Below the pieces are notes generated by a model, which saw only the letters and a list, made by a program, of their open reading frames with translations, did not search any database and had not been told where the DNA came from. Both the position numbers and the translations under genes were made by a program. Positions 1-64,000 of a stretch of DNA of 64,000 nucleotides are shown in pieces (within the stretch, counting starts at the first letter, position 1; the number at the start of each line of letters is the position of its first letter). This DNA is from a virus (taxonomy: Duplodnaviria > Caudoviricetes), in the IMG/VR virus record IMGVR_UViG_3300038345_000144. One strand, 5' to 3'.

Positions 1-31
1 AACGCTAACCGCATTGTATTACCCCCAAATC

Positions 32-421
32 TTAATAGTCTTCGTCTTCAGTGCCGTCAGCCATCTCATACATATACCACTCGTCGATGCTTAACAACCC
101 TTCAGCACGAACATACTCATCCATCAACTCTTTGATGAATTCTTTTTCTTCATCTGTAAGTTCCCAGTCGAAACTCTCGATATGACCTTTTCCGTCATCA
201 ACGGCGTAATTGGCTGAAATTTCACAGGTGTCTGGGTCAAATACTACCCAGAAACCCATCAGGAATGAGTCTTCGTTATTGGCGATGTCTGTGCCAAAAT
301 ACTTATCCTCATCAAAGAGGCACTCGGCGGTAAACTCAATCTCGGAGTCACTATGTATTAAGTGTCTGTCTCTCAACCTGATACTATCCTTGTTGATTTC
401 GATTTGTCTTTCTCTACCCAT
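32..421 (-). CDS. acidic hypothetical protein
   Basis: 129-aa ORF, AGGAG SD, D/E-rich. Confidence 0.8.
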   Translation of the reverse strand: MGRERQIEINKDSIRLRDRHLIHSDSEIEFTAECLFDEDKYFGTDIANNEDSFLMGFWVVFDPDTCEISANYAVDDGKGHIESFDWELTDEEKEFIKELMDEYVRAEGLLSIDEWYMYEMADGTEDEDY

Positions 422-433
422 AGTTAGTCTCCT

Positions 434-778
434 TTATATCAAGTTATAATCTTCTCCTTCAGAATAACCGATTAACGCTGTATTAAGCGTAACAGGGAGA
501 GTAATCAAATAGATGGTATCTCCGTCATCTGGGTCAGTGTCATAATAATCTTTCTCACCATCATCCTCATCATAAGTAAGAGCCTTCATAATCTGGTCGC
601 CATCCAAAGACTTTAAGAACTCAAGTAATTTTTCATCGTCGATGTCTTCCATCTGGTCTTTAACGATGTCTTCCCAGTCGTTTGAAACGGTATATCTAAT
701 ATCGTCCTCATAATCAGCACCAGCAATTAAAGATGATGCACACATAGTAAATTCAAGATTAAAAGTAATTTTAGCCAT
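434..778 (-). CDS. acidic hypothetical protein (family with 7673, 11329)
   Basis: ORF with SD; loosely similar layout to 7673 and 11329. Confidence 0.75.
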   Translation of the reverse strand: MAKITFNLEFTMCASSLIAGADYEDDIRYTVSNDWEDIVKDQMEDIDDEKLLEFLKSLDGDQIMKALTYDEDDGEKDYYDTDPDDGDTIYLITLPVTLNTALIGYSEGEDYNLI

Positions 779-792
779 AATGTTGTTCTCCT

Positions 793-1257
793 TTAGTCAT
801 AGTCTTCAATATCAATTTCACCATCGCCGTCAACTTCCCCAACATTTACATTGAGTTCCTCAATTTCAGGGAGAAGTTCAGCAAGTGTGTCTTCGCCAAC
901 ACACGCAGAAGTAATCATACCTTCCTCGTACTCTACATCGTCGATTTCAGGCGGGTAACAGTCCTCTGGAGGTCCATAAGTCTTACCAGGGTCGTAGTAA
1001 CAAGTTCCCCAGCACTTAACTCTTGCTCTTATTTCGATACAATATTCAGTATTTGTCAAGAGCAAAGTATCATTTGTATCACTATCGGTAATTTCCCAGT
1101 CAATGATTTCTCCATCGGCGTTCGCCATTACCAAATTGGCAATCTTTTCATCAAATTTCTCGGAGGTATCATAATCTTCAGGGTGAAACTCCCTATTTGT
1201 TTTGACAGAATAATAAATCTTTATTGTCTGCCAGTCAGTAGTAGAAAATCGTGCCAT
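793..1257 (-). CDS. acidic hypothetical protein (family with 10424, 21240)
   Basis: ORF with SD; Q-x-x-K/S-I-x-(F/Y)-x-V N-terminal motif shared. Confidence 0.75.
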   Translation of the reverse strand: MARFSTTDWQTIKIYYSVKTNREFHPEDYDTSEKFDEKIANLVMANADGEIIDWEITDSDTNDTLLLTNTEYCIEIRARVKCWGTCYYDPGKTYGPPEDCYPPEIDDVEYEEGMITSACVGEDTLAELLPEIEELNVNVGEVDGDGEIDIEDYD

Positions 1258-1268
1258 AAGTAATCTCC

Positions 1269-1820
1269 TTATTCATACTTATAAAGGTTTCCATCGCTAT
1301 CTACAAAGTAATCCATACTTGCCAGTTCCTTATCAAGTACCCTGTGTAACTCATTATAATCTGCATATACATCAGGGGTAATTCCTGTAAGTGTAGTAAG
1401 TAAACCTTGTCCGTTAATATAAATATCCAAAGTTTCACTGGCATCATTATATTCACAAGACATTTGACCAACAGGGTCTTCCTGTGTAGCAATTACTTGC
1501 TTAATTTTTTCAATGTTAAGTCTGTAAAGCGGGTAAGTGCAATATCCTGACTGCTTTCTCAATCCTGCAAACTCGGCTAACCCATTCTCGGTAAGCCAGT
1601 CTTCAACTTCTGGAAGATTGTTGGTGTCCAGATATGCACATCCTTCTGGGGCGGGTATATTATCTACCTCAATCAAATTAACAGTAAAAGTAGCATAACG
1701 GTCCCAGAACCTCAAATCTTCGTCCCAGCAGAGTGCTGATAAAGCCAACTGCCCATCATAATATGTCGATAACTGTAATTTAATGGTGTAAGTACCATAA
1801 CTTGACTTGTATTTTAACAT
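1269..1820 (-). CDS. DUF4313-like protein
   Basis: TVNL...AYLDTNN.PE...W...GL......QSGYCTYPLY motif typical of DUF4313 in Firmicute mobile elements. Confidence 0.7.
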   Translation of the reverse strand: MLKYKSSYGTYTIKLQLSTYYDGQLALSALCWDEDLRFWDRYATFTVNLIEVDNIPAPEGCAYLDTNNLPEVEDWLTENGLAEFAGLRKQSGYCTYPLYRLNIEKIKQVIATQEDPVGQMSCEYNDASETLDIYINGQGLLTTLTGITPDVYADYNELHRVLDKELASMDYFVDSDGNLYKYE

Positions 1821-1829
1821 AGGGTCTCC

Positions 1830-2273
1830 TTATATTGTGGTAGTGGAAAGATTATCCATTCCGTCCTGAAGTATATCGGATTGTACGATTTCATCTACGG
1901 AGTCATAACTGCATTTATAGTCATAGTTTTCATAGCCGTTTTCTTCATCATAGTCAGCAATCGTTTTGAGTACCTCTACGATTTTATACTTGGCTATCAT
2001 CTTTTGAGGGAACAACCTGTCATCACCCTTATAAGTAAATCCATATTTTTCCTCAAAGTAATCAATGAGGGCAGGGTAATAGTCTATCTGTTCGTGCTCA
2101 ATAAGATTACAGCCCTCTTCGGGTTCATAATCCTCATTGAGGTTCTCTTGTACTCTTAATATATGTACGCTACGAACATCAAAAGCGATGAAGTATTTTA
2201 CATACATACCGCCTGACTTGGCATTACCGTACTTGGAGCAGTCATAGGTCGTATTAAGTAAATCCATACTCAT
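1830..2273 (-). CDS. hypothetical protein
   Basis: 147-aa ORF with SD. Confidence 0.75.
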   Translation of the reverse strand: MSMDLLNTTYDCSKYGNAKSGGMYVKYFIAFDVRSVHILRVQENLNEDYEPEEGCNLIEHEQIDYYPALIDYFEEKYGFTYKGDDRLFPQKMIAKYKIVEVLKTIADYDEENGYENYDYKCSYDSVDEIVQSDILQDGMDNLSTTTI

Positions 2274-2539
2274 TCTCCTTTTTCATCACAATAGTCTGTA
2301 AACCATTCGCAAGGGTCAGGACATTCAGAACAAAGTTCATATACTTCCTCAAGCAAATCGTCAGCAACTATTCTATCATAAATCTTATCAAAATATCCAT
2401 ACCATTTTTTGAAGTCTTCCTCAAAGGTTGTAGGTAGACCAATTTTTTCAATAGCGGGAGTAAATGCCTCCGCACCGTTCCAAATCTGCAACATCTCACA
2501 GATTGTTTCAATAACATCAAAATAGTCTTGGGCTTGCAT
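2270..2539 (-). CDS. hypothetical protein
   Basis: 89-aa ORF with SD. Confidence 0.75.
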   Translation of the reverse strand: MQAQDYFDVIETICEMLQIWNGAEAFTPAIEKIGLPTTFEEDFKKWYGYFDKIYDRIVADDLLEEVYELCSECPDPCEWFTDYCDEKGE

Positions 2540-2555
2540 ATATTCTCCTTTTCAG

Positions 2556-2588
2556 AAAAAAGGTGCATATCGTATTGATATACACCTT
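2556..2588 (-). terminator. intrinsic terminator
   Basis: AAGGTGTATATC-AATAC-GATATGCACCTT-TTTT on minus strand. Confidence 0.7.
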
Positions 2589-2613
2589 CCATTCCATAAA
2601 TTATTCTCCTTAA

Positions 2614-3702
2614 TTAAAAGTATTGCATCGCTCCAGCAAACATCTGGGTCTCGATGATTTCATTACCAATTCCAACAAATCCTCTGCACTTAATTTCAGG
2701 TCTGCAAAGGTTGGAAATATCTTTCTCAAACATAAGAGTTGATGCACCGTCATCAAAACCACCCATCAAAATACCCATCTGGATGTTATTCTTCAAATCC
2801 GTACTGATTGTAGAACCAGAAGGTCTGATACATCCGAGTACCAAATGAATACCCGAAGCACGACCCAAACGAGCAAGTGAACCTAATGCAGTCTTAATGG
2901 TATCAACAGCCTTATAATCATCGTTATCCATAAGCAAAGACATCTCATCTACCATAAAGATAATTGTCTTCGGCTGGAAAATTCCATCAACTTTCTTAAT
3001 ATCCTTATCCTTAAAAGGAACACCATTAACCGTAACGCCCTTGAATTTTCCGTCTTTCAAACCGTTAGCCAATTCTTCAATAGTCATAATGGTTTCCCTC
3101 TTGCCGTCGGGATAAAGGGTAAGGTAGTAAGCGTACTTCCTGTCGTCAGTATCAATGTCATACTTAACAGGGAGCAAATTATCAAACTGCAATCTGCCAA
3201 CAGGTGTATCATAATAATCTACCAACACACCTCTATCGCAATTACTGTTACTGACCTTATAGATATTATTAACCCTATTTGCTTCCATCATCCTAAAACG
3301 GGTCATCATAAGTCTCTGGAGAACCTCCAAAGTAGAAGCAACAGCAACAACATCAGTCAATACATCAACAAACCTATGACGGACATCGCCAAAACTTATT
3401 CTGCTCAAGTCAGCACCGACCAACTGGAACTTATTACTAAACTTCGAGATATGGTTAACGATACATCTCTCAACAACATCTCTACCTGAACCTGTGCCTC
3501 CAGCAATTAAAAGTGAAGTGCTGGGGAAAGTGCCATAGTAACCCTTTTCCATCAAATTCTGGTCATTAAGATACCAGCCTACGATTTCTTCTTTACCTTT
3601 AGCATTTAATGTTACTCCCAACGGAACATAAGACCAAGCCTGGTCCTGATTGGGAAACAATAATGCTTCTTTAGTTAAGGTCTTCTTCTTATCTTTGCTC
3701 AT
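2614..3702 (-). CDS. FtsK/SpoIIIE-like P-loop ATPase with degenerate Walker A
   Basis: VPLG..., LLIAGGTGSGR (Walker A with K>R), IIFMVDE (Walker B), LARLGRASGIHLVLG..RP. Confidence 0.8.
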   Translation of the reverse strand: MSKDKKKTLTKEALLFPNQDQAWSYVPLGVTLNAKGKEEIVGWYLNDQNLMEKGYYGTFPSTSLLIAGGTGSGRDVVERCIVNHISKFSNKFQLVGADLSRISFGDVRHRFVDVLTDVVAVASTLEVLQRLMMTRFRMMEANRVNNIYKVSNSNCDRGVLVDYYDTPVGRLQFDNLLPVKYDIDTDDRKYAYYLTLYPDGKRETIMTIEELANGLKDGKFKGVTVNGVPFKDKDIKKVDGIFQPKTIIFMVDEMSLLMDNDDYKAVDTIKTALGSLARLGRASGIHLVLGCIRPSGSTISTDLKNNIQMGILMGGFDDGASTLMFEKDISNLCRPEIKCRGFVGIGNEIIETQMFAGAMQYF

Positions 3703-3734
3703 AAATATATCGTCCTTTCGTATATTAAAATAAT

Positions 3735-4181
3735 TTACTTTGACTTAAAAATACGCCAAGATTTAATCGTGTCCCAGATTGACCCTTTAACTTCAACCAT
3801 TGTGTCAATACTTAACGGGTTATTTTGGATAACACCAGGCAAAATCGTAGCATCGTTTCTCTGGGTACACAAGATACAGTGAATACCCGCAGAACGACCT
3901 AACTGGGTTATGGACTGAATATTACTTAAAATTTCATCTTTAAGAGCGTCTTCTGCCTTACCCTCTGTGGTCTTAATACCTGATTTACCTGTCAACTCCG
4001 CAATCTCATCTACAACGATGAGTAATCTCGGCATATCGTCTGTGCAGATTTTATCCACACAATTCTTATTAACTGGGACCCAGTGTTCATCATCCAAACA
4101 GATGTCCAACTCTGGAGCCACTACGGAAACCTTCTTTGCTTTTGCAGAAGTTCCGCTATCTTGATGGTCTAACCAACCCAT
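3735..4181 (-). CDS. FtsK-like ATPase middle fragment (Walker B) with C-terminal intein-N-like tail
   Basis: LLIVVDE...LGRSAGIHCILCTQR...IQNN then PLSIDTMVEVKGSIWDT; no Walker A. Confidence 0.75.
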   Translation of the reverse strand: MGWLDHQDSGTSAKAKKVSVVAPELDICLDDEHWVPVNKNCVDKICTDDMPRLLIVVDEIAELTGKSGIKTTEGKAEDALKDEILSNIQSITQLGRSAGIHCILCTQRNDATILPGVIQNNPLSIDTMVEVKGSIWDTIKSWRIFKSK

Positions 4182-4201
4182 AAATTCCCTCCTAAAAATT
4201 A

Positions 4202-4456
4202 TTAAGTAACAAGTTGTACTTTTGTCGTCTTGATTTCAAGTACCCTGTTGATTATCAGATTACCGCCATTTTCCTTGATATAGTTCTTGGCACTCAAATA
4301 AGCATCGCACCAAGCAGTCTCTTCAAGTTCAATTACTTCTTCCCAGCGTGGAATTGTTTTTTGTTCTTCGGCGTAGGACTCAACAACATAACCCGACTCA
4401 TCAACGATGTCATAGCGTTCATTAACTACAAAGATTTCACTTTCGGTCTTAATCAT
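4202..4456 (-). CDS. hypothetical protein
   Basis: 84-aa ORF with SD. Confidence 0.7.
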   Translation of the reverse strand: MIKTESEIFVVNERYDIVDESGYVVESYAEEQKTIPRWEEVIELEETAWCDAYLSAKNYIKENGGNLIINRVLEIKTTKVQLVT

Positions 4457-4468
4457 ACTGCTTCTCCA

Positions 4469-4912
4469 TTAAGGTAATTTAAGAACATCATATCCTGAAA
4501 GAAAACTGATTATCCTCTCACTCAAATTACACGCTTCTTCTAATAAAGCGATGTACTTTTTGGTGGTAGGAATGTCATAATAAACCGAAGGACTCATACG
4601 AATACCGTGAGTAATCTCAACGCCCTCGTATCTCTGATAATAATGATTATTATTATCAAGTTCATAAACATCAGGGTCAGTGGTTAATTTGATGCTAATG
4701 GCGTGTAAATCAGCCTCACCTTTAGAAACGACTTCGAACTTAATTTCAGTAATCGTTTCTTCCTTATCGTCCTCTTCTTCATAGTCTTCTTTTTCGACTG
4801 TAAGCACTCTGGTTATCTTCCTGAACTCAAAGTTGCCGTTCTCCGAGGCATAAATCACCTCAATATTGCAGTCTTTCTCATCTAAAATTCCAAAGCGTCG
4901 GTATTTTCTCAT
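4469..4912 (-). CDS. hypothetical protein
   Basis: 147-aa ORF, GGAGG SD. Confidence 0.75.
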   Translation of the reverse strand: MRKYRRFGILDEKDCNIEVIYASENGNFEFRKITRVLTVEKEDYEEEDDKEETITEIKFEVVSKGEADLHAISIKLTTDPDVYELDNNNHYYQRYEGVEITHGIRMSPSVYYDIPTTKKYIALLEEACNLSERIISFLSGYDVLKLP

Positions 4913-4951
4913 CTCTCAAACCTCCGAATTTCTTTACTTTCAATGCTCATT

Positions 4952-4969
4952 TATTATAATTAAATAGTC
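4952..4969 (-). promoter_or_regulatory. conserved promoter-like element GACTATTTAATTATAATA (copy 1)
   Basis: identical 18-mer at 21213 and 39048; contains TATAAT; follows a terminator. Confidence 0.65.
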
Positions 4970-4980
4970 TTTCACGAAGT

Positions 4981-5011
4981 AAAAACAGGAAAACCTTTCG
5001 GTTCTCCTGTT
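4981..5011 (-). terminator. intrinsic terminator
   Basis: AACAGGAGAACC-GAAA-GGTTTTCCTGTT-TTT. Confidence 0.8.
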
Positions 5012-5017
5012 ACTTGC

Positions 5018-5644
5018 TTAATTAACTGCTGTATAAGGCGGGTGGCAGACATAATTCTTACCATTCCAAGTTATGTGTCCACACAACCATTTCTTACCTT
5101 TGTCTGTACGCAACTCATTAGGGAATGAACACCAATGAAGTCCGTTTTCACCGTCATCATATTGAGCACGGAGTTTATGCTTCGAGTAGTCCTCTACGAT
5201 AGTTACTACATATTTTTGCTGAATAGGTCTATTTAAGGCTGGAGCCTGATATACCGCTTTGGTCTTATCCCAGTCAGTGATAGGGGCAAATTCAAGTGGG
5301 TTCTTATCAGCATCACTTATAGCATAAAGATGAAACTGGGTATAGTCCTTATACTTGGTAGAGTTGGTTACGGGTTTCAGGGTCATAGCCGACTCGTCAT
5401 ATACAGCATATACATCTACGGCTTTGTTGAAGCCAAAAGTATAGCCGAAATAGTCCAAATAATTGAGACCTAACTCCTTAAATACCTTTTCAACATCATA
5501 CTCCAGAAAAACTCCAGGTGGAATGGTAATCCAGTCCTTGAAATTAGAACTCTCTGTACGAACAACAAAGGTCGAACTAAAAGCCACTAATCCTTTTCTG
5601 GTTAAGACAAACTCGCTATCTGTCATCCTGATTATCTGTGACAT
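5018..5644 (-). CDS. hypothetical protein; C-terminal domain shared with 34309
   Basis: HKLRA...DG..G...C.FP.ELR......GH...PP motif present in both. Confidence 0.75.
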   Translation of the reverse strand: MSQIIRMTDSEFVLTRKGLVAFSSTFVVRTESSNFKDWITIPPGVFLEYDVEKVFKELGLNYLDYFGYTFGFNKAVDVYAVYDESAMTLKPVTNSTKYKDYTQFHLYAISDADKNPLEFAPITDWDKTKAVYQAPALNRPIQQKYVVTIVEDYSKHKLRAQYDDGENGLHWCSFPNELRTDKGKKWLCGHITWNGKNYVCHPPYTAVN

Positions 5645-5817
5645 ATACTTGTCTCCTTCTTACTTAAAAAATCGCTTTGATTTTTTCTCTCATTTCTCTC
5701 TATATTCTCTCTTTATCTGGATATTATCTGGTAGAAATTTCTGGTTAACTATATACACCTATTAACCATTCTTACCTATATCTATACCCATAAATTATGT
5801 AACTTTTTTTGCACATT

Positions 5818-5853
5818 GTTACAATTAGATTACAATGTTACAATTAGATTACA
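5818..5853 (-). repeat. TGTAA(T/C)-N5-TGTAA(T/C) box, duplicated in tandem (19-bp unit)
   Basis: plus strand gttacaattagattaca twice; overlaps the stop of 5849..6523. Confidence 0.8.
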
Positions 5854-6523
5854 TTGGTCCCAATTTCAGTTCGGTCATAATTTTATTTAATTCATACTCC
5901 CAAACTGCTTTGAAAGTACCGAGGGTATCTTTTTCAACGATTTTCTTGCTGGCTTCAAGGAACTCGGTAGGTGTTTCGCAGTTGCTATAACACTCATCTA
6001 ACTCCTTAATAATGTCTTGACTAATCTTAAGTTCTTCTTTGGAATAGTCAGAATAACCATTAGGGTAGATTTGCATTGACTTTTCTATATCAATGTCATT
6101 TCTCTTGAATTTCCAAATAAGACTATAAAGTTTGGACTCTAACAAATAATCCGCATCAGACTGCACTTCATCGTTAGGACCGTCATCAGAAACATCGTTA
6201 ACAATGCCCTGTTCCTCGGCAATCTTCAAAATCCTTCTAACTGCGTAGTCATAAGGCTTACGAGCCGTTTTACAGAAGTTAAATCCTGTTTCAAAATGCT
6301 CACAATCAGTGTTTGGAATAAAGAAGGTTTCGTGTCCGAGGTCGTTTGTTTCAGGACCATTCAACCAAATCCTGTCCATATTAGCAACGGGGCTTCCCTC
6401 ACCAAAACCATCAGCAAGTGATATGCCCTTTGAAGTACAATCGGCTATAATAGCGATTACCTGATTAACAAAATCCTCATCATAAGGCTTATCAGTTCTG
6501 TTCCAGTATCTTGTGTAACCCAT
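5849..6523 (-). CDS. phage-type conserved hypothetical protein
   Basis: MGYTRYW...HETF...FNFCKTARKPYD motif recalled from phage hypotheticals. Confidence 0.75.
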   Translation of the reverse strand: MGYTRYWNRTDKPYDEDFVNQVIAIIADCTSKGISLADGFGEGSPVANMDRIWLNGPETNDLGHETFFIPNTDCEHFETGFNFCKTARKPYDYAVRRILKIAEEQGIVNDVSDDGPNDEVQSDADYLLESKLYSLIWKFKRNDIDIEKSMQIYPNGYSDYSKEELKISQDIIKELDECYSNCETPTEFLEASKKIVEKDTLGTFKAVWEYELNKIMTELKLGPM

Positions 6524-6534
6524 AAAAAATCTCC

Positions 6535-6705
6535 TTATCTCTCTGTGACATCTCCATCGTCATAAATGCGATAGGTTAAAACATCTCCTCCTGCTCGGCA
6601 GGTAAACTCCCAGAACGACCTGTCCTCATAAGAGTCAACAACCCTATCGGCAGGTGTCTTTTCAAACAAAATCTTCTTTGCTTCTTCTTCATCTAATCTG
6701 CTCAT
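6535..6705 (-). CDS. small hypothetical protein (56 aa, not in ORF track)
   Basis: MSRLDEEEAKKILFEK...DGDVTER*, TAATG coupling to upstream gene, fills the gap. Confidence 0.7.
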   Translation of the reverse strand: MSRLDEEEAKKILFEKTPADRVVDSYEDRSFWEFTCRAGGDVLTYRIYDDGDVTER

Positions 6706-6944
6706 TAGAAATATACCTCGTCGATTGCTACATCATAAACAACGGCTCCTTCTTCCTGCAAACGAGCCTTCAAACCTTTTTCAGAGTCGTCAACAGCATC
6801 AAACCATATACCTCGTTCGTCAGCCTCAACCCACACAGCAGTAACATCATCACAAATTTCCTGAATTTCGTCTACTGTTAAGTTGTCAACTACGCAAAGT
6901 AATTCTTTGGTGTCTTTATCATATACAGGTACTAATCCTCTCAT
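6705..6944 (-). CDS. hypothetical protein
   Basis: 79-aa ORF with SD; resembles 12178. Confidence 0.7.
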   Translation of the reverse strand: MRGLVPVYDKDTKELLCVVDNLTVDEIQEICDDVTAVWVEADERGIWFDAVDDSEKGLKARLQEEGAVVYDVAIDEVYF

Positions 6945-6983
6945 AAAATGTCTCCTTTATTGTTATTTAATAAAAATATATTG

Positions 6984-7148
6984 TTAATCAATATAAATCT
7001 CCGCAGGAATGTCTCCTACCTCGTCGTGAAATTCTCCTGCTTCATCGTAATATTTGATGTCGCACCAGTTGTTTTCTTTTATCTCGATACTAACAACTTT
7101 AGGAAATTCCCACTGCCTACCATCTTTGTCAATAAGTCTAACTTTCAT
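6984..7148 (-). CDS. small hypothetical protein (54 aa, not in ORF track)
   Basis: MKVRLIDKDGRQWEFPK...EIYID*, GGGGG SD. Confidence 0.65.
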   Translation of the reverse strand: MKVRLIDKDGRQWEFPKVVSIEIKENNWCDIKYYDEAGEFHDEVGDIPAEIYID

Positions 7149-7160
7149 TGGTCATCCCCC

Positions 7161-7583
7161 TTAAATTTCCTCGAACTTCTGGTCTTTACGCTTATCAATC
7201 TCGGCGTGTTCGCCATCGAAATCAATAACGGTCTTATCATTGAAGTTACCAAGTTCTTCCTCGCCTCCGAGTTCTTCCTCTGCGAGTTCCTGCTTGTTTC
7301 TGTAACCCAATTCGTCCAGACCTCTCTGCTTGAAATAGGTGTCAGTTATCCACTTCTGCTGTTCAAAGTAATACTGAACACGGGAAATCTGACCCTGCAT
7401 CTTGGTAATACCAGCACCCTTATGCGTACCATCAATAGTAGTAGCAAGAGTGGAGTTCAAAGCCATCATAGAGGCAGTTGTTTCCAGACGACCTGCAACG
7501 ATTTTCGCCGCACAATTATGTGTAAATATAGCATCTTCAGGTATCTGGACCTGCTTGCATTTATTTTTGTTAATCTTAATCAT
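7161..7583 (-). CDS. FtsK-like ATPase C-terminal fragment with N-terminal intein-C-like peptide
   Basis: AAAGGA SD before MIKINKNKCKQVQIPEDAIFTHN|CAAKIVAGRL..AS...L...KGAG; aligns with the C-terminus of 2614..3702. Confidence 0.7.
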   Translation of the reverse strand: MIKINKNKCKQVQIPEDAIFTHNCAAKIVAGRLETTASMMALNSTLATTIDGTHKGAGITKMQGQISRVQYYFEQQKWITDTYFKQRGLDELGYRNKQELAEEELGGEEELGNFNDKTVIDFDGEHAEIDKRKDQKFEEI

Positions 7584-7672
7584 AAGCAAAATTCCTTTCA
7601 ACTTATTTTACTAATATTTCATACCGTAGTTTGTTGAAAAAGTTAGTCACTATTTTCAACTACCACCATAGG

Positions 7673-8014
7673 TCAGCCTCTTGCTTGCCTAACTATTTTT
7701 CTCAAACCCTCAACACTGATGACAATAGGGGCATAAAGGATTATCTTATCCTCTACAAACTCCTTAAACTCAACATTATCAAAGTCATATTTACTAACAG
7801 ATAAAATGTCTGAAGCCTCGCAGTCATACTGACCAGCAACTTCCTCAAACTGCTCTGCTAATTTATCATCAACTTTAGCGATGGCACTAACAATACCATC
7901 AAGGTCATCATATAAAGCCTGGTCAAGGTTATACTCCAAATCCTCTTCAAAATCGTTCTTGTAAATGTTAGAGGCATAAACTGTCAATTTTACTTTATAT
8001 TCTATATTAGCCAT
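7673..8014 (-). CDS. acidic hypothetical protein
   Basis: 113-aa ORF with SD. Confidence 0.75.
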   Translation of the reverse strand: MANIEYKVKLTVYASNIYKNDFEEDLEYNLDQALYDDLDGIVSAIAKVDDKLAEQFEEVAGQYDCEASDILSVSKYDFDNVEFKEFVEDKIILYAPIVISVEGLRKIVRQARG

Positions 8015-8026
8015 AGTAAATCTCCT

Positions 8027-8356
8027 TTAGCCTTCTTCTCTTAATCCGTCTTGGATTAGTTCCCTGATTTTTTGCTCTGTTTCAGGGTCCAAATCAAAGA
8101 ATTCTTCGCAGACATCTCCTAAAACTCCAGCAAAAACCTTATCATCTTCAGGACACCAGCCCATATCATAGCGATAATACTCCAAACCCATCTCATCAAT
8201 GAATTCCTTTGCCTGGTATTTATAGAGTTTAGGTACTTTGATATATACAAAGTATTCTTCAGCAAACTCTACTACTTTGATGTCCTTACCTGTTAATTTA
8301 TCCAGCATCTCTTTCAAATTCTGATAGAGAGCCGCTTCAGCCACTTTTTTATCCAT
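8027..8356 (-). CDS. hypothetical protein
   Basis: 109-aa ORF. Confidence 0.75.
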   Translation of the reverse strand: MDKKVAEAALYQNLKEMLDKLTGKDIKVVEFAEEYFVYIKVPKLYKYQAKEFIDEMGLEYYRYDMGWCPEDDKVFAGVLGDVCEEFFDLDPETEQKIRELIQDGLREEG

Positions 8357-8358
8357 AA

Positions 8359-8808
8359 TTAGTCCTCGTATGGGTCAATACTATCTATGCCGCCATCCAG
8401 ATAATCTGCATCAAGGTCAGCCAAAATAATAGTCAACTTATCGCCGTCAGGATTAGGATGTAAGCCCTGTCCGACCTCAATCTTTAATTTCAAGATGAAG
8501 TCAATAAAAGCCCTTAATTCCTTCTCCATCCAGACATAAATCTCATCGGAGATACCTGTTTGCTCGACATCATCGTTACAAATCAGGTAGAAGAAGAACT
8601 CAATATCACCAAAGTCGTTAATTTCAATTTCGGTGGTATCAAAGGAAATTGTTACTTTACCATTGGCAGAAGTTTCCATCTCAATTTCAGGTCTTGAATA
8701 TTCCTGAATTTTCTCATTGATTTCCTGCTGGATTTTTGCATTAACCTCTAAATCCCCCTCTTCAGGAATATTAGTAGGCATATTTATAATATAATTAACT
8801 CGCTTCAT
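8359..8808 (-). CDS. hypothetical protein, paralogue of 9178
   Basis: Y.IN..TN.PE and T..NGKVT shared. Confidence 0.75.
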   Translation of the reverse strand: MKRVNYIINMPTNIPEEGDLEVNAKIQQEINEKIQEYSRPEIEMETSANGKVTISFDTTEIEINDFGDIEFFFYLICNDDVEQTGISDEIYVWMEKELRAFIDFILKLKIEVGQGLHPNPDGDKLTIILADLDADYLDGGIDSIDPYED

Positions 8809-8810
8809 AA

Positions 8811-9131
8811 TTATTCTCCTTTAGGAACATAAGCGTCTAATACCAAACAGAAAGATACATTGATGGCAACGCTCTCTTCATCGCAGTCATTGGCGGGTTC
8901 AAATCTAATAATATGATTTACACCATACTTAACAAACTGCTCTTCATTGAATTCCATATGGTCAATTTCTCGACCTGCAAGTTCAGAGATTTCATCTAAA
9001 ATCTCGCCATAAGTATCATCATCCATATTTGTATAAATAATATGTAAAATCTCCTCGTCGGTATAACCCCTTCTGAACGCCCACTCACAATCAATCCAGC
9101 ATTTTACTGTGTAAGTCTGACTAACTACCAT
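8811..9131 (-). CDS. hypothetical protein, paralogue of 24815
   Basis: W.DCE..F...Y.D..IL..I..NM.DDTY..I shared. Confidence 0.8.
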   Translation of the reverse strand: MVVSQTYTVKCWIDCEWAFRRGYTDEEILHIIYTNMDDDTYGEILDEISELAGREIDHMEFNEEQFVKYGVNHIIRFEPANDCDEESVAINVSFCLVLDAYVPKGE

Positions 9132-9159
9132 AATTTGTTCTCCTTTACTGTGAATTTAT

Positions 9160-9182
9160 ATTACATTTTCATTACAATTACA
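9160..9182 (-). promoter_or_regulatory. TGTAAT-N5-TGTAAT box
   Basis: plus strand attaca-ttttc-attaca-attaca between stop and SD. Confidence 0.7.
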
Positions 9183-9579
9183 CATTATCTTGTCTTAATT
9201 TTGTAATAAAGAGCCTGTCAAATGCTTTTTTATTAGTAATCTGTAAGGTCTCATCAACACTAATCGGAATTTTAGCACCTTCCAGTGCCTCAATAATTTC
9301 CATTGTCTTTTCCAAAATATATTCTTCAACCTTAACTGCCATACCAAGTCTTGAGGTATCAGTTTCACTAACGGTTGTGGCTCTGAAAGAATAGACACCG
9401 CCGACAAAACTACCGTAATAAATATGTACGGTTACTTTACCATTAGTGCCTGTGTCAATTTCCTTGTCCAAGTCCTTAATATCTTTCAAAGCAGTCTCAA
9501 ATCTTGATAAAAACAGGCTGTTTAGAACATAATTTTCAGGCAAATTAGTAATCAAATTGATATTGTAATATGACAGCAT
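9178..9579 (-). CDS. hypothetical protein, paralogue of 8359
   Basis: motifs shared with 8359. Confidence 0.75.
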   Translation of the reverse strand: MLSYYNINLITNLPENYVLNSLFLSRFETALKDIKDLDKEIDTGTNGKVTVHIYYGSFVGGVYSFRATTVSETDTSRLGMAVKVEEYILEKTMEIIEALEGAKIPISVDETLQITNKKAFDRLFITKLRQDNV

Positions 9580-9581
9580 AT

Positions 9582-10055
9582 TTATTCTCCTCTGGATAAA
9601 TATTCTTCAACTGACGCTTCTGTTTCATCATCATTGAGTTCGGCATCAAAAGTAACATATTCTAAATCTAATGTCTTTTGTCCTATGGCAATAGCCACGA
9701 AGAATTTATTATTCTTAAAAACCACATCGGCTATTGGAACCTTAACATCTTTAATAGAACACTCTCTAATATCGGTAAGAATGGGTCCGTTACCAAGTGC
9801 CTTTACTGCCTCTAACAAGGTTGATTTATCAATTGTTTCAGGAATAACAGCGACAGTCATTCTAACAGGGGATGTCCACGCCTGACTGAACTTCAGGGTA
9901 TTTCCCTTATATGTATATGTCTTGTTTTCCAAGTCCATATTGATAATTTCATCGCAAGTATCAGCAAAATCATTTATGCTGTCGGCATCTACAAACTGAT
10001 TGAAAAATTCAGGATTAACGGAATATTCAATCTCGAAAAAATTATTCAAATCCAT
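9582..10055 (-). CDS. hypothetical protein
   Basis: 157-aa ORF with SD. Confidence 0.75.
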   Translation of the reverse strand: MDLNNFFEIEYSVNPEFFNQFVDADSINDFADTCDEIINMDLENKTYTYKGNTLKFSQAWTSPVRMTVAVIPETIDKSTLLEAVKALGNGPILTDIRECSIKDVKVPIADVVFKNNKFFVAIAIGQKTLDLEYVTFDAELNDDETEASVEEYLSRGE

Positions 10056-10058
10056 AAT

Positions 10059-10376
10059 TTATCTCCTTCTATACAGTATCTCCTGCGGAAATTGTCCTTC
10101 AACTAATTCAAATACCAACTGACTTCCAGCCTCAATATCTTTCTGGGTTACTTTGAGATTATTTTCTTTTACCCATTTCTGGACCAGGTTGATAATATCC
10201 TGTTTAGTAAAGGCATTTTCTCGCTTTACAGCCCCATCTTCGTATGCAGTTTCAGGAATATAAATGATGATGTCATCTGGAGAATTCTCCCAGTCCAGCA
10301 GTTTATATCCCAAACTATCATTAGATTTGGGCATATTTTTGAGCCTGTTATGCTCATTAAATTCTTCTATTGTCAT
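10059..10376 (-). CDS. hypothetical protein, paralogue of 21687
   Basis: MPK...DW...IIYIPE..YE...VKRENAF.KQD shared. Confidence 0.8.
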   Translation of the reverse strand: MTIEEFNEHNRLKNMPKSNDSLGYKLLDWENSPDDIIIYIPETAYEDGAVKRENAFTKQDIINLVQKWVKENNLKVTQKDIEAGSQLVFELVEGQFPQEILYRRR

Positions 10377-10423
10377 AAAATTCCTCTCAACTAACTATTA
10401 ACTTCCTTATATATAAATAGCCC

Positions 10424-10873
10424 TTAATAGTCGTCCACATTGATTTCTGCGTCATCAGGGAGCGTCGGAGGATTTACCTGAATAGACAATGCCTCAAGAC
10501 CCAACTTCTTGATAACCTCTCCTGCTATATTGAGGTCTTCAGGGAGGCAGTCACTACCATCATCTTTAATATTGACCACGCCGCCGAAACGGGGTTCATT
10601 TTCATCATAATCTACGGTTCCTCTAACATAGAGATTACGAACCTTAATTACGCCCTTATATTCTGTTTCAGGGACCAGGTTCCCCTCATCGTCCCAGTTA
10701 TTGTACTCAAAATCCCACTGGTCATAGCCATCATAGTCGTCTAATCCCAGTTCGAGGATATTTTCTACAATGTCATTTACCAGCATATAAGCATCGCTTA
10801 ATTCCTGCTTAACCTTAAATACAATTTTGAAAATCTGTTCGCCTTCGTGTGATGTGAAATTTCTGTAATACAT
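10424..10873 (-). CDS. acidic hypothetical protein (793 family)
   Basis: ORF with SD. Confidence 0.75.
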   Translation of the reverse strand: MYYRNFTSHEGEQIFKIVFKVKQELSDAYMLVNDIVENILELGLDDYDGYDQWDFEYNNWDDEGNLVPETEYKGVIKVRNLYVRGTVDYDENEPRFGGVVNIKDDGSDCLPEDLNIAGEVIKKLGLEALSIQVNPPTLPDDAEINVDDY

Positions 10874-10885
10874 AGTATTCTCCCC

Positions 10886-11080
10886 TTATATTTGTTCAAT
10901 ATATAATTTATGAGTGTCAGAGTCACTATAACAGTCGGCTTTGACCTCTCTAAATCGTATGTTTATATTTACAATATTCTTTGACATACAAATATTTGCG
11001 TCATCAGGTATTTCGGCTAAAAACCTTTTAAGGTCTCCAACCGTAGTATCATCTTTGATATTAAAGACGGGTTGTTTCAT
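10886..11080 (-). CDS. small hypothetical protein, paralogue of 55509
   Basis: TV..LK..LA..PDDA shared. Confidence 0.75.
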   Translation of the reverse strand: MKQPVFNIKDDTTVGDLKRFLAEIPDDANICMSKNIVNINIRFREVKADCYSDSDTHKLYIEQI

Positions 11081-11098
11081 ATAATTCTCCTATAATTT

Positions 11099-11115
11099 AT
11101 TACAATTTAATGACA
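11099..11115 (-). promoter_or_regulatory. TGTCAT-N5-TGTAAT box
   Basis: plus strand attaca-attta-atgaca. Confidence 0.65.
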
Positions 11116-11118
11116 TTT

Positions 11119-11280
11119 TTAATCAAAACTGCTATCCCTTTTATCAGGGTCAAGAAAAACAGGAGTTCCATCTTCGCTAATAAGAATAGAATTTCCCTTA
11201 TTGTCTGAAATTATAGAACCCCTTTTGGCTTTTGCTACTTTCTCGTCAATATTAGCAGTTGGCTCTTTTTTCTGACACAT
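11119..11280 (-). CDS. small hypothetical protein (53 aa, not in ORF track)
   Basis: AGGAGG SD, MCQKKEPTANIDEK...DSSFD*. Confidence 0.6.
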   Translation of the reverse strand: MCQKKEPTANIDEKVAKAKRGSIISDNKGNSILISEDGTPVFLDPDKRDSSFD

Positions 11281-11328
11281 AATTATCGCCTCCTTCTAAT
11301 ATGAATATACTCTTTTATTTTCTATTTG

Positions 11329-11691
11329 TCAAAATTTGGTAATGTACTCCTCTGCCAATTTGACTAAATCAATCTTAATAGGAATTTTATAGCGTAGAGT
11401 ACCACCAGTATCACCAATATATTCCAGTCCGTCTGTACGGTATGCTAACCAGTTCGAACTATTGATTATCCAAGATGACTGGGGGAATACATCTTCAATT
11501 ACATTTTTATACTTCTCGACTATCCCTTCTTCTTCAGCAGATAGGGTGCTGTTCTCGATAATATTCATCCAACCTGCCTCTGTCATCACATTACTCAACT
11601 GGTCATAAATCTCTGTATATAGGTCTTGAGCGTGTCCAAACACCTCGGTAGGCACAACATATAGTGTTAAGTCGTATAACATCTCCGTCAT
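11329..11691 (-). CDS. hypothetical protein
   Basis: 120-aa ORF with SD. Confidence 0.75.
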   Translation of the reverse strand: MTEMLYDLTLYVVPTEVFGHAQDLYTEIYDQLSNVMTEAGWMNIIENSTLSAEEEGIVEKYKNVIEDVFPQSSWIINSSNWLAYRTDGLEYIGDTGGTLRYKIPIKIDLVKLAEEYITKF

Positions 11692-11695
11692 CTCC

Positions 11696-12154
11696 TTATG
11701 TTAAATTTTCCAGCCAACAGCCCGTTAAAGTCGTTTCATACATACAGTCAGCCCTTACTTTAATGGCATCGGTCTTTTCAAAAGTATAGCCCTCTTCGAT
11801 GAGTTTCTGGGTAAACAGGTCCAGTATCTCTCGACAGACTGCTTCTTTCTTCTCCTGTGGGCTATTTTCCCACTTTGGTATAGATACAAATAAATTCTCT
11901 GTGGCTACTTGTTTTGCTAATGTCATATCTTTGTAATATTGTATTACGGCTCTGATACGACCAAACTGGGGCTGATAATATAAAACCACCTGAATATTTT
12001 TTGATTTAGGGGCTACCCAAGAGAAATTATTTGCAAAATTCTTTTCAACTATGTCTCTCTCCAACAACTGCTTATGCGTAATTTGCCCCTGCATAAATGG
12101 AACTAATTGTTCAATTTCAATGGTTGGAGCCTTATTTATTGTAGGATTATTCAT
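11696..12154 (-). CDS. hypothetical protein (distantly like 22095)
   Basis: 152-aa ORF, GGAGG SD. Confidence 0.75.
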   Translation of the reverse strand: MNNPTINKAPTIEIEQLVPFMQGQITHKQLLERDIVEKNFANNFSWVAPKSKNIQVVLYYQPQFGRIRAVIQYYKDMTLAKQVATENLFVSIPKWENSPQEKKEAVCREILDLFTQKLIEEGYTFEKTDAIKVRADCMYETTLTGCWLENLT

Positions 12155-12177
12155 AGTAATTTACCTCCTAAAATATA

Positions 12178-12402
12178 TTAAATATATATGGTATCACTCA
12201 AATAATGGAAAACGATGTCCTGGTCCTCATATTTACTCTGGAAAAAATCAAGTAAATCCTCTTCCTTATCGCCTGCTTCCCATTCTTCTCTGGCTTTTTT
12301 GAACATTCCCTCAATGTCAAGGGTATAATCTGCCTCAATTACGCCAATAATCTCCTGATTTTCTCCGTCAAAAACGGCGGTAAAATTATGTAAACTGCTC
12401 AT
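12178..12402 (-). CDS. hypothetical protein
   Basis: 74-aa ORF with SD. Confidence 0.7.
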   Translation of the reverse strand: MSSLHNFTAVFDGENQEIIGVIEADYTLDIEGMFKKAREEWEAGDKEEDLLDFFQSKYEDQDIVFHYLSDTIYI

Positions 12403-12405
12403 ATA

Positions 12406-12846
12406 TTATTCTCCTGTCGATTTACGGAAAGTTGCTAAATAGTCCTCACAATCATATAGTAATTCGTCATTGGTTTCGCCACCACACTCAATTACATCAG
12501 AACTACCTGTCCACTCGCCAATTTCTCCGTCTTCGGTCACATACCAAACAAAGATTTCAAACCAATTATTATTGCTGACATACAAGCCCTCATCTGCATC
12601 ACCACTATACCAATTATTAGGGTCTCCAAGAAGTTCTAATAACTCTTTAGGCATATCACTTGCTTGTCTGTAATTTTTGCCATTGTAATCTACTTCTACT
12701 TCGCCTCTAACCTCAATAGTTACAGCAAATTTATTATCAGCACTATAATAAGCACAAATCTCGGTATTACTGTCCAACTGCATAGCATCTTTGATTTGTG
12801 TTAAATCTTCATACACATCAAAAGTTGCACCATTTTTTGTAATCAT
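12406..12846 (-). CDS. acidic hypothetical protein
   Basis: start moved to MITKN after AGGAGG. Confidence 0.75.
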   Translation of the reverse strand: MITKNGATFDVYEDLTQIKDAMQLDSNTEICAYYSADNKFAVTIEVRGEVEVDYNGKNYRQASDMPKELLELLGDPNNWYSGDADEGLYVSNNNWFEIFVWYVTEDGEIGEWTGSSDVIECGGETNDELLYDCEDYLATFRKSTGE

Positions 12847-12848
12847 AC

Positions 12849-13196
12849 TTAATCGTCCTCCTTTAAGATATAACAATAATCGACTTCCCAGATATGGTCA
12901 TAATCAATATAATCATCAAGTCTGGGCGTATCACTATTATCCTCTGGGTTGACTAAATTATAAGACCAAATGGACGCACCAATCATACCATCAAGAAAAG
13001 CCTTATTGTTGTTGGTAAATACATAACTTCTCTCTTGTTCTGTATAATCATTACGGTTAAAGCCCTTATTCTTCATAACAGCAACTATCTGGCACTCTGG
13101 GTCGCCTTTAGTTGGGGTATTACCGTGCCTAAATCCGTGTTTTCTGTTAAAATCCACCATATATTTCTTGGCTTCTTCCCAAGTATATCTCTGCAT
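12849..13196 (-). CDS. hypothetical protein
   Basis: 115-aa ORF, GGAGG SD. Confidence 0.75.
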   Translation of the reverse strand: MQRYTWEEAKKYMVDFNRKHGFRHGNTPTKGDPECQIVAVMKNKGFNRNDYTEQERSYVFTNNNKAFLDGMIGASIWSYNLVNPEDNSDTPRLDDYIDYDHIWEVDYCYILKEDD

Positions 13197-13212
13197 AAAT
13201 TAACCTCCAATA

Positions 13213-13608
13213 TTAGCCTGTAAATTCATAGATGAATGACTTTAAGCCCATATCTTTGAGAGTCTGGCTATTGTCAATAACCTTTTTAATTTCATCAAGA
13301 AGATACCTCTCCTGGTCAGTACGGCTCTCACCAAGAACATTGGTATAGCACATAACGGACCCGTTACTGTCGTGGTGATAATCCCCGTCAAGTCTTAACT
13401 CAAACTCCAAGTCCGAGTATTTAGGACGGAAAGAGTGTTCTTCCTTCTTACATAGTTCCTTTAATCGTTTATTGACAATTTTAGTCATTTGCTTAACTAA
13501 TTCATCAACTTGAGCCTTATCAAATGTCCTGTTTCGAGAAGTGATAATTGATAAGTCCAAGTCCATAAATGTAGTCTGATAATCCACAACCCAATGCTTA
13601 TTTTCCAT
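13213..13608 (-). CDS. hypothetical protein
   Basis: 131-aa ORF with SD. Confidence 0.75.
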   Translation of the reverse strand: MENKHWVVDYQTTFMDLDLSIITSRNRTFDKAQVDELVKQMTKIVNKRLKELCKKEEHSFRPKYSDLEFELRLDGDYHHDSNGSVMCYTNVLGESRTDQERYLLDEIKKVIDNSQTLKDMGLKSFIYEFTG

Positions 13609-13628
13609 TATAAATTCTCCTCTTTTTT

Positions 13629-13656
13629 ATTACATTTTGATGACATTTAGATTACA
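13629..13656 (-). promoter_or_regulatory. triple TGT(A/C)AT box, 11-bp period
   Basis: attaca-ttttg-atgaca-tttag-attaca. Confidence 0.75.
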
Positions 13657-14104
13657 ACCATCTTGACGGAGTAGTAAACACAGCAAGAACTCTAAAATTA
13701 GGTGCAATTTTTACCTTTCCCTGTATTTTTGTTACTCCCCAATCTTGTAGGTCAGTTTCATCTTCTTTAGTAATAGTTTCAATAAAATCTAACACTTTAT
13801 CGCTAAAATAATCACATTCCTCAAAAAGAACAGTATTACCATTAGCCATAGCCTGTACTAATGAACTCTCTCTAAATACAGGTTTTCCATCTTCAAAGGC
13901 AAAGTCTTCAAGTATCTCTGATAAAGTGGTCACATCACGACCATTAAAAATGCGGGGAAGAGAATATTTTGCAGTAACTTCATTTACCTTACCACTACCC
14001 GCAGGACCACCGCTAACCCATAATTTATTATTGATTTTCTCGGTATGGTTTTGGTCGTCATTGATTTTGTTAATCTCTATCATTGTGTCTTTAATAATTC
14101 CCAT
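13652..14104 (-). CDS. truncated MoxR/dynein-related AAA-like domain protein
   Basis: GPAGSGK; F.ES.LV.AM..G..VLFEE; PNFRVLA. Confidence 0.6.
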   Translation of the reverse strand: MGIIKDTMIEINKINDDQNHTEKINNKLWVSGGPAGSGKVNEVTAKYSLPRIFNGRDVTTLSEILEDFAFEDGKPVFRESSLVQAMANGNTVLFEECDYFSDKVLDFIETITKEDETDLQDWGVTKIQGKVKIAPNFRVLAVFTTPSRWL

Positions 14105-14120
14105 AATTATTCTCCTTTAT

Positions 14121-14137
14121 ATTACATTTGTATTACA
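14121..14137 (-). promoter_or_regulatory. TGTAAT-N5-TGTAAT box
   Basis: attaca-tttgt-attaca. Confidence 0.75.
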
Positions 14138-14500
14138 TTATATAGGGTAAAAACTCAATGTCACCCTTATTGTAATTTCTTCTCCAGTTGACACCTTAAC
14201 GATGCCTTTTCCAACAGTTTCCGATAATTGTTTTGGGTTATCTCCTATCCAATTATTTATATCCACCGTTTGTAGTTTTTCTATAACTTCGGATATAGGC
14301 AATTCCTGATTATTGGGGTGATTTAACTTATAATAATCAGCAATACCCTTAAAATCTTGTATTGTATTTGGATATAGTCCCCAGTTCAATATTGGCACAT
14401 TAGCAAAAGATAAGGTAGCCCTGACTTTGCATTTCACATCAAATGGAGCCAACGCCATATCAATTGTGGTTCTTTGGTCTAATATTTCCTGAATTGTCAT
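14138..14500 (-). CDS. hypothetical protein
   Basis: start at MTIQE after GAGGAG. Confidence 0.7.
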   Translation of the reverse strand: MTIQEILDQRTTIDMALAPFDVKCKVRATLSFANVPILNWGLYPNTIQDFKGIADYYKLNHPNNQELPISEVIEKLQTVDINNWIGDNPKQLSETVGKGIVKVSTGEEITIRVTLSFYPI

Positions 14501-14501
14501 A

Positions 14502-14726
14502 TTACTCCTCTTCCATACCAAAATACACTTGTCTTAAATGATTAAGTTTGTTTTGGCAGTTTTTGATTTTCTGAAGTAACTCATTTACCGTAGCGGTGGG
14601 TAATAAAGCAGATTGTTTACTACCATACGGGTAATCTTTCATAAGTTGTTTTATTTGACCATTGAGGTCTTCTAATTCCTGCTCTTTTTGGTCAATCGCT
14701 CTTTTGATTTCTTCTCTACTTTTCAT
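14502..14726 (-). CDS. small coiled-coil hypothetical protein
   Basis: start at MKSRE after GAGG. Confidence 0.65.
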   Translation of the reverse strand: MKSREEIKRAIDQKEQELEDLNGQIKQLMKDYPYGSKQSALLPTATVNELLQKIKNCQNKLNHLRQVYFGMEEE

Positions 14727-14733
14727 AAGCACC

Positions 14734-15426
14734 TCAACAACAGTCCCAATTATAAAGAATGTCGGAAAAGTCCAGATTTGCCAGTTTCTCACTATTGATG
14801 AAGAAATTAGCCACGCCACTATCTCCCCACATCAAATACTTATTAGTATCTAACTGGAACAGCAAGCGGTCATATTTCTGGCTCACACCATTATCTCTGG
14901 GGTCATACTGGGTAAAATAGGGATAGCCAAGCAGTTTGCAACCACTACCGTCAAATGCCTCCCAAATCTCGTCCACCATATCATCATCATAGTCTTCAAA
15001 GCGATAATCGGCGGCGGTCATATATTCCTCTGATAATGCAAAGGTCATACCAATATTTTCCTGATATAACGGTGTATTTTCAGCAGGATGATATACAGAA
15101 TATCCGTCGTCCTCAATATTTTCGTGGTAAACTACTTCAAAGCCCTTACAGTCAGCAAATAATCCATAACAGTCGTCATCCAGTACAAAGAATTGCAAAA
15201 GTCCTGTCTTTGGAAAAATATCATTAGCAGGCAGTTCGGAGAAGTTAATCTGGGCTAAAAATACAAATCCCTCAAGCCCTTTTTCGTCTTTCCAGTAGTA
15301 ATTTCCACCTATTTTACTATTTTTATAACCTACTTCTTCTCCTGTAAAGTCAATTCTAAATACAGGCAGTTTCGGCAACTTCGCTTTTAATTCATCTACG
15401 GTCATTTTTTGTAACTCCTTATTCAA
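14734..15426 (-). CDS. YwqG/DUF1963-family protein
   Basis: SKIGG..Y; FLAQINFSELP; GLLQFF; KLLGYPYFTQ.DPR; LLFQLD; MWGDSGVANFFI...L...DFS..LYNWDC. Confidence 0.85.
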   Translation of the reverse strand: MNKELQKMTVDELKAKLPKLPVFRIDFTGEEVGYKNSKIGGNYYWKDEKGLEGFVFLAQINFSELPANDIFPKTGLLQFFVLDDDCYGLFADCKGFEVVYHENIEDDGYSVYHPAENTPLYQENIGMTFALSEEYMTAADYRFEDYDDDMVDEIWEAFDGSGCKLLGYPYFTQYDPRDNGVSQKYDRLLFQLDTNKYLMWGDSGVANFFINSEKLANLDFSDILYNWDCC

Positions 15427-15472
15427 GTTTTAGGAATTATATTTTACCAAATTTCTCTGGCAGAAGTCAATA

Positions 15473-16135
15473 TTAAATTCCTCTAACTTTAATTGCAGTA
15501 AGTACCATTTCGACCTTACCAACTGCATTATTGATAATATCCGTACCAGTAGCGATAGGGTTCTGGGAAATAAGCATTAACTGGTGATTGAGTGCCTCAA
15601 AAATTGAAGCAACAAGGTCAATCTCATCAGCCCTGCTTAACATCAGATATAAGTCCTTTTCATTCTCTTTAACCATATATACGGGCTTCATAAATACATT
15701 AGCATAATCACTGCCCTCGCTTAATACCTTTAATTCAACTCCCTCATCTTTGAGAGATACAGAAATGTCCAGTCTGGTTACAATGCTGTTATCGGCATTT
15801 TCCTCTTTGGTCTTTCTCATCTGGTTAATGGTTAAGTCATCAGAAATGTGGGACTTAAAAAATGCGACAACTTCTTTCTTAAAGGCAGAATAATCCATTA
15901 TGTTCTCTTTGCAGGCAGTTAATGTCAGCCCGTAAAGATTAAATAACGGGGTTTCCATAGATTTACTGCCTAAAATTGGCTGGATTTTCTCAACAAACTT
16001 TCCCTTGCCTGCCTCATCTAAAGTCAGAACACGGTTATGCTTGAAATCCTCTTTAGCAATAAATTCGATGTCGTCAAGCATCTTGGCATAATTTTCCATC
16101 AACTCTTTTTTATACTGCTCAATATTTACAGCCAT
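15473..16135 (-). CDS. hypothetical protein
   Basis: 220-aa ORF. Confidence 0.75.
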   Translation of the reverse strand: MAVNIEQYKKELMENYAKMLDDIEFIAKEDFKHNRVLTLDEAGKGKFVEKIQPILGSKSMETPLFNLYGLTLTACKENIMDYSAFKKEVVAFFKSHISDDLTINQMRKTKEENADNSIVTRLDISVSLKDEGVELKVLSEGSDYANVFMKPVYMVKENEKDLYLMLSRADEIDLVASIFEALNHQLMLISQNPIATGTDIINNAVGKVEMVLTAIKVRGI

Positions 16136-16138
16136 AAT

Positions 16139-16426
16139 TTAGTCCTCCAATTTTCTAATATAATGGTGATTTGAAGAATAACTATCTTCTATTGCATAAC
16201 CCATAACATCAAAATCTTTATCCAGCGTAATTTTTCTTGTTTCTTCTACTTTTTCAAATCCTTGTTTCTCAAGTAGTTGGTCTAAATATTGATGGTGGTC
16301 AGGAGACCCTGTTATACCTGACACTACTAAAGTTTGATTATCTATTGTATAGATATTACCAAAACTAAAGTGCATATCATCACGCACATACCTTATAAGT
16401 TTATCAACATCTGTTTGGGTAATCAC
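16139..16426 (-). CDS. hypothetical protein
   Basis: GTG start after AGGAG. Confidence 0.7.
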   Translation of the reverse strand: MITQTDVDKLIRYVRDDMHFSFGNIYTIDNQTLVVSGITGSPDHHQYLDQLLEKQGFEKVEETRKITLDKDFDVMGYAIEDSYSSNHHYIRKLED

Positions 16427-16438
16427 GGTTTATTCTCC

Positions 16439-16975
16439 TTACTTAATCTGAAATTTTGGATTAACTGCGGTCCAGATGTCAATTCCTGTCTGGGCTACAC
16501 CCTTTTTCCATTCCTCTGCAAAAATACCCAACTGCTCGGCTTCTTTTATCATATCCTGCTCGTTGCTTGCTGTTTGGCTCCAGTAATGACATCTCATCGG
16601 GTCTAATGTAACCTGCCATAAGCCTAAATTCGAGTTATAGAATATGTCAGCCCCAGTAACCTTCTGTCCATCATAGTTCAGGAAGATATGGTTTTGGTTA
16701 ATAAATGCAATTACTTGCCTCTTTAATTCTTCGAGTTCTTCACCAACAAGGGTACGACTACCGCCTCCCCAGTGAAAACTGAATGAATGTCCATCAGCGT
16801 AAATAACCTTACATAAATGAGACTCACCACGGGTTACGGTAATATACGCATAATCTTTTGAAACAAACGGGTATTGTGCTACTTTTAACGGGCTGTCTGC
16901 CAGCACTTTAATAATTACCTGATTATCGTCTATTTCCTCTATTGAAAAAATACCATCTAAATCATAGTTTTTCAT
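16439..16975 (-). CDS. hypothetical protein
   Basis: 178-aa ORF with SD. Confidence 0.75.
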   Translation of the reverse strand: MKNYDLDGIFSIEEIDDNQVIIKVLADSPLKVAQYPFVSKDYAYITVTRGESHLCKVIYADGHSFSFHWGGGSRTLVGEELEELKRQVIAFINQNHIFLNYDGQKVTGADIFYNSNLGLWQVTLDPMRCHYWSQTASNEQDMIKEAEQLGIFAEEWKKGVAQTGIDIWTAVNPKFQIK

Positions 16976-16994
16976 ATAAGTTCTCCTTATTTTT

Positions 16995-17011
16995 ATTACA
17001 TTTTTATTACA
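16995..17011 (-). promoter_or_regulatory. TGTAAT-N5-TGTAAT box
   Basis: attaca-ttttt-attaca. Confidence 0.75.
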
Positions 17012-17012
17012 T

Positions 17013-17921
17013 TTAGTCTACAAAACGCTGTGCAATACCATTATCAGCATCCAAGAAAATATCCATCATTAAATCTACCGTGGAATTTTCCGTCTGTAAA
17101 TTTAATTCATATTCAGCAGTCTGTAACGGGGATAAATCATCTTTAGTTAAGCCATACTGCTCCACAAATTCTGTAATAACATCGTAATAATGCTTGGCTG
17201 TTTCCCAGTCTTGCACTTTTAACAGACAATCTAAAGCAATAATGCTGAATACATAGGCTTCATATCCATCTGCGACTTGAGCCATTTTTTTACTGTATTC
17301 AAAGCACATAGCCAGCAGTTCCATATAGCCCTCGCTTTTATTGTCAAAGGCATATTTAGATACAATTTTCAGGGCGAATACTGCTAAATCATAATATCCG
17401 ACCACCATCATACAATTATAAAGTCCTGTCCATAATTGGATTATTGGGTCTTCATCAGCAGTTTCTCGTAAAAAATTCTGGTAAGTCTCTCCTGAAACAA
17501 ACTCACGCAGTTTAGTAATATCCTCATCACTTAATTCCAAATGGGTCCATAAAGTTACACACTTACAGTCAGGACACATTAACGGTAATTGAGGCTCATC
17601 TGAATTTATCTCCATAGTAAGCAATTCTTCGGGGCTTGTGATAGGAAAATCGTCCAGTTCCGACCAAGCCCTGTGTAACTGCTTACCACAACATATACAG
17701 GTTTTAGTGTAATCAGGGTGGGTTAAATCCCTATATGTAGTAATTTCAGTAACAGTTCCATCTTCCGATACTTCGGTACGGGTTTCTGCTACAATATTCT
17801 CATCATTCTCTTCGGAATAATCTCCTGACATAGAAAATACCATTGACCTATTGACCGTAGTTTTTTCCTGTTGTTCAGGTTTATTATCGTCAGAATTCTT
17901 CAAATTGAGTTTAATTTTCAT
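17013..17921 (-). CDS. Zn-ribbon plus helical-repeat protein (DUF2225-like), related to 29782
   Basis: CICC...CPDC followed by a helical region. Confidence 0.5.
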   Translation of the reverse strand: MKIKLNLKNSDDNKPEQQEKTTVNRSMVFSMSGDYSEENDENIVAETRTEVSEDGTVTEITTYRDLTHPDYTKTCICCGKQLHRAWSELDDFPITSPEELLTMEINSDEPQLPLMCPDCKCVTLWTHLELSDEDITKLREFVSGETYQNFLRETADEDPIIQLWTGLYNCMMVVGYYDLAVFALKIVSKYAFDNKSEGYMELLAMCFEYSKKMAQVADGYEAYVFSIIALDCLLKVQDWETAKHYYDVITEFVEQYGLTKDDLSPLQTAEYELNLQTENSTVDLMMDIFLDADNGIAQRFVD

Positions 17922-17940
17922 AGTAATTTACTCTCCTTTT

Positions 17941-17957
17941 ATTACAATTAGATTACT
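17941..17957 (-). promoter_or_regulatory. AGTAAT-N5-TGTAAT box
   Basis: attaca-attag-attact; same spacer as the 5818 copies. Confidence 0.65.
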
Positions 17958-18363
17958 TCCAAGTCATTTCACCAGTAAAACTGTTTGACATTTTTGCACC
18001 GTACTTTTTAGCAAAGGCAGTAAACGCCTTAATTTCTTCCATAGAAGTTCCAGTCGATGTCATCATTAGTCTGGTGGATTGAATTGCCCAAATATAAATT
18101 GTGAATTTATCAGTCATACCAATAAATACATAATTCTCTGTACCCCACTTTTTGACGAATTTCATCAGGGTATCAATAGTCGGAGCATCATAAGGTGTGG
18201 TGTCAGGCATTAGACTTAATAAGTCCTCATCACATAATTTCTTCAACTGCTTATATGTGAGATTATTAAAGTGTCTGTCGCCTCTGCTTTCACCTTTATA
18301 AATTTCAGCGTCAAAATCACCATAAATGATTTCATCTCTCTTCTGAAGGTCGTTAATATTCAT
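17953..18363 (-). CDS. hypothetical protein
   Basis: 136-aa ORF with SD. Confidence 0.75.
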   Translation of the reverse strand: MNINDLQKRDEIIYGDFDAEIYKGESRGDRHFNNLTYKQLKKLCDEDLLSLMPDTTPYDAPTIDTLMKFVKKWGTENYVFIGMTDKFTIYIWAIQSTRLMMTSTGTSMEEIKAFTAFAKKYGAKMSNSFTGEMTWK

Positions 18364-18375
18364 ATAAATACTCCT

Positions 18376-18741
18376 TTATTCTTGCTCGGCTCTTAATTTC
18401 TCTGCTATCATCTTTACCATCTGGAACTCAATAGAGCGTTCGCTGACGGTAAAAGATAAATCAACATAGCAGTTCTTAACTGCCTCCCAGCCGTCTTTCG
18501 GATAAGCAATAGAAGCCAGTATGTCATCGGCGGCATCAATTCCCAGCCATATCCAGTCGGGAAATTCTCTATCAACTCTGACATATCCTGCTGGTACTTC
18601 TATATTTATGTCGTCAAAAGTGATTTCTTTATGATTGGGTTCGTCGTTACCACAATCTGTCCACTTGACGATTATTTTATATTTCTCCAGTATGGGTTCA
18701 GCCTTCTTCGCTTCATCCTGTAATTTTGACCAGTCATCCAT
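18376..18741 (-). CDS. hypothetical protein
   Basis: 121-aa ORF with SD. Confidence 0.75.
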   Translation of the reverse strand: MDDWSKLQDEAKKAEPILEKYKIIVKWTDCGNDEPNHKEITFDDINIEVPAGYVRVDREFPDWIWLGIDAADDILASIAYPKDGWEAVKNCYVDLSFTVSERSIEFQMVKMIAEKLRAEQE

Positions 18742-18751
18742 AAAAAACTCC

Positions 18752-19195
18752 TTAACTTAATGCCTTCAAGATACAATCAACTCTCGTTTGAATTTCAGGG
18801 CTTTTAATCTTGGTGCGTAAATATGTGAGGTTCTGCTCAAGCATAAGTGCAAAATCCTGTGGAGTTTCAGCCGTCTGGGTAATCTTAAATGCTGTCGGAC
18901 CTGCCTCATAAAGAACTGTGACTGTAAATAACGGAATATTCCACTCAATAAGGTCTTTATTATCAGCATATTTGTCATCAATATAGGCAAACCAGATTAA
19001 GAAAGTAGGCTCTACTGTACCCATTGAAAGAGTAACGCTACCCTGGTCGTGGCTACCAAAATCACCAATATTTTCCTCTACATACGGAATTTGGCAGTCT
19101 GTTGCCTCTGAATTGTCCCTGAACCTTATTTTCCAAAGGCTCCTATCAATTCTGGATAAAAAATCATTCAAGTAGTCCTTAAATACTGCTTTCAT
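18752..19195 (-). CDS. hypothetical protein
   Basis: start probably at MKAVF. Confidence 0.7.
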   Translation of the reverse strand: MKAVFKDYLNDFLSRIDRSLWKIRFRDNSEATDCQIPYVEENIGDFGSHDQGSVTLSMGTVEPTFLIWFAYIDDKYADNKDLIEWNIPLFTVTVLYEAGPTAFKITQTAETPQDFALMLEQNLTYLRTKIKSPEIQTRVDCILKALS

Positions 19196-19202
19196 ATTAT
19201 AT

Positions 19203-19889
19203 CTACTCCAAAACAATCACATTATAGCCCTCATAATTCTCGATAGGGTTTAATGCAGTAATCATACCGTTGATAAGGAAAGCATAATCCTCGCCATCGG
19301 TTACAATTCTTACTTCAACTTCGCTGTCTGTGGGAAAATCAGTAGCGTATGATAAATCATCAAAATCAATCAAGTCTAAATCCCAAACTTCGCCCTCTGG
19401 TGTCCACTCAATATGTAATCCGCACCAGTCAAGTTCTGCACCATCTTCAGTAAGGTCAATTTCATTGATTTCACGAATTTTGTCACCAATTTCATTTAAT
19501 TTTTCTTTAGAAATGAGGTTTGCTGGTAAATGTTCAAAGAAATAGTCAAAATAAATGCCTGCAATATTCTGGGCGTGAACATACCTATTTAATTCCTCAA
19601 TAAGTCCTAATTCTTTCCAAGTGTCCCAATATTCTGTTAAATCGAGAACCTCGCCACAAAGCATCGGGTTTTCATAAAACAGATAATGACCACCATTTGT
19701 AAGCAAAAATCCTGCATAAGCGGGTTCATCTAAAAAGGTTACTCTATAAGCCTTATTTTTATCTGCCTGCCTGATAAATTCATCAATCTCAATCGGTTCA
19801 TTAAATTGCATAATGGGTGTACTCCTTATATATATACTTAAGGGAAAAGATAATTTTTCATCCCGTCTATCAATCAATAAAATCTTCAA
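19203..19889 (-). CDS. acidic hypothetical protein
   Basis: 228-aa ORF, start uncertain. Confidence 0.7.
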   Translation of the reverse strand: MKILLIDRRDEKLSFPLSIYIRSTPIMQFNEPIEIDEFIRQADKNKAYRVTFLDEPAYAGFLLTNGGHYLFYENPMLCGEVLDLTEYWDTWKELGLIEELNRYVHAQNIAGIYFDYFFEHLPANLISKEKLNEIGDKIREINEIDLTEDGAELDWCGLHIEWTPEGEVWDLDLIDFDDLSYATDFPTDSEVEVRIVTDGEDYAFLINGMITALNPIENYEGYNVIVLE

Positions 19890-20259
19890 CTAACTTGCCG
19901 TCAATATATGCTACGGAATATACAATATTGTCAACTATATATTCGTCATAATCGACATCCTGTTCTTCAATAGGCATATCCTCATCGTAGTCATCTTCAT
20001 AGCCCGCATTAAGAACTACGCAGTAACAACCAGCCCACTGACCAGGTTCAGCCTGATTTAAGTTCTCAAAATTCTCAAGTAACAATTTTGCACACTCTCT
20101 GGCTTTTTCCTTTACAGCACTTTCAGTTAATACCGAATATTGCTGTTTAGTGTCAAAATAACCGTACTTGTGGTCATAATCGGCACTATAATCCATAAAA
20201 CGAGGGCTACCTTCCTTTAACAAATAGCCCATATCTATTAAATATACTCTATTTGGCAT
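19870..20259 (-). CDS. hypothetical protein
   Basis: 129-aa ORF with SD. Confidence 0.75.
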   Translation of the reverse strand: MPNRVYLIDMGYLLKEGSPRFMDYSADYDHKYGYFDTKQQYSVLTESAVKEKARECAKLLLENFENLNQAEPGQWAGCYCVVLNAGYEDDYDEDMPIEEQDVDYDEYIVDNIVYSVAYIDGKLVEDFID

Positions 20260-20275
20260 AATAATTTCTCCTTAT

Positions 20276-20303
20276 ATTACAATAAGATTACATTTATCTT
20301 ACG
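20276..20303 (-). promoter_or_regulatory. TGTAAT-N5-TGTAAT box plus a partial third copy
   Basis: attaca-ataag-attaca-tttat-cttacg. Confidence 0.75.
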
Positions 20304-20547
20304 CAAATCTTACAAAATTACCCTCATCGACAACCGTTAAATAATCATCACACTCATCTTCAGGGAAAGTCTGGTCCGTTCCATAGCAAATTTTACCTTT
20401 AGGATTAGTGTCGGTAATATATTCACGGTCATACTCAATTGAGTCAATTTTCAGGATATGCTCAATATAATCGTGGGTATATTGGTCGTAACATACCACG
20501 CAGTCGCCTACTTTAATGTCTAAAAATGTCTTTTCTTCTCTCTGCAT
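20299..20547 (-). CDS. hypothetical protein
   Basis: 82-aa ORF with SD. Confidence 0.75.
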   Translation of the reverse strand: MQREEKTFLDIKVGDCVVCYDQYTHDYIEHILKIDSIEYDREYITDTNPKGKICYGTDQTFPEDECDDYLTVVDEGNFVRFA

Positions 20548-20559
20548 AATAAATTCTCC

Positions 20560-21144
20560 TTAATCTAAATAACCGTAACAAATATCTTTTACTTCACCGT
20601 TACTCATTAAAACCTTTGAAAAATCACCAGTACCGTTACCCCACGGACCACAATATTGATAACTTGCTACCTCGATAACCTCGCCTTTTCTCCAGCGAGC
20701 CATTTTCTCGACTTTAGCCTCTCTTGCCATACCGCCGTAAAAATCTCCATTAACTCCCTTTTCAGCATCAGTTATTGCTTTATTCAGGAACATTTCGATT
20801 TCTTCTTCTGTCAAAGGTCTGCCCTCATAATTAGAGAAATCATACTTGGCATTTTCACGCTCAACTTCTTCTCTTGCCTGCTGGTGTAATACCTTGAGCC
20901 TTTCCCACTCTTTCTTTGTCAAAGAACGATAAGGCTCGCTTAACGCATAATCACTTAAATAAAAACCTGCAAAAGTATGCTTATGTCCAGAGTCCTGCCA
21001 GCCATAAGTAACCTTTTCTGCATATTTAAGAATTTCAGCGTCGGTGGTCATTTCACCAAATCCTCTTGAGGCAAAAATAAATTCATCACGGGAATATACT
21101 GCTTTTCCATTAACATAACCATATACATTAGGGTCGTGTTCCAT
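20560..21144 (-). CDS. hypothetical protein
   Basis: 194-aa ORF, AGGAGG SD. Confidence 0.8.
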   Translation of the reverse strand: MEHDPNVYGYVNGKAVYSRDEFIFASRGFGEMTTDAEILKYAEKVTYGWQDSGHKHTFAGFYLSDYALSEPYRSLTKKEWERLKVLHQQAREEVERENAKYDFSNYEGRPLTEEEIEMFLNKAITDAEKGVNGDFYGGMAREAKVEKMARWRKGEVIEVASYQYCGPWGNGTGDFSKVLMSNGEVKDICYGYLD

Positions 21145-21163
21145 AATAATTCCTCCTTAAAAT

Positions 21164-21199
21164 AAAAAAGCGGTAACAGTCTTCGATTACTATTACCGC
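21164..21199 (-). terminator. leader terminator between promoter and SD
   Basis: GCGGTAATAGT-AATCGAAG-ACTGTTACCGC-TTTTTT. Confidence 0.8.
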
Positions 21200-21212
21200 A
21201 TCCATACCTATC

Positions 21213-21230
21213 TATTATAATTAAATAGTC
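21213..21230 (-). promoter_or_regulatory. conserved promoter-like element (copy 2)
   Basis: GACTATTTAATTATAATA flanked by an ACCTATC/GATAGGT inverted repeat. Confidence 0.65.
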
Positions 21231-21239
21231 TTTGATAGG

Positions 21240-21674
21240 TTATACTCTTTGAATTACATCAGCACCTTCAGGCAGTTCTGGGGCGTATGCCATAATTTTC
21301 GTAATATTGTACTTGGGAGCAAAATAATGATTAAGTGAATAAACCAAACTTGCCGTATTTTCCTGAAGTACATTACTGGACTCGTCCCAATTTATTTTAT
21401 AGTCGCCCGTTATTTTATGCTCATTATAATTGTAGGTTTCGCCCCTAACAAATAAATGACTTAACTCAATTAACTGATAATATTCCACGCCTGGTTTTAA
21501 TGTCTCCCCAGTTGACCAGTTTTGGTCTAATCGGGTGGAATAGCATACATCATCTGCCTCACATAATTCTTTCCTGATATATTCTGTCACATCAGTTAAT
21601 TCGGTTACTGTCGGTGCATTTACCTGAAAACTGATAGAATATGTCTGTGTACCTTGAAAACTGGCAAATCTCAT
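21240..21674 (-). CDS. hypothetical protein (793 family)
   Basis: ORF with SD. Confidence 0.75.
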   Translation of the reverse strand: MRFASFQGTQTYSISFQVNAPTVTELTDVTEYIRKELCEADDVCYSTRLDQNWSTGETLKPGVEYYQLIELSHLFVRGETYNYNEHKITGDYKINWDESSNVLQENTASLVYSLNHYFAPKYNITKIMAYAPELPEGADVIQRV

Positions 21675-21686
21675 AGGTAGCCCTCC

Positions 21687-22055
21687 TTAATCGTCATCTT
21701 GAAAATAATCATCAAAAATACCATCTCCGTCTAATAGAGATGACGGAAATTGCCAGTCACAAAGGTCAAATAATACCATAGCCATATGGTCAATTTCTTG
21801 GTCAAAGAACCTTTTATCAGGAAAATTATCTTCAACCCAGTCTTTCACAAGGTCAATGAAGTCCTGCTTACTGAAAGCATTTTCTCTTTTTACCGTGTCG
21901 TCCTGTTCATAACCATATTCAGGGATATAGATAATGTCTGAAAAACTACCCGTATTCCAGTCAAAATCTGCGTCTTTGTACCCAAAACCCTGTCCGATAT
22001 TCTCTTTTGGCATAGATTTTGCACTATTACAGGCATTAAACTTCTCAATTTTCAT
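21687..22055 (-). CDS. hypothetical protein, paralogue of 10059
   Basis: motifs shared with 10059. Confidence 0.8.
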   Translation of the reverse strand: MKIEKFNACNSAKSMPKENIGQGFGYKDADFDWNTGSFSDIIYIPEYGYEQDDTVKRENAFSKQDFIDLVKDWVEDNFPDKRFFDQEIDHMAMVLFDLCDWQFPSSLLDGDGIFDDYFQDDD

Positions 22056-22074
22056 AATAATTTCTCCTTGAAAT

Positions 22075-22091
22075 ATTACATTTTGATTACA
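22075..22091 (-). promoter_or_regulatory. TGTAAT-N5-TGTAAT box
   Basis: attaca-ttttg-attaca. Confidence 0.75.
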
Positions 22092-22094
22092 TTT

Positions 22095-22553
22095 TTAATA
22101 ATCAAGGTTTTTATACTCTGTTGTGACTGAAATGGCTCCTAAATAATCCGAAACAACATCTTCGGACTGGTCAAAAATTACCCCATTATCTTCCATATTA
22201 CGCATAACGGTATAGAAAATTCGGAGGGCAATTCTCTTATAAGTAGCCTCATCAAAATCACGGCAAAGACCAATTTCGTCCTCTACTGTCAATGTTGTAA
22301 CACCAATAACGCTATCGTCCTTGTAATATCCGACATCTACGCAGTATTCCTGATTATCGAAGTCATAATAACAACTGACCTTAATGTTCTTGCTGTCATA
22401 ATTTTCGATAGATTTACCCATAGTCGTAAAAACTCTATTCAACTCGTCTTTGGTGAATAAGTTTCTCAACTCGATTTGCTTTTGAATACTATCCCTACTC
22501 TCAATAATGAAAGTTAAGGTTTGTTTTTGCTGTGTTTCCTCTTGCGTTTGCAT
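22095..22553 (-). CDS. hypothetical protein
   Basis: 152-aa ORF. Confidence 0.75.
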   Translation of the reverse strand: MQTQEETQQKQTLTFIIESRDSIQKQIELRNLFTKDELNRVFTTMGKSIENYDSKNIKVSCYYDFDNQEYCVDVGYYKDDSVIGVTTLTVEDEIGLCRDFDEATYKRIALRIFYTVMRNMEDNGVIFDQSEDVVSDYLGAISVTTEYKNLDY

Positions 22554-22581
22554 CTTTATATAGGTCTCCCTTCAAATGTGT

Positions 22582-23022
22582 TTAATACCAACTTCTATGG
22601 TCTTCTTCGACGGTTTCCATACCATCATATTCGCTAATATGCCACTGGACATCATCAGGAACATCTACAATGTGAATTTCGGCATAGTCACCGTTAGCCT
22701 CCGAACCCAGTTCCTTAATAACTGAAATCAAAAGCGGGTCGGTACGATTATCGTATGAGCATACTTGGTGGCTAAACAAGATAATATCTTTGCAGTCGTT
22801 ATATTCGACCTCTTCGCCTGCATCCTGCTTGAGAACATATAAGCGGTCAGTTGGCGTATTATTCTTCTCATAATAATCGTTTGGAACCTTTTTGAATACT
22901 TGAGTGTCATAACTCTTCCTTAAATAAAGGTGAGCCTCGCCATACTTTCTCTCACAATAAAGCATAAGTGCCTTTGTAGATAATCCAAATCCACCGTATC
23001 TCTCATTTATTGCTACTTCCAT
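22582..23022 (-). CDS. phage-type conserved hypothetical protein
   Basis: IN..YGGFGLS...R.DP.L..V..ELG..ANG.YA...IV.VP...W.I.EYDG.E.V.E.HR.W motif. Confidence 0.8.
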   Translation of the reverse strand: MEVAINERYGGFGLSTKALMLYCERKYGEAHLYLRKSYDTQVFKKVPNDYYEKNNTPTDRLYVLKQDAGEEVEYNDCKDIILFSHQVCSYDNRTDPLLISVIKELGSEANGDYAEIHIVDVPDDVQWHISEYDGMETVEEDHRSWY

Positions 23023-23040
23023 AGTAATTTCTCCTTAATT

Positions 23041-23640
23041 TTAGTCCTCTTCTGGTCCTGGGTCGTTATAATAATAATTCTTCAAGTTATTTTCCCCGTC
23101 TGAAGTATCAAACTTGTAGTCCAGTATCTTAATAGTATGTGTGTTATTGCATAATTTTGAGAAAAAAGCAGTTAACTCACTCATAAGAGCCTTATCATCA
23201 GTTATTTTACCAACAAGACTGTAACCAGTTGTGTCTTCGGGGTCATTAGGATTGCCCCAAGAGTCAATAGCACTGTCATAGTCCAAATCAAAGGTAACAA
23301 GGAACTCCTTTGACCCATCTTCGTTTTCCTTAACGGAAACAATGTGAGTATTATCCCACCACTCAACCTTACACAAATCCATATATTTGTTAAGGATAGT
23401 TAAAAACTCTTCGTCAGCATCAAGGCTGAAATCATAATCATCCAATCTACGAAGTAAATCGGCTTCATATTCAAAGCCCTCTAACTCATATTTTAATGTC
23501 CAATCATCTTTGCGGGCTTGTTTGAATTCTTCCTCGGTCATTTCCTTTTGAGCCAAAAATTCATTTAACAAGGGTTCCTGTAAAAAGTTAATTGTAAGTT
23601 TTGCAAGAAACTTAACTCCCTCACGGTCCCAATTTATCAT
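23041..23640 (-). CDS. hypothetical protein, related to 32478
   Basis: start at MINWD after AGGAG; EL..F......NHT..I C-terminal motif. Confidence 0.7.
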   Translation of the reverse strand: MINWDREGVKFLAKLTINFLQEPLLNEFLAQKEMTEEEFKQARKDDWTLKYELEGFEYEADLLRRLDDYDFSLDADEEFLTILNKYMDLCKVEWWDNTHIVSVKENEDGSKEFLVTFDLDYDSAIDSWGNPNDPEDTTGYSLVGKITDDKALMSELTAFFSKLCNNTHTIKILDYKFDTSDGENNLKNYYYNDPGPEED

Positions 23641-23653
23641 AGTTTTCTCCTTA

Positions 23654-24436
23654 TTATAAGCAATTTTCCAGTTCATCAGCATACTTATAAAATGCCTTGA
23701 ACTCCTTTAGGGCATTTATAGTAGCCGACACTAATGACTTAAATTTATCCTGACTGTCAAAAGTAGTCCTGATACGGAAATCGTCACCGTCTTGGTTAGT
23801 AATATCCACTATAAATCTGAACATTTCATCGCCGTCTTTTTCTACCTTTTCCAGCGTAATAATCGGCATTTTGGTATCTACTGCCATAATGGTAAGAGTA
23901 TCGTTGAATTTGAAATCACTCTCAAAAAATCCTTCAATAGTGCCGTGGTTGGTTACGACCTTTAATGTCTTGGAAGAGTCATCTACCTTGCAGATAAAGT
24001 CCTTAACCAAGTAAACAAAGTCCTTAATACCAAATTTCGGGAATTTCGTGTATTTCGTGTGCTTGGCTATCCAATTCTGTACCTCTTTAATACCATCGTT
24101 TGACAGGTCGGTATGTAGATGTTGGACAATTCTCGATGTGGAGCCTTTTCCCCACGACCAATGACCAGGGTGTACCAATGAGTCCCAAAATATCTTTCTA
24201 ATAACAATACCGTTGTTAGAATAGTCCGATTTACCCTCTGAAAAGTCTAATAATTTCAGGATAAAATATTCACCTTCGTCACACTCGCCAATGAACATTA
24301 TCTCATTTTTAATAGGATAATATCCTAAATTCGGGTGGCTACGGTCACTTCCACAAGTATGTCTTATCTCATCATTCAAGGAAAGTCCATTATCTTTGCA
24401 CCATTTATCAAATTTTGCAACAGTGGTATCTTTCAT
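23654..24436 (-). CDS. two-domain hypothetical protein (N-half like 24463, C-half like 25144)
   Basis: KWC..N...T.YT.FP and FIVDI...DG..F...FYKYA..LENCL. Confidence 0.8.
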   Translation of the reverse strand: MKDTTVAKFDKWCKDNGLSLNDEIRHTCGSDRSHPNLGYYPIKNEIMFIGECDEGEYFILKLLDFSEGKSDYSNNGIVIRKIFWDSLVHPGHWSWGKGSTSRIVQHLHTDLSNDGIKEVQNWIAKHTKYTKFPKFGIKDFVYLVKDFICKVDDSSKTLKVVTNHGTIEGFFESDFKFNDTLTIMAVDTKMPIITLEKVEKDGDEMFRFIVDITNQDGDDFRIRTTFDSQDKFKSLVSATINALKEFKAFYKYADELENCL

Positions 24437-24462
24437 ACAGTATTCCCCTTTCTATATCTCCT

Positions 24463-24801
24463 TTAATCCTCAAACTTTGCTGTTGGAAACGGAGTATATT
24501 CCGTGTTCTTTGCTAATAAACTCTGGATAGTTTCTACTCCGTCTTCATCAAATTTAATCTCTGTTGTGCCTAATCTATACCAACCATCGTCGCCATTGGT
24601 TAAATCGCCAATAACAAACTGGTCATAGTTCAAATTAAGAGCAAGAGCCTTACGGGAGCCGTCTTTTGCTGTATATAACAAGCAAAACGCACTATCTTCC
24701 GCAAAGGAATATCCATCGTGGTCATAATTATCAATACCACCCTCGTCTTCAGGGATATTATTGGCTAAACACCACTTTTTAATCTTATCAAAATAAGTCA
24801 T
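24463..24801 (-). CDS. hypothetical protein
   Basis: start at MTYFD after GAGGAG. Confidence 0.75.
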   Translation of the reverse strand: MTYFDKIKKWCLANNIPEDEGGIDNYDHDGYSFAEDSAFCLLYTAKDGSRKALALNLNYDQFVIGDLTNGDDGWYRLGTTEIKFDEDGVETIQSLLAKNTEYTPFPTAKFED

Positions 24802-24814
24802 ATTAAACTCCTCT

Positions 24815-25108
24815 TCAAGTATTTTCATCTAATGAAATGCTAAATCCTACTATAATAGGCACACAATCATTATATTTATCTAAAACAGATTTGTCTAACA
24901 CAAAGGAGTTAGGACCTAAACTGATACGAGAGGAAGCAATAAATTGTTCTTCAGTAATCTTTGGCACATCAAAGTCTTCTTTGATTTTCTCATAGGTATC
25001 ATCAGACATATTTTTCCAAATAAGTTCCAAAATATCATCATCCTCATATTTATGAATAAAACAATACTCACAATCTAACCAAACGGTCACAAAATACTCT
25101 TTTCCCAT
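24815..25108 (-). CDS. hypothetical protein, paralogue of 8811
   Basis: start at MGKEY after AGGAG. Confidence 0.75.
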   Translation of the reverse strand: MGKEYFVTVWLDCEYCFIHKYEDDDILELIWKNMSDDTYEKIKEDFDVPKITEEQFIASSRISLGPNSFVLDKSVLDKYNDCVPIIVGFSISLDENT

Positions 25109-25143
25109 ATTAGTATCTCCTTTACTCTTCCTTATTCTCCTTT

Positions 25144-26055
25144 TTATAGACAATTTTCTAAATCTTCTGCATATTTGTAAAATTGAGGATAGGTTTTAAG
25201 GCTTTCTATCGTTTGTCTAATGAGATTTTCTAATTGTGTTTCATTGTCTATATAACACTTTAGACTAAATCCTTCCCCATCTTCGGTATTTATATCAACA
25301 ATAAATTTATATCTAACTTCCTCTGGAAAAACTTTTTTCTCAATTTTCATTATTGGGTCACTAATACCAATAGCATATAAGCATAAAGTATCTTCAGCCG
25401 TATTAGTAGTATCAAAAAAGTAATCTCCTGATGGAATAGTAATCTTAAGTTTATTAGACTGTTCATTTATACGATATATAAAGTCTTGAACTACTTTTTG
25501 CGGCTGACCTCTAATTTGCCATTTTTCTTTGCCTGATTTAGTTAAGACTTGAATATATATTTTTGGTGTATCATTTCCAGTATTACTTTGGCTTTTCTCT
25601 ATATCAATATAAATATCTAAAGCATTATTCATTGTTCTAATGGTACGCACATATATTCCTAAACTTCTTAAATGGTTAGCAATAGGGTCAAGAGTTTTTT
25701 CCATTACCTTATAAAAATCATCTCGGCTCCAATCATCATCATTCACCATACTATAAAGGTCTTTAGGCACACCACCCAGAAAATCAGCAATAGTATAATC
25801 AAAAACAGAAAAGTCGTGTTCTGTTTCTCCAACTACGCCATAACAAAAATCATAATCTTCTGGTTCATCACTATTATAGCCCTCCCACGCATCCATACTC
25901 ACCATATATAACTGTGTTCGACATCTATTATTATGTTCTTTGAACTTTTTAGAACACAACGCTATGGTATCTAATACATCACTACGAGTTACGGATTTAC
26001 AAAAGGATTTACCTATACTATCTGCCATTATGGTAATTGCTTCAGATTTGTTCAT
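25144..26055 (-). CDS. two-domain hypothetical protein
   Basis: C-terminus shared with 23654. Confidence 0.8.
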   Translation of the reverse strand: MNKSEAITIMADSIGKSFCKSVTRSDVLDTIALCSKKFKEHNNRCRTQLYMVSMDAWEGYNSDEPEDYDFCYGVVGETEHDFSVFDYTIADFLGGVPKDLYSMVNDDDWSRDDFYKVMEKTLDPIANHLRSLGIYVRTIRTMNNALDIYIDIEKSQSNTGNDTPKIYIQVLTKSGKEKWQIRGQPQKVVQDFIYRINEQSNKLKITIPSGDYFFDTTNTAEDTLCLYAIGISDPIMKIEKKVFPEEVRYKFIVDINTEDGEGFSLKCYIDNETQLENLIRQTIESLKTYPQFYKYAEDLENCL

Positions 26056-26060
26056 TTGTC

Positions 26061-26957
26061 TTATCCTCTCTGTCTGATTTTTTGTACCTCATTAAACATA
26101 TCGTCAACAGTCATATCGGGCGTATAATCGTACTGGTCCTCGGCTAATGATGATACGGCAAATTTCTTATTAACTGCGTCAATGAAGAAGGTATATGAGC
26201 CTTCATCACCCATATAATTCTCCTGCCACATCTTTTCAGGGATTTTCTCCTGAAGTTTCAGATGCTCAATAGCGAGGTTATCAAATGAGATTACAGCAAA
26301 ATTCTGTCTATATTCTGTCAAGATATTTTGTAAATTCTCGATATTTTCCAGAATTTCTGACTTATGCTCTTCGTAATAATCCCTACCTCTGCCTAAAATC
26401 TTATAGCCAAGAATTAAAAGTCGGAGGTTATGGTCGGATAAATTCTTCATATCCTCTTTGGTAATAACACCGTCAATGCAGTGAATAACCGTATTTTTGA
26501 GACCATTATTCCATAAAATATCATCTCTGGAGTTAATCAGGGAGATGCCAACACCATAAATGAGTTCTCTATCCTGCCAGTCCTTTAATGTCTGGAGATG
26601 GTCTTTGAGATGTCTCTGGTTGATGGTAAGGTTGCAAATTACTCCCTTTTCCTTCATTCTCTCTAAAAAAGCCTCCAAGTCAGGATGGGACAAATCGTTC
26701 GCATTGAGAGCAATTTCCTGTCCTCTATGGAGAGTATCAAAAAGAGGCTGGCTCAAATCAGCGTGTTGACCCTGTTCATTACAGCCTAAATAACAATATT
26801 TACAGCCACCGTTACATTTAGTAGTGATGGTTATATCGTTACTTTCTGCAAAGTCAGGTGTAAGATTATCCAAGTCATTTGCTCTAATCTTCGTACCGTT
26901 GCTGAAGAGTGTTACCTCATAATTTCCATTCTTGTAATGTGCTAATAATTTAGGCAT
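26061..26957 (-). CDS. radical SAM enzyme
   Basis: ITTKCNGGCKYC (CxxxCxxC); no C-terminal SPASM cysteines. Confidence 0.85.
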   Translation of the reverse strand: MPKLLAHYKNGNYEVTLFSNGTKIRANDLDNLTPDFAESNDITITTKCNGGCKYCYLGCNEQGQHADLSQPLFDTLHRGQEIALNANDLSHPDLEAFLERMKEKGVICNLTINQRHLKDHLQTLKDWQDRELIYGVGISLINSRDDILWNNGLKNTVIHCIDGVITKEDMKNLSDHNLRLLILGYKILGRGRDYYEEHKSEILENIENLQNILTEYRQNFAVISFDNLAIEHLKLQEKIPEKMWQENYMGDEGSYTFFIDAVNKKFAVSSLAEDQYDYTPDMTVDDMFNEVQKIRQRG

Positions 26958-26975
26958 AATTTCTTATAATTCCTT

Positions 26976-27215
26976 TCAACCTTGTATCTTTTCAAATTCA
27001 TCTTCTGTATAAATATGTAAGTGTAGTTCTTTTACAATATCCGCATATTCTTTAGAATACCCTTCAACTATTCCTTTGTAAATGGGTCCATAAGCCCCCT
27101 CTTCAAAATAATAGCAATTTGGACAATGATAGTGTGCTTCTACCACACCCCAACATTCTTCTGTATATTCTGAATACGGGTTAGATGTACCACATACGGG
27201 GCATTTCTTTTCCAT
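26976..27215 (-). CDS. small Zn-ribbon protein
   Basis: CPVC...CPNC; start at MEKK after GAGG. Confidence 0.7.
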   Translation of the reverse strand: MEKKCPVCGTSNPYSEYTEECWGVVEAHYHCPNCYYFEEGAYGPIYKGIVEGYSKEYADIVKELHLHIYTEDEFEKIQG

Positions 27216-27216
27216 A

Positions 27217-27489
27217 TTACTTACCTCTATATTTTTCAAACTTTTCGATGTCGAGAGCATCTTGCAACTCACTAATCAATTCTTCAACATTATACCACCA
27301 AATAGTCAACTCACAACGGTCAGAATTACTGCCGTTAGCATATTCTTTGGCTAAACTGCAAAATCTGACAGGCTTATCGTCAAATTTCACAACTTCTATG
27401 GTTGTATATGTTTCGCAGTAATCTCCAATTCCAGGTTCAGCCCCTTCGTGAATAATAGGTTGTCTTAATTTGATTTTTTCAAGTACCAT
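27217..27489 (-). CDS. hypothetical protein
   Basis: 90-aa ORF, AGGAGG SD. Confidence 0.7.
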   Translation of the reverse strand: MVLEKIKLRQPIIHEGAEPGIGDYCETYTTIEVVKFDDKPVRFCSLAKEYANGSNSDRCELTIWWYNVEELISELQDALDIEKFEKYRGK

Positions 27490-27503
27490 ATAAGCCTCCT
27501 TGT

Positions 27504-27833
27504 TTAGGTTTCATAGTTTTTCAGACCATTTTCAATCATTTCAGCACGGTATTGCCTGCCTGTAATCTCTTTTTCATCACGATGAGATATTAGAGGCAAG
27601 GTGTCCTCATATACAGCCTCAAGGTCTAAATCCGAGATATGAACATCGTTTGTAGAGGCAATTCCCCTACCTTCAGGGCTTAATAAGAAAATATTGAGAA
27701 TATTGTACTCATCACCCTGTATATAGTCACTGTCCTTCAAAAACGCATATTGCTGTCCTCGTCTTGACTTCATATATGCCTTTTTGCCTGCTGGAAGATT
27801 GTATAATTCATCATAAAAAGCCTTTAAGTCCAT
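27504..27833 (-). CDS. hypothetical protein
   Basis: 109-aa ORF with SD. Confidence 0.75.
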   Translation of the reverse strand: MDLKAFYDELYNLPAGKKAYMKSRRGQQYAFLKDSDYIQGDEYNILNIFLLSPEGRGIASTNDVHISDLDLEAVYEDTLPLISHRDEKEITGRQYRAEMIENGLKNYET

Positions 27834-27847
27834 AAAAATCTCCTTTT

Positions 27848-29101
27848 TTAGTCTTGAGGTGGGTAGGCAGGGTTTTTAACCGTAATACTTACCTCAAAAG
27901 TTCCTTCTAAATCATCATAGGTGCATTTTGTTCCTACAATTTTTAATCCAGTATCTTTAACACGGTCAACATATACTTGTTCTACTCTGTCAGAAAAATC
28001 ATCATTTCTATAAGCATAAATATCGCTATCACATATACCATAAATAATATCTTTTACGATTTTTTGCTTATCCTCACATCTCCAGAACATCTCTGATAAT
28101 TGTTGGATAGAATAACAAGGCTTGGGATATACCGTTACTAACGAGTGAGTATCAGTATCACAATCAGGCTGACTTATACAAACTATCACAGGACGGTGTG
28201 TGATTATACAATCTGGTTTCTCAAAGGTTATATCACAATTACCGTATATATCGTGCCAAACGCCAAAATTCAAATCAAGCGTAGGTTCATCTGCCATATC
28301 AGGGTTTTCTTTGAAAAATTGGCATAAATACTCCTCTAACTCTTTATTAAAGTCCGATGCCTCAATAGCGTCTATAATACTATCCCCTAATTTGGTTTCT
28401 AAAACATTACGGTCAATTTTTGACTTAACTTCTTGAGCACTTACTCGCCTTTCCCCTTCAACACTACCCTCGGCATACATTGAAATATCTACTTCCAACC
28501 AATTTCTATTGTGTTTATTTCGAGGTAAACATCCGTGAATTGTGTGTGCTATGATATTCTGTCCTTTAATATAAGGGTTCATAATGCCCATTTCATATAA
28601 GTCACAAACCGCCATAATATTTTTTGTATCAAATAATTTAGGCAGTTTTCTTTTAGCGTCTGGGTCACATTTTTTGAGTTTGTCTACTTCTGCTGGGGTT
28701 AATTCAATACTATGAACGGGAATATCTACCATATTAGATAAAACCTTTGGCGGGTAATGCGTATTGTCTGAAAGATATATCTGCTTACCATAACAAATCT
28801 GCTGAAGAGTTGTTTGATTTTTGTCTAATACATACCAATAATCTTTCGTTTGAAAATACACATCGTCAAAATGTGGTTCAAAGATTTTATTTTCTACAAA
28901 ATTAAGGAAAATATGATAATCTGGACTGCCCTCTAATTTGTGGGTATAATCAGGCTGAAGTTTCTTTATTGCGTCTTCAATTTTCGTTTCTTCATCAGGA
29001 AAACGCTTAACCAGCAACCTCAAAAACTCCACATCCTCCTTCGTCTTATCAGGAGCAGGGGGTTCTGGTATAGTTGATTGTTTAATTTTATCAAAGTCCA
29101 T
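27848..29101 (-). CDS. hypothetical protein, paralogue of 61193
   Basis: MD....KQ...FP.E; Y.LD....TL; D....LE.....FF; KNP at C-terminus. Confidence 0.8.
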   Translation of the reverse strand: MDFDKIKQSTIPEPPAPDKTKEDVEFLRLLVKRFPDEETKIEDAIKKLQPDYTHKLEGSPDYHIFLNFVENKIFEPHFDDVYFQTKDYWYVLDKNQTTLQQICYGKQIYLSDNTHYPPKVLSNMVDIPVHSIELTPAEVDKLKKCDPDAKRKLPKLFDTKNIMAVCDLYEMGIMNPYIKGQNIIAHTIHGCLPRNKHNRNWLEVDISMYAEGSVEGERRVSAQEVKSKIDRNVLETKLGDSIIDAIEASDFNKELEEYLCQFFKENPDMADEPTLDLNFGVWHDIYGNCDITFEKPDCIITHRPVIVCISQPDCDTDTHSLVTVYPKPCYSIQQLSEMFWRCEDKQKIVKDIIYGICDSDIYAYRNDDFSDRVEQVYVDRVKDTGLKIVGTKCTYDDLEGTFEVSITVKNPAYPPQD

Positions 29102-29113
29102 AGTAATTACCTC

Positions 29114-29329
29114 TTATTTTATGCTAATAAACACCGTATTATCATTGATGTCAATATCGCTTACCTCACGCTCAAACCATTCCTTCTCTTCATCGGAGGC
29201 TGGAAAGTTCATCTTCTTCTTGAGTTCGTGAATTCTTCCTGAATAATAGATGTTATTGCCTATTTCATCTGATAAACAGCAATCCATAAGAACGCTGTGC
29301 CATACCTTCAAAAGTGCTTTAAGGGTCAT
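29114..29329 (-). CDS. small hypothetical protein (family with 31443 and N-terminus of 34309)
   Basis: E.EV..I...D..V.I..K C-terminus. Confidence 0.7.
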   Translation of the reverse strand: MTLKALLKVWHSVLMDCCLSDEIGNNIYYSGRIHELKKKMNFPASDEEKEWFEREVSDIDINDNTVFISIK

Positions 29330-29331
29330 AA

Positions 29332-29769
29332 TTAGTCCTCCTCAATTTCATAGTCAGGATTGCCTCTATAACTCTCTAATTCCCACGGCTCACCATCTTC
29401 CCAAGTAAAGTGAAATCTACAATACATTCCAAACAAATAACCATTGAACCAAGTTAGATAAGGTCTGCTTTGGTAATAATTGTCCCCCGTGTATTCAGGA
29501 ATATCAACGGGCTTACCGTCAACAAATACCTTTTGTACTCCCTTATAGCCTAAATATGCTAAAAAATCAGACAAGCGACCCTCTTTCTCTGCACTTTGAT
29601 ATTCAAGGGAGGGACCATCCATTTCTTCACCGTCCCAGTCATAATCATCTTCCTTTATAGAAGTATCAATTTTGATTACTTTGGGTATGGTATATCCTGC
29701 AATTTGAGTTACAAAAGCACAACTGGACGAACTATTTGTCTCAAAAACTTCTCCTCTAATTTGTATCAT
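29332..29769 (-). CDS. ETNSS-motif protein, subfamily A
   Basis: MIQIRGEVFETNSSSSC. Confidence 0.8.
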   Translation of the reverse strand: MIQIRGEVFETNSSSSCAFVTQIAGYTIPKVIKIDTSIKEDDYDWDGEEMDGPSLEYQSAEKEGRLSDFLAYLGYKGVQKVFVDGKPVDIPEYTGDNYYQSRPYLTWFNGYLFGMYCRFHFTWEDGEPWELESYRGNPDYEIEED

Positions 29770-29781
29770 ATAGTATTCTCC

Positions 29782-30489
29782 TTAACCAATTTTCACTACC
29801 TCAAATTTAGTAGTAGCGTCTTTATCCTGAATTAACTTACTTAATTTTTCAATCATTTCTACCATTTGATTGCCCTCATCGCCTTCAAAATTAAAGTTTT
29901 TCAGGAGCGTACATAATCGCTCTGCTGTCTCAAAGGAACCACCTCGTCTGCATACATCGGAGGCAACTAAAATCACAAATAATGTGCCAAAGGATATTTG
30001 CTCATCAGATTTTTCTGCTACTATTCTTTGAAGCGTATTGTCAAAATCTATGTAGTCCATATAGGTATTATAGACATCAATGGCTTTTTTCAAAAAGGAA
30101 AAGTTTTCCCCGTGTTCATAGAGTTTTACATAGTCAAAGCACTTTATCCAACAGAAAAATGCCAGTTCGTAATTCTCTTGAAGTTCACTTATATAACCCT
30201 GTGCCATCCATTTTCTCAAATATTCAGGCATCTCTTTAGCGTTAATAATATTCTGGTAATTATCGGAAAATACATAAGCCCTTACGGTCTCATCTACTTC
30301 CGTATTACAAGAATACACAAAATGACATATAGGGCAAATTCCTACTAACTCCAGAAATTCGCCCTTATCATCATTATAAATATCCTCGTAGCGGAGGTTT
30401 TGTTCCCACTTCCATTTACGAGGTTTTATTGCCTTGTTACAACAAGGACAGAGTGTTTTATTACCGAAATCAAAACTTACCTTAAACAT
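29782..30489 (-). CDS. Zn-ribbon plus helical-repeat protein (DUF2225-like)
   Basis: CPCC...CPIC; D.CRR.G.FE.A. Confidence 0.55.
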   Translation of the reverse strand: MFKVSFDFGNKTLCPCCNKAIKPRKWKWEQNLRYEDIYNDDKGEFLELVGICPICHFVYSCNTEVDETVRAYVFSDNYQNIINAKEMPEYLRKWMAQGYISELQENYELAFFCWIKCFDYVKLYEHGENFSFLKKAIDVYNTYMDYIDFDNTLQRIVAEKSDEQISFGTLFVILVASDVCRRGGSFETAERLCTLLKNFNFEGDEGNQMVEMIEKLSKLIQDKDATTKFEVVKIG

Positions 30490-30503
30490 AATAAATTCCC
30501 TTC

Positions 30504-30974
30504 TTATGTGAGCCTAATGTGGAACGATTTAGCGTCTGGACCGTATTTTTGGGTAATACCCCATTCATAATGGTCGCTCTCACAAAAAGCGATTGACTTT
30601 GAGCCAAAGAAGATATTAGCAAAGGTACTGCTACTTCCTGCAATAAATCTACCACTAAAACCGTTTTCCTGAATATCCTTTACAATTTCCATTACTTTAG
30701 GGTCATCACATTTAATGTCCTTTACACCAATAGCATATAAAGAACCGATAATGCGTGTGATGTAATCCCACTCGTCCTTGAGGCTATCAGCCCACAAATA
30801 GTGGACATTAAAGTAATAGTCAATCAGGTTTTTGCCCTTGCCTATTTCAATAAAATCCTTATCCGTAGGCAGTTCAATGCTTGTAGGAATATTGACTGTA
30901 TCATTTTCAAAATACACAAACACATTACAGTCAGAACTGTTAGTCTCAAAGGTATTACTTCTTATAACAAACAT
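30504..30974 (-). CDS. ETNSS-motif protein, subfamily A
   Basis: MFVIRSNTFETNSSDC. Confidence 0.8.
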   Translation of the reverse strand: MFVIRSNTFETNSSDCNVFVYFENDTVNIPTSIELPTDKDFIEIGKGKNLIDYYFNVHYLWADSLKDEWDYITRIIGSLYAIGVKDIKCDDPKVMEIVKDIQENGFSGRFIAGSSSTFANIFFGSKSIAFCESDHYEWGITQKYGPDAKSFHIRLT

Positions 30975-30979
30975 ATGGA

Positions 30980-31432
30980 TTAGCCTCCACCTAATAGAAT
31001 ATACGCTATATTTTTATATTCACCTAAATAACCGTCGTGACCATAATAATCTCTATTTTCGGTTCCAAAAAACAGATTAAGTATGTCAGACTCACCAGCA
31101 CAATGCCACATACAGCGAGGCTTTGGATAACCTAAATCTCTTTCAGGGTCTCTCTCAAGTTCCTTTTTCTCGGTCTTGATAGCCTTAATAAAGTCGGTAT
31201 TTGAGCCATTATAGATGATTTTATCAACACCGTGTCTATATAGCCAGTTGGCTAATTTTTCGGACTCTTCTGCATCCAGTTCTCTAACAACTTTACGGAA
31301 AATATCTCCCGTATCATTATCAGCCGACAAATCAATTGTTTTAGTAAGTGATACCTCTTGCTCTTTTGGAATAATAAGAGCGTGGCACTCGGAACTATTA
31401 GTCTCGAATAATCCATATCTAACATTAAACAT
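30980..31432 (-). CDS. ETNSS-motif protein, subfamily A
   Basis: MFNVRYGLFETNSSECH. Confidence 0.8.
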   Translation of the reverse strand: MFNVRYGLFETNSSECHALIIPKEQEVSLTKTIDLSADNDTGDIFRKVVRELDAEESEKLANWLYRHGVDKIIYNGSNTDFIKAIKTEKKELERDPERDLGYPKPRCMWHCAGESDILNLFFGTENRDYYGHDGYLGEYKNIAYILLGGG

Positions 31433-31442
31433 AAATATATCC

Positions 31443-31643
31443 TCACTTCAGCATAATAATTGTAACGCTGTCATCTGACCTAATTCTATCAACTTCACTC
31501 TCAAGGATTTCCGTCTTATCAGGACCATCATAAGTAGCACGAAAATCACAACAATTTCCCTTATAAACTACTCTTCCGATAGTATCGTGGACAGCAATCT
31601 TGTCGTAAGCACTAATTAAAGCAATAACCTGTTCCATTTTCAT
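31443..31643 (-). CDS. small hypothetical protein (29114 family)
   Basis: 66-aa ORF with SD. Confidence 0.7.
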   Translation of the reverse strand: MKMEQVIALISAYDKIAVHDTIGRVVYKGNCCDFRATYDGPDKTEILESEVDRIRSDDSVTIIMLK

Positions 31644-31657
31644 AAGCCAAATTCTCC

Positions 31658-32140
31658 TTAATTGCCTTTTTCAATGACATCGTACTTATCGTGGTCATAA
31701 TCATCTGCATCAGGCGGGTCGTCACTATTATCGTTTCCTGTGTCTACCCAACCACCGCCAAATAAAAATCTATCTAACAAATTCTCATTGGCAAATAGGT
31801 CATTTAACGGGATTTCGTAGCCGTGGTCAATATAACCTGGGTTATTCTCGGCATATTCCCCGTCGCCCCACGCAGTCCATCTTAATTCTGGGCAGTCAAT
31901 CTCTTCAACGCCCTTACTCTTGAGATATGCAATAAAGCGTTCAACTTCTTCTCTACCACTATCCACGCAGGCTTGATAAATATAATTGATGGTATCACTC
32001 TCGGAACCAAATGACCAGCCGTACTCACCACCAGTTAAATGTACCCTTTTCGGGATATAGATGTTTGCGTCTTTAGGGATAACTAAACAGTGTACTGAAG
32101 AACTGTTAGTTTCGTATAATCCGTATCTAATATTTATCAT
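31658..32140 (-). CDS. ETNSS-motif protein, subfamily A
   Basis: MINIRYGLYETNSSSVH; GYIDH; LDRFLFG; TGNDN. Confidence 0.8.
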   Translation of the reverse strand: MINIRYGLYETNSSSVHCLVIPKDANIYIPKRVHLTGGEYGWSFGSESDTINYIYQACVDSGREEVERFIAYLKSKGVEEIDCPELRWTAWGDGEYAENNPGYIDHGYEIPLNDLFANENLLDRFLFGGGWVDTGNDNSDDPPDADDYDHDKYDVIEKGN

Positions 32141-32146
32141 ATTAAA

Positions 32147-32461
32147 TCACTCCTCAAAATATGGTTTTTCTCTGTCCTGTAATGTCCACACGACAATTTT
32201 CTCAATATGCAGATTTTCAAATCCGCACTGCTTTATATTATCATTAAGTGCCTGCTTTAGTCCAGAGAAATCGAACTGTGGTTTACCAAAAAGATAAAAA
32301 AATCTCTTATTAGCCACATCGTCTTTCCACGCACCGTCATTACGCTCTTCGACAAAGGTAAGTCCGTGGTCTCTTAAAACCTCATCACAATCAGCGTCGG
32401 TCCAATCCATATATTCTATGGAATTGCCCTTAACGAACATAGTAACATCGTACTGTTTCAT
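32147..32461 (-). CDS. hypothetical protein
   Basis: 104-aa ORF with SD. Confidence 0.75.
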   Translation of the reverse strand: MKQYDVTMFVKGNSIEYMDWTDADCDEVLRDHGLTFVEERNDGAWKDDVANKRFFYLFGKPQFDFSGLKQALNDNIKQCGFENLHIEKIVVWTLQDREKPYFEE

Positions 32462-32477
32462 ATCAATTTCTCCTAAC

Positions 32478-33116
32478 TCACTCTATTGGTGCATCAAAAT
32501 TTATGTTACTGCTATCATATTCTGTAATATCTAATGGCTCGACCTCAACACGGGTAATTGTGAGTGTATGATTTCCCAGCGTATTATGAATAAAATCGTT
32601 AAGAAAATGCTTCAACTCATCATATTGGCTTTCAGGAATGGGAGGATATATCTTATGAACCTTTACGCTGTTTTGCCATTCGTAATAATCTTCCAATTCC
32701 TCGTCTCCATCACATTCGCAAATACCGTACATCTCGAATTTCTCTTTAGCCCTAACCGTCTTATCTTCTTCTTTATACTCAAAATCGGTTTCCCAAACCG
32801 TATCGAGGTGTCCGTTGATAATTTTATTCATACCATTAGCAAAGTCAGGGTCTAATTTACCTGCTGTAAAACCTAATCCATAGAAATCCTCTCGCTTAAT
32901 TTCCAAGAAATCACTCATATCATCTATTAAATTAGTTTTTTCATACAGTAAATCATCATCTTGAGAATTGTCAGGAACACTCATAATCTGATTATATTTT
33001 TCAATTGAAAAATCAGGATAATAACGACGCTCCCACTCGATAAACTCTTCAAGGACAAATTCCTGTTTAGCGTACATAATTAAAGTGACAAATAATTGAA
33101 TTTCGTACTTTCTCAT
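32478..33116 (-). CDS. acidic hypothetical protein, related to 23041
   Basis: 212-aa ORF with SD. Confidence 0.75.
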   Translation of the reverse strand: MRKYEIQLFVTLIMYAKQEFVLEEFIEWERRYYPDFSIEKYNQIMSVPDNSQDDDLLYEKTNLIDDMSDFLEIKREDFYGLGFTAGKLDPDFANGMNKIINGHLDTVWETDFEYKEEDKTVRAKEKFEMYGICECDGDEELEDYYEWQNSVKVHKIYPPIPESQYDELKHFLNDFIHNTLGNHTLTITRVEVEPLDITEYDSSNINFDAPIE

Positions 33117-33128
33117 ATCACTTTCTCC

Positions 33129-33893
33129 TTATTTCTTTCTCTTTAGAACCTCTTGAGTCATTTTTTCCTGAAGAGCCTCATAATAATCGTCATCAGAGGA
33201 ATATTCCTGTTCCGCAATCTGCTCTGAAGACTCTTCATAAATCTCATCAAAAGTATCTAAATCAATGCCCCACTTCTCTCGGAAGGCAGTTTTATACTCC
33301 TCCCACTCCTTTTTCCTCTGCTCTTGGGCTTCTGCATCCTTTTTGAGTCTTTCAATCCATTCAGGCTTAAACTCCTGTTTAGCGAGAGAACACTCTTCCC
33401 ACGGAATTTCCTCATCAGTGTCACCGTCAAAGACTTTAACGACATAGTTAGGGTCTTTTGCCATCTGCTGAATACGGTAGCCGTCTAAATAATTGATACC
33501 TGTGGGACTATCTTCTATCTCGCTTCCCCAACTCTCCCACTCGGAAAAAGACTCATAACCTTCAGCAAAGAAACTCGCCATCAAATCTTCTTTAGCCATA
33601 TGAGAGTGAAATCCTGTGGCTCTTTCTTTATCTACTGTAACTGGAGCACCATCGACAAAAATCTCTTCAACTCCATTTTCCAGTAAGAAAGTAAAAAATG
33701 AGTTAGTATCATCAAAAGCAACTGCCCAACCATCAATTACATAGCGATAGTAACCGTCAAGGCGTGAGTCACCTCTTGAGTCAATTTGGACCGTTTTAGG
33801 GATTTTTATTGCGTCTGGACGATAACTGATTACACTAAATACGCAAGCACTGGAACTGTTTGTCTCAAACATACATCGTCTTATCTGTAACAT
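33129..33893 (-). CDS. ETNSS-motif protein, subfamily A, with acidic coiled-coil tail
   Basis: MLQIRRCMFETNSSSAC. Confidence 0.8.
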   Translation of the reverse strand: MLQIRRCMFETNSSSACVFSVISYRPDAIKIPKTVQIDSRGDSRLDGYYRYVIDGWAVAFDDTNSFFTFLLENGVEEIFVDGAPVTVDKERATGFHSHMAKEDLMASFFAEGYESFSEWESWGSEIEDSPTGINYLDGYRIQQMAKDPNYVVKVFDGDTDEEIPWEECSLAKQEFKPEWIERLKKDAEAQEQRKKEWEEYKTAFREKWGIDLDTFDEIYEESSEQIAEQEYSSDDDYYEALQEKMTQEVLKRKK

Positions 33894-33904
33894 AATGTTT
33901 CTCC

Positions 33905-34294
33905 TTATTGCTCTTCTAAATAAAAACTAACTGCTGTGTAATCGTCAACTGATGCTGTTGTAATATCCGCACAACGAGAAGGCGGGAAGGCTCCAAAGTA
34001 GTAAATGGCATATGTACCTACAAGATGGTCAATCATATACTCATCATCATCTTCTACATACTTCTGATACTGCCTTTGCCAGTAACCATCGCTGTCCTGC
34101 TTTAACTTCTCAAGAACATCTTTGCCCTTAATGAATGTAACAACACCATCGTCATTCTTTTTAGCAAAAAGACGCTCTTCAAGTTCCTCATCTTCAGACC
34201 TCTTCCAAAGTTTGTAGTCTGGGGTCTTCATAATGATAAGGGAATGAACGCTGGAACTATTAGTTTCAAAGATACAATTTCTTATCTGTAACAT
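33905..34294 (-). CDS. ETNSS-motif protein, subfamily B
   Basis: MLQIRNCIFETNSSSVH; V.FI.G..V.EK.K; YTA.SFY. Confidence 0.8.
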   Translation of the reverse strand: MLQIRNCIFETNSSSVHSLIIMKTPDYKLWKRSEDEELEERLFAKKNDDGVVTFIKGKDVLEKLKQDSDGYWQRQYQKYVEDDDEYMIDHLVGTYAIYYFGAFPPSRCADITTASVDDYTAVSFYLEEQ

Positions 34295-34308
34295 AGTATT
34301 TTCTCCTT

Positions 34309-34752
34309 TTAATCAAGAGGCTCAAACGGAGGTTTGGTAAGATAAACTTCTGAACCATTAGGCATTTCTCTATACTCTAAATGACCTACCGTAAACCTAT
34401 CTCCTTCTCTTTTACGCAATTCGTGTGGGAATTGACAAAATAACTTACCGTGAATACCATCATTAGCAACGGCTCTTAATTTATGTGAGATGGGGTCATA
34501 GACAACTTCAACAACTAATTTGCTATTGTCTAAAGGCTTACCACCCTTAACCTCAATTACGATTGCTCGGTTATCACCAACAGTAATATACTTGATTGAT
34601 TTTTCCAGTAATTCAGGCTCAATGGAGTCTTTTCCCCAGTTATCATACGCTACGGGGGCAGTATGCCAGTCATTTTCTTCGGTACAGTCATAGACCAAAT
34701 AGTGACAATTTACATCAAACTCGTTGTTTTCAATAAGTTCTTTTAACTTCAT
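34309..34752 (-). CDS. mosaic hypothetical protein
   Basis: N-half like 29114/31443, C-half like the C-terminus of 5018. Confidence 0.75.
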   Translation of the reverse strand: MKLKELIENNEFDVNCHYLVYDCTEENDWHTAPVAYDNWGKDSIEPELLEKSIKYITVGDNRAIVIEVKGGKPLDNSKLVVEVVYDPISHKLRAVANDGIHGKLFCQFPHELRKREGDRFTVGHLEYREMPNGSEVYLTKPPFEPLD

Positions 34753-34754
34753 AA

Positions 34755-35036
34755 TTAGCCTCCTAACAAGCCAATGAATACTAAACTATGGACATCAACT
34801 CCACCCTCTTTGGTTGCAATAAGCCCTTCAGGGGTTAAGCCCTGATAATCAAACTGGTAAACATAGCCATAAGAAGTAACTGCAAATACAGGTGAACCTC
34901 TATCTGTGGCTGTCAAAAATAATTTAGTATTATCATCACCAAGAATTATTAACCCGTTAGGGTCGGGAGTTACCATATCAGGCATTAAAGCATTATTCAA
35001 AGACAACTTTCCGTAAGCAAATGTACTAAAAGTCAT
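34755..35036 (-). CDS. hypothetical protein
   Basis: 93-aa ORF with SD. Confidence 0.7.
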   Translation of the reverse strand: MTFSTFAYGKLSLNNALMPDMVTPDPNGLIILGDDNTKLFLTATDRGSPVFAVTSYGYVYQFDYQGLTPEGLIATKEGGVDVHSLVFIGLLGG

Positions 35037-35058
35037 AGTAATTTCTCCTTTTCTTTTA

Positions 35059-35760
35059 TTATTCGGGTCTTTCTAATGGATTTTTACACGAAAGGTACAC
35101 AAGAATTCCTGTTTGCTCGAAACTATATTGTGGTTGTGTACTATTCATACCCAGTTCTATGTTCTTAAGCCCAAATTCCTCTAACCTGTTAATTAAGGCA
35201 TTGGCTATTTTTTGCGGGTCTACGCATAAGACATAGTTACTGGAATTTTTCTTTGTCATAAAGAGTTCGGTTTCCTCAAAATATGGTTCAAATATATCCT
35301 TGACGGTCTCATACTTTACGACCTTATTTGTATAACTTGACCTAAAAAAGAACCCAAAAGTTGGTAATTTTGACAAGTTAATTACATAAAATGTCTGGTC
35401 ATTACAGATTATCTCTGCTGACAAGGCATAAGGTCGGATTATTGTATGTTCGGTTTTTGGACCTTTAGGATATATCTCATATTGAGGAAGATTGACCAAG
35501 AAACTAAAGCCTAAAGTAGGTCTATATCCCGTGTGCTTTGAGTCGGTAAGCATTTTCTCGATAAATGTCTGTAAGTCATCATCTGGGATATTATCTATTG
35601 CAGATATAAAAGTATTGATAGACTCTGCCACATCTGCATCAAACTGCTTTAGTTTATCACTAAAGTCCATTCGGACCTTGTTAAAGTCATCTTGTCTTGC
35701 TTTTCTGTCTGCGTTAAAGGAATTTACTTTATGCTGTACTTGGTCAATATTTATTCCCAT
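35059..35760 (-). CDS. hypothetical protein
   Basis: 233-aa ORF with SD. Confidence 0.75.
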   Translation of the reverse strand: MGINIDQVQHKVNSFNADRKARQDDFNKVRMDFSDKLKQFDADVAESINTFISAIDNIPDDDLQTFIEKMLTDSKHTGYRPTLGFSFLVNLPQYEIYPKGPKTEHTIIRPYALSAEIICNDQTFYVINLSKLPTFGFFFRSSYTNKVVKYETVKDIFEPYFEETELFMTKKNSSNYVLCVDPQKIANALINRLEEFGLKNIELGMNSTQPQYSFEQTGILVYLSCKNPLERPE

Positions 35761-35771
35761 AAGGGTTCTCC

Positions 35772-36158
35772 TTATTCTTTAAGAATAGCGTAACTATCAC
35801 TAATCAAATCAATAGCAAAATTACCCCAGTCACCTGTGGCAATCTTGTTTTCTACCTGATTTACAGTGCCTCTTGCGAACATACCGTTCTTAACACCCTC
35901 GTTATAAGGGTGGCACAAGCAAGAGTGGAACAGAACAATCTCCCTGCCCTTGATAATTGCTAAAATGTCCTCATCGGTCATCTTCAAAAATCTATTGGTG
36001 TCAATGGAGTTATCCTTTTCGTTCAACTCAATACGATGTGCAGGGGCTACTAATGAGTTATTACACTTGTCGCAACAACCCATTGTGTAGGGTACGATAG
36101 GTTCGGGAAAGTTACTAACTTCTGTGAAGGCTTCCCCACAAATATCACAAATCTTCAT
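35772..36158 (-). CDS. Zn-finger hypothetical protein
   Basis: start at MKICDIC after AGGAGG; CCDKCN. Confidence 0.7.
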   Translation of the reverse strand: MKICDICGEAFTEVSNFPEPIVPYTMGCCDKCNNSLVAPAHRIELNEKDNSIDTNRFLKMTDEDILAIIKGREIVLFHSCLCHPYNEGVKNGMFARGTVNQVENKIATGDWGNFAIDLISDSYAILKE

Positions 36159-36171
36159 AGGCAAATCCTCC

Positions 36172-37179
36172 TTAATCGTTAGTAAATACTGAAATACCGC
36201 CCTTACGGTGTGCCGCCAAATAGAAATCGTGGCTGTGGAGGACATAAGTATTACCGCCTGCTCTCCACCAAATCAAGTCTGTAATCTCTCTGCCGTTATA
36301 CTCAAGAGGTGGTAACTCTCTTACATTTCTGATAACAACATTACCAGAGTCGGGGTCAAAGTCTGTTGAGAGGGATTGATTTGTCATATCCAATACATAA
36401 GCCTGACGGAAATCGTTGATTTCGATAATCTCGCCTACATAGTGGTCATCAGTATTGAACATCTCTGCTACTGCCTTTTCCTCGGCTTTCTTGAACTTGA
36501 TTGTACTTCTCTTGCTCATACCGTCCTTCATCATACCCATCCAGAGGTAGCCAGGTATTACATACTGACCGTTTTCGGTATCTCTCTCAAAGCCTAACAA
36601 GGAATTAACGCCATCAGTACAAACCTTGATAATACCAAGTCCCTTTGGTCCGATATACTTAACAGGAACCTTGATGTCAAATTCGCTGTTATATCCCTTT
36701 GGTGATACAGTTACATTGATATAATCGTTGTTAAAGTCCTTCTCACCCTCGTTGTGGATAGCATACTCTCTGTAATCAAGAGCGTGTCCGTGTGCATAAG
36801 CGTTCTCTTTTGCTGTGGTAATACCAACATAAGACCTGATTGGCTGAATACCCTGCAATCTTCCAGCACAATAGTTAACCAAAAGGGCAAAATAAAGGTC
36901 ATTTGCCGAAATGTCATAACCAAAGCCTGTTCTTTCCATCAACTCGTCCCAGAATGTAAGGATTGTAGTGATGTCCTCAAACAACTCATCGTCAATCTTG
37001 CCTGAAAAGATTTCGTCCATCATAGGACTAACTTCACTCTCCCAGCAATCAACAAGGTTGTCTAACTGGAATTTAGCAATCTTCGGGTCTCTTGCAAATC
37101 TGCTGTAAATTCTGCCGTTGTCCTTATCTCCGTTCATTACACGGGTAAGAGCAACCTCTACTCCATAATCTTTAATCAT
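36172..37179 (-). CDS. hypothetical protein
   Basis: 335-aa ORF with SD. Confidence 0.8.
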   Translation of the reverse strand: MIKDYGVEVALTRVMNGDKDNGRIYSRFARDPKIAKFQLDNLVDCWESEVSPMMDEIFSGKIDDELFEDITTILTFWDELMERTGFGYDISANDLYFALLVNYCAGRLQGIQPIRSYVGITTAKENAYAHGHALDYREYAIHNEGEKDFNNDYINVTVSPKGYNSEFDIKVPVKYIGPKGLGIIKVCTDGVNSLLGFERDTENGQYVIPGYLWMGMMKDGMSKRSTIKFKKAEEKAVAEMFNTDDHYVGEIIEINDFRQAYVLDMTNQSLSTDFDPDSGNVVIRNVRELPPLEYNGREITDLIWWRAGGNTYVLHSHDFYLAAHRKGGISVFTND

Positions 37180-37197
37180 AGTGCTTGTATTTCTCCT

Positions 37198-37413
37198 TTA
37201 TTCGGTAATTCCCCACTTCTTTTCGTACTCTTCGGTAGTCATTTTGCCTTCAAGAAGTAACTTAATGTCATCATTCTTGTCAGTAAACTTCTGCTTACGC
37301 TCCAAGTCTTCCTTTGTGGGCGGGTTTGTTTCTCTGTCGTGCATACGCTGTAATCTATCAGCGTCCATCATAAATGCCTTTACATCTTCGGGTAAGTCTT
37401 TATACTGTCCCAT
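37198..37413 (-). CDS. small hypothetical protein
   Basis: 71-aa ORF, GGAGG SD. Confidence 0.7.
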   Translation of the reverse strand: MGQYKDLPEDVKAFMMDADRLQRMHDRETNPPTKEDLERKQKFTDKNDDIKLLLEGKMTTEEYEKKWGITE

Positions 37414-37432
37414 AATTTACCTCCAAAATTAT

Positions 37433-37795
37433 TTAATCTGCATAGTAGAAACTAATTGCTGTGTAGCCGTTCTTTTCGGCTGTTTCAATATCCATATAGT
37501 TAGGTGGATAAGCGTCAAGTTCTCTAATTGCAAAGGAAACAACATCATATTCTTGGTCAACATACTTTGCCCATCTGTTGTTCTTTTTCATTTTCTCAAT
37601 GACCTTTTCACCTGAAATGAACTTTACATCGCCACTATCCTTATCAATAGTGTTAACCTGCATAAACATCATATCTTTAATTTCGCCACTGTTTCTTGAA
37701 TTCCACCACTTGTTGTATTCTGCGGTAGAAACAATGACTAAAGTATGTGTGCTTGAACTGTTGGTTTCAAAAAGTCCTGCTCTAATCTGGAACAT
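37433..37795 (-). CDS. ETNSS-motif protein, subfamily B
   Basis: MFQIRAGLFETNSSSTH; YTAISFY. Confidence 0.8.
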   Translation of the reverse strand: MFQIRAGLFETNSSSTHTLVIVSTAEYNKWWNSRNSGEIKDMMFMQVNTIDKDSGDVKFISGEKVIEKMKKNNRWAKYVDQEYDVVSFAIRELDAYPPNYMDIETAEKNGYTAISFYYAD

Positions 37796-37807
37796 AATAA
37801 TTCTCCT

Positions 37808-38419
37808 TTATAAAAATGTTTCAAGTTGGTCTAACTTGTTTACTGTACCATCGTCATTAAAATCGACTATGGCTAATTGATAAACACAATATACATCGGT
37901 CTTCCCTCCGAAAAGGGAGTTTTTTATCGTATAGTGGTTAGGGCTATGAAGGTGTCCGTGTATAACTGTTTTAGGCTTGTTATCCTTGATATACTGGGAA
38001 ATTCCTTTTAACCCACAATGAGCGTCGTCTTTATTCGGGTTATATGGACCATCGTGGCAGAATAAGACATCGGCTTTAGGTAGGCTCTTACAGACTATTA
38101 TTCCCTCTGGCTGTTCATAGCCAAATGCCTGTGTCGGCTTATATCTATGGGAGCCATTCAGTCCCGTATAGTGAAAATTGCCCAATTCCATCAACTTATG
38201 GTCGAAATTAGGGATATTTTGTAGGGTATCAGGCATATCGTGGTTGCCATAAAGCCCGTACATCAGAATATCCTTAAAATGCTCTTTCATCTGATTGACT
38301 TCAGCAACATAATGGTCGCCCAACAGGATAACCCTGTCCAAATCCACTAATTTATCCTTATTTTTCTCATATACACCCCTATATATGCCGTGGGTGTCGG
38401 TTATTACTAAAACTCGCAT
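37808..38419 (-). CDS. calcineurin-like metallophosphoesterase
   Basis: DTH, GD, GNHD, H, GHLH motifs. Confidence 0.9.
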   Translation of the reverse strand: MRVLVITDTHGIYRGVYEKNKDKLVDLDRVILLGDHYVAEVNQMKEHFKDILMYGLYGNHDMPDTLQNIPNFDHKLMELGNFHYTGLNGSHRYKPTQAFGYEQPEGIIVCKSLPKADVLFCHDGPYNPNKDDAHCGLKGISQYIKDNKPKTVIHGHLHSPNHYTIKNSLFGGKTDVYCVYQLAIVDFNDDGTVNKLDQLETFL

Positions 38420-38446
38420 TGTATAAAATTCCTTTCACATTAAGTT

Positions 38447-38974
38447 TTATTCAGCAAATACACGGGCAAAGTTCTTGTCTTCTTCAGAAAAATGGAACTC
38501 TTTGCCTTTATAGTCTACTGAAATCTGATTGTTTGCGTCAACTGAATATCTAAATTTTTGAGAAATCAGGTTAATAATCTCTTCTTTTGGAAGTTGAACG
38601 GAAATAACAATACAATCGCTAAAGGCACATATCAAAATATTTGCATTATGCCCCGCAATTTGATTAAGTCCTTCTTCTAACTTCTCTATTTCTCTGGATT
38701 TAGGTAGTCTTTGAGTTGGGAATAAGCCGTCGGCAGAATTATACCAAATAAAGCCATTATGTTCGGCTCCCGCTTTGAAGTCTAACATTGTAGGGCTGGT
38801 ATTTAATAGGTCAGCAAGTTGGTCAATCTGTTGATTGTCCGTATAGTAAGTTGTTATTCCCCATTTAGACGATATACAAACTCCCCCTCCTAAACGGTTG
38901 CCAATAGGCTTTATTGTGCCGTCATATACTTCCATAGCGTCGTCCATCATAGTGACTAAATTATCAATTGTCAT
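38447..38974 (-). CDS. hypothetical protein
   Basis: start at MTIDN after GAGGAG; the longer start lies inside the terminator. Confidence 0.7.
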   Translation of the reverse strand: MTIDNLVTMMDDAMEVYDGTIKPIGNRLGGGVCISSKWGITTYYTDNQQIDQLADLLNTSPTMLDFKAGAEHNGFIWYNSADGLFPTQRLPKSREIEKLEEGLNQIAGHNANILICAFSDCIVISVQLPKEEIINLISQKFRYSVDANNQISVDYKGKEFHFSEEDKNFARVFAE

Positions 38975-38992
38975 ATGCCGTTTCTCCTCTCT

Positions 38993-39032
38993 AAAAAACA
39001 AAAGGAGATTGTGCATTTCTTACACAACCTCC
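38993..39032 (-). terminator. leader terminator between promoter and SD
   Basis: GGAGGTTGTGT-AAGAAAT-GCACAATCTCC-TTTTGTTTTTT. Confidence 0.75.
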
Positions 39033-39047
39033 ATCCAAGCATACCAT

Positions 39048-39065
39048 TATTATAATTAAATAGTC
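39048..39065 (-). promoter_or_regulatory. conserved promoter-like element (copy 3)
   Basis: GACTATTTAATTATAATA. Confidence 0.65.
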
Positions 39066-39084
39066 GTTCCTTGCCTTACACGAT

Positions 39085-39101
39085 TGTAACATAATTGTAA
39101 T
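39085..39101 (+). promoter_or_regulatory. TGTAAC-N5-TGTAAT box, inverted orientation
   Basis: tgtaac-ataat-tgtaat flanked by ttgcctta/taaggcaa. Confidence 0.6.
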
Positions 39102-39108
39102 ATAAGGC

Positions 39109-39150
39109 AAAAAGAAGAATAGTGCCTATCAAACCGATAGACACTATCCT
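39109..39150 (-). terminator. terminator of the pilus/adhesin operon
   Basis: AGGATAGTGTCTATC-GGTTT-GATAGGCACTATTCT-TCTTTTT. Confidence 0.8.
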
Positions 39151-39169
39151 TTAGTTAGTTAAACCACGA

Positions 39170-42100
39170 TTAAGCAGTTTCTTCAGCACCGTCTTCTCTC
39201 TTCTTTTTGAAGATAAAGACCTTCATCATACCAGCCATCATTATGCAGATAATAATGACAAATGTTGTGGTTGAAGTGTCCTTGAAGCCCGTAGGACTTG
39301 GGACAACTGAACCTGTGATATGGTATGTTTCATTACTGTTATAGTAATACTCTTCAGGGAGGTCAATACCGTTGAAGGAGATAACCTGACCCTTATTTAC
39401 GATAAGAGTATTAGGGATAGCAGTATTAACTGTGCAAGGAATACCGATTGTGTAGGAAGACCTACCAGAAGTAGAACTACCCAACATACCGAACTTGACT
39501 GTTAATTTATTGCCATCGACAGTAACCGTAATGTTGTCATAACTGCTCAAAGGCTTATCGTTAATCAAGATGTTTGCCTCATCTATTGTTACAGAAGCAG
39601 GGAGATTATCAGTAACGATTACATCAGTTAAGTCTGTATTCTCTCTGTTCTCAACCTTCAATGAGTACAAGAGCATATCGTCCTTGAATACTTCGTGCGG
39701 TGCTGTTTCTGTACCACTTTCAGGGTTAGAAGTGAGCGTTACAAGAAGTTCAGGTAAATGAATTGTAGCATATGTTGTATTTACGGAAGGAGACTGCTCA
39801 ACGAATGTTCCGTTCTTCTTCTCATCACGATAGAGAGTAGCGGTATTGTTGACCTGTGTTTCCTCGAAAATAGCATCTGCCTTCTCATAGATTACGATGT
39901 TAAATGCTCTTGCGGAGGAGCCATTACCTAAAATGAACTGCTCGCCGTTGACATCCTTACTGTAATCTACAACGATACCATAGACCTTCAATCCCGTAGG
40001 AATAGTCTTTGTCCAACCGTGCTCTGTGTCAATGTTATCAAAATCAGGTTCAGGGTCTAATGAGTACCAAACTTCACCCTTTGATGTTGTTGCAGTACCA
40101 TCAGGCTTGTAACCACCGATTGTAGGAACATAAACGCTCTGGAGTGTACCAGCACCGTCTAACTTATCCTTGATAACCATATTTGTAGAGATGGTATCTT
40201 GGCTCTGACCATAGAAAATCTTGTAAGAATAGTTCTCACCTGGAACGATATTTACAGTAGAAGAATACTGGTTATTACCACGGGCAACTGAACCAAACAA
40301 ACCATAAGCCTCTGCCTGTGGAGCGTAGTAATACAATGTTGTTGCCGCAGTTGATACATAGTAATCGTCTCTGTACTGCTCGTACAAGTCAGCATAATAC
40401 TGTCTGTCCATTCTCATATTTCCATAGTAAGTATAGATGTTGTCATATACCTCGTCCATATTAGAAGTATTGACGAAGAACATAGAGATATTACCCTCTG
40501 TTCCCAATATGAGAGCGTCTTGGTATGTACGCTGTGTTAAGAACTCTACATATACCTGTGAGTATTTAATATCGTGCATTGTGACGATAAGCATTGTTCT
40601 ACCACTATTCTGCCAGTTGTTGACAAACTCGTAGTCATAGAACTCGGTAGAAATTCCATAACCGTCCTTACTTGAGTCGTTATTGTTATTACCAATCAAG
40701 TAAACGGCTGAAGGGTTAGGTGATGCCTCTGGTAAGAGTACATAGAAAATACCTGAACCAATCGGAGTTGTTGGAGTATTTCTGTCAGCGTGGTAGTTTC
40801 TTACGCCTGCAAATGCCCAAATACTTGAAACTCTGTTTGTAGGGTCTTCAGTTCTTTCATTGTTCTTGATACTGGAGTCAATAGACAATGCTGAAGATGG
40901 CAACTTGACAAGTTCATACAAGTCCTCAAATGCGTTAGGGTCAGTGTGTGTATGGTTCAAAACATAGTGCTGTGACTCCATACTTGCCTCGTCAAAGTTG
41001 AGGTCCAAATGACAACCAAGTTTAATTACTGTGGAAGCGTTAATATCAAAGTCAGACTGTACCTGTGTCTTTACTCTTGCAGAAGACTTTAAGGTAACGA
41101 ACGGGTCGAGCAATACTCTGATATAGAAGTGTTCAGAAGAGTCTGTAACGAACTTCCAAGCAATAGTACCTTCAGGGAGATTAACTGTTTGTGCTCTATT
41201 ACCCCAGTATTCATTCTCGGTAAATAAAATCCAATCAGTATCGCCTGCCCTCTTAACATAGATAGAGTAAGGAATATCGCTTACATAAGTATCTTTTTGC
41301 TTTAATGTCCAAGCGACATCTTCATTTGTACTTACATCAGCATCATAAATCTCGATTGTGAATGTGAGTTTTGAGAACTCATAGTCATTCTCGCCCAAAA
41401 TTATGTTACCGCAAGCAGGGTTCCACATATTGTAGTCATCGCCTGCACCAGAACTCAAGTAAACATCACCAATATCCATCCAGAGATTTACATTCTGGTT
41501 AACCCAACGGAATGTAGTATTTCCATCTGTATCAGTAAATGATGTCCACGGTGAAGTGTTCTGATACTTAACTGCCCACTCAAGTCCAGAAACGCCAGAA
41601 CCATTAAGGATTGCGTTCTGTGAGTGCTTTGTAGGCTCGTAACCAACTCTACCGATTGTGAAGTTAGCCTCATCTCTCTGATAGAGTGCAAAACGATAAT
41701 CTACTGCCTCTGCCTCGATGATATGTTCCTCACCATCAAAGATGACTTTAGCGGTATTGTGTACGATAGTTCTACCACTATCACCCAACAATGATGTAGG
41801 ATAACGGCAGAGAACATACATAGCACCGTAACCACTCTTACTATTTACACTATCACAATTCTTGTAAGTGCCTTGCTGACCATATCCAACAACTTCACCC
41901 TCGCAGTCGTCAACGACATAGAGAGCCATTGAAGAGTAGTCAGATGAAGGGCAATAGAAAGATGTAGAATAAGTCCATAATACATAGAAGTAGTCATCAG
42001 AGTCTTCAGGTCTTGAACCCCAACTATTCTGCCATACAGTATAAGAAGTACCTGTACCTCTTGTAGATGAATAGGAGTTACCGCTTCTTGGAGCAACTCT

Positions 42101-45100
42101 TACATTCATTTCATAAGACTTCTGTGTATCAAACTCACCATCGTTATCAGTATCAATCATAAAGATAACAGGGAAAGTGACATTTGTACCATAAGAAGTG
42201 TACTGTGATGAATAGTTAATTGTAATGTTAAGACCTGCTGAACTGTTAGACAAGTTCGCATTATTTACAATAGCCCAGTTGTTAGAGTCATAATCCTTAT
42301 AAGAGAAGAACATTTCACTTGATGTGTTAGGATATTGAGGTAACTCTGAAGCCAAGTCTGTGTTATTAGCATAGAAGATGGTCTTCGGAATGATAATCTG
42401 AATGTTTCCTTCAGGAATATCGTTACTGTTTTCCATTACATTGAACGCAACGTGCAAAGACGCTGTGTGTGAGTAACTACCATTTGCAAAATACAAGTGA
42501 CTTGCATCAATCTTATCAGAATTGTTTGCCCAATATGCAGAACACTCAAAAGAGATACCATTCTCATTGATTGTAGCAGTCATAGGCTCAAATACTGGAT
42601 GATACTTTGTACCGAGTGCGGGTTTTGTTGCAGTTGTGAGTTGGTTGCCCTCGTCATCAAACCAGCCTACAAGTCTCTGGTCTGCAACGGAAATACCAGG
42701 CAACGGTCCAAAAGTAACGCCTGCAACAACCTGTGTAGGTCTATAAGTTACACCGTCAATAGTAACGGCTGACTGATATACTCTACCATTTGTTGTGAAG
42801 TTGTTAGTGTAGCCTGAAACATCAAAGTAGACATAGCCACGCTCACCCCATTTAGCAACAAGCGTTGTGTCTTTCTTAAAGTATGATGCTGAAGCAGTTG
42901 AGTATGTTATTGTTGTACCATCTTCCTTTACCTCATACCAATACAAGAATGAATAATCATCTTTTGTAGGGATATAAGAACCAAGACCAACAGCACTATT
43001 ATAAGGAACTGTTATTGCCTCGATTTCGGAACCGCCCTGTGTATCAAATGTGATTGTAACAGGTTCGTGGTTATCTTCTTCAGGGTTGTATGGGTTATAC
43101 GGATTATCCTCTGGGTCAAGAGAGTCACCGTTTCGCTCCCAAACAGCGTGAAGAACATTGTTTGTAGTGAGGTCAAGAACAGTCTCGTTGACAATTACCT
43201 GATTACCGTCCTTATCTACCCACTTAACAAGGTCATAACCCTGTCTTGTAATTGAAGGCAAGTAAGTTACCAGATAATTTTTAACATCAGGGCTGTAACC
43301 TGAACCAGGATATACACAAGAATATGTTGAAGTCTGACCGTTGATTTCACAATCATACTCAAAAACAACTTTAGGTTCGAGCATAAGGTAAATATCAGCA
43401 GTATCACCATAAGTTACACGGTAATCATAAGCATAAACATAGTCATAATGATACTTTCCGTTACCATCATCAACATAAACGCTGTTATAACTATATCTAC
43501 CAATCTGCTTTGACCAGTCAATACTGTTTGTGTTAGGGTCAATAGGGTCATCAACGGCAAACAATGTAGAATATACATATCCGAACTTGTCTTCAGGCTT
43601 GAATTCGTTATTGCTTGTAAGACCGTCAACATAGTTATTTGACCACTTGAAAGTAGAACCGCTTAAATAAATGCTGAAATATGTTGAGAAGTTGTTGTGT
43701 GTCCAGTTATCATTACTATTTCCTCTGTTATAAGGAACTGCAAGAACTAACTCTCCGTCCTTGTACCACTGTCCATAGAACTTAACTTCAATATCTTCAG
43801 GGTTCTCATATTGAGAAGTTACATAATCAGCATAATGCACTCTCAAATAGACAGGAGGCATTATATAAGCATAAATGTCGCAACTTTCGTTGAATTTAGT
43901 GTTGTACTGATGTACTAATCCCCACGGATTGTCGTCCTCACCATTATAGGAATAACTAATTCCACTATCTTCATTGTAGAAGGTATAACCATTTTGAGAG
44001 AAGATTTCCTTACCGCTTTCAAAGTCACAATCACTACGCTTACTCCAGAACATAACGGTATCATCACCGAGTCTCTGGTTATAAGCAATACCAAAATCAA
44101 TAAACTTTGCACCTGTTGTAGTTTCAATAATTACAGGGTCATACATCTGTGTACCGTCATAGGCATTGACATAATGAAGCGTAACTGTGATATTTTCAAT
44201 TTTTCTCCACTGTGCGTAAAGAGTGATTGTTTCACCAGTCTGTGCTAATCCCTGAACACCGTCAGAAACCGCATAAGAAGTACCAGTGCCGTCAGCAGAG
44301 GTATTGTAACCTGTGAGTATGTATTCAGCATCAGAACTGAAAGCATTTGACAAAAAATATAACTCGTCAATAGCCAATGTCTTTGTAATAGGCTCAAGTC
44401 CTTCTCTATTACCATCAATAATCAATGTGTAAGTGTCGGAAACATCCCAGTGAGCATACAAAGAAGTAGCAGTCATTTCAGGGTCATATTCCTCATATTT
44501 GTTGTCGCTTGAGTCATACCAACCTGTGAATGTATAGCCGTTTCTTGTAGCCGTAGGGAATGAGAAATCAGTTGTTTCAGTAGTAATATTGAGGGCATTG
44601 AAGGAAATTTCGCCACCATTACCATAGAAGTTAATTGTCTTCTGAACCTTTACCCAAGTACCAGCATATTTAGGTAAGAAACCGTTACCTAAAAGTGTGT
44701 TAAGAGGCATTGTTGTATTGTCAGAAAGTCTTACCCAGTCCATAGTATAAGATGAACCATCAGTTGTAGTCCAAGCCTTATATCCCATACTGGTTGATAA
44801 ACGGTTAGACCAACCTCTACCAACGATAACCTTATTAAGACTATTACAGCCACCCAAGAAGTAGCCCCAATATGCACCTGTATAAACCGTCCAACCAGAA
44901 AGGTCAACTGTTGTAAGGTTAGTACAGCCATTAAATACATTAGCACCGCCCCAAGAAGTATCTGTAAGACCTGTCAAATCCCAATTAAATTTAGGGAAAG
45001 TAGTCAAACTGGTACAATTTTGGAACATACCATATATAGTAGTTACCTTGTGCATATCCATCGGTAAGTCTACTGTGGTTAATGCTCCGTCATTTAAGAA

Positions 45101-46189
45101 CATTTCCTTTGCTGTGGTAAGATTACCAGTATTAGAAGGCATCTTAACTGACTCAAGACCAGGCATATAACCAAACATACCCTCCATAGTAGTAGCACTA
45201 CTAAAGTCACAGTCACTAAAATCAACCGACTTTAATTTAGGGCAGTTATTACCATATTTATTACCAAATAACCAAGAAAAATCGGAAACTTGGCTGACAT
45301 CAAACTTGTAGAAATCTACAATATTTTCCAAGTTCTTAAAGTCAGAGAAAATACCGTTATAACCCCAGAAACTATCGCCGTGACGGAGTGTAGTTGCACC
45401 AGTAATATAATCTTTGAAGATAATAGTTTTAACTAAATCAGTGTTCTGATAGTATGTATCGCCAACTAAACGACCATTATCTCTCAAAAGTTTAATGCTG
45501 TTGTTTCCGTTAGATAATGCACCATAAGTCTCTGTGTCAGGAGTATTACCCTTCTGAATTACAAGAGTACCGTCGGCATACAAAACAGAATATGCGTCTG
45601 TACCCAAAATTGCGGGTTCAGTACCTCTTGTAGCACCTCTTGAAGGCTCTTCTTCAGGTTCTTCTCCATCAGGATTTTCTCCATCGGGATTTTCAGCGTC
45701 AGGTGTTTGTTCATCAGGGGAACCAGCATCGGCAGGAGTTTCGCCGTCTGTTCCATCTGAATTACCACTTGTATCACCGTCAGTAGTACCATCGGTTGTT
45801 CCGTCGGTATTACCGTCCTGTCCTGCGGGAGCACCTAAAGGTCCTTGCTGACCTTCCTCACCATTATTATCAGGTGCGGGAGTGCTGTCTCCATCATCAG
45901 CAGGGTTTTCGGGTGTTTCCCCGTCTACGCTGTTTGCTCCGTTTGTGGTAGGGTTCTCTGTACCATCGTCCTGAATTGTCGCAGGGTCAGGTTTATCACC
46001 ATCCGTATCGGAGTTCTCACTACCGTTGTCAGAAGAAGGAGCCTTGTCGGGAGTCTCTGTATCAACTACTGTTGTTGCAGTTGTAGGGTCTCCTGACTCT
46101 AACTCATCTGCCATTACTGTAATACTTCCGCTAAAAATATTGATAACGAAAATAGGAAGTAAAGCAAGAGTTAATAATCTTTTCTTCAT
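39170..46189 (-). CDS. large sortase-anchored surface adhesin (2339 aa)
   Basis: signal peptide; D/G/E/P-rich linker; BspA/DUF285-like LRRs (M..MF..C..L..VD); InlB-B/Listeria-Bacteroides repeats (F..NGG...TR.GYTF.GWY...LYA.W); DUF11-like domain (V.VTDNLP); VPSPTG + TM + KKKR. Confidence 0.85.
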   Translation of the reverse strand: MKKRLLTLALLPIFVINIFSGSITVMADELESGDPTTATTVVDTETPDKAPSSDNGSENSDTDGDKPDPATIQDDGTENPTTNGANSVDGETPENPADDGDSTPAPDNNGEEGQQGPLGAPAGQDGNTDGTTDGTTDGDTSGNSDGTDGETPADAGSPDEQTPDAENPDGENPDGEEPEEEPSRGATRGTEPAILGTDAYSVLYADGTLVIQKGNTPDTETYGALSNGNNSIKLLRDNGRLVGDTYYQNTDLVKTIIFKDYITGATTLRHGDSFWGYNGIFSDFKNLENIVDFYKFDVSQVSDFSWLFGNKYGNNCPKLKSVDFSDCDFSSATTMEGMFGYMPGLESVKMPSNTGNLTTAKEMFLNDGALTTVDLPMDMHKVTTIYGMFQNCTSLTTFPKFNWDLTGLTDTSWGGANVFNGCTNLTTVDLSGWTVYTGAYWGYFLGGCNSLNKVIVGRGWSNRLSTSMGYKAWTTTDGSSYTMDWVRLSDNTTMPLNTLLGNGFLPKYAGTWVKVQKTINFYGNGGEISFNALNITTETTDFSFPTATRNGYTFTGWYDSSDNKYEEYDPEMTATSLYAHWDVSDTYTLIIDGNREGLEPITKTLAIDELYFLSNAFSSDAEYILTGYNTSADGTGTSYAVSDGVQGLAQTGETITLYAQWRKIENITVTLHYVNAYDGTQMYDPVIIETTTGAKFIDFGIAYNQRLGDDTVMFWSKRSDCDFESGKEIFSQNGYTFYNEDSGISYSYNGEDDNPWGLVHQYNTKFNESCDIYAYIMPPVYLRVHYADYVTSQYENPEDIEVKFYGQWYKDGELVLAVPYNRGNSNDNWTHNNFSTYFSIYLSGSTFKWSNNYVDGLTSNNEFKPEDKFGYVYSTLFAVDDPIDPNTNSIDWSKQIGRYSYNSVYVDDGNGKYHYDYVYAYDYRVTYGDTADIYLMLEPKVVFEYDCEINGQTSTYSCVYPGSGYSPDVKNYLVTYLPSITRQGYDLVKWVDKDGNQVIVNETVLDLTTNNVLHAVWERNGDSLDPEDNPYNPYNPEEDNHEPVTITFDTQGGSEIEAITVPYNSAVGLGSYIPTKDDYSFLYWYEVKEDGTTITYSTASASYFKKDTTLVAKWGERGYVYFDVSGYTNNFTTNGRVYQSAVTIDGVTYRPTQVVAGVTFGPLPGISVADQRLVGWFDDEGNQLTTATKPALGTKYHPVFEPMTATINENGISFECSAYWANNSDKIDASHLYFANGSYSHTASLHVAFNVMENSNDIPEGNIQIIIPKTIFYANNTDLASELPQYPNTSSEMFFSYKDYDSNNWAIVNNANLSNSSAGLNITINYSSQYTSYGTNVTFPVIFMIDTDNDGEFDTQKSYEMNVRVAPRSGNSYSSTRGTGTSYTVWQNSWGSRPEDSDDYFYVLWTYSTSFYCPSSDYSSMALYVVDDCEGEVVGYGQQGTYKNCDSVNSKSGYGAMYVLCRYPTSLLGDSGRTIVHNTAKVIFDGEEHIIEAEAVDYRFALYQRDEANFTIGRVGYEPTKHSQNAILNGSGVSGLEWAVKYQNTSPWTSFTDTDGNTTFRWVNQNVNLWMDIGDVYLSSGAGDDYNMWNPACGNIILGENDYEFSKLTFTIEIYDADVSTNEDVAWTLKQKDTYVSDIPYSIYVKRAGDTDWILFTENEYWGNRAQTVNLPEGTIAWKFVTDSSEHFYIRVLLDPFVTLKSSARVKTQVQSDFDINASTVIKLGCHLDLNFDEASMESQHYVLNHTHTDPNAFEDLYELVKLPSSALSIDSSIKNNERTEDPTNRVSSIWAFAGVRNYHADRNTPTTPIGSGIFYVLLPEASPNPSAVYLIGNNNNDSSKDGYGISTEFYDYEFVNNWQNSGRTMLIVTMHDIKYSQVYVEFLTQRTYQDALILGTEGNISMFFVNTSNMDEVYDNIYTYYGNMRMDRQYYADLYEQYRDDYYVSTAATTLYYYAPQAEAYGLFGSVARGNNQYSSTVNIVPGENYSYKIFYGQSQDTISTNMVIKDKLDGAGTLQSVYVPTIGGYKPDGTATTSKGEVWYSLDPEPDFDNIDTEHGWTKTIPTGLKVYGIVVDYSKDVNGEQFILGNGSSARAFNIVIYEKADAIFEETQVNNTATLYRDEKKNGTFVEQSPSVNTTYATIHLPELLVTLTSNPESGTETAPHEVFKDDMLLYSLKVENRENTDLTDVIVTDNLPASVTIDEANILINDKPLSSYDNITVTVDGNKLTVKFGMLGSSTSGRSSYTIGIPCTVNTAIPNTLIVNKGQVISFNGIDLPEEYYYNSNETYHITGSVVPSPTGFKDTSTTTFVIIICIMMAGMMKVFIFKKKREDGAEETA

Positions 46190-46190
46190 T

Positions 46191-46844
46191 CTAAATTTCC
46201 TCCAATTTTGTTATAAGTATAAGCCTATCTGTTCCTTCGCCTATGCAAGTGGATAATATCAAGTATCTTCCATCTGCAAGGTCATATTTCGCTTTTAAGA
46301 ATTCTAAATTATGTTTTACATAAAGGTTATCGTAAGCACTGATTTTATCAGTAAATAGTGGTGTGATACTGTAAGTTTTGTTTTCTGTTATAAAAGTTCC
46401 TGTCTGATGAGTTGATAGATAATTTTCATCCATAAAGTCATCAAGATTTCCAAACATTAGCCCGCCTGTCATATGGTGTCCGTAGATAACGATATAATCA
46501 TCATCTAAAGTGGCATCAGCGTCTATATAGAGCGAGCCTGTTAAACTACTGTTTCCATATAAATCTCTATTCAAGTAATTATATGTATCAGTGGCTTGTA
46601 GTACAGGGTAATCAATATTGGTGTTATCTATTGTTAGCCACCCTACTACATCAGGGTTGATTTGTTTTAGTTTTTCCAGAGAGAACTCTTCCTCGGCTAC
46701 TGGCTTGACCTCTGAATAAGTCTCGGCTTTTGCTCGCTTTTGGATTGTTGCACTGTCATACAAGAAAAACAGCATTATGGTTACAACAACCGCACAAAAG
46801 AGTTCAATGAGTGTAGTTACTACGAAATTTAACTTCTTCATCAT
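46191..46844 (-). CDS. srtB: class B sortase
   Basis: N-terminal TM; NPDVVGWL.I..T.IDYPVLQ; IYGHHM..G.MFG.L; LSTC...R. Confidence 0.9.
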   Translation of the reverse strand: MMKKLNFVVTTLIELFCAVVVTIMLFFLYDSATIQKRAKAETYSEVKPVAEEEFSLEKLKQINPDVVGWLTIDNTNIDYPVLQATDTYNYLNRDLYGNSSLTGSLYIDADATLDDDYIVIYGHHMTGGLMFGNLDDFMDENYLSTHQTGTFITENKTYSITPLFTDKISAYDNLYVKHNLEFLKAKYDLADGRYLILSTCIGEGTDRLILITKLEEI

Positions 46845-47347
46845 AGTCCAAAGCGTCTCACATCAAGTATTACTACACCAACTATCTGACTTTTATCAAT
46901 AACTCCGAAATCTCGGCTGTCCGTATGAAACTCTCGGTTATCACACAAAACATAGTATTGATTTTCTCCTAAAGTAACCTTGTAGTCGCTATTGGAGTTG
47001 TCAGAAGTATAAATATTATCTTCATACACCAAATAGTTATTCTGGAAAACACTACCACTCTGACTTACATAAATCTCGTTATTTGGGGTTCCTACGAGTC
47101 GTCCGATGTATAATTCACCGTTGTATTTATAAACAACCACATCTCGTAAGGTAAAATCCGAGTTAATTCTCGAATAAACTACGGTGTCGTGAAACTTAAT
47201 GTTTGGCGACATACTATCGGAGTCCTGCGTAGTTACACCAATAACGAAAGTAAAGGTTATAATCAGCATTAGTAGAAAAACACCAAGTTTTGCTACTATC
47301 TCAACACCAGTTGAGTGCTTTTTTGTAAATTCCTTTATCTTATTCAC
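46841..47347 (-). CDS. signal peptidase I-like pilus chaperone (SipA/LepA type)
   Basis: SMSP, DVVVY, YIGRLVG (catalytic K replaced by G), DNR...DSR.FG. Confidence 0.8.
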   Translation of the reverse strand: MNKIKEFTKKHSTGVEIVAKLGVFLLMLIITFTFVIGVTTQDSDSMSPNIKFHDTVVYSRINSDFTLRDVVVYKYNGELYIGRLVGTPNNEIYVSQSGSVFQNNYLVYEDNIYTSDNSNSDYKVTLGENQYYVLCDNREFHTDSRDFGVIDKSQIVGVVILDVRRFGL

Positions 47348-47376
47348 TTAACTTCCCTACCCATCTTAATTAGTTA

Positions 47377-48681
47377 TTATTGTTCGTCTTTCTTAACCTT
47401 AATCTTTCTAATAACGACTAAAGCACCGCCCATAAGACCAGCCAAAGCGATGAAAGGTAATACTCTCATCAAGAAACCTGTTGTAGATGGAGCGTTTGCC
47501 GTATTATAGAACTCTAATAAGAAACCCCTATTAGTAACTTCTTTAGACACATCCGTTAGAGAGTTCCTTGAAAGATAGTCTGAAACTGGCTTTCTTGTTA
47601 CACCAAGTTGACCATTAGGCTGTAATACCTCATCTGTGAAAGAGTCATCAGATGTTGTTAATGTGTAAGTCAACTTTGTATTATTTGTCTCGATTACAGA
47701 TAAAGATACATAAGGAGCAATACCGTAAATATAGCAACTTTTATCATCTGCCAAGCCAACAGCATAAGATTTGCTTGCTTCTGCTAACTGTCCCTCAACA
47801 GTACCAGCGAAAACGATGCCCTCGTAAGGAACCTCCTCTGCACCAGGAGCCGTATTTACACGCTCATCTCTTAAAGTGATGGTGAACGGGAATGGGTGAG
47901 TAGTATCTGCCATATTACCGTCAATCTGCTTTGTAATAATAACATTATAAGTTTCATAACGGTCAACAGAATTATCATCACCTACGCTGTATGTATAAAC
48001 ATCGTCAGCAGTTCCATCTTCGCCATCTTGACCAGCAGTATGAGTCTCGATAACATCTCCACCAATGACATAGCCTGGTGTTTTCTTGGTATCTGCAACT
48101 ACGACAGGCGGGATTTCATCAAGGAGTACATAACCACTGATTTCTAACTTACCACTTGTGCTATTTCTTACTACATAAACATCAAGTTCTCTTGTAGTGT
48201 CAAAATCAGCACTTCTCATAATACCTGCTCTATACAAGTTTTCTGTTGGGGTTACATCGGTAATTGTGTAACGATAGATACCAGGATTTTCAAACTTATC
48301 CAAATCTACCGTAAGTTCGATATTTTTAACCAACTGCTTGTTCAAAGCCGTACCCTCTGACTCTACTAATTCAGGAGTAAAAACAAGTTCAACTCCCTCG
48401 GTAAGACCACCTTCAGGACCAGCCAAAACTGGAGCCGAGATATTAGCGGAGTCTGTTACTGCACCAAGATTTGTTGATGGTGCGATGCTGAATATATAAG
48501 TAATTTCGGGTGAATAAGACTTATCATATCCAGTATTTTGAATAATTATTCCTTTCGGAATACTGATTGTGGTGTCGGAGGTATTCGATATACCATCTTC
48601 ACCGATTGTTGCCGCAAATGTAGGTACTGCCATTATCCCTACGGTGAGCAACGCAACTAAAACCTTTGCGATTTTCTTCAT
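47377..48681 (-). CDS. pilin-like sortase substrate (probable backbone pilin)
   Basis: signal peptide; F..PGIYRY.IT; ITKQI.GNMAD....F.FTI; NAPSTTG + TM + basic tail. Confidence 0.75.
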   Translation of the reverse strand: MKKIAKVLVALLTVGIMAVPTFAATIGEDGISNTSDTTISIPKGIIIQNTGYDKSYSPEITYIFSIAPSTNLGAVTDSANISAPVLAGPEGGLTEGVELVFTPELVESEGTALNKQLVKNIELTVDLDKFENPGIYRYTITDVTPTENLYRAGIMRSADFDTTRELDVYVVRNSTSGKLEISGYVLLDEIPPVVVADTKKTPGYVIGGDVIETHTAGQDGEDGTADDVYTYSVGDDNSVDRYETYNVIITKQIDGNMADTTHPFPFTITLRDERVNTAPGAEEVPYEGIVFAGTVEGQLAEASKSYAVGLADDKSCYIYGIAPYVSLSVIETNNTKLTYTLTTSDDSFTDEVLQPNGQLGVTRKPVSDYLSRNSLTDVSKEVTNRGFLLEFYNTANAPSTTGFLMRVLPFIALAGLMGGALVVIRKIKVKKDEQ

Positions 48682-50015
48682 TTGTTCGTGTTTCCTTTCT
48701 TCTTTTTAACAACTATTATTGTTGCAGTTAAGCCAGTGATACCAACCAGTGCTATTCCTGCAAGAATAAACAAGTTAATATTGTCACCTGTTTTAGGTGA
48801 AGGCGGGAAGATAATCAAAGGGTTGTCTTTAACTGTGATAGGCACTAAAATACTACTGCCCTCATAGGAAACGCCCTCTGCATCTGGAGTTATATAGAAT
48901 TTATCGGGATTGATTTCATATCCAGCAGGAGCCTTTGTTTCTTGAATATAATACTCTCTGCCGTCAATAGGAACTGTAAACTCTAAATTACCGTTGGCAT
49001 CGGTAAGTCCAACACAAGGATTGCCGTTAATATCGTCTACAATGTTACCATCAGTATCATAAAGGGTAAATTCTGCACCCTTGAGGTAATACTTAATGTT
49101 ACCAGAAGAAACTTTGGCAATCTTAACATTAAAAGAAGTATAAGCAACAGGACTGCTCATCATAGTTACTGTATAAATATTATCACCGTCTTGTTTTGCC
49201 CAAGAGCCAGTATTTCCGTGTTCAGCAACTTCGTCCTTTACTACTGAATAGCCCTTATCTAAAAGTCCTTGTAAAGTAACCTCATACATACCATAAGCGT
49301 CAGAACCACTTGTAGCGTTAACAGGGTCCATAAGGAGCATAGGCTCATTGAAACGAGCAACGCCCTTAACTACTGTTGTATTAGTCTTTTCAACTACTAC
49401 GGGTTCATCAAAGGTATAAGCCAGAGGCTCAAGAACAACAGGGTCATTATCTACTACTGTTTGTCCGAAAGGTTCGTGGCTTTCTGTAAACACAATGTCA
49501 TCAGCAATTTGTGTTCCATCGTTGTCTACAAACCTAAAAATAATATTACTATTAACAATCGCTGGTACATAAACAAATCCAGTATCTTTTACACCACTGG
49601 CGGTATAGAAGTGATAACTGGAAAGAACTAATTGACCATTATCATATAACACAGTAACATCGAGAAGTCTGTATTCGTTCTGTGATGTATTGGTCAAGCG
49701 GTATCTGTAAGTACCTGCGTGGTCAAAAGGTGTAACATCAAAGGACATTGTGATGGGCTTTGTCTGCTTTTTACCGTCTGACAAAGAAAAGTCGAGAGTT
49801 TCAGTCTGTAATACGACACCACCCTCAACACCTTTTTCAATTCCATCAATTCCTTCGGGTTCTTCTGCTTCGAGAGTATAAGAGAAACTGCGTGAAGTTA
49901 TGGAAGTTCCCTCGAAACTATTAGTTTGACTAATAGTTATACTGTCGTCTGCATATACTACACCTCCGAAAAGCATTACACATACACATAATAAGGCTAT
50001 CACGGCTTTTCGCAT
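48678..50015 (-). CDS. ancillary pilin with SpaA/Cna-B-like domain
   Basis: signal peptide; F.HAGTYRY; LKGAEFTLY...TDANG...YYIQETKAPAGY; SPKTGD + TM + KKKK. Confidence 0.8.
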   Translation of the reverse strand: MRKAVIALLCVCVMLFGGVVYADDSITISQTNSFEGTSITSRSFSYTLEAEEPEGIDGIEKGVEGGVVLQTETLDFSLSDGKKQTKPITMSFDVTPFDHAGTYRYRLTNTSQNEYRLLDVTVLYDNGQLVLSSYHFYTASGVKDTGFVYVPAIVNSNIIFRFVDNDGTQIADDIVFTESHEPFGQTVVDNDPVVLEPLAYTFDEPVVVEKTNTTVVKGVARFNEPMLLMDPVNATSGSDAYGMYEVTLQGLLDKGYSVVKDEVAEHGNTGSWAKQDGDNIYTVTMMSSPVAYTSFNVKIAKVSSGNIKYYLKGAEFTLYDTDGNIVDDINGNPCVGLTDANGNLEFTVPIDGREYYIQETKAPAGYEINPDKFYITPDAEGVSYEGSSILVPITVKDNPLIIFPPSPKTGDNINLFILAGIALVGITGLTATIIVVKKKKGNTNK

Positions 50016-50080
50016 TGAGTATATTCCTCCCTATACAAATTATTATTTCTCTGATATTTCTACCAGTAATTAACAAGATA

Positions 50081-50089
50081 ATTATATCA
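50081..50089 (-). promoter_or_regulatory. extended -10 promoter candidate for the pilus operon
   Basis: TGATATAAT about 65 nt upstream of the start codon. Confidence 0.45.
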
Positions 50090-50177
50090 TCTTATTTGTT
50101 CAAAAAATACAATTTTTAGTCAACTATTTAAGGCAATTTGCCCCAAATATTGCCTAAATATCACCTTTTTTTAATAT

Positions 50178-50218
50178 AAAATGCCCCCGTATATAATTAC
50201 TACACACGGGGACAATTT
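50178..50218 (-). terminator. probable terminator after the vWA gene
   Basis: CCCCGTGTGTAGTAATTATATACGGGG hairpin followed by CATTTT. Confidence 0.55.
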
Positions 50219-50233
50219 ATGCGTATATTTACT

Positions 50234-50905
50234 TTACTGGAGTTCTTCGTCCATCTTGGCAGATGCTTCATCAACCATAGCGTCAAACGCCATCGGAGCA
50301 AAGGAGTCTGCCTCCATTCTCTTGCCTCGTACTAAAGAAGCCGTACAGGACATAGCCTTATAAACGGAGTCTGTTCCTGCCTTGCTTGCTGTGTACTTCT
50401 TGGCTAATCGAGCATCAATACCCAAATCGCCAGAAACCTTCTCAACATCAATATTTGCACCAATAAAGGAGAATATCCAACTATACTTTTCTCTCTGGTG
50501 CTTAATCATACCCTGAACATCCTGCCAAGAGTATTCCTTACTGGCATTTTCCATACCATCAGTAATAATAGTAACCATAACGGTTCCTGCTCGCTCTTCT
50601 TCAGGTGTTTTTGCTAAATTCGCACCAACTGAATTGATTGTCTTACCTACTGCATCGAGCATAGCCGTACAACCTAAAGGTCTATATTCCTTGTCGGTCA
50701 GGGGTTTTACATCTTTGAGAGGCACTCTGTCGTGGAGGACAATATATCTGTCATCGAATAAAACTGTGGTAACTAATGCGTCACCCTTCTCCTTCTTTTG
50801 GTCCTCAATCAGAGTATTGTAGCCTCCGATGGTATCTTCTGTGAGCCGTCCCATTGAACCACTCATATCGAGAATAAATACCAGTTCTGTTAAGTCTTTT
50901 CTCAT
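50234..50905 (-). CDS. von Willebrand factor A domain protein
   Basis: ILDMSGSM MIDAS motif, T.MLDA.G, IITDG.ENAS. Confidence 0.9.
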   Translation of the reverse strand: MRKDLTELVFILDMSGSMGRLTEDTIGGYNTLIEDQKKEKGDALVTTVLFDDRYIVLHDRVPLKDVKPLTDKEYRPLGCTAMLDAVGKTINSVGANLAKTPEEERAGTVMVTIITDGMENASKEYSWQDVQGMIKHQREKYSWIFSFIGANIDVEKVSGDLGIDARLAKKYTASKAGTDSVYKAMSCTASLVRGKRMEADSFAPMAFDAMVDEASAKMDEELQ

Positions 50906-51369
50906 TCGTCTTGTGTTCCTTTCTTTTTATTTATTTGTTTTCTTGGGTGTATGGTATTCCATACATACTCCAAAAATGCGTCTTTATTTACCATAATCTG
51001 GTCATAGACATCTATCTTCATCTCGTCGCCGTATTTCGTTAAGTTAAAGAAGTCAAGGCTCTTTGATAATTCGTCATTGATGTCCAGTACCAACGGTGTC
51101 CATTTATCATTGGCAAACATAGAGGTTATTTCAACTTGGTTATCTTTTCTAATCCAAATGGTTTCCCACTCGCATTTGCTCCAGTAATAATACCTCAAGT
51201 CTTTTTCAAATTGCTCGCAAAAATCTTTATAATCAGGGTACTTTCTAATGAGTTTTTTAAGGTCTTCCATAAGACTATAATGATTGAACACATTAAATTC
51301 CCTAATGTTCCTACGATTAAAGTCCTCTATATAAACCATCCACTTTAAGTCATTTAGTTTTTTAGTCAT
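50902..51369 (-). CDS. phage-type hypothetical protein
   Basis: FNVF.H...YYWSKCEWE...KIDVYDQI. Confidence 0.75.
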   Translation of the reverse strand: MTKKLNDLKWMVYIEDFNRRNIREFNVFNHYSLMEDLKKLIRKYPDYKDFCEQFEKDLRYYYWSKCEWETIWIRKDNQVEITSMFANDKWTPLVLDINDELSKSLDFFNLTKYGDEMKIDVYDQIMVNKDAFLEYVWNTIHPRKQINKKKGTQDE

Positions 51370-51383
51370 AAAAATTACCTCCG

Positions 51384-51418
51384 AAAAGAATAAAGCGGGC
51401 TTGAATACCCGCTTTTTT
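51384..51418. terminator. possibly bidirectional terminator in the 5' leader
   Basis: AAAGCGGG-N8-CCCGCTTT with A/T tracts on both sides. Confidence 0.65.
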
Positions 51419-51469
51419 GCGTATTGTACTTAATTTTCTCTCGATATAGGTTTTTATTACCATAATCCT

Positions 51470-51498
51470 ATTATATACCTTAATTTATATTTTGTGAA
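51470..51498 (-). promoter_or_regulatory. sigma70/SigA-type promoter
   Basis: TTCACA-17 nt-TATAAT. Confidence 0.6.
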
Positions 51499-51524
51499 GT
51501 GAGTTGAATGATTTTTTTATTTTT

Positions 51525-51836
51525 TCAGGCTAAAGTATCTAAATAATCCAGCAATTCACGGACCGAGCCAATAGAATAAGGCGTTTCAAGGGTTCCCATA
51601 GACCTATCGTAAACCCACCATTCTTCACCCTCGCCAGTATCATTCCAGATAGCATTAGCAAGGTGCTGTACCATATTCATATTTTCTTCGTCAACTTCGT
51701 GCTTGATTAACTCCTTCATAGAATAAAAATCCATAAGGTAATCAACGCCAATATCATTATCCAGAAGTAACTGTATAGCATCATCAAAGGATAAATCATT
51801 CTTCTTAATGTAATCTTTTGCTTCCTGAATAGTCAT
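51525..51836 (-). CDS. hypothetical protein
   Basis: start at MTIQE after GGAGG. Confidence 0.7.
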   Translation of the reverse strand: MTIQEAKDYIKKNDLSFDDAIQLLLDNDIGVDYLMDFYSMKELIKHEVDEENMNMVQHLANAIWNDTGEGEEWWVYDRSMGTLETPYSIGSVRELLDYLDTLA

Positions 51837-51855
51837 TATTTTGTACCTCCAACCA

Positions 51856-52092
51856 CTATATATAGCGTTTTGCTTCTTCAAAACTGTTATAACTACAAGA
51901 TGTAGTACCTTCACTTAATCGAGAAACAAAGTAAAACCTGCTACCCTCGTTTGTAACATCGGCTACAATAATTGCAGTATCTTCGTCCTGAATATTAACA
52001 CCAAGCACCCTAATCGTAGACTCTGGATAGGCACTCCTGAACAATTTTTTGAATTCTTCTCTTAATTCCATAGCCTGTTCTTCGGTAATCAT
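51856..52092 (-). CDS. hypothetical protein
   Basis: 78-aa ORF. Confidence 0.7.
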   Translation of the reverse strand: MITEEQAMELREEFKKLFRSAYPESTIRVLGVNIQDEDTAIIVADVTNEGSRFYFVSRLSEGTTSCSYNSFEEAKRYI

Positions 52093-52093
52093 A

Positions 52094-52582
52094 TTAAACC
52101 TCTTTCTTTATGTATAAGTGCCAAGCCGTATAACAGTCATCGTCAGAAGGCTCTGCGTCCTCATACTTCTGGATGTAGCCCAAACTTCCCATCAAGGCTT
52201 TGCAATAAAGATGTTCGTGCTTCCAGTCGCCCATTATAATATGAATATGAACTCCCTCATCATCTTCGTAAAGTTCGTCCACCATTCCATAGAAATTATG
52301 GTCACGGAAGTATTTTTCAATGAATTCTTCTGTTGTCATAGAGCCATCATTTTCAGGGGGAGCCAATTCTTTCATATCATAAGTACGGAGTTCGTCAGTA
52401 TTCAAAACACCGTCAAGTAAAACAAAAGTACCCCAAGTACCCTTATCATTCTGACCATCACGCTCATCTAACGCTCTCAAATCCGAGGGGATAGTGCCAG
52501 GTCCGATACCGTGTGTGGTAAAATACCAATATCTTCTCTTCTCGTAAGGAACTTCATCTGAATATCTTGCAGGCTTTTCCAT
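52094..52582 (-). CDS. hypothetical protein, weak DarA-C-like N-domain
   Basis: WY......PGTIP...G.....L...EL..YD.; weak resemblance only. Confidence 0.6.
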   Translation of the reverse strand: MEKPARYSDEVPYEKRRYWYFTTHGIGPGTIPSDLRALDERDGQNDKGTWGTFVLLDGVLNTDELRTYDMKELAPPENDGSMTTEEFIEKYFRDHNFYGMVDELYEDDEGVHIHIIMGDWKHEHLYCKALMGSLGYIQKYEDAEPSDDDCYTAWHLYIKKEV

Positions 52583-52583
52583 A

Positions 52584-52967
52584 TCAATTCTCCTTATTTT
52601 CTGCACATTTTGTCGGGTGGTATTCTTTCCACTCTTCCAAAGTTACGCTAAATTGGTTAAGATAATCCTTAACGGCATTACCTACTCTATAATCTGGGTC
52701 ATCTATCAACTGGTCTAACCCATAGCCCTGTGAAACCACCATCGCTCTAACATACCAGTCCGTATCGTTAATCAGAATATCAAGACCATATCCTCTACTG
52801 GCAACCATTGACCTGATAAATGGGTTCACATCATAAACCAACTTATCCAGTCCATAGCCGTGACTCGCCGCACCTCTGCGGATATAATCACTCTTGTTAT
52901 CCACAATTTTATCTAACTCTGGGTCTGTTCCGTAAGGTGTCCACTCACAAGTTTTAGATATATACAT
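52584..52967 (-). CDS. short HEAT-like repeat protein
   Basis: three to four 21-aa repeats R..VA..GYGLD.L..D. Confidence 0.75.
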   Translation of the reverse strand: MYISKTCEWTPYGTDPELDKIVDNKSDYIRRGAASHGYGLDKLVYDVNPFIRSMVASRGYGLDILINDTDWYVRAMVVSQGYGLDQLIDDPDYRVGNAVKDYLNQFSVTLEEWKEYHPTKCAENKEN

Positions 52968-52977
52968 AAATTCCCCC

Positions 52978-53442
52978 TTAATGGTCTAAAAAGTTTCCAA
53001 GACCGTACTTTGTTCCGTTAAAATCAGTGTATTCAGGCTCGAAAGTAATTCTGCCAGTGATATATACAACTGTTCTCTTACCGTTCTTCTCAAAATCGGC
53101 TAATAAGAACTTGCTGTCGTCAACCTCGCCTGTGAAGTCCTCAATATATTCAATATATTTAGTAACCCAAGTTTTTATGGCTACCCAGAATATGTTTCTA
53201 CCAATCTCACCGATATATCTTTGATTTTTGGAAAACTTCATAACAAAGGTAATCTCTGGGTCAATGAATTTTTCGAGATTTTGCTCAAATCGCTCTCTAC
53301 ACTTCTCTGCAAGAGCCTCATCACCATATCCCCATTCTGTACCGTCAGAACACCATTCCTCAAACCAGCCTAACAGGTACTCTCTATCGTCTTTATCGTC
53401 CATAGAAATTGTTGCTGTAAGAACAAGGTCAGTAAATTTCAT
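52978..53442 (-). CDS. hypothetical protein
   Basis: 154-aa ORF with SD. Confidence 0.75.
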   Translation of the reverse strand: MKFTDLVLTATISMDDKDDREYLLGWFEEWCSDGTEWGYGDEALAEKCRERFEQNLEKFIDPEITFVMKFSKNQRYIGEIGRNIFWVAIKTWVTKYIEYIEDFTGEVDDSKFLLADFEKNGKRTVVYITGRITFEPEYTDFNGTKYGLGNFLDH

Positions 53443-53455
53443 ACAAAATCTCCTT

Positions 53456-54046
53456 TTATGCTAAATATTCCTTAAATTTTTTTATTCGCAAGTCTTTACA
53501 TTCATCTTCACCTAACATTTCTCTATCGCCAATATAGATACACATAAGGAGCAATTTAACTTTACCCAACTTGTCTAATTCGTCGGTAAATTTGGAATAT
53601 GCGTCGTGACACCCCCAAGCACCCCAACGGCTTGCGTGTTTCTCTTGCCACTCTGATTTAATTTCATAGGCACATTTTTCAACAAGTGGGAGGTCAATTT
53701 CTTTGATACAATCATATACATCGTCAATGCCAATACTCATACCTGCTCCTAACCAAATTTCATTTCTACATACAGCATCAGTGAGTAAAGGAAAAGATTT
53801 GATTAACAAGTCTTCTTTCTCTCGATTAGTTAGTCCATCAGGGACAATAAAATCACCTAATTTGTCTAACTCCGCAAAAACATCTTCTATGGCAGGAGCC
53901 ATATATTGTTCAGGATGGTCAACAATCCATTGTAACTCGGCTTTTGTTAAACCTGCATAGTCGCTCATATCCAAACGACTTTTATCTATACCTTTTGCTT
54001 TAAGTTGGTTTTGAAAATAGTCCATTGAACCTGAATAGTCTCTCAT
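53456..54046 (-). CDS. hypothetical protein
   Basis: 196-aa ORF with SD. Confidence 0.75.
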   Translation of the reverse strand: MRDYSGSMDYFQNQLKAKGIDKSRLDMSDYAGLTKAELQWIVDHPEQYMAPAIEDVFAELDKLGDFIVPDGLTNREKEDLLIKSFPLLTDAVCRNEIWLGAGMSIGIDDVYDCIKEIDLPLVEKCAYEIKSEWQEKHASRWGAWGCHDAYSKFTDELDKLGKVKLLLMCIYIGDREMLGEDECKDLRIKKFKEYLA

Positions 54047-54059
54047 ACAAATACTCCTT

Positions 54060-54452
54060 TTATTGTCCTAAATTTTCATTAACTAATCCATCAAATATGA
54101 ATTGGAATAGAAAATCATCGCAAAACTCTCTGAAGGCTTCCATATTGGTTTCATAATAACCCTCTTTCTTCATTTCATCAATAACATCAGGGTCATCAAC
54201 AACCTTATCAAAGATTTTCAAAAAGTCGCTGTCTGGATAGTCGGTATAGACATCATCCAGTACCTCTTCTTTGAGATTTTCCACATCATCTTCAGACATC
54301 ATTTCTACTGGCTGATAGTCATAAAAATCTCTGCCTGATGGGTGGCTGATGGGCTTACACCACTTCTCGTTCTCAAAAGATAAACGATATTTTAGGTTTT
54401 CCATAACATTGTCATAGTAACCATTATTTTTAGCATATTGAAGTGTCAACAT
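54060..54452 (-). CDS. acidic hypothetical protein
   Basis: 130-aa ORF with SD. Confidence 0.75.
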   Translation of the reverse strand: MLTLQYAKNNGYYDNVMENLKYRLSFENEKWCKPISHPSGRDFYDYQPVEMMSEDDVENLKEEVLDDVYTDYPDSDFLKIFDKVVDDPDVIDEMKKEGYYETNMEAFREFCDDFLFQFIFDGLVNENLGQ

Positions 54453-54464
54453 ACTGGTATCTCC

Positions 54465-54803
54465 TTATAATTCTAACTGCAAACCTATCCTTACGGGATA
54501 AGGCTGTCCATAGATTTCGGTTTCTATACAAGCCGAGTTGGTATGAACATAAACACCCTCATAAGAGTCTTCCTCTCTTTCCCAAGTAAAATCAAACTGC
54601 TTATAGTTCTTTAACAAGAACTCTCTTACTTGGGTATTCCTGATTTTCATACAAAAATCTTTGAACTCCTCTAAACTGTTGCAAGGAGCGATAACACCCT
54701 CACCCCCGATGGATATACCACCAGAACGAGTGTTTGCAATACCTAATTTGGTATATATCTCTTTTAACTGATTACCAAGTTCAATACATTCTGTTAATCT
54801 CAT
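54465..54803 (-). CDS. hypothetical protein
   Basis: 112-aa ORF with SD. Confidence 0.75.
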   Translation of the reverse strand: MRLTECIELGNQLKEIYTKLGIANTRSGGISIGGEGVIAPCNSLEEFKDFCMKIRNTQVREFLLKNYKQFDFTWEREEDSYEGVYVHTNSACIETEIYGQPYPVRIGLQLEL

Positions 54804-54814
54804 ACCATATCTCC

Positions 54815-55339
54815 TTATTTATTGCCCCAGCGTAGATAGAATGGAACGCCATTATATTCAGTACGCAATACATCGCCATCTAATTTACCACCTTCATCAA
54901 AGACACTCTGAACAAGCGTAGCAAATTCGTCTTTTGGAGATTGTCCATAAAAATCAATGGTAACAAAACTTCCATTTAACTGAATTTGGTAGGAATAACC
55001 ACTTAAATCCCACATTCTTTTAGCAATACTGATTACTCTATCGCAGGCTTCTGGAGTTAATGCTTCTTTGGGACAATTTGAACCCTCGCTCCAAGTACAA
55101 TTCCACCAACGAACCCCTTTAAGATGATTTTCGCTGGATAAAACGGTCTTAACCCCAAGATTTTGCCACAGTTCTGATATGTGCTTTGCATCACGGTAAA
55201 AAGATATGATACAGGGTTCTTCATTCCCGTGTTCATAATACATACCAATATCTACAAATTCTTGTATGATACTATGCAATTCTTGAAATAACGGTATGCA
55301 ATCGTCACGAAGTTCAATCAATTTCTTTTCTGTAAGCAT
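54815..55339 (-). CDS. hypothetical protein, paralogue of 60120
   Basis: KLI..RD.C...QEL; G..W.N; AKR; Y.GV shared. Confidence 0.8.
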   Translation of the reverse strand: MLTEKKLIELRDDCIPLFQELHSIIQEFVDIGMYYEHGNEEPCIISFYRDAKHISELWQNLGVKTVLSSENHLKGVRWWNCTWSEGSNCPKEALTPEACDRVISIAKRMWDLSGYSYQIQLNGSFVTIDFYGQSPKDEFATLVQSVFDEGGKLDGDVLRTEYNGVPFYLRWGNK

Positions 55340-55351
55340 AAGAATTCTCCT

Positions 55352-55540
55352 TTATAAGTCCCAATAGCCGTATTCAACAGCGTATTTATACACTTCTTGG
55401 GCAAAATCGCTGGCTACTTGCTGTGCTTCAATAAACTCACGAAAATAACCCAAGTCCTCAAATACAGTTGGAGTTATATGAACTTTAATGTTGTTGTATT
55501 TCATTACACTATTCAATATATAGTTTGGGAGGGTTTCCAC
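55352..55540 (-). CDS. small hypothetical protein
   Basis: 62-aa ORF, start uncertain. Confidence 0.6.
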   Translation of the reverse strand: METLPNYILNSVMKYNNIKVHITPTVFEDLGYFREFIEAQQVASDFAQEVYKYAVEYGYWDL

Positions 55541-55682
55541 TATTGAAATTATCTAAACGAATATCCCCAAACTTATCTGAAACCATAATAACAGCGTCAT
55601 CAGGAACCGATGCTAACCATTTCTTCAACTCGGCTACTGTAACCGTGTCATTCTGTCGGAGATAGAATAATACCTTTTCCAT
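55509..55682 (-). CDS. small hypothetical protein, paralogue of 10886
   Basis: start at MEKV after AGGAGG. Confidence 0.7.
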   Translation of the reverse strand: MEKVLFYLRQNDTVTVAELKKWLASVPDDAVIMVSDKFGDIRLDNFNSGNPPKLYIE

Positions 55683-55693
55683 ATAAACCTCCT

Positions 55694-56257
55694 TTAAGGC
55701 AACCATTCATAAAGTACGCCACAATCACCAACATACTTGCCCTCTCTGGTCTCAACTTGGAACTTAATTTTCGTATGAGTGTCATTAGGGTCAATGTAAT
55801 ACCTACCATTATAGTAGATTACACCTGTAAGGGCTGTGGAGTCTTCTCTGCCATCATAAGCAGGAATAATGAGCCTAATATCCTTATTGAGTTCTTCAAG
55901 ATAATCAGGAACTACCATTGTTTCCATAAACTCAACGAATTTCTGGCACTTACCAAGCATAGTAAGTACATCGTCAAGGTTCATTTCGCTTGTCTTCTTA
56001 CCGTCAATCTCACCCTCATAGAAGGTAGCAATACTTACCGAGAAGTCCTCGCAATAATCGTTAATCCCCAGCCTGATATTGATGTTATACTCAACATCAT
56101 CTATGGTTTTAACGAACTTATAGGTTTTTGATGTTAAAGGAAGAAGATTTCTATGAATTGAGTCGTCTATAAAGTCCTTTTCAACTCTGGGGTGAGGTGA
56201 GTTATCAAAACAACTCTCATAGATGTTTGATTTTACTGAAAAAGTATCGTACAGCAT
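55694..56257 (-). CDS. hypothetical protein
   Basis: 187-aa ORF, AGGAGG SD. Confidence 0.75.
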   Translation of the reverse strand: MLYDTFSVKSNIYESCFDNSPHPRVEKDFIDDSIHRNLLPLTSKTYKFVKTIDDVEYNINIRLGINDYCEDFSVSIATFYEGEIDGKKTSEMNLDDVLTMLGKCQKFVEFMETMVVPDYLEELNKDIRLIIPAYDGREDSTALTGVIYYNGRYYIDPNDTHTKIKFQVETREGKYVGDCGVLYEWLP

Positions 56258-56281
56258 ACTAATTCCTCCTAAAAATAATGT

Positions 56282-56319
56282 AGTTTCTTATTATTAGCAT
56301 AGAAACTGAATAGTGTCAA
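56282..56319 (-). promoter_or_regulatory. SigA-type promoter overlapping the last CRISPR-like repeat, with operator-like inverted repeat
   Basis: TTGACA-17 nt-TAATAAT preceded by TG; AGTTTCT...AGAAACT around the -10. Confidence 0.6.
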
Positions 56320-56691
56320 CCTCCATAACTGGAGAACAGAACTGGAAACATCCAATTTTCCACAAACATTTTCTCCAAGAAAAACCCCCATTCACACGGG
56401 GAAGATACGGTAGATTTCATACTGGAAGGTGTAAACAATGAATAACCTCCGCAGATACGGAGAATTCTTGAATATCCCGCAAAATAATGGTACTCGATTG
56501 ATAAACCCCCAACAAGTGAGGAAGGTGTCCAGCGGTTTTAGAGTCGGTTGCTCTACCTGAAAAACCCCAGCAATAAGGGAAAGTGTGATGTCAGCATCTT
56601 GACCGAACAACCCCCAAAAAATGAGGAAAGCAGTCTAACCGTGTCCGAGCCTGGTGTACTACCTGATAAACCTCCGAGAAATCGGAGAAGT
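56314..56691 (-). CRISPR. degenerate type I-E-like CRISPR array, 7 repeats and 6 spacers, no cas genes
   Basis: repeats at 56665, 56605, 56559, 56500, 56440, 56379, 56314 (periods 60,46,59,60,61,65); consensus NYTTCYYC-N6/10-GGRGGTTNWTC; spacers 33,20,33,33,34,~40 nt. Confidence 0.7.
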
Positions 56692-56702
56692 TAATTGATT
56701 TT

Positions 56703-57041
56703 TTAATCGTCTACGAGCATTTCCCAAGCCCTGTCGTCTTCTACTACCTTCTGGACCAAAATAAATGCTTTGAGAGCGTCAAACCAAGTAGAATTAACAA
56801 AGTTCTCGGCTTTACCCATAACCCAAACACCTTGATAGGTTAAATTGCAGGTAAAATCATAGCCGTCAACTACTAACGGAACTTCATCAGTGTCCCAACC
56901 GTTTGCTTCTGCTGTCTTGTAGTCAAAGTGCTCGTCTTCTTTGACATACTGGGCAAATGTCTTATAGGTCATCAATAACTCATAGTTATAACCAGAGTCA
57001 TCACAAACCTCAATAATATCGTTATAAGGAATATAAGCCAT
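56703..57041 (-). CDS. acidic hypothetical protein directly upstream of the array
   Basis: 112-aa ORF, TAATG-coupled. Confidence 0.75.
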   Translation of the reverse strand: MAYIPYNDIIEVCDDSGYNYELLMTYKTFAQYVKEDEHFDYKTAEANGWDTDEVPLVVDGYDFTCNLTYQGVWVMGKAENFVNSTWFDALKAFILVQKVVEDDRAWEMLVDD

Positions 57042-57769
57042 TATTCGTCCTCCTCATCTGTTTCTTCACGCTCATCATAGTCACTCTGCTTGTAAGCATA
57101 ATAGCCGTCTCCGAGGTCAATTTCTCTGCCATCATATCTTGAGATAAAGTGAGCAATACCGTCTACATCAATACACTCATCAACGATTGCGTCCATATCA
57201 AAAGAGATGGAACCATTCTTAACGAGTTCACGCATTTCAGACTTACCGAACTCCTGAATGAACCACTCACCGTAACTGCTGTAATTATTGGCTACATCTT
57301 CAACGAGATAATCAACCAAGAGTTCTTCAGGGTCGTCTTTACCGATATATTTACCGTTCTCGTCAATCTCTTCTTCCTTGATTACACCAGCGTCAACACA
57401 TTCCTGAATTAAGCGGTTCTCATAGGTTCCTGATACACGGTCAGGCTCGTCAGCGATGTCACTGGCATAACCCTCGTAGTCTTCTCTACAATAGTCCTCA
57501 AACCAATCATCATCAACAGCATTGGATAAAATCCATTCAACAAATTCAGGTGTGAAGGCGTCAAGTCCTAAATCGTCCATACAGTTATCAATGTCTGCAT
57601 AAGTAGCCTTTTTACCCTCATCTTCGGTAAGTACCCAGAATGTACCCTCTGGAGTTCTAAACTCTGTTGACCAGTCTTCGTAGCCCCACTCTTTAACCTG
57701 AATTTCTGACTCTTTAATGTCCAAATAATCAGCCAACAATTTTACTCTGTCTTTAATGTTATCCAACAT
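57041..57769 (-). CDS. very acidic hypothetical protein
   Basis: start at MLDNI after GAGGAG; DG.AHF.SRYDG.E motif. Confidence 0.8.
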   Translation of the reverse strand: MLDNIKDRVKLLADYLDIKESEIQVKEWGYEDWSTEFRTPEGTFWVLTEDEGKKATYADIDNCMDDLGLDAFTPEFVEWILSNAVDDDWFEDYCREDYEGYASDIADEPDRVSGTYENRLIQECVDAGVIKEEEIDENGKYIGKDDPEELLVDYLVEDVANNYSSYGEWFIQEFGKSEMRELVKNGSISFDMDAIVDECIDVDGIAHFISRYDGREIDLGDGYYAYKQSDYDEREETDEEDE

Positions 57770-57773
57770 AGTC

Positions 57774-57980
57774 TTACTCCTCATCATTAAAAATCTTATC
57801 TAACTTTGTACGCCAATCCATAGGAAATCCAGCATACATAGGACAACCCTCTGGTTTACCCCATTCACCAAATTTCATAAAGATACACTTATCACAGCCT
57901 GTTTCTTCACAATAGGCAACCAAACCATAAGCACACTTACGAGCATATCTATCATTGTCATTAGGCTTCTTTTTAGTCAT
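57774..57980 (-). CDS. small Cys-rich protein, related to 61012
   Basis: YC....C..C.F...C...P..W. Confidence 0.7.
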   Translation of the reverse strand: MTKKKPNDNDRYARKCAYGLVAYCEETGCDKCIFMKFGEWGKPEGCPMYAGFPMDWRTKLDKIFNDEE

Positions 57981-58350
57981 AACGCCACCTCGCTATATCT
58001 TCATATTCTACGGTGATTTCGGCTATATAATAATACTCGTTAGAGCCTGTTAAGCCTAATTCTTCAAAATCTGCCTTGATTATAAAAATCATACTGTTGT
58101 TGTCATAAAGAGCCTGGTTGACCTGTTCCTCGGTAAGCGTTCTACTGGGATTTGCTCGGTTGTACTCTTCAAGATTAACCAAGTTTGTTTTACCATCTCG
58201 ACATCTGGAGATGAGATTATCGGTAATGATTTTTAGCGGGCTTATACGACACTCAAGGTCACTTAAATCACTATTGCTTAACATAGTGTTTTGAGGAATT
58301 TTGGGTAAGTGCTTGGTCAAATCAAACACGCCTCCTACTTTAATGTTCAT
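57973..58350 (-). CDS. hypothetical protein
   Basis: 125-aa ORF with SD. Confidence 0.75.
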   Translation of the reverse strand: MNIKVGGVFDLTKHLPKIPQNTMLSNSDLSDLECRISPLKIITDNLISRCRDGKTNLVNLEEYNRANPSRTLTEEQVNQALYDNNSMIFIIKADFEELGLTGSNEYYYIAEITVEYEDIARWRYD

Positions 58351-58361
58351 AAACTTACTCC

Positions 58362-58670
58362 TTATAAATAATCGTGAACAAAGGTGTTAATCTTCTTTTT
58401 GTCCTCTTCAGAAACCTTATAGGTCTTAAAGAACTCTCTCAAAACATCAGATAACTCTGCGGGTCCAAATATTACACCATTATCATCGTCAATCATTTTA
58501 TATCTTGGAGAATATCTGGAAAGCCATTTTTCGTCATCACACAGTATTCTGATGCCATTATATTGTGTCTGGGCTTCCATATAGAAAGTATCGTTCAGAC
58601 AACCCTGCTCATAGGCTCCGTCCTGAAAAAAGACATCAACGATTTCATTTTCTGATACTTCGTGTGCCAT
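58362..58670 (-). CDS. hypothetical protein
   Basis: 102-aa ORF with SD. Confidence 0.75.
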   Translation of the reverse strand: MAHEVSENEIVDVFFQDGAYEQGCLNDTFYMEAQTQYNGIRILCDDEKWLSRYSPRYKMIDDDNGVIFGPAELSDVLREFFKTYKVSEEDKKKINTFVHDYL

Positions 58671-58680
58671 AGGCTTCTCC

Positions 58681-58989
58681 TTATTCTTCTACCAGTTTGC
58701 CAAGATAAGCAACTTGAGCGATTTTTCCCTCTAACTTGATATACTGTCTCAATTCTGGAGAGGGTTCAAAAGGCTTTAGACCTTTGTATTCCTCATCAAA
58801 TATAGTTCTGATGTTTCCAAAATAATCAGTCAACAGAGATACTTCAAGTTCGTTATTGAAGATTGCTAACATCTCATCGTCAGCACCCTCGGTCATCCAA
58901 TCCTCACAGCCTGCTAACTTTGCCTGCTCTGCACGGAACTGCCTGATTAAGGCACACTGTTCTTTATTCAATATGTTGCCCATATTCAT
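58681..58989 (-). CDS. hypothetical protein
   Basis: 102-aa ORF. Confidence 0.75.
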   Translation of the reverse strand: MNMGNILNKEQCALIRQFRAEQAKLAGCEDWMTEGADDEMLAIFNNELEVSLLTDYFGNIRTIFDEEYKGLKPFEPSPELRQYIKLEGKIAQVAYLGKLVEE

Positions 58990-59007
58990 ATCCTTTCGTT
59001 ATACCAT

Positions 59008-59066
59008 TTATACCTGAAAGGGTATAATCTGTCCTAATTCCTGCTAAATCATACCCTATCGGGTAT
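59008..59066. promoter_or_regulatory. two ATACC-N6-GGTAT palindromes
   Basis: ttatacctgaaagggtataa (59008-59027) and ataccctatcgggtat (59051-59066). Confidence 0.5.
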
Positions 59067-59175
59067 ATAAGGCTTGTAAATCCGTTTCTGTCGGACTTTC
59101 TCCAAACATTCTTTCAAATGTTTCAATCAGTTCAAGTCTTTTTTCTTTCTCTTCAGGGGTTAATTCTTTTTCCAT
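59056..59175 (-). CDS. small hypothetical protein (39 aa, not in ORF track)
   Basis: MEKELTPEEKEKRLELIETFERMFG...YTR*, GAGG SD. Confidence 0.5.
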   Translation of the reverse strand: MEKELTPEEKEKRLELIETFERMFGESPTETDLQALYTR

Positions 59176-59177
59176 AA

Positions 59178-59750
59178 TTAAACCTCATCATAATCTATTC
59201 CATTTTTCTCCAAACAATTAAGACCGTCCTTGTGAAGCATCATACGGTCTCCACTATCATAGTCGTACCACAGACCCTCCTCATCAAGACATCTTTCAGC
59301 CTCGGCTCCGTCACCTGTTCTAAAGATTACTCTATAAACAGGGTCGGCATCGGGGTCATAATCAAAATTCTCTTCAAGTTGGTCCAAAATGCTCTTAACC
59401 AGTTCATCTTTATTTGTAATACAAGACTCAAATTCTATATTGGTATTACGCTCCAGATAAACAGGAAGGGTCTCAAAATCAGAGTCCAGATAAACATTCT
59501 CCAAAAAATTCTTTAAGTCTTCTGGGTCTTTGATAGTGCCTTCTTTTAATAAATAGTCTATCGTAGTCTGCTTATCTAATTTAATGAGAGGATATTCGAT
59601 GATAATATCATCTGCTTCTGCCTCAAGGTCATTTGATATAACCCTAATTCCATTATCTAATATAAATTCGTGAGCCTCTGGTGGTAAAAAATCTAAAATG
59701 AAGTCTACCATACCACAAAACTCACAAAAGTTACCAATTATTTTTCCCAT
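59178..59750 (-). CDS. acidic hypothetical protein
   Basis: 190-aa ORF with SD. Confidence 0.75.
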   Translation of the reverse strand: MGKIIGNFCEFCGMVDFILDFLPPEAHEFILDNGIRVISNDLEAEADDIIIEYPLIKLDKQTTIDYLLKEGTIKDPEDLKNFLENVYLDSDFETLPVYLERNTNIEFESCITNKDELVKSILDQLEENFDYDPDADPVYRVIFRTGDGAEAERCLDEEGLWYDYDSGDRMMLHKDGLNCLEKNGIDYDEV

Positions 59751-59775
59751 AATACGCTTCTCCTTTAATCTTTTC

Positions 59776-60105
59776 TTATCTATGCCAAACGCTTATAACA
59801 GCCTCATAAGCAGAATTAAAGATAGACAGAACACTGTCAGGGTGGGCTAATTGATACTCATATTCAATATCCTTAACACCTTCAGCACTCTTTACGCCGA
59901 TTGCTGTATGCTTAAACGCCTCTTTTAAGGCATCAAACGACTGATATGTATAAAAAACATCATCCAGTACGCCATCTTCGGCTCTGTCTAATGCTTGGTG
60001 GACCACTCCCCACGGAACATCAGGTCTAACACCTAACTTCTTGGCAATTTTGTTCTGATACTCTCTAAACGAGTGGTTGTCGTTGATTAACACGCAGTAA
60101 TACAT
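59776..60105 (-). CDS. hypothetical protein
   Basis: 109-aa ORF with SD. Confidence 0.75.
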   Translation of the reverse strand: MYYCVLINDNHSFREYQNKIAKKLGVRPDVPWGVVHQALDRAEDGVLDDVFYTYQSFDALKEAFKHTAIGVKSAEGVKDIEYEYQLAHPDSVLSIFNSAYEAVISVWHR

Positions 60106-60119
60106 ATTAGTTCTCCTCC

Positions 60120-60614
60120 TTAAATCCTATTTTTTATCAGCCAAGATACTCCACCGTATTTTGATGTATATACGCCTGCCTCTGCTGTTTCTTTCAAATC
60201 AGGGAAAACTTCCTTCAATAACTTAACCAGTCTTGGGTTATCGTCCTCTTGGAACTGAAGTGCTGTTTGTCTTGAAATGGTAATATTGCAAGAAGGCACA
60301 CTGATTTCATCAAGTCTCTTGGCACACTGAACCAAGTTATTCAGGATGGTGTTATCTAAAGGCTGTTCGGTTACTTCGTTATCCCCTGTTCGATTTATCC
60401 AGTTAATGCCTCTATAACGGTAAACGCCATCGCCAACATCAGTTCCCTGACCGTTAAACATCGCTTTGAAAGTAGCATTATCCTTGTAATATGTACCAAT
60501 AATTGTACCAACGGCTATAAAACCATAACTGTTGATAATGCCCTTAATATAAGAACTTAACTCTTGGCATAAACAATTATCCCTGATGTTAATTAACTTC
60601 TGTTTTGAAATCAT
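60120..60614 (-). CDS. hypothetical protein, paralogue of 54815
   Basis: motifs shared with 54815. Confidence 0.8.
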   Translation of the reverse strand: MISKQKLINIRDNCLCQELSSYIKGIINSYGFIAVGTIIGTYYKDNATFKAMFNGQGTDVGDGVYRYRGINWINRTGDNEVTEQPLDNTILNNLVQCAKRLDEISVPSCNITISRQTALQFQEDDNPRLVKLLKEVFPDLKETAEAGVYTSKYGGVSWLIKNRI

Positions 60615-60625
60615 AGGTCTTCTCC

Positions 60626-61000
60626 TTATCGGGTCATAAAGATAACAATTCTACCACTTGAAAGGTAATATCCGTCCATTGAAGAAGGCAGGTTACATAC
60701 CAAGAAATCACATAAAGACTTCTTTGAGTCTTCATTGTCCGTATAATCTAAATACTTTTTAAGCAATTCCTCGCCTGAAGTATGGTCAGCCCAATACTCT
60801 AAAAAGTCCTCATAATAATCAAACAACTGGAAGAATACCCAAGCGTTCTTATCAAATCCTGTATAAGCACTGCCTATCATATCAAAGAGTTCTTCGGCTT
60901 CCGCAGGAGTTAGTTTATAAATTGTACCCCTTGCTCCCATATCATCTTCGGTAATAGTGGTTAGATATTTAATAAATTCGTCTTTGTCTTGTTTATTCAT
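60626..61000 (-). CDS. hypothetical protein
   Basis: 124-aa ORF with SD. Confidence 0.75.
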   Translation of the reverse strand: MNKQDKDEFIKYLTTITEDDMGARGTIYKLTPAEAEELFDMIGSAYTGFDKNAWVFFQLFDYYEDFLEYWADHTSGEELLKKYLDYTDNEDSKKSLCDFLVCNLPSSMDGYYLSSGRIVIFMTR

Positions 61001-61011
61001 ATTTGTTCTCC

Positions 61012-61191
61012 TTAATCAAACCAGCCAAAAGGTTGACCATATCCGTCGCTGTCCTCAAACATACAGGTACGGTATGGGTTGTTTTTCACATCGAAAGGAC
61101 AACCAACACAACCTTCAGGCTCCTTATTTTTACAATACTCGGAAATGGCTCTTGCATAAGCCATTAACTTTACGGCATTATCATCATCCAT
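61012..61191 (-). CDS. small Cys-rich protein (59 aa, not in ORF track)
   Basis: MDDDNAVKL...EYCKNKEPEGCVGCPF...C...P..WFD*, AGGAG SD. Confidence 0.7.
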   Translation of the reverse strand: MDDDNAVKLMAYARAISEYCKNKEPEGCVGCPFDVKNNPYRTCMFEDSDGYGQPFGWFD

Positions 61192-61192
61192 A

Positions 61193-62515
61193 TTAGTCGT
61201 CTCCTTGTAATAGCGGGTTTTTTATTATAAATCCAATATAAACACAGTTTAGTTTATCTGAAATAACATCACTATAATATTTCGCAGTATTGATTTTAAT
61301 ATTATTTTCTTTAAGTCTTGGTTTCAAAATGTCACATAGCACATCATCTAATTTATAATCTAAAACTGTACCACTATCACTAAAATACACACAAAGGTCA
61401 TAGCGATACTTCATAACATTTTTAGACATAGGAATAACCACTTCAGGTATATTGATTTTTAGGAATTCCCAATTAAAAAAACTGCTGAAATGTGAGCCAT
61501 ATTCGTCAGCAGAGGACAATACGGCAACTACATTAACTGGGTCCGTATTTACTACTAAAGCAGAGTCGCTCCAATCGTAATGTATAACCCTTTCAGTGCC
61601 ATCATCGTCTTTATAAAAGTATGCACCTATGGTTAAAAGAAACTCTTTTTCAGTTTTTGCTTGAGGGGACGCACTGAAAAAATCATAGAACAAGTTTTCT
61701 AATGGCTCGCTTAAGTCCTCGGATTGAAGGGCTTTTGTGATTTCCTGTGTAATCTGTTTGGTATTTAAGTCTCCAAAGATTTCTTGTTGCTTTTCCTCTA
61801 ATTCCCTCTTTGCTAACAGTTTCATACCATCCGAACTTCCCTCGATATAAACTGTATAACCCTCAATAAACTTACTTGACCTACCACTCTCACCAGCACA
61901 TCGTATATCCGTAGTAATAACCTTTTCAGGAATATTATCAATAAAAGGCTTAAATATACCTAAAGCATCTTTTATGATATGAACATCACTATAACTACAA
62001 CCATTAACGGTACTATCCATATTGCGTTCTGCCTGTACGAATTTCTTGAATTCAGTGATTTCCATATCAGTTAGAGCAATTGAGGTTGATTTGAATGTAA
62101 TGGTATTAGAAAGTGGAAGAAAATCTGCTTCATCTCTTGCCCTTACACAAGCATATAGGTCATCTACGGGAAAATAACAAGCCGTTGCCGTATTATATTT
62201 AGGTACTTTGGTAAGGGTTTTATTGTCCTCATCCAATATATAATAATAGGCTTCCATTGTATCAAGATATATGCCTTGTGGTTTTCCTAAAAAAGTAGAG
62301 GTAAACAAAAAGCCAAAGTGATATTGTTTATTATATGGGTGCAATTTATCTTCACGATACATCTCTTTTTTACAGTTAACCACATTGAAGGATTGCATAG
62401 CGTCAGTAAACGCATCCTTCTCATTTGGAAATTTAGCAATAACGCTTTTTATTACTTCCTTATTAGTCTGGAAGTTAGTTTCCTGTCCTGCTTGTTTTAA
62501 TCTCTCTAAATCCAT
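61193..62515 (-). CDS. hypothetical protein, paralogue of 27848
   Basis: 440-aa ORF with SD; motifs shared with 27848. Confidence 0.8.
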   Translation of the reverse strand: MDLERLKQAGQETNFQTNKEVIKSVIAKFPNEKDAFTDAMQSFNVVNCKKEMYREDKLHPYNKQYHFGFLFTSTFLGKPQGIYLDTMEAYYYILDEDNKTLTKVPKYNTATACYFPVDDLYACVRARDEADFLPLSNTITFKSTSIALTDMEITEFKKFVQAERNMDSTVNGCSYSDVHIIKDALGIFKPFIDNIPEKVITTDIRCAGESGRSSKFIEGYTVYIEGSSDGMKLLAKRELEEKQQEIFGDLNTKQITQEITKALQSEDLSEPLENLFYDFFSASPQAKTEKEFLLTIGAYFYKDDDGTERVIHYDWSDSALVVNTDPVNVVAVLSSADEYGSHFSSFFNWEFLKINIPEVVIPMSKNVMKYRYDLCVYFSDSGTVLDYKLDDVLCDILKPRLKENNIKINTAKYYSDVISDKLNCVYIGFIIKNPLLQGDD

Positions 62516-62526
62516 TACTAATCTCC

Positions 62527-63066
62527 TTATGCTCGCTTAACGAAATTCACTACGCTATCCTGAACATTGTTTTTTATGCCATTAACGGTGAACAATTTTT
62601 CTTCTACCTTCGGAGGCTCAATATAGCCCTTTTCAAGGTTATAAAAAGCACCATAAAGCGTACCATCGTAAATCTTAATCAACTCTGCTTTGTCAAAAGT
62701 AACAAACTTGACCTTTGCATCGTTGATAGCGTCAAGATACATACAGACCCTTTCCTCAACAGTATGTCCAAGTTCTAAAGTGTTTTCTTTAGTAAACGCA
62801 GGACAAGGGTTATTATAATCGTTCAGGTCATAAAAACGAATACCAATAGCGGGATGTCCTAAAAACAAGCCCAAACAAAGTGTAAAGCCAGTATCTTCGG
62901 TAAAAGCAATATCAGGTTGCTTAACTACCGCATTTATTTGGTCAATTACCCAGTTTTCATACTCGTTTTCACGAAGTTGATTAGTTGGCTTGATGTTTGT
63001 TCCATCTAAAGATGTATCAATTCTGATAATCACTGTTTCTGTGTTATTCAAAGCGTGGTTGTTCAT
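62527..63066 (-). CDS. hypothetical protein
   Basis: 179-aa ORF with SD. Confidence 0.75.
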   Translation of the reverse strand: MNNHALNNTETVIIRIDTSLDGTNIKPTNQLRENEYENWVIDQINAVVKQPDIAFTEDTGFTLCLGLFLGHPAIGIRFYDLNDYNNPCPAFTKENTLELGHTVEERVCMYLDAINDAKVKFVTFDKAELIKIYDGTLYGAFYNLEKGYIEPPKVEEKLFTVNGIKNNVQDSVVNFVKRA

Positions 63067-63079
63067 AATAAGGCTCCTT

Positions 63080-63652
63080 TTATTCTTTTGCCACCAATTC
63101 TATAAATTTGTTAATAGCGGTTGCTGTGTCTTCTGCCGTGATACTTTCAAAAGACTTATCAACATTCCACCAATAAAAGCGTTTCTCATAAGGTTGCTCG
63201 ATTTTATACTTACTAATCGCATAGTGGTGCATCTTGGCAACATAGCGTAACTCGTAGGTCTCGGAAAAGATTATGTACCAGCCCGCTTCCATAAAGTGAA
63301 TTTTGTCCAGCACCTCTTTCGGAGCGACAGCCTTAAGCATTTGGGTTGCTTCTTCCAAAGACTTAATGCGTTCCTGTTGGTCTATCTCGTCCTGTCTTTT
63401 CTTATTTTTGATACGCTCAACATATTTATTCAGGTCTTCTTCAGTAAAACCGTTATACTTATCTCCACCAAACCATATATCATCGTCATATAGTCCGTCT
63501 ACAACAGGTATATATACTGTTATTGGACCATAACAGGCAAAAATGTCAAGCACCTCATCGTTCCACGGCAACTTGATTTTACCTATGATGCGTTCATAAC
63601 AAAACGGTTTCTTGTCATAAATATCCTTAAAATATGCCTTTAATTCACTCAT
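63080..63652 (-). CDS. hypothetical protein
   Basis: 190-aa ORF with SD. Confidence 0.75.
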   Translation of the reverse strand: MSELKAYFKDIYDKKPFCYERIIGKIKLPWNDEVLDIFACYGPITVYIPVVDGLYDDDIWFGGDKYNGFTEEDLNKYVERIKNKKRQDEIDQQERIKSLEEATQMLKAVAPKEVLDKIHFMEAGWYIIFSETYELRYVAKMHHYAISKYKIEQPYEKRFYWWNVDKSFESITAEDTATAINKFIELVAKE

Positions 63653-63674
63653 ATTGGATAGGTTCCTTCCTAAT

Positions 63675-63713
63675 ATTACATTTAGATTACATTTATATTA
63701 CAAACAAATTACA
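63675..63713 (-). promoter_or_regulatory. four perfect TGTAAT hexamers at 11-bp period
   Basis: attaca-tttag-attaca-tttat-attaca-aacaa-attaca. Confidence 0.8.
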
Positions 63714-64000
63714 TTGACTCGTAAGCCTTCCTGACTACCTTGCCAAATTCAAAGCCTGTGATTGCTACTGGATTTCCATTATAGCACCAATACTTGGGCT
63801 TATAATACTCCTGCTCATTGTCCCAAAGAGTATAAGCACGGTACATAGCACCGTTCCAGTTACCCTGTTCAACAGCGTCTTTGCAGGACTTGATAAGGTC
63901 GTCAGTAGTGAAGATATAACAGCCTATGGTATCTCTTTCCTGATACATAGCGTCTAAAATATCATCAAAGTTCTGCTCATTATACCTCTCAATAAGGTAT
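63709..64000 (-). CDS. hypothetical protein, probably 5'-truncated by the window edge
   Basis: frame stays open to the window end; loosely similar to 51525. Confidence 0.65.
   Translation of the reverse strand, partial: YLIERYNEQNFDDILDAMYQERDTIGCYIFTTDDLIKSCKDAVEQGNWNGAMYRAYTLWDNEQEYYKPKYWCYNGNPVAITGFEFGKVVRKAYESM

Follow-up and report, generated by a model that had tools for sequence, protein, structure and literature searches.

The genome of a tailed virus (Duplodnaviria; Caudoviricetes; IMG/VR record IMGVR_UViG_3300038345_000144) carries an FtsK-like ATPase sequence divided over two reading frames, one of which ends and the other of which begins with a few residues resembling the ends of an intein. 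The question raised by this locus is whether, and by what means, the two products could be joined into one protein. The stretch of DNA analyzed here, referred to as the window, comprises 64,000 nucleotides. Both reading frames named in a preliminary description of this DNA, 3735-4181 and 7161-7583, are present, and both lie on the minus strand; their products are called the N-piece and the C-piece, and the associated features are collected in Table 1. We consider it likely that both reading frames encode exteins, which together make up the C-terminal half of a membrane-anchored FtsK/TcpA-like ATPase from a huge phage, and that a class-3 intein distributed over three genes joins the two pieces post-translationally.

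Table 1. Features of the divided ATPase locus and its surroundings; positions are those of the window.
Feature	Position	Strand	Description
Complete FtsK-like paralogue	2614..3702	-	362 aa, degenerate Walker A (GGTGSGRD); context, no part of the split gene
N-piece ORF	3735..4181	-	148 aa; FtsK-like fragment from Walker B onwards, with 27-aa tail assigned to intein block A
N-piece stop codon	3735..3737	-	TAA
IntN tail	3738..3818	-	27 aa, follows Asn121
N-extein	3819..4181	-	121 aa of FtsK-like ATPase domain, starting ahead of Walker B and ending in ..IQNN
N-piece ribosome-binding site	4187..4193	-	AGGAGGG, 5 nt before the ATG at 4179-4181
Seven intervening ORFs	4202..7148	-	84, 147, 208, 224, 56, 79 and 54 aa
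Terminator-like hairpin	4984..5011	-	12-bp stem followed by a T-run; consensus scan only
C-piece ORF	7161..7583	-	140 aa; head of 23 aa with THN at its end, followed by Cys and the remaining ATPase domain
Rest of C-extein	7164..7511	-	116 aa; end of FtsK-like ATPase domain and acidic tail ending ..DQKFEEI
Cys+1	7512..7514	-	C-extein residue 1, expected final acyl acceptor
IntC head	7515..7583	-	23 aa; Lys-rich variable front
C-piece ribosome-binding site	7592..7599	-	GAAAGGAA, 8 nt before the ATG at 7581-7583

As had been described, the N-piece carries the Walker B and GRSAGIH..TQR motifs; Walker A is absent. It scores 19.1 bits (E 9e-4) against the Pfam family FtsK_SpoIIIE (PF01580), whose cut-off is 24 bits. 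Against FtsK-like relatives its E-values are 1e-27 or better, and 613 relatives of the N-extein were retrieved at E<=1e-3. More than 140 homologues of the C-extein were found, with identities of 56-99%. For the full-length relatives P0131 and P0141, the PF01580 score is 65-69 bits, and both also match FtsK structures. By homology, the N- and C-pieces appear to be fragments of a member of the FtsK/SpoIIIE family.

The uninterrupted relative P0141 was used as the reference for the junction. The N-extein, whose last residue is Asn121 (3819), matches residues 371-477 of P0141 and 383-498 of P0131, and the C-extein matches residues 477-599 and 618-746, respectively. Since the N-extein ends and the C-extein begins at the same residue of P0141, 477, the two pieces abut exactly. 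The comparison had originally been made with the neighboring paralogue, which does share 25% identity with the N-piece but gave no significant match to the C-piece and is a weak reference. P0141 and P0131 are much better references than this paralogue.

In the IntN tail, conservation is confined to the first 11-12 residues (PLSIDT.VEVK, 3783-3818). By alignment these residues represent block A, and the intein, of class 3, has Pro instead of a nucleophile at its position 1 (3816-3818), as does the cis form in P0131. Relatives of the tail in 21 representative clusters (50% identity) stop 11-31 aa past the motif N-(P/S/C)Lxx(D/N)T, and the remainder is variable. In the IntC head, the last 6-7 residues (..AIFTHN, 7515-7535) are conserved and represent the final beta-strand, block G. 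Amongst 60 homologous clusters with an in-frame head, (I/V/L)(F/Y)THN precedes Cys in 54; taken singly, T and H are each kept in 55 of the 60 heads and N in 57, and Cys follows HN in 57. The HN-C splice junction proposed earlier, read here as THN-C at 7512-7523, is thus conserved far above chance, and homologues of the 7161 frame both retain it and align to the FtsK C-terminus. The Cys+1 residue is found where intein ends occur, and in 12 relatives without an intein the position is taken by L, T, I or F.

Other motif assignments fared differently. The KCKQV of the head had been taken for block F; its Cys is not conserved amongst the Lys-rich, variable heads, and this assignment was rejected, the true block F (..QCITT..) being located on the free core described below. 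The likeness of MIKI to the start of DnaE IntC fragments is coincidental, as MIKI is not conserved. The ..EHW.PVNKN.. segment at the N-terminus of the N-piece was considered as a permuted block B and is ordinary extein, conserved in intein-less relatives. A regular-expression search of the window for further tails or heads found none. When aligned to the 145-aa cis intein of P0131, the tail corresponds to positions 1-12 and the head to positions 141-145. The ends are indeed too small for a HINT fold, as had been pointed out, with 27 and 23 aa and with blocks B and F in neither. A two-piece split intein, canonical or atypical, was rejected because tail and head give no complete HINT domain.

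The free-standing core for which the preliminary description recommended searching was found in four related complete phage genomes of 290-467 kb (G001-G004), each of which encodes a 12-aa tail, a short head and a free core ORF of ~120 aa with its own ribosome-binding site and ATG. The sequence of this ORF corresponds to the central part of the cis intein, with the His and Trp of block B and the Cys of block F retained. The core family consists of 76 clusters of 117-137 aa, and His52, Trp54, Cys103 and Thr106 are invariant in 25 core sequences with a mean column identity of 66%. The H-x-W formed by His52 and Trp54 also occurs in P0343, while the window itself encodes none; the branch-point Cys103 (block F) is also present in P0343 and in the P0131 cis intein. 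In a single-chain model of the G001 core (pLDDT 88), the nearest structures are those of the class-3 DnaB inteins 6bs8, 6riy and 6rix (E about 4e-6, TM about 0.7), and the core as modeled has the HINT fold.

Within the window, no core was detected by an intein HMM, by a core HMM with G003 as the positive control or by tblastn with P0131 and P0141. P0343 is a 123-aa core, and a near-identical one probably lies in the window's own genome, where all of the P0343 index words (35/35) fall in a 372-nt stretch 17,767 nt past the window end (an index match only). The window tail, P0343 and the window head tile intein positions 1-12, 14-139 and 141-145. A free middle fragment that bridges IntN and IntC and overlaps neither is read directly in G001-G004; for the window genome, the same statement rests on the P0343 index match. 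The free core genes, their catalytic residues, the fold and the exact tiling support a three-piece intein whose core is provided in trans, which was one of the readings first put forward. It seems scarcely credible that a two-piece system operates here, in which the short tail and head would be enough, perhaps aided by a host factor, and the free HINT protein would act at some other junction. The fragments jointly hold ~18 conserved residues, with blocks B and F absent; the cis intein at the same site is a homologue of the free core, and the core ends where the fragments begin; and a second three-piece intein in these phages uses a different core of its own.

The class assignment was based on Trp at N3:12 (block B), Cys at C2:4 (block F) and Thr at C1:5 (block G). 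The Trp characteristic of class 3 is at N3:12, two residues past the block-B His (PMC7891396). The three parts combine the absence of a nucleophile at position 1, the block-B Trp, the block-F Cys, Thr-His-Asn followed by a +1 nucleophile and the HINT fold, all of which are features of class 3. To be set against this, Pro at intein position 1 was not amongst the class-3 examples found in the literature.

Relatives of this ATPase present the site without an intein, with a 145-aa cis class-3 intein, with a two-piece split or in the short-tail/short-head form. The contiguous 145-aa intein occupies exactly this site in P0131, G005 and G006; the intein region of P0131 matches intein chains in the PDB by sequence, and G005 and G006, which have the cis intein, have no free core. 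In P0127, P0129 and P0144, the extein is followed by a long IntN that ends immediately short of the last strand. In G002, the ORF immediately after the N-piece is endonuclease-like, and the final codons of the N-piece are repeated in it. Phage-database searches with the window DNA and the paralogue protein returned nothing, and a 35-nt pattern taken from the window had no exact match in IMG/VR.

Gene calls are interrupted just past the junction in half of the C-piece homologue clusters. Recoding of TAG to Gln was considered and is insufficient as an explanation, as some of the gaps are 4, 5 or 13 nt long, one starts with TGA, and G003 lacks a CUA suppressor tRNA. No Rfam family was found in the ORF-less insertions of relatives. 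Should these interruptions represent decay and not recoding, many lineages would be in the process of losing the system. They also give some substance to the idea that the window holds a decaying relic, an intein-bearing gene broken by rearrangement whose pieces are pseudogenes, as do the permuted gene order and an N-piece without Walker A. We nevertheless regard this idea as extremely improbable. Both reading frames are intact and have their own ribosome-binding sites, more than 100 clusters show extein identities of 65-85%, and the layout is common to four complete genomes, with gene order kept in the three that were compared. Moreover, the first 12 residues of the tail and the last 6 of the head are conserved, whereas their neighbors are variable.

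Between the two pieces lie seven ORFs, not the six genes counted in the preliminary description. Pfam searches of these ORFs found nothing relevant and no endonuclease domain, and the intein and core HMMs gave no hits. Since there is no intein-like ORF amongst them, they are considered to be outside the system. Given the hairpin located between the pieces, the N- and C-pieces may belong to different transcripts. The order in which the C-piece precedes the N-piece, remarked upon earlier as unusual, was confirmed and is found again in the three relatives compared (G001-G003), but it has no bearing on trans-splicing.

From the anatomy and homology of the pieces, the conservation of catalytic residues, the co-occurrence of the parts in complete genomes and the fold of the core, we infer assembly in trans followed by splicing. 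The N-piece would supply only the first strand of the intein (~12 conserved residues) and the C-piece only the last (..IFTHN), followed by Cys+1, while the remaining HINT fold, with the His and Trp of block B and the Cys of block F, would come from a free protein of ~120 aa encoded outside the window. Docking of both short strands into the core would complete the fold, and the block-F Cys would then attack the Asn121-Pro bond, so that the N-extein would be held as a thioester. The acyl group would pass to Cys+1 of the C-piece, cyclization of the terminal Asn would release the head, and an S-to-N shift would yield a 238-aa product with the junction ..IQNN-CAAK.. (junction peptide NDATILPGVIQNNCAAK).

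A fold rebuilt from tail, core and head could instead merely clamp the ATPase fragments together non-covalently, without splicing. Split-intein fragments bind tightly, and the enzyme is already multi-chain: its Walker A half is a separate protein, and the break from the half studied here has no intein. The enzyme thus stays in at least two chains, and covalent joining is not obviously required. We nonetheless consider docking without splicing unlikely, as residues needed only for the chemistry are kept (the block-F Cys, the block-B His, the Thr-His-Asn end and Cys+1) across cores that are 56-100% identical and pieces that are 40-85% identical, and the intein-less relatives lack Cys+1. Alternatively, the core could clip off the tail, the head or both without ligation, leaving two fragments to mature separately. 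Engineered constructs of the S1 type often give C-cleavage without splicing (PMC3620165). For the phage pieces such an outcome appears highly improbable, considering that the exteins abut precisely on uninterrupted relatives, that fused intein-less forms of the same half occur naturally (e.g., P0133 and P0134) and that the conserved Cys+1 is unnecessary for cleavage.

Under the preferred reading, splicing by a three-gene intein, the initiating Cys resides on a free protein, and the core may therefore act as a true enzyme. As a tentative possibility, it would form an acyl-enzyme thioester with the N-extein, pass it to any partner bearing the 6-7-aa head, shed the peptides and turn over.

Atypical split inteins such as AceL-TerL have a very short IntN of ~25 aa that holds block A only, with the whole remaining fold in a C-fragment fused to the C-extein. 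Here, in contrast, the remainder of the fold is a free protein. AceL NrdHF, the first reported naturally split class-3 intein (PMC7891396), shares with the proposed phage system natural trans-splicing, the lack of a position-1 nucleophile and a block-F Cys branch point; however, it consists of two pieces with a canonical split site and a complete HINT domain, which the 27 and 23 aa of the phage pieces cannot make. The cis class-3 DnaB inteins of M. smegmatis (6bs8) and M. chimaera (6rix/6riy) resemble the free core most closely in structure and share the WCT signature, made up of the block-B Trp, the block-F Cys and the block-G Thr, but are single-chain, reside in helicases and are only 20-25% identical to the core. 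Fractured genes, known from phages or metagenomes, are likewise interrupted at an intein and have separately translated halves, but their intein halves are two and complementary, in N-to-C order on one strand, with a free endonuclease gene between them (Dassa et al. 2009, PMC2677866). The phage system has three intein parts with C before N, and in the window the C-piece, seven unrelated ORFs and the N-piece follow one another with no endonuclease domain between them; classification as a fractured gene was therefore rejected.

A literature search for a natural three-piece intein gave engineered examples only. These were derived from Ssp DnaB, Rma DnaB, Npu DnaE and gp41-1 (bioRxiv 10.1101/2023.01.30.526203; PMC3620165), and the engineered S1 (11-12 aa) and S11 (6-7 aa) split sites, which are also the split points in the window, work in vitro (PMC3620165). 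The two kinds of system share an IntN of ~11-12 aa, a free middle and an IntC of 6-7 aa whose split site lies between the final two strands, and all three parts would be needed to rebuild one HINT fold. The engineered versions were made in the laboratory from class-1 inteins, whereas the proposed phage system is natural and of class 3, and its genes lie tens of kb apart and are conserved in many huge phages. Additionally, its initiating nucleophile belongs to the free middle piece, and the thioester intermediate of the N-extein would thus form on a separate protein.

According to a 2023 preprint, inteins have so far been found as one gene or two, and three-piece versions are feats of engineering. 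If the present reading is true, a natural three-piece class-3 intein exists across many phages, and evolution has reached and kept that state. For protein engineers, this would represent a naturally optimized system with peptide-sized extein tags (~12 and 7 residues) and a separate 14-kDa catalyst, suited to peptide-to-protein ligation and three-input logic. If the core turns over, it would be a natural trans-acting protein ligase, and its separate expression could be a third input timing ATPase assembly during infection. Altogether, the finding raises the question of why huge phages split one motor protein into many separately encoded parts.

Comparison with related ATPases revealed that the exteins of the N-piece and C-piece are two halves of one sequence, which agreed with the FtsK-like ATPase split over two genes proposed in the preliminary description. 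When the uninterrupted protein P0141 (599 aa) served as reference, the N-extein ended and the C-extein match started at residue 477, and with the intein-containing relative P0131 the matches covered residues 383-498 and 618-746, respectively. Both references passed the Pfam FtsK_SpoIIIE threshold, gave structure matches to FtsK and TcpA-type coupling proteins, and carry a membrane domain at the N-terminus as well as a Walker A motif, neither of which is found in the window's pieces. The N-piece, itself devoid of Walker A, starts shortly ahead of Walker B, includes the GRSAGIH and TQR motifs and reaches ..IQNN, after which comes a tail of 27 residues starting PLSIDT. The C-piece begins with a head of 23 residues ending THN, followed by the first C-extein residue (Cys+1) and the continuation of the ATPase domain.

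Every gene in the 64-kb window is encoded on the minus strand, and the majority are small, acidic and without family assignment. The C-piece precedes the N-piece in the direction of transcription, as described earlier, with seven unrelated ORFs rather than six, and a terminator-like hairpin, between them. The complete FtsK-like paralogue directly downstream of the N-piece may be catalytically inactive, because Arg-Asp replaces the Lys-Ser/Thr of its Walker A and CIRP stands in place of TQR.

The HN-C junction recurs among homologues of the C-piece. These formed 120 clusters, half of them (60) with an in-frame head and 60 without; head length ranges from 10 to 55 aa and the sequence is Lys-rich and varies, yet 54 of the 60 end in (I/V/L)(F/Y)THN with Cys next. 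Similarly, 21 N-piece representatives (50% identity level) end 11-31 residues past N-(P/S/C)Lxx(D/N)T, and their tails vary freely beyond about the twelfth residue. In these alignments, conservation is confined to the intein ends of tail and head. Non-covalent docking of the two pieces is unlikely, since residues needed only for chemistry are conserved and Cys+1 goes with the presence of intein ends; in 12 relatives without an intein this position is Leu, Thr, Ile or Phe.

Complete IMG/VR phage genomes were queried with P0131 to search for the intein core. Four of them, G001 (290 kb), G002 (394 kb), G003 (332 kb) and G004 (467 kb), each encode three separate ORFs: the N-piece, whose tail is 12 aa long, the C-piece, and a third one of 118-125 aa. 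This third ORF has a ribosome-binding site and an ATG of its own, and it aligns with residues 493-616 of P0131 only, the intein interior. No free core copy was found in genomes G005 and G006, both of which have a cis intein. The free core family comprises 76 clusters of 75-137 aa (most 117-137) on contigs of up to 467 kb, and 25 members (mean column identity 66%) all keep His and Trp of block B as well as Cys of block F and the Thr after it. The closest structures to the AlphaFold model of the core (pLDDT 88) are the class-3 DnaB inteins from M. smegmatis and M. chimaera, followed by the Prp8 and gp41-1 inteins.

No core was found in the 64-kb window, where the best HMM E-value was 0.07 versus 9e-67 for the G003 positive control. 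In an index-word comparison, the 123-aa core protein P0343 matched a stretch of the same genome 17,767 nt past the window end at 35 of 35 words. Tiled on the 145-aa cis intein, the window tail, P0343 and the window head do not overlap; P0343 fits the gap between the other two, which supports the earlier suggestion of a core supplied in trans. The cut points are those of the engineered split sites S1 (11-12 aa) and S11 (6-7 aa), the latter lying between the final two strands (PMC3620165).

Every intein state is found at this one site. P0141, P0130 and P0133 are among the relatives in which it is empty; in P0131 and in the single large ORF of G005 it is occupied by an uninterrupted intein of 145 aa that has Pro1, block-B H-x-W, block-F Cys and THN-Cys; P0127, P0129 and P0144 have the two-piece state, with an extein and a long IntN ending just before the last strand; and the window has the short-tail/short-head state.

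Given this anatomy and conservation, the most likely route follows the class-3 scheme (PMC7891396). The tail and head strands would complete the fold of the core, whose block-F Cys would attack the Asn121-Pro bond. The free core would hold the N-extein in thioester linkage before its transfer to Cys+1, the Asn of the head would cyclise, and formation of the peptide bond would yield a 238-aa product with the predicted tryptic junction peptide NDATILPGVIQNNCAAK. Cleavage without ligation is improbable and a decaying relic slightly more so; both fit less well than splicing because both ORFs are intact, the exteins are 65-85% identical and one layout is kept across four complete genomes. In the literature only engineered three-piece inteins were found (among them bioRxiv 10.1101/2023.01.30.526203), and according to a 2023 preprint, natural inteins occupy either one gene or two.

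The ATPase of relatives contains a second three-piece intein, located in the Walker A loop: the N-terminal piece terminates in GGGK and a tail of 11-16 aa, the free core (~195 aa) ends just short of the last strand, and the next piece has a head of ~11 aa ending SHN before Ser. Five residues before this site, the loop also holds a cis class-3-like intein.

Stop-led coding gaps of 3-21 nt (sizes including 4, 5 or 13 nt), with matching codons on both sides, occur in relatives just after the splice junction. They hit pieces of the same split gene, and skipping them restores the expected protein. Each opens with a stop codon, TAG in all cases but one (TGA), that immediately follows a sense codon; the flanking codons, take-off and landing, often encode one and the same amino acid (Ile..Ile, Val..Val), two gaps lie within a hairpin, and TAG in some homologues corresponds to Gln (CAG) in others. 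The pattern is similar to translational bypass in T4 gene 60, the alternative being widespread decay. In the window itself, the C-piece is free of such gaps. The tRNA cluster of G003 (40 genes) contains no CUA suppressor tRNA.

Some gene pieces of relatives contain ORF-less insertions that are probably group I introns; an Rfam search of them gave no hit. At G002 p2, T is the last base of the 5' exon and G that of the insertion; this insertion shares motif GTTCAACGACTA with the one in G005 and has CAGCCAAGTC in addition.

Coordinates of the pieces, intein parts and neighbouring or related features
Feature	Location	Strand	Remarks
N-piece	3735-4181	-	148 aa; own AGGAGGG site and ATG
C-piece	7161-7583	-	140 aa; ribosome-binding site GAAAGGAA
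FtsK-like paralogue	2614-3702	-	complete
Window tail	intein positions 1-12		
P0343 core	intein positions 14-139		
Window head	intein positions 141-145		
Second three-piece intein	G001 L009, L029, L015; G002 L010, L031, L023; G003 L011, L035, L016		
Coding gaps	L005 and L006 near 10040-10060; L002 9940-9960; L015, L016, L023		last three are p2 genes
Coding gaps, continued	L077 1460-1500; L082, L083, L084 near 370-400		
ORF-less insertions	L023 (G002 p2); L086 (G002 p3); L066 2635-2895 (G005)		421 nt (L023); ~600 nt (L086)
Gram-positive pilus cluster	39170-50015	-	in the window, on a phage-like element
Sortase	46191-46844	-	pilus cluster
Two pilin-type proteins	47377-50015	-	pilus cluster; SpaA, FctA and DUF7601 domains
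Surface protein, 2339 aa	39170-46189	-	pilus cluster; Listeria-Bacteroides repeats and DUF285
Clustered tRNA genes	G003 144222-171079		40 tRNA genes and tmRNA
Two tRNA-like genes	G003 150356-150618		two-base anticodon per ARAGORN

Immediately downstream of the N-piece, G002 (L086/L089) has an endonuclease-like ORF of 355 aa whose N-terminus resembles a zinc finger. This ORF ends in a near-copy of the N-piece's last 16 codons (..QNNPLS.DT..), which suggests that the break behind the first intein strand arose through insertion of a homing endonuclease.

Natural fusions of exactly this C-terminal half without an intein exist (e.g., P0133 and P0134). The remaining part of the ATPase, with its membrane domain and Walker A motif, is encoded at another location, which in G001-G003 is 30-140 kb away. 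Since this part is separate and its break with the N-piece carries no intein in these genomes, the final enzyme probably consists of at least two chains.

Follow-up and report, generated by a model that had tools for sequence, protein, structure and literature searches.

Why should seven otherwise dissimilar proteins of one tailed phage begin with the same short motif, and what ties them to a radical SAM enzyme encoded downstream? The question arises from a 64,000-nucleotide stretch of a virus of the Caudoviricetes (IMG/VR record IMGVR_UViG_3300038345_000144; the whole stretch is called the window here), in which seven minus-strand ORFs with little else in common share an N-terminal peptide of 17 residues with the pattern M-x-x-[IV]-R-x3-[FY]-E-T-N-S-S, referred to below as the tag. 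Tag-bearing genes stand beside one radical SAM enzyme in hundreds of phage genomes, and together they most likely represent a widespread viral system that alters the tag.

All seven ORFs that the first-pass annotation had listed with a fixed N-terminal motif were present as described on the minus strand. The Glu of the tag is residue 10 in each of the seven copies, which also have a Cys or His at residue 16 or 17, and every copy is preceded by a GGAG-type ribosome-binding site. A six-frame scan of the window found ETNSS at these seven N-termini and nowhere else, while amino-acid frequencies give an estimate of about 0.1 chance occurrences in the window and none fixed behind a Met. The synonymous positions of the motif vary between the window copies, and these differences indicate selection at the protein level rather than a recent gene conversion. 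The claim that the motif lies at an identical distance from Met1 was correct for the window but not for relatives, in which the Glu is found at residue 10 or 11 and, in one distant relative, at residue 15.

Behind the tag the bodies differ, and their proposed division into five type A and two type B copies could be upheld in part. The copy at 31658..32140 (160 aa) has a canonical type A body (GEYGW .. GYIDH .. TGNDN .. KGN) and matched phrog_28997 at 2.3e-11 over residues 2-139, whereas the six other copies matched this family via the tag only. The copies at 33905..34294 (129 aa, DYKLW .. YTAVSFY) and 37433..37795 (120 aa, EYNKWWN .. GYTAISFYYAD) have divergent type B bodies and form one cluster, which matches the widespread type B body. 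The remaining four were not recovered as type A: the copies at 29332..29769 (145 aa, MIQIRGEVFETNSSSSC...) and 33129..33893 (254 aa, MLQIRRCMFETNSSSAC..., its C-terminal extension acidic and coiled) form a body cluster of their own, and those at 30504..30974 (156 aa, MFVIRSNTFETNSSDC...) and 30980..31432 (150 aa, MFNVRYGLFETNSSECH...) were each single by BLAST, with a weak, collinear and non-significant resemblance to type A. Body relatives of the 30504 copy adjoin the enzyme at two other loci (L003 and L004), and in a strain of sequencing run X8 exactly the 29332 ORF has been swapped out.

Across relatives the tag reads M-(K)-x-Q-[IV]-R-x-G-V-F-E-T-N-S-S-S-x-H, with E, N, S, S and S invariant, H in 178 of 187 and a Gly at position -3 in 104 of 187. 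It was found in 7,299 tag-bearing clusters (50% identity, E<=1e-3), begins at residue 1 in almost all of the top 150, and stands on proteins of 92-261 aa. The tags of 277 unique tagged ORFs draw on both codon families for Ser as well as for Arg, so that the tag is conserved at the amino-acid level only. A search with residues 1-40 returned no longer, fused forms of the tag; two proteins from the profile search (P0236 and P0237) have internal tags, but these start with Met and the proteins look like two adjacent genes read as one. Type A and type B bodies aligned with an hhalign probability of 0.15% and are, as far as sequence comparison reaches, without detectable relationship. Four window copies lack the conserved D-H and N-D-N of type A and have still kept the tag, which thus behaves as a portable unit.

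The tagged proteins matched no entry in Pfam, NCBIfam or PADLOC, and in PHROGs they matched phrog_28997 alone, whose function is unassigned. For the type A copy (31658), 115 homologues were found, none of them with a name, and its profile gave chance matches only against PDB sequences. Its AF2 model reached a pLDDT of 91.7, with residues 1-10 at 51; the low confidence of this segment in an otherwise confident model fits an exposed tail. Foldseek returned no PDB match for this model at E<=0.001, a wide VIA-align search reached a best Z of 2.3, and the comparison to BFVD gave one uncharacterised myovirus protein. For a type B copy, the model in the ESM Atlas was poor (pLDDT 0.42). An ESM Atlas cluster with a Tad2-like domain (TM 0.56) was followed as a lead and dropped because a 261-aa tagged protein has no Pfam Tad2 match. 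The fit of E-T-N-S-S to the bacterial N-glycosylation sequon D/E-x-N-x-S/T was judged a coincidence, since the tagged proteins have no signal peptide.

The enzyme (26061..26957, minus strand; 298 aa, CNGGCKYC; phrog_16999 at 3.4e-37) carries its CX3CX2C cluster motif as C48-x3-C52-x2-C55, and all three cysteines were invariant in 38 diverse homologues, among which no Cys outside the SAM cluster was conserved; C59 is present in part of the family only, the remainder reading CHExS. The C-terminal SPASM/twitch cysteine set for auxiliary [4Fe-4S] clusters is absent, and the N-terminus bears a three-strand beta extension of about 35 residues (YKNGNY..DGTKIR). Pfam PF04055 scored 13.7 bits, below its gathering threshold of 29.5, and the enzyme profile had no significant match among PDB sequences; as the Pfam model does not reach so divergent a clade, radical SAM membership rests on motif and fold. 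Compared by VIA-align 2 with solved folds, the AF2 model (pLDDT 95.3) matched 34 chains at Z>=8, of which almost all are radical SAM enzymes. SkfB was the top match (Z 17.3, rmsd 4.2 A, 269 residues aligned), SuiB scored Z 16.4 (rmsd 4.2 A, 277 residues aligned), and the further peptide-maturase matches were EpeE (Z 15.3), ChlB (13.5), anSME (13.5) and PqqE (13.3). The N-terminal extension falls within the whole-chain alignments to SkfB and SuiB, against their N-domains. Since the small-molecule enzymes viperin (Z 15.2) and BlsE (Z 15.0) nearly match the peptide maturases, the fold leaves the substrate class unfixed. PFL-AE scored a middling Z of 10.0, and a glycyl radical enzyme/activase pairing was set aside on account of this score and because the tag has no invariant Gly of an RVxG-type loop. 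At 90% identity the enzyme forms 5,145 clusters, and among those found this SPASM-less clade occurs almost only on viral contigs.

In the window the radical SAM gene lies downstream of the tagged genes on the same strand, as had been noted, but it does not adjoin them: five other ORFs intervene between it and the nearest tagged copy, 2.4 kb away, and the distances to all tagged genes range from 2.4 to 10.8 kb. The link is much tighter elsewhere. A tagged gene was present at 78 of 80 IMG/VR loci found via the enzyme, on the same strand and mostly abutting it, the two exceptions being a locus with a type B body minus the tag and a locus cut off upstream. Conversely, the enzyme was present at 73 of 78 loci found via type A proteins, almost always as a neighbouring gene of the same strand and usually 0.4-1.9 kb downstream. 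Of 123 loci that each have a unique enzyme sequence, 122 contained the tagged family, compared to at most 48 for any other neighbour, and the pairing was also seen in 17 of 20 MAG contigs. The usual operon order is tagged protein A, tagged protein B, enzyme; copy number runs from 1 to 7, with a fixed A+B pair in most phages. The Lak-A1 megaphage has the enzyme followed directly by five tagged genes, and in Microcystis phage Ma-LMM01 the pair corresponds to gp130 and gp128. The neighbourhood check proposed in the first-pass annotation thus came out positive, as the motif and this radical SAM clade co-occur near-obligatorily in both directions, and the similar pairings in other gut phages that it mentions are real. 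The tag-enzyme module is conserved, two-part and essentially phage-specific. The suggestion that the motif is a site served by the enzyme, on a family of diversified proteins, held as far as a functional tie between the two, which this co-occurrence upholds and which the peptide-maturase-like fold accompanies, while direct binding and the covalent modification itself are things that we infer.

In the reading that we favour, and to which we give about even credence, several folded proteins are modified at their N-terminal tag by a single SPASM-less radical SAM enzyme that docks there. The exposed tag would be the handle of the enzyme: its first half (IRxGVF) may dock as a strand on the N-terminal beta extension, and the invariant E-T-N-S-S-S-x-H loop would go into the barrel, where the 5'-deoxyadenosyl radical would take a hydrogen from it and leave a covalent change on the folded protein. 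One enzyme would in this way mature several proteins, usually type A plus type B and, in this element, seven. Judged from relatives only, the module is likely set in a phage block of RNA-repair and counter-defence genes. Candidate chemistries are Ser oxidation to an aldehyde, epimerisation and a cross-link. As known, anSME-type Ser oxidation and EpeE-type epimerisation need an auxiliary cluster or a further conserved Cys; the first two candidates are weakened because the enzyme has neither an auxiliary cluster nor a conserved Cys beyond the SAM cluster.

The proposed check of an enzyme-motif complex was run on the enzyme with type A, using a mark that 58 of 80 solved complexes pass, as against 2 of 110 mismatched pairs. 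The pair scored 0.52 versus 0.00 for the best of three controls and returned no interface, in a range in which passes at or below 0.60 comprise 7 of the 80 solved complexes and both passing mismatches; contact agreement between runs was at least 50% and partner pLDDT at least 59. The prediction lends weak support to a binding of type A by the enzyme.

Such a weak predicted contact would suit equally well an explanation in which the tagged proteins are interchangeable adaptor or specificity subunits docked via the tag, and the substrate of the enzyme is RNA, for example a tRNA nucleoside after anticodon-nuclease damage. The gene surroundings of relatives speak for it. One relative has the order Rnl1, RlaP, Pnkp-like kinase+HD, tag A, tag B, enzyme, Thg1, with the tag-tag-enzyme triplet inside an RNA-repair block; of the 123 unique loci, 57 have at least one RNA-repair gene within 7 kb, as do 10 of the 23 enzyme subclades; and some loci also encode an RlmN/Cfr-like RNA methylase and a NifS-like cysteine desulfurase. 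The fixed A+B pair of most phages would also fit obligate subunits. However, the RNA-repair context is missing from Lak-A1, from 13 of the 23 subclades and from the window, where tblastn found no RNA-repair genes (the metallophosphoesterase of the window is not the phrog_547 phosphoesterase that neighbours the enzyme elsewhere). Moreover, domain searches detected no RNA-binding domain in the tagged bodies, the nearest folds of the enzyme are peptide maturases, with the RNA-modifying MiaB only at Foldseek rank 25, and a copy number of 1 to 7 with unrelated bodies makes substrates likelier than subunits. We therefore regard RNA as the substrate as a serious but minority possibility.

An alternative explanation is that the Glu, Asn, three Ser and His of the tag form the catalytic or ligand site of a very divergent superfamily, and that the enzyme shares a pathway with these proteins and makes no contact with them. 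Recognition usually calls for fewer invariant residues than the six to eight seen here, which could instead be an active site, for which the invariance of E, N, S, S and S and the near-invariance of H (178 of 187) would be typical; type A has further conserved polar residues (Y53, D105-H106 and N-D-N), and the motif runs directly into the first beta strand, much like the nucleophile loops of several hydrolase folds. On the other hand, the bodies have no detectable homology, several copies keep the tag without the other conserved residues of type A, active sites are not usually confined to the first 10-15 residues as this motif is, the type A model has low confidence over residues 1-10, and a shared pathway leaves the near-obligatory adjacency to a single enzyme clade unexplained, all of which makes this account improbable. 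Finally, a tag that is a cleaved leader, either for capsid targeting with prohead protease cutting after Glu10 as in T4 or by Asn-Ser self-cleavage, with an incidental enzyme link, would suit the diverse bodies (as in T4 internal proteins) and the 10-11 leader residues ending in hydrophobic-x-Glu, an ending reminiscent of the capsid-targeting sequence of T4 and the protease site there, but we consider it highly improbable, as the invariant T-N-S-S-S-x-H would follow the presumed cut, a leader does not account for the linkage to a single enzyme clade in both directions, and head or protease genes do not recur in the neighbourhood.

If tag modification by the enzyme is correct, it would be a post-translational chemistry so far undescribed in viruses, and the compact enzyme and tag pair could be used for site-specific protein modification. 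A more speculative extension, which we hold to be rather unlikely, is that the enzyme turns one tag residue reactive (e.g. into a Ser-derived aldehyde) and that this residue is the working centre of fast-evolving RNA-repair or counter-defence proteins; if so, the module would be a counterpart, at the protein level, of RiPP and sulfatase maturation, again of a kind not known so far in viruses. The recurrent RNA-repair neighbourhood suggests a missing step in the phage answer to tRNA-cleaving host defences. The module is very common and wholly unannotated, with carriers among rumen and gut phages, Lak megaphages and one cultivated cyanophage; owing to its occurrence in the cyanophage and others it is testable at the bench, and the tag provides a simple annotation rule for thousands of 'hypothetical' phage genes. 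No published description was found in the literature on ETNSS, on phage or viral radical SAM enzymes, or on RlaP and RNA repair: the radical SAM systems of Kaur et al. 2020 (PMC7159879) are different ones, with C-terminal peptides, and the phrase 'radical SAM' is absent from Iyer et al. 2021 on jumbo phages (PMC7824862).

Three known systems bear comparison. T4 internal proteins are likewise hypervariable, small and tandem-encoded, with a 10-residue N-terminal leader ending in Glu; here, in contrast, the invariant residues run on beyond the Glu, T-N-S-S-S-x-H being the most conserved part, and the linkage is with a radical SAM gene instead of head genes. With anSME/AtsB, the former among the fold neighbours of the enzyme (Z 13.5), the module would share the maturation of many folded proteins by one radical SAM enzyme at a short Ser motif near the N-terminus. 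It differs in being viral, in having E-T-N-S-S-S-x-H at residues 10-17 versus (C/S)-x-(P/A)-x-R in sulfatases, in lacking the SPASM auxiliary clusters, and in target bodies that are unrelated to one another and to sulfatases and belong to no Pfam family. Compared to RiPP maturases (SkfB, SuiB/StrB, EpeE/YydG, PqqE, ChlB), the putative substrates are large (100-250 residues) and their conserved part is probably also the part modified, whereas RiPPs have a leader and a short core; the SPASM/twitch cysteines are absent, the neighbourhood survey found no recurrent protease or exporter near the module, and at about 35 residues the extension falls well short of a full RRE (PqqD-like). These maturases are nevertheless the closest folds (Z 13-17), a conserved recognition sequence likewise stands on several neighbouring substrate genes with variable remainders, and in whole-chain alignments to SkfB and SuiB their peptide-binding N-domains fall opposite the N-terminal extension of the enzyme.

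The seven motif-bearing ORFs claimed by the first-pass annotation were confirmed, all on the minus strand (29332-29769, 30504-30974, 30980-31432, 31658-32140, 33129-33893, 33905-34294 and 37433-37795; copies are named below by their start). Each has a GGAG-type ribosome-binding site upstream and begins with M-x-x-[IV]-R-x-x-x-[FY]-E-T-N-S-S (the tag), its Glu being residue 10, and a six-frame scan of the 64 kb found ETNSS nowhere outside these seven N-termini. The radical SAM gene (26061-26957; 298 aa), whose product is called the enzyme here, lies on the same strand, with five ORFs between it and the nearest copy. The motif codons vary at synonymous sites among the window copies, and both Ser and both Arg codon families are used at every position across 277 unique tagged ORFs drawn from every locus; selection therefore acts on the protein rather than on a nucleic-acid element, and recent gene conversion is not the source of the motif.

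The proposed tie between tag and enzyme was borne out by gene-neighbourhood co-occurrence in both directions. An alignment of the enzyme retrieved 80 IMG/VR loci (40-58% identity), of which 78 had one or more genes bearing the N-terminal motif on the enzyme's strand, mostly abutting; of the two exceptions, one was cut off upstream and the other has a type B body (see below) that has lost the tag. Starting instead from a type A alignment, the enzyme was found in 73 of 78 further loci, usually 0.4-1.9 kb downstream. Two of the five remaining loci are cut by a contig end (L083, L134), one sits on a contig of only 6.4 kb (L084), and one lies on the same 332-kb contig as another locus whose enzyme is about 17 kb away (L128 and L003), with a spread of copies similar to that in the window; only L086 has full flanks and no enzyme. 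Among loci with unique enzymes, the tagged family was present in 122 of 123 and the next commonest neighbour in 48, the usual operon order being A, B, enzyme. A search of 185,579 species genomes turned up the enzyme on no more than 20 contigs, every one of them from a MAG and 17 of them tagged, so the module is essentially viral. We conclude that tag and enzyme are very probably functionally coupled, a conclusion about as firm as comparative genomics allows. In GenBank phages, tblastn placed homologues of the 31658 copy and of the enzyme 0.5-2 kb apart in Microcystis phage Ma-LMM01, its relatives and Lak megaphages, with five tagged genes directly after the enzyme in Lak-A1. In the Ma-LMM01 locus (L001), the tagged gp130 and the radical SAM enzyme gp128 flank gp129 (8727-9065), whose phage ProQ C-terminal-like domain (6.7e-15) is an RNA-chaperone-related fold; the neighbouring gp131, annotated as a histidyl-tRNA synthetase, had no Pfam match.

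The enzyme contains CNGGCKYC and matches phrog_16999 ('Fe-S oxidoreductase'; 3.4e-37); it scores under the Pfam radical SAM threshold, and of the 5,145 clusters found for it at 90% identity (E ≤ 1e-5) none is named. Its AF2 model is confident (pLDDT 95.3), and peptide or protein maturases head the list of fold neighbours, SkfB (Z 17.3, 269 residues aligned), SuiB (Z 16.4, 277 residues) and EpeE (Z 15.3) being closely followed by two small-molecule enzymes, viperin (Z 15.2) and BlsE (Z 15.0), and then by ChlB and anSME (both Z 13.5) and PqqE (Z 13.3). The SkfB and SuiB alignments also cover an N-terminal three-strand extension (YKNGNY..DGTKIR) that is highly conserved. The only invariant cysteines are the three of the cluster, indicating an enzyme without a SPASM or twitch cluster. 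In one relative (L105:7107-9554; IMGVR_UViG_3300045988_167787), the radical SAM gene is interrupted at the cluster-binding motif by an intein-like insert: the N-terminal part is encoded by the ORF at 7107 and the C-terminal part from 8715, the insert ending in GILVSN and the enzyme sequence picking up at CHENS. Inteins usually occupy conserved sites of important phage genes.

The consensus derived from 187 tagged ORFs reads M-(K)-[RI]-Q-[IV]-R-x-G-V-F-E-T-N-S-S-S-[TV]-H-S-[LI], with the Glu at residue 10 or 11, Arg -5 conserved in 186, Phe -1 in 184 and His +7 in 178. The bodies behind it, none of which matches a Pfam family, are mostly of two types: type A (141-242 aa; motifs GEFGW, GYIDH, TGNDN and KGN) and type B (92-154 aa; EYxxWxNG near the start, AFGYYGYD at the C-terminus). 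With the tag removed, the two are unrelated (profile comparison, probability 0.15%). The 31658 copy is a type A member and the 33905 and 37433 copies are divergent type B members; the window's other four copies lack the D-H and N-D-N residues of type A and keep the tag. For the 31658 copy, AF2 gave a confident model (pLDDT 91.7) except for residues 1-10 (only 51), with the first strand starting at residue 15, and the body matched no solved structure. Given the unrelated bodies, the low confidence of residues 1-10 and the copies without type A residues, the tag is a portable, exposed unit and not part of one conserved active site. With a 34-column tag profile and a cut-off of E ≤ 1e-3, 7,299 clusters were retrieved at 50% identity; of the 150 best, nearly all carry the tag from residue 1 onwards. 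A 340-aa protein (L179:4962-5981) with a shifted tag (MKNKIKIVRRIGLPETNSSSSHAV), Glu at residue 15, adjoins a distant enzyme relative (29% identity), and the pairing therefore reaches beyond the clade studied.

Our preferred interpretation, to which we give about an even chance, makes the tag the substrate of the enzyme, because one enzyme goes with many unrelated bodies, the tag is strictly N-terminal and exposed, and the fold is maturase-like. A controlled complex prediction, run with enzyme, type A protein, SAM and cluster against three controls, lent weak support to the pairing and gave no interface. The complex scored 0.52 compared to 0.00 for the best control. Of 80 solved complexes, 58 attained this mark, against 2 of 110 mismatched pairs; both of these mismatches, but just 7 of the 80 solved complexes, passed with scores of ≤0.60. 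The runs shared at least 50% of contacts, with a partner pLDDT of at least 59.

An alternative explanation, which we consider distinctly less probable, is that the tag serves to dock adaptor subunits on an enzyme whose substrate is RNA. Its main support is the neighbourhood in relatives, where several enzyme subclades set the tag-tag-enzyme triplet within an RNA-repair block, for example T4 Rnl1-type ligase, RlaP nucleotidyltransferase, Pnkp-like kinase with HD fusion, tag A, tag B, enzyme, Thg1 and, still further downstream, an NAD-dependent ligase. Such embedded triplets, among ligases of the Rnl1 or Rnl2 type, Pnkp-like kinase-HD proteins, RlaP and Thg1, were seen within about 7 kb on each side of the enzyme in L006, L009, L113, L117 and L065; an NAD-dependent ligase is also present in L006 and L009, an RlmN/Cfr-like second radical SAM enzyme in L055 and a NifS-like cysteine desulfurase in L117. 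Of the 123 unique loci, 57 had at least one RNA-repair gene no more than 7 kb away, as had 10 of the 23 enzyme subclades; kinship among loci inflates these counts, and the association is recurrent rather than universal. This context was not found in the window, nor in the Lak-A1 stretch examined, and we take it as a hint at the biological setting. That the tag is an active-site motif of proteins merely sharing a pathway with the enzyme is improbable for a unit carried by unrelated bodies, and a cleaved leader is more improbable still.

Besides its possible role as substrate, the tag may also serve as a recombination point for body swapping, as suggested by strain variation in bovine gut runs (29331-30523 and 31405-32076). 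One strain (a contig from run X8) swaps exactly the tagged ORF 29332-29769, and also 29839-30523, and a low-depth contig fuses copies 30980 and 31658 through their tag-proximal parts, skipping 670 bases. The window recurs across bovine gut metagenomes of many studies, its closest relatives being contigs of 330-470 kb. It holds about 110 ORFs of at least 90 aa, nearly all on the minus strand, its GC skew is negative throughout, and no tRNA genes were found (1-64000). Other genes encode an FtsK/SpoIIIE-family ATPase (2614-3702), a DUF1963 protein (14734-15426; 1.6e-46) and, directly upstream of the first tagged gene, a calcineurin-like metallophosphoesterase (37808-38419). The region 39170-50015 encodes a surface apparatus of Gram-positive type, carried on a very large element that is phage-like or plasmid-like: a secreted surface protein of 2,339 aa, anchored in the membrane at its C-terminus (39170-46189), and after it pilin-like genes (47377-48681, DUF7601; 48678-50015, SpaA and FctA domains).

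A literature search found no publication describing the module. Auxiliary clusters are needed by anSME, the known Ser oxidiser, and a donor cysteine by EpeE, the known epimerase; the enzyme described here has neither. In how it works, the module comes closest to anSME and its sulfatases or to a RiPP maturase acting on several precursors, yet it lacks the features that define the two: the target motif, the SPASM clusters and the short leader-plus-core precursor.

Follow-up and report, generated by a model that had tools for sequence, protein, structure and literature searches.

The window, that is, the whole 64,000-nt stretch of DNA that was analysed, carries all of its genes on the minus strand. 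Two of them, the open reading frames (ORFs) at 56703-57041 and 55694-56257, are separated by a gap of 445 nt, most of which is filled by an array of seven non-identical hairpin units that also lies on the minus strand (56314-56691). A preliminary description of this DNA had quoted the units one by one: all of them are present at the positions it gave, no two of the seven repeats are identical, and the gaps between them are near those that it listed. Most units share a common build, in which a T-rich flank of about 3 nt is followed by a stem of up to 7 bp, a tetraloop and then, directly, the sequence GTTnnTC, hereafter the handle. The stem usually opens with a U-G closing pair. Repeats 2 and 4 each contain one internal mismatch, and the stem of repeat 3 is weak, with about 4 pairs. 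Successive handle ends lie 60, 46, 59, 60, 61 and 65 nt apart, from which spacers of about 33, 20, 33, 33, 34 and 41 nt were derived. Repeats of about 27 nt combined with spacers of 33–34 nt thus give a period near 60 nt, and the geometry is type I-E-like, as had been proposed.

The array starts 11 nt past the TAA stop codon of the ORF at 56703-57041. A scan of the minus strand detected no promoter-like site upstream of repeat 1, and the array is without a leader, in agreement with the preliminary description. As it begins so close to the stop codon of the 112-aa gene, read-through from this gene is the likely source of the array RNA. At the other end, repeat 7 carries, in place of its handle, the -35 box (TTGACA) of the promoter of the next gene; this sigma-70-like promoter is identical in all the haplotypes described below. 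The coordinates of the features are collected in Table 1.

Table 1. Units of the array and flanking features, with coordinates in the window (bit scores and E-values are those of the covariance model R1).
Feature	Position	Strand	Description
Upstream 112-aa gene	56703..57041	-	syntenic gene in all relatives
Repeat 1	56665..56691	-	stem TCTCCGA/TCGGAGG, loop TTTC, handle GTTTATC; 32.9 bits, E = 5e-7
Spacer 1, 33 nt	56632..56664	-	paralogue of spacer 3; an unrelated spacer instead in four haplotypes
Repeat 2	56605..56631	-	stem TTCCTCA/TTGGGGG, one mismatch, handle GTTGTTC; 29.3 bits
Spacer 2, short, 20 nt	56585..56604	-	invariant in 7/7 haplotypes; diversity 0 (third-codon proxy from the flanking genes, 0.07)
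Repeat 3	56559..56584	-	weak stem, ~4 pairs, handle GTTTTTC; 27.5 bits
Spacer 3, 33 nt	56526..56558	-	hypervariable at positions 1, 7, 13, 19, 25
Repeat 4	56500..56525	-	handle GTTTATC; 30.1 bits
Spacer 4, 33 nt	56467..56499	-	in 7/7 haplotypes; positions 7 and 13 each with three different bases
Repeat 5	56440..56466	-	stem TCTCCGT/GCGGAGG, loop ATCT, handle GTTATTC; 34.5 bits, E = 1.5e-7; terminator-like in scan
Spacer 5, 34 nt	56406..56439	-	in 3/7 haplotypes; nearly invariant
Repeat 6	56379..56405	-	stem TCCCCGT/ATGGGGG, loop GTGA, handle GTTTTTC; 28.7 bits
Last spacer-like segment, 41 nt	56338..56378	-	mostly inverted relative to the six other haplotypes
Terminal repeat 7	56314..56337	-	stem TCTCCA/TGGAGG; 19.6 bits, E = 0.011
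Sigma-70-like promoter for gene 55694-56257	56290..56319	-	TTGACA, 18 nt, AATAAT; 11/12 consensus matches
Downstream 187-aa gene	55694..56257	-	anchor for finding homologous arrays

Hairpin structure and occurrence of the repeat family

When both strands of the 64-kb window were scanned for a hairpin-plus-GGRGGTT motif, the array was the only locus found. An array detector applied to five shuffles of the window returned no array; this first detector was too strict and was later replaced by a covariance model, R1. The model, a check that the preliminary description had suggested, recovered all seven units at E-values from 1.5e-7 to 0.011 and nothing else in the window, the next-best match having an E-value of 2. 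The prediction that finders based on repeat identity would miss the array was borne out as well: Tandem Repeats Finder detected no period near 60 in the window. These data confirm that the locus is a real array of hairpin units that did not arise by chance.

To describe the repeats, 39 distinct units from the window array, its haplotypes and one relative were aligned (alignment A1). The mean column identity of these units is 66%. Over the 7-bp helix, 85.7% of the stem cells are paired, compared to 79.3% in shuffled alignments (0/500 as high) and to 46–64% in slid controls. Some pairs change on both sides: pair 9-22 is found as UA (22), CG (8) or UG (7), and pair 13-18 as AU (10), UA (10), UG (5) or CG (2). 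Likewise, the stem of repeat 1 is identical in 7/7 haplotypes with a variable loop, and the counterpart of repeat 6 in relatives, TCTCCGT/ACGGGGG, keeps its pairing. The stem pairing and the two-sided changes agree with the earlier proposal that selection acts on the hairpin and handle and not on repeat identity. On the opposite strand, the U-G pairs that are so common here would turn into C-A mismatches, so that the stems form only in gene-sense RNA; the hairpins are thus features of the minus-strand transcript, the orientation that had been proposed. By contrast with these local stems, the fold of the whole region is not more stable than that of shuffled sequences (z = -0.75). The structural signal therefore consists of local hairpins and not of a global structure.

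We then asked where else this repeat family occurs. The relative G001 (see below) has five non-identical hairpin units between cas6e and cas3; their handle is GTTTTTC and their spacers measure about 33 nt. Model R1 finds several dispersed arrays in the same genome. In a second relative, L048, the model detects arrays on which it had not been trained, directly flanking the type I-E operon on both sides (3242-3453 and 13024 to ~13290). All these matches outside the window, in G001 and L048, lie on the gene-sense strand. This genome itself has a second array about 7.5 kb upstream, just past the end of the window (L090, 1-260). Arrays with such scrambled repeats were thus verified at one more place in this genome and in two relatives. 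The type I-E repeats of E. coli K-12 gave no match when scored with R1. By its associated proteins and its geometry the repeat family is assigned to type I-E, with a handle that differs from that of E. coli.

The element and its type I-E genes

The 187-aa protein of the window is identical to P0056, a protein recorded on a JGI/Logan contig of 406,557 nt. Searches of the window proteins against Pfam identified an FtsK/SpoIIIE ATPase, SpaA- and FctA-type pilin domains, a sortase, a signal peptidase and a 2339-aa surface protein; ten window proteins compared to PHROGs gave no matches, and Rfam and tRNA scans of the window found nothing. When the window was compared to phage and plasmid records by megablast and tblastn, only distant FtsK matches were obtained, and exact strings of the array were absent from the viral and metagenome contigs. 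The region is carried by sequencing runs of bovine and sheep gut metagenomes that span 15 studies; none of them is recorded as RNA, and the three whose RNA labels are guessed or ambiguous contain little of the region. As many bovine and sheep gut runs hold parts of it, the element appears to be widespread.

A scan of viral contigs for a three-unit pattern returned 44 loci, almost all of them coding tandem repeats; the only relevant ones were L002, which belongs to G001, and L014, a locus that has no cas genes from which to assign a subtype. G001 (IMG/VR contig 3300021431_002946) is a 467-kb contig with terminal repeats that carries a similar array. Homologues of 29 of the 98 window ORFs are found in it, with 24–69% identity. 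It has a VirB4-like AAA_10 match (E = 1.5e-37), and it gave no match to the Pfam models for terminase and the HK97 capsid. By gene content these huge elements look more plasmid-like than phage-like, a call that we leave provisional, and the DNA studied here is most likely part of a rumen mobile element of about 406 kb.

The preliminary description had called the array Cas-less. This is correct for the window, in which a tblastn search with the six interference proteins of the element found no homologue, and incorrect for the genome. The Cas7 proteins of G001 and L048 share short words with a place in the same genome 77 kb before the start of the window, as seen in the scan index, and a Cas7 protein, P0177, is recorded on a contig of 406,557 nt as well, from the same sources as that of P0056. 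L084, the Logan copy of P0177, comes from the same run as the window contigs (SRR1725612) and encodes proteins matching Cse1, Cse2, Cas7, Cas5, Cas6e and Cas3 (HD and helicase domains), all above the Pfam curated cut-offs. By these matches, the same 406,557-nt element encodes a full type I-E interference operon, cse1-cse2-cas7-cas5-cas6e-cas3. By index position, the operon lies about 133 kb from the array, and it has no array beside it in this genome. The gap between its cas6e and cas3 genes holds two hairpins, which may be of a regulatory kind (cr-like regulatory RNAs).

Neither cas1 nor cas2 was found within 10 kb of the operon. G001 likewise encodes Cse1, Cse2, Cas7, Cas5, Cas6e and Cas3, the last with a Cas2-like domain at its N terminus; a genome-wide search of G001 for Cas1 gave no match, while the control genomes did match. 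The Cas6e profile matches the solved Cse3/CasE proteins of Thermobifida, Thermus and E. coli. Throughout the clade, Cas6e retains an unvarying G-rich (glycine-rich) RNA-binding loop and an unvarying His29, a candidate for the catalytic histidine.

Unit turnover and spacer variation

To compare versions of the array, we located six further haplotypes by way of homologues of the 187-aa gene; with the window, this makes seven haplotypes, each assembled from a different sample. Another homologous locus, L056, has a run of Ns across the array. The flanking genes provide a neutral proxy, with a third-codon diversity of 0.06–0.075 (about 0.07), and the flanking proteins differ at 9–16 of 187 residues (about 91–95% identity). 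The arrays of the seven haplotypes differ by whole spacer-plus-hairpin units. Spacer 1 and the next hairpin are replaced in four haplotypes, one haplotype has an additional unit and two have one unit less. Spacer 3 is a variant of spacer 1, and two variant copies of spacer 4 occur within one haplotype; a single array can hold paralogous spacers, which would address the same kind of target. The same variants were found in contigs from other runs, as was the inversion of the last segment: contigs of run X4 contain an opposite-strand joint (56329/56377), and the pieces of an X5 contig switch strand there too.

The spacers themselves vary in a position-dependent manner. In spacer 3, diversity reaches 0.56 at positions 1 mod 6 and is 0.10 at positions that are neither 1 nor 4 mod 6; the corresponding values for spacer 4 are 0.47 and 0.04. 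At positions 1, 7, 13, 19 and 25 of these two spacers, the diversity is about seven times the third-codon proxy, an excess that simple drift does not explain. Spacers 2, 5 and 6 are nearly invariant and more conserved than the proxy. When minimum numbers of changes were counted over the shared spacers, we obtained 20 for the 40 columns at 1 mod 6, 9 for the 33 columns at 4 mod 6 and 12 for the 145 columns elsewhere, giving an excess at 1 mod 6 (P = 9e-6) and at 1 mod 3 (P = 1e-6). Positions 1, 7, 13, 19, 25 and 31 of a spacer are those which, assuming a 7-nt handle and from the established structures of type I-E complexes, we take to be the bases that type I-E Cascade leaves flipped out and unpaired. 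The comparison of 1 mod 6 with 4 mod 6 yields no more than P = 0.09, so that most of the periodicity may stem from codon wobble in coding targets and not from unpaired Cascade positions; its 3-nt component suggests that the targets are protein-coding. Whichever periodicity holds, the sequence of the spacers is under selection.

Searches with the spacers were carried out on several sets of sequences. The sole match of the whole array in phage and plasmid records had an E-value of 0.4; no protospacer for any of the spacers was present in about 1.1 Mb of DNA gathered for the analysis; spacer 4, with N at every wobble position, had no match in large collections of genome, viral and metagenome contigs; spacer 5, with N at every sixth position, had none in the genome and viral collections; and a look-up of the array in the scan index returned only the array itself. 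Neither a target nor a PAM was found in these spacer searches.

Probable function of the array and its relation to known systems

Most likely, the seven repeats, which keep the shape of a hairpin and not a sequence, form a real CRISPR guide-RNA array, and this array most likely belongs to an adaptation-less type I-E system of the same element. As the best explanation, which we consider probable, the units would supply the Cascade-Cas3 of the element itself with fixed guides that are transcribed together with the neighbouring genes and evolve by unit exchange and not by the action of Cas1-Cas2. We infer that the leaderless array is transcribed on the minus, gene-sense strand by read-through from the upstream gene, and that the Cas6e of the element would recognise the shape of the hairpin (up to 7 bp of stem, in most cases closed by a U-G pair and capped by a tetraloop) and cut at its 3' base. 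This would release crRNAs of about 60 nt, in which a spacer of about 33 nt is flanked by a 7-nt handle, GUUnnUC, at the 5' end and by a hairpin at the 3' end. The crRNAs would be loaded into the Cascade of the element (Cse1, Cse2, Cas7, Cas5 and Cas6e), and Cas3 would degrade the matching DNA; the probable targets are genes for proteins, either in rival elements or in the host. Without Cas1-Cas2 there would be no templated copying of repeats, so that repeat sequences would drift under selection for structure only, and the array would change by exchange, gain and loss of whole spacer-plus-hairpin units. What the data demonstrate is the anatomy of the locus, its link to cas genes, the turnover of units and the selection on spacers; transcription, cleavage by Cas6e, interference and the identity of the targets belong to the proposal.

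Some features of the locus count against a guide function. The stem of repeat 3 is poor, spacer 2, with its 20 nt, is too short for a normal Cascade, the last segment is both 41 nt long and inverted, the cas operon is some 133 kb away and has no neighbouring array in this genome, no protospacer was found, and the E. coli K-12 type I-E repeats receive no R1 score. The weak separation of positions 1 mod 6 from 4 mod 6, and a diversity at the hypervariable positions about seven times the proxy, weigh on the same side.

The hairpins could instead be Cas6e- or RNase-dependent sites for the processing or stability of polycistronic mRNAs, with intervening sequences that are not guides. The arrays do lie inside same-strand operons, leaderless and right after stop codons, the terminal repeat merges with the promoter of the next gene, and both the short spacer 2 and the lack of targets in the searches would fit. 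However, spacer length is held at 33–34 nt, the spacers combine a constraint of 3- or 6-nt period with hypervariability, unlike a passive linker, variant copies of one spacer are kept side by side, and the same type of array adjoins the cascade and cas3 genes in relatives; we thus regard mRNA processing as unlikely. Decay is another way to account for seven different repeats, one of them (repeat 3) degraded: the array might be a fossil, once built by Cas1-Cas2 and now without guide function, in line with the failure to find targets, or cas1 and cas2 near the operon, or Cas1 in G001. We regard a fossil as quite unlikely: the hairpins are maintained by pair-preserving changes, several spacers vary less than the neighbouring genes do at synonymous sites, the units are exchanged and not eroded, and an intact Cascade-Cas3 operon is retained; moreover, the locus is kept in 7/7 haplotypes from seven samples, and the holders of the region span 15 studies.

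The preliminary description had favoured a cassette of Racr-like RNA decoys, or guides that borrow the type I-E Cascade of the host. Repeat-like hairpins in a window devoid of cas genes invite such a reading, as mini-arrays and solitary repeat units are known on mobile elements (PMC11656645). Borrowing loses its ground with the complete type I-E effector, including Cas6e, that the element itself encodes, and the decoy proposal loses its own with the arrays of the same scrambled-repeat type that relatives carry directly beside their cas genes; the spacers are, in addition, under selection. We consider both proposals very improbable. That the units act as intrinsic terminators or attenuators in tandem, or that the region encodes a small protein (the 72-aa ORF at 56392-56610), is likewise highly improbable. 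Two of the seven units do pass a terminator-like scan, and a forward frame is open from spacer 2 to repeat 5 in all haplotypes. However, a GC-rich stem with a U run was found only in these 2/7 units, the other five having no U-tract, and the whole region does not fold more stably than shuffled sequences; intrinsic terminators were rejected as the identity of the units. As for the 72-aa ORF, which has no PHROG match, (i) the units of 58–62 nt that come and go between haplotypes are indels that are not multiples of 3 and break any reading frame, (ii) the hypervariable sites fall on first or second codon positions of its frame, and (iii) the frames in which the variation of spacers 3 and 4 would be wobble-consistent differ, because the two spacers start 59 nt apart. 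No ORF is conserved across the haplotypes and the 72-aa ORF was rejected as a gene; its conservation in place of the hairpins was the outcome that the preliminary description had named as contrary to its view, and its preference for guides over a coding function stands.

The guide-RNA array proposed here resembles the canonical type I-E arrays, such as E. coli K-12 CRISPR-I and Streptococcus thermophilus CRISPR4, in its repeats of about 27–28 nt with a 6–7 bp stem and a tetraloop, in the short conserved stretch that follows the stem and would yield the 5' handle of the crRNA, in its spacers of 32–34 nt with a period near 61 nt, and in the cse1-cse2-cas7-cas5-cas6e-cas3 genes of the same genome. 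It differs in that the repeats are all different, whereas canonical repeats are identical or nearly so, in that there is no leader and no cas1/cas2 was found within 10 kb of the operon, in its distance of ~133 kb from the cas genes, in the scattering of the arrays among operons, and in the handle, which is GUUnnUC and not AUAAACCG. CRISPR-associated transposons (CASTs; I-F3 and V-K) are another case of element-encoded systems; they lack adaptation genes and obtain working guides from repeats that have diverged. In CASTs one atypical repeat pair serves the homing guide, whereas the heterogeneity seen here extends over the whole array and apparently over every array of the element.

Effector-only CRISPR-Cas systems with compact arrays and without Cas1, Cas2 or Cas4 have been described in huge phages (Al-Shayeb et al., bioRxiv 10.1101/572362). 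These share with the present case an element of more than 200 kb, short arrays and a proposed role against competing elements or host genes; however, the arrays of huge phages were found by MinCED and CRISPRDetect, which need near-identical repeats, whereas here the repeats are non-identical, the arrays are dispersed and the element looks plasmid-like. Plasmid systems without adaptation modules, mini-arrays and solitary repeats are also known (PMC11656645). Type IV-A systems of plasmids, in particular, are found on large conjugative elements, have no adaptation module and carry guides against rivals or host genes (PMC11656645), but type IV arrays have uniform repeats and can borrow the Cas1-Cas2 of the host, and the system described here is of type I-E, with an intact Cas3 nuclease-helicase and not DinG. 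Solitary repeats, Racr and cr-like RNAs (bioRxiv 10.1101/2023.03.03.530964) are diverged repeat-like hairpins outside canonical arrays, on mobile elements or in cas loci, as here; they consist of one or two units with an absent or partial spacer, in contrast to the seven units with full-length, selected spacers and the Cas6e encoded in cis of the present element. In the literature, of which our coverage is incomplete and does not prove absence, we found no description of natural genome-scattered arrays of wholly non-identical, structure-conserved repeats.

A wider reading joins these observations, and we give it an even chance. A clade of ruminant-gut elements of about 0.4–0.5 Mb would run a hard-wired type I-E system, with dozens of guides in small operon-embedded arrays, the repeats being kept only as shapes that Cas6e can recognise and hence being resistant to loss by recombination and invisible to standard finders. 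Units would be swapped without Cas1-Cas2, several variant guides would be kept for each coding target, and the spacer positions that Cascade leaves unpaired would vary freely or even faster than neutral.

Arrays are normally detected by the identity of their repeats; if conservation can be limited to a hairpin and a 7-nt handle, guides are undercounted when phages and plasmids are surveyed, and, if the present reading is true, the "array-less" cas operons of mobile elements deserve re-examination. It would also mean that Cas6e and Cascade tolerate wide natural variation of the repeat, which is relevant to the design of stable multiplex arrays, and would offer an example from nature of spacers that turn over in the absence of Cas1-Cas2. 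Should the 6-nt pattern of free positions be confirmed, evolution would have recorded in it the bases flipped out by Cascade. Finally, the targets of the element may matter for the ecology of mobile elements in the rumen.

The two ends of the array and spacer 2

In the window, the greater part of the final spacer-like segment has the opposite orientation to that in six further haplotypes of the array locus (L058, L059 and L085-L088), and the inversion also takes in part of the 5' arm of the terminal repeat. Apart from this inversion, the segment is strongly conserved. An opposite-strand joint (56329/56377) is present in one contig of another sequencing run (X4), and the pieces of a contig from a further run (X5) change strand at the same positions. 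At the other end of the array, the final codons of the 112-aa gene are found together with repeat 1 in two copies in the genome, ~7.5 kb apart, each standing at the head of an array; the source run's Logan contigs have a breakpoint exactly at the 31-mer common to both heads. Within the array, spacer 2 is only 20 nt long, has the same sequence in 7/7 haplotypes and is directly followed by the weakest hairpin of the array, that of repeat 3. Spacer 2 may have a role other than that of a standard Cascade guide.

Coordinates of the features
Feature	Location
Inverted segment	window 56329-56378
Gene end and repeat 1, copy at the array	window 56665-56712
Gene end and repeat 1, copy at the second array	L090:1-48
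Spacer 2	window 56585-56604
Putative conjugation and surface proteins	window 2614-3702 and 46191-50015
DUF1963 protein	window 14734-15426
VirB4-like ATPase	G001:C1:212745-213794
cas3 of G001	L047:10272-12983
Radical-SAM protein	L084:5858-7771
cas6e-cas3 gap hairpins	L084:12431-12490

Nature of the element

The element appears to be conjugative. The window encodes an FtsK/TcpA-like ATPase, a sortase, SpaA/FctA pilins and a 2339-aa surface protein, and the 467-kb relative G001 a VirB4-like AAA_10 ATPase; capsid and terminase Pfam matches are absent from G001, although IMG/VR classes it as viral. Among the few window proteins assigned any Pfam family is a 230-aa protein with a strong DUF1963 match (E = 1.6e-46).

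The cas locus

The G001 Cas3 carries a Cas2-like domain at its N-terminus (PF09707, E = 2e-8), yet no Cas1 was found across the 467-kb G001 genome. By contrast, the 800-aa Cas3 of the window's genome is devoid of this domain. Directly upstream of cse1 in the latter genome lies a radical-SAM protein split by a LAGLIDADG-domain intein. The cas6e-cas3 gap of this genome bears two hairpins back to back. The second ends in GGGG followed by TATAAACA, which is similar to the E. coli type I-E handle ATAAACCG, and abuts the cas3 start codon. These gap hairpins may constitute a cr-like autoregulatory element.
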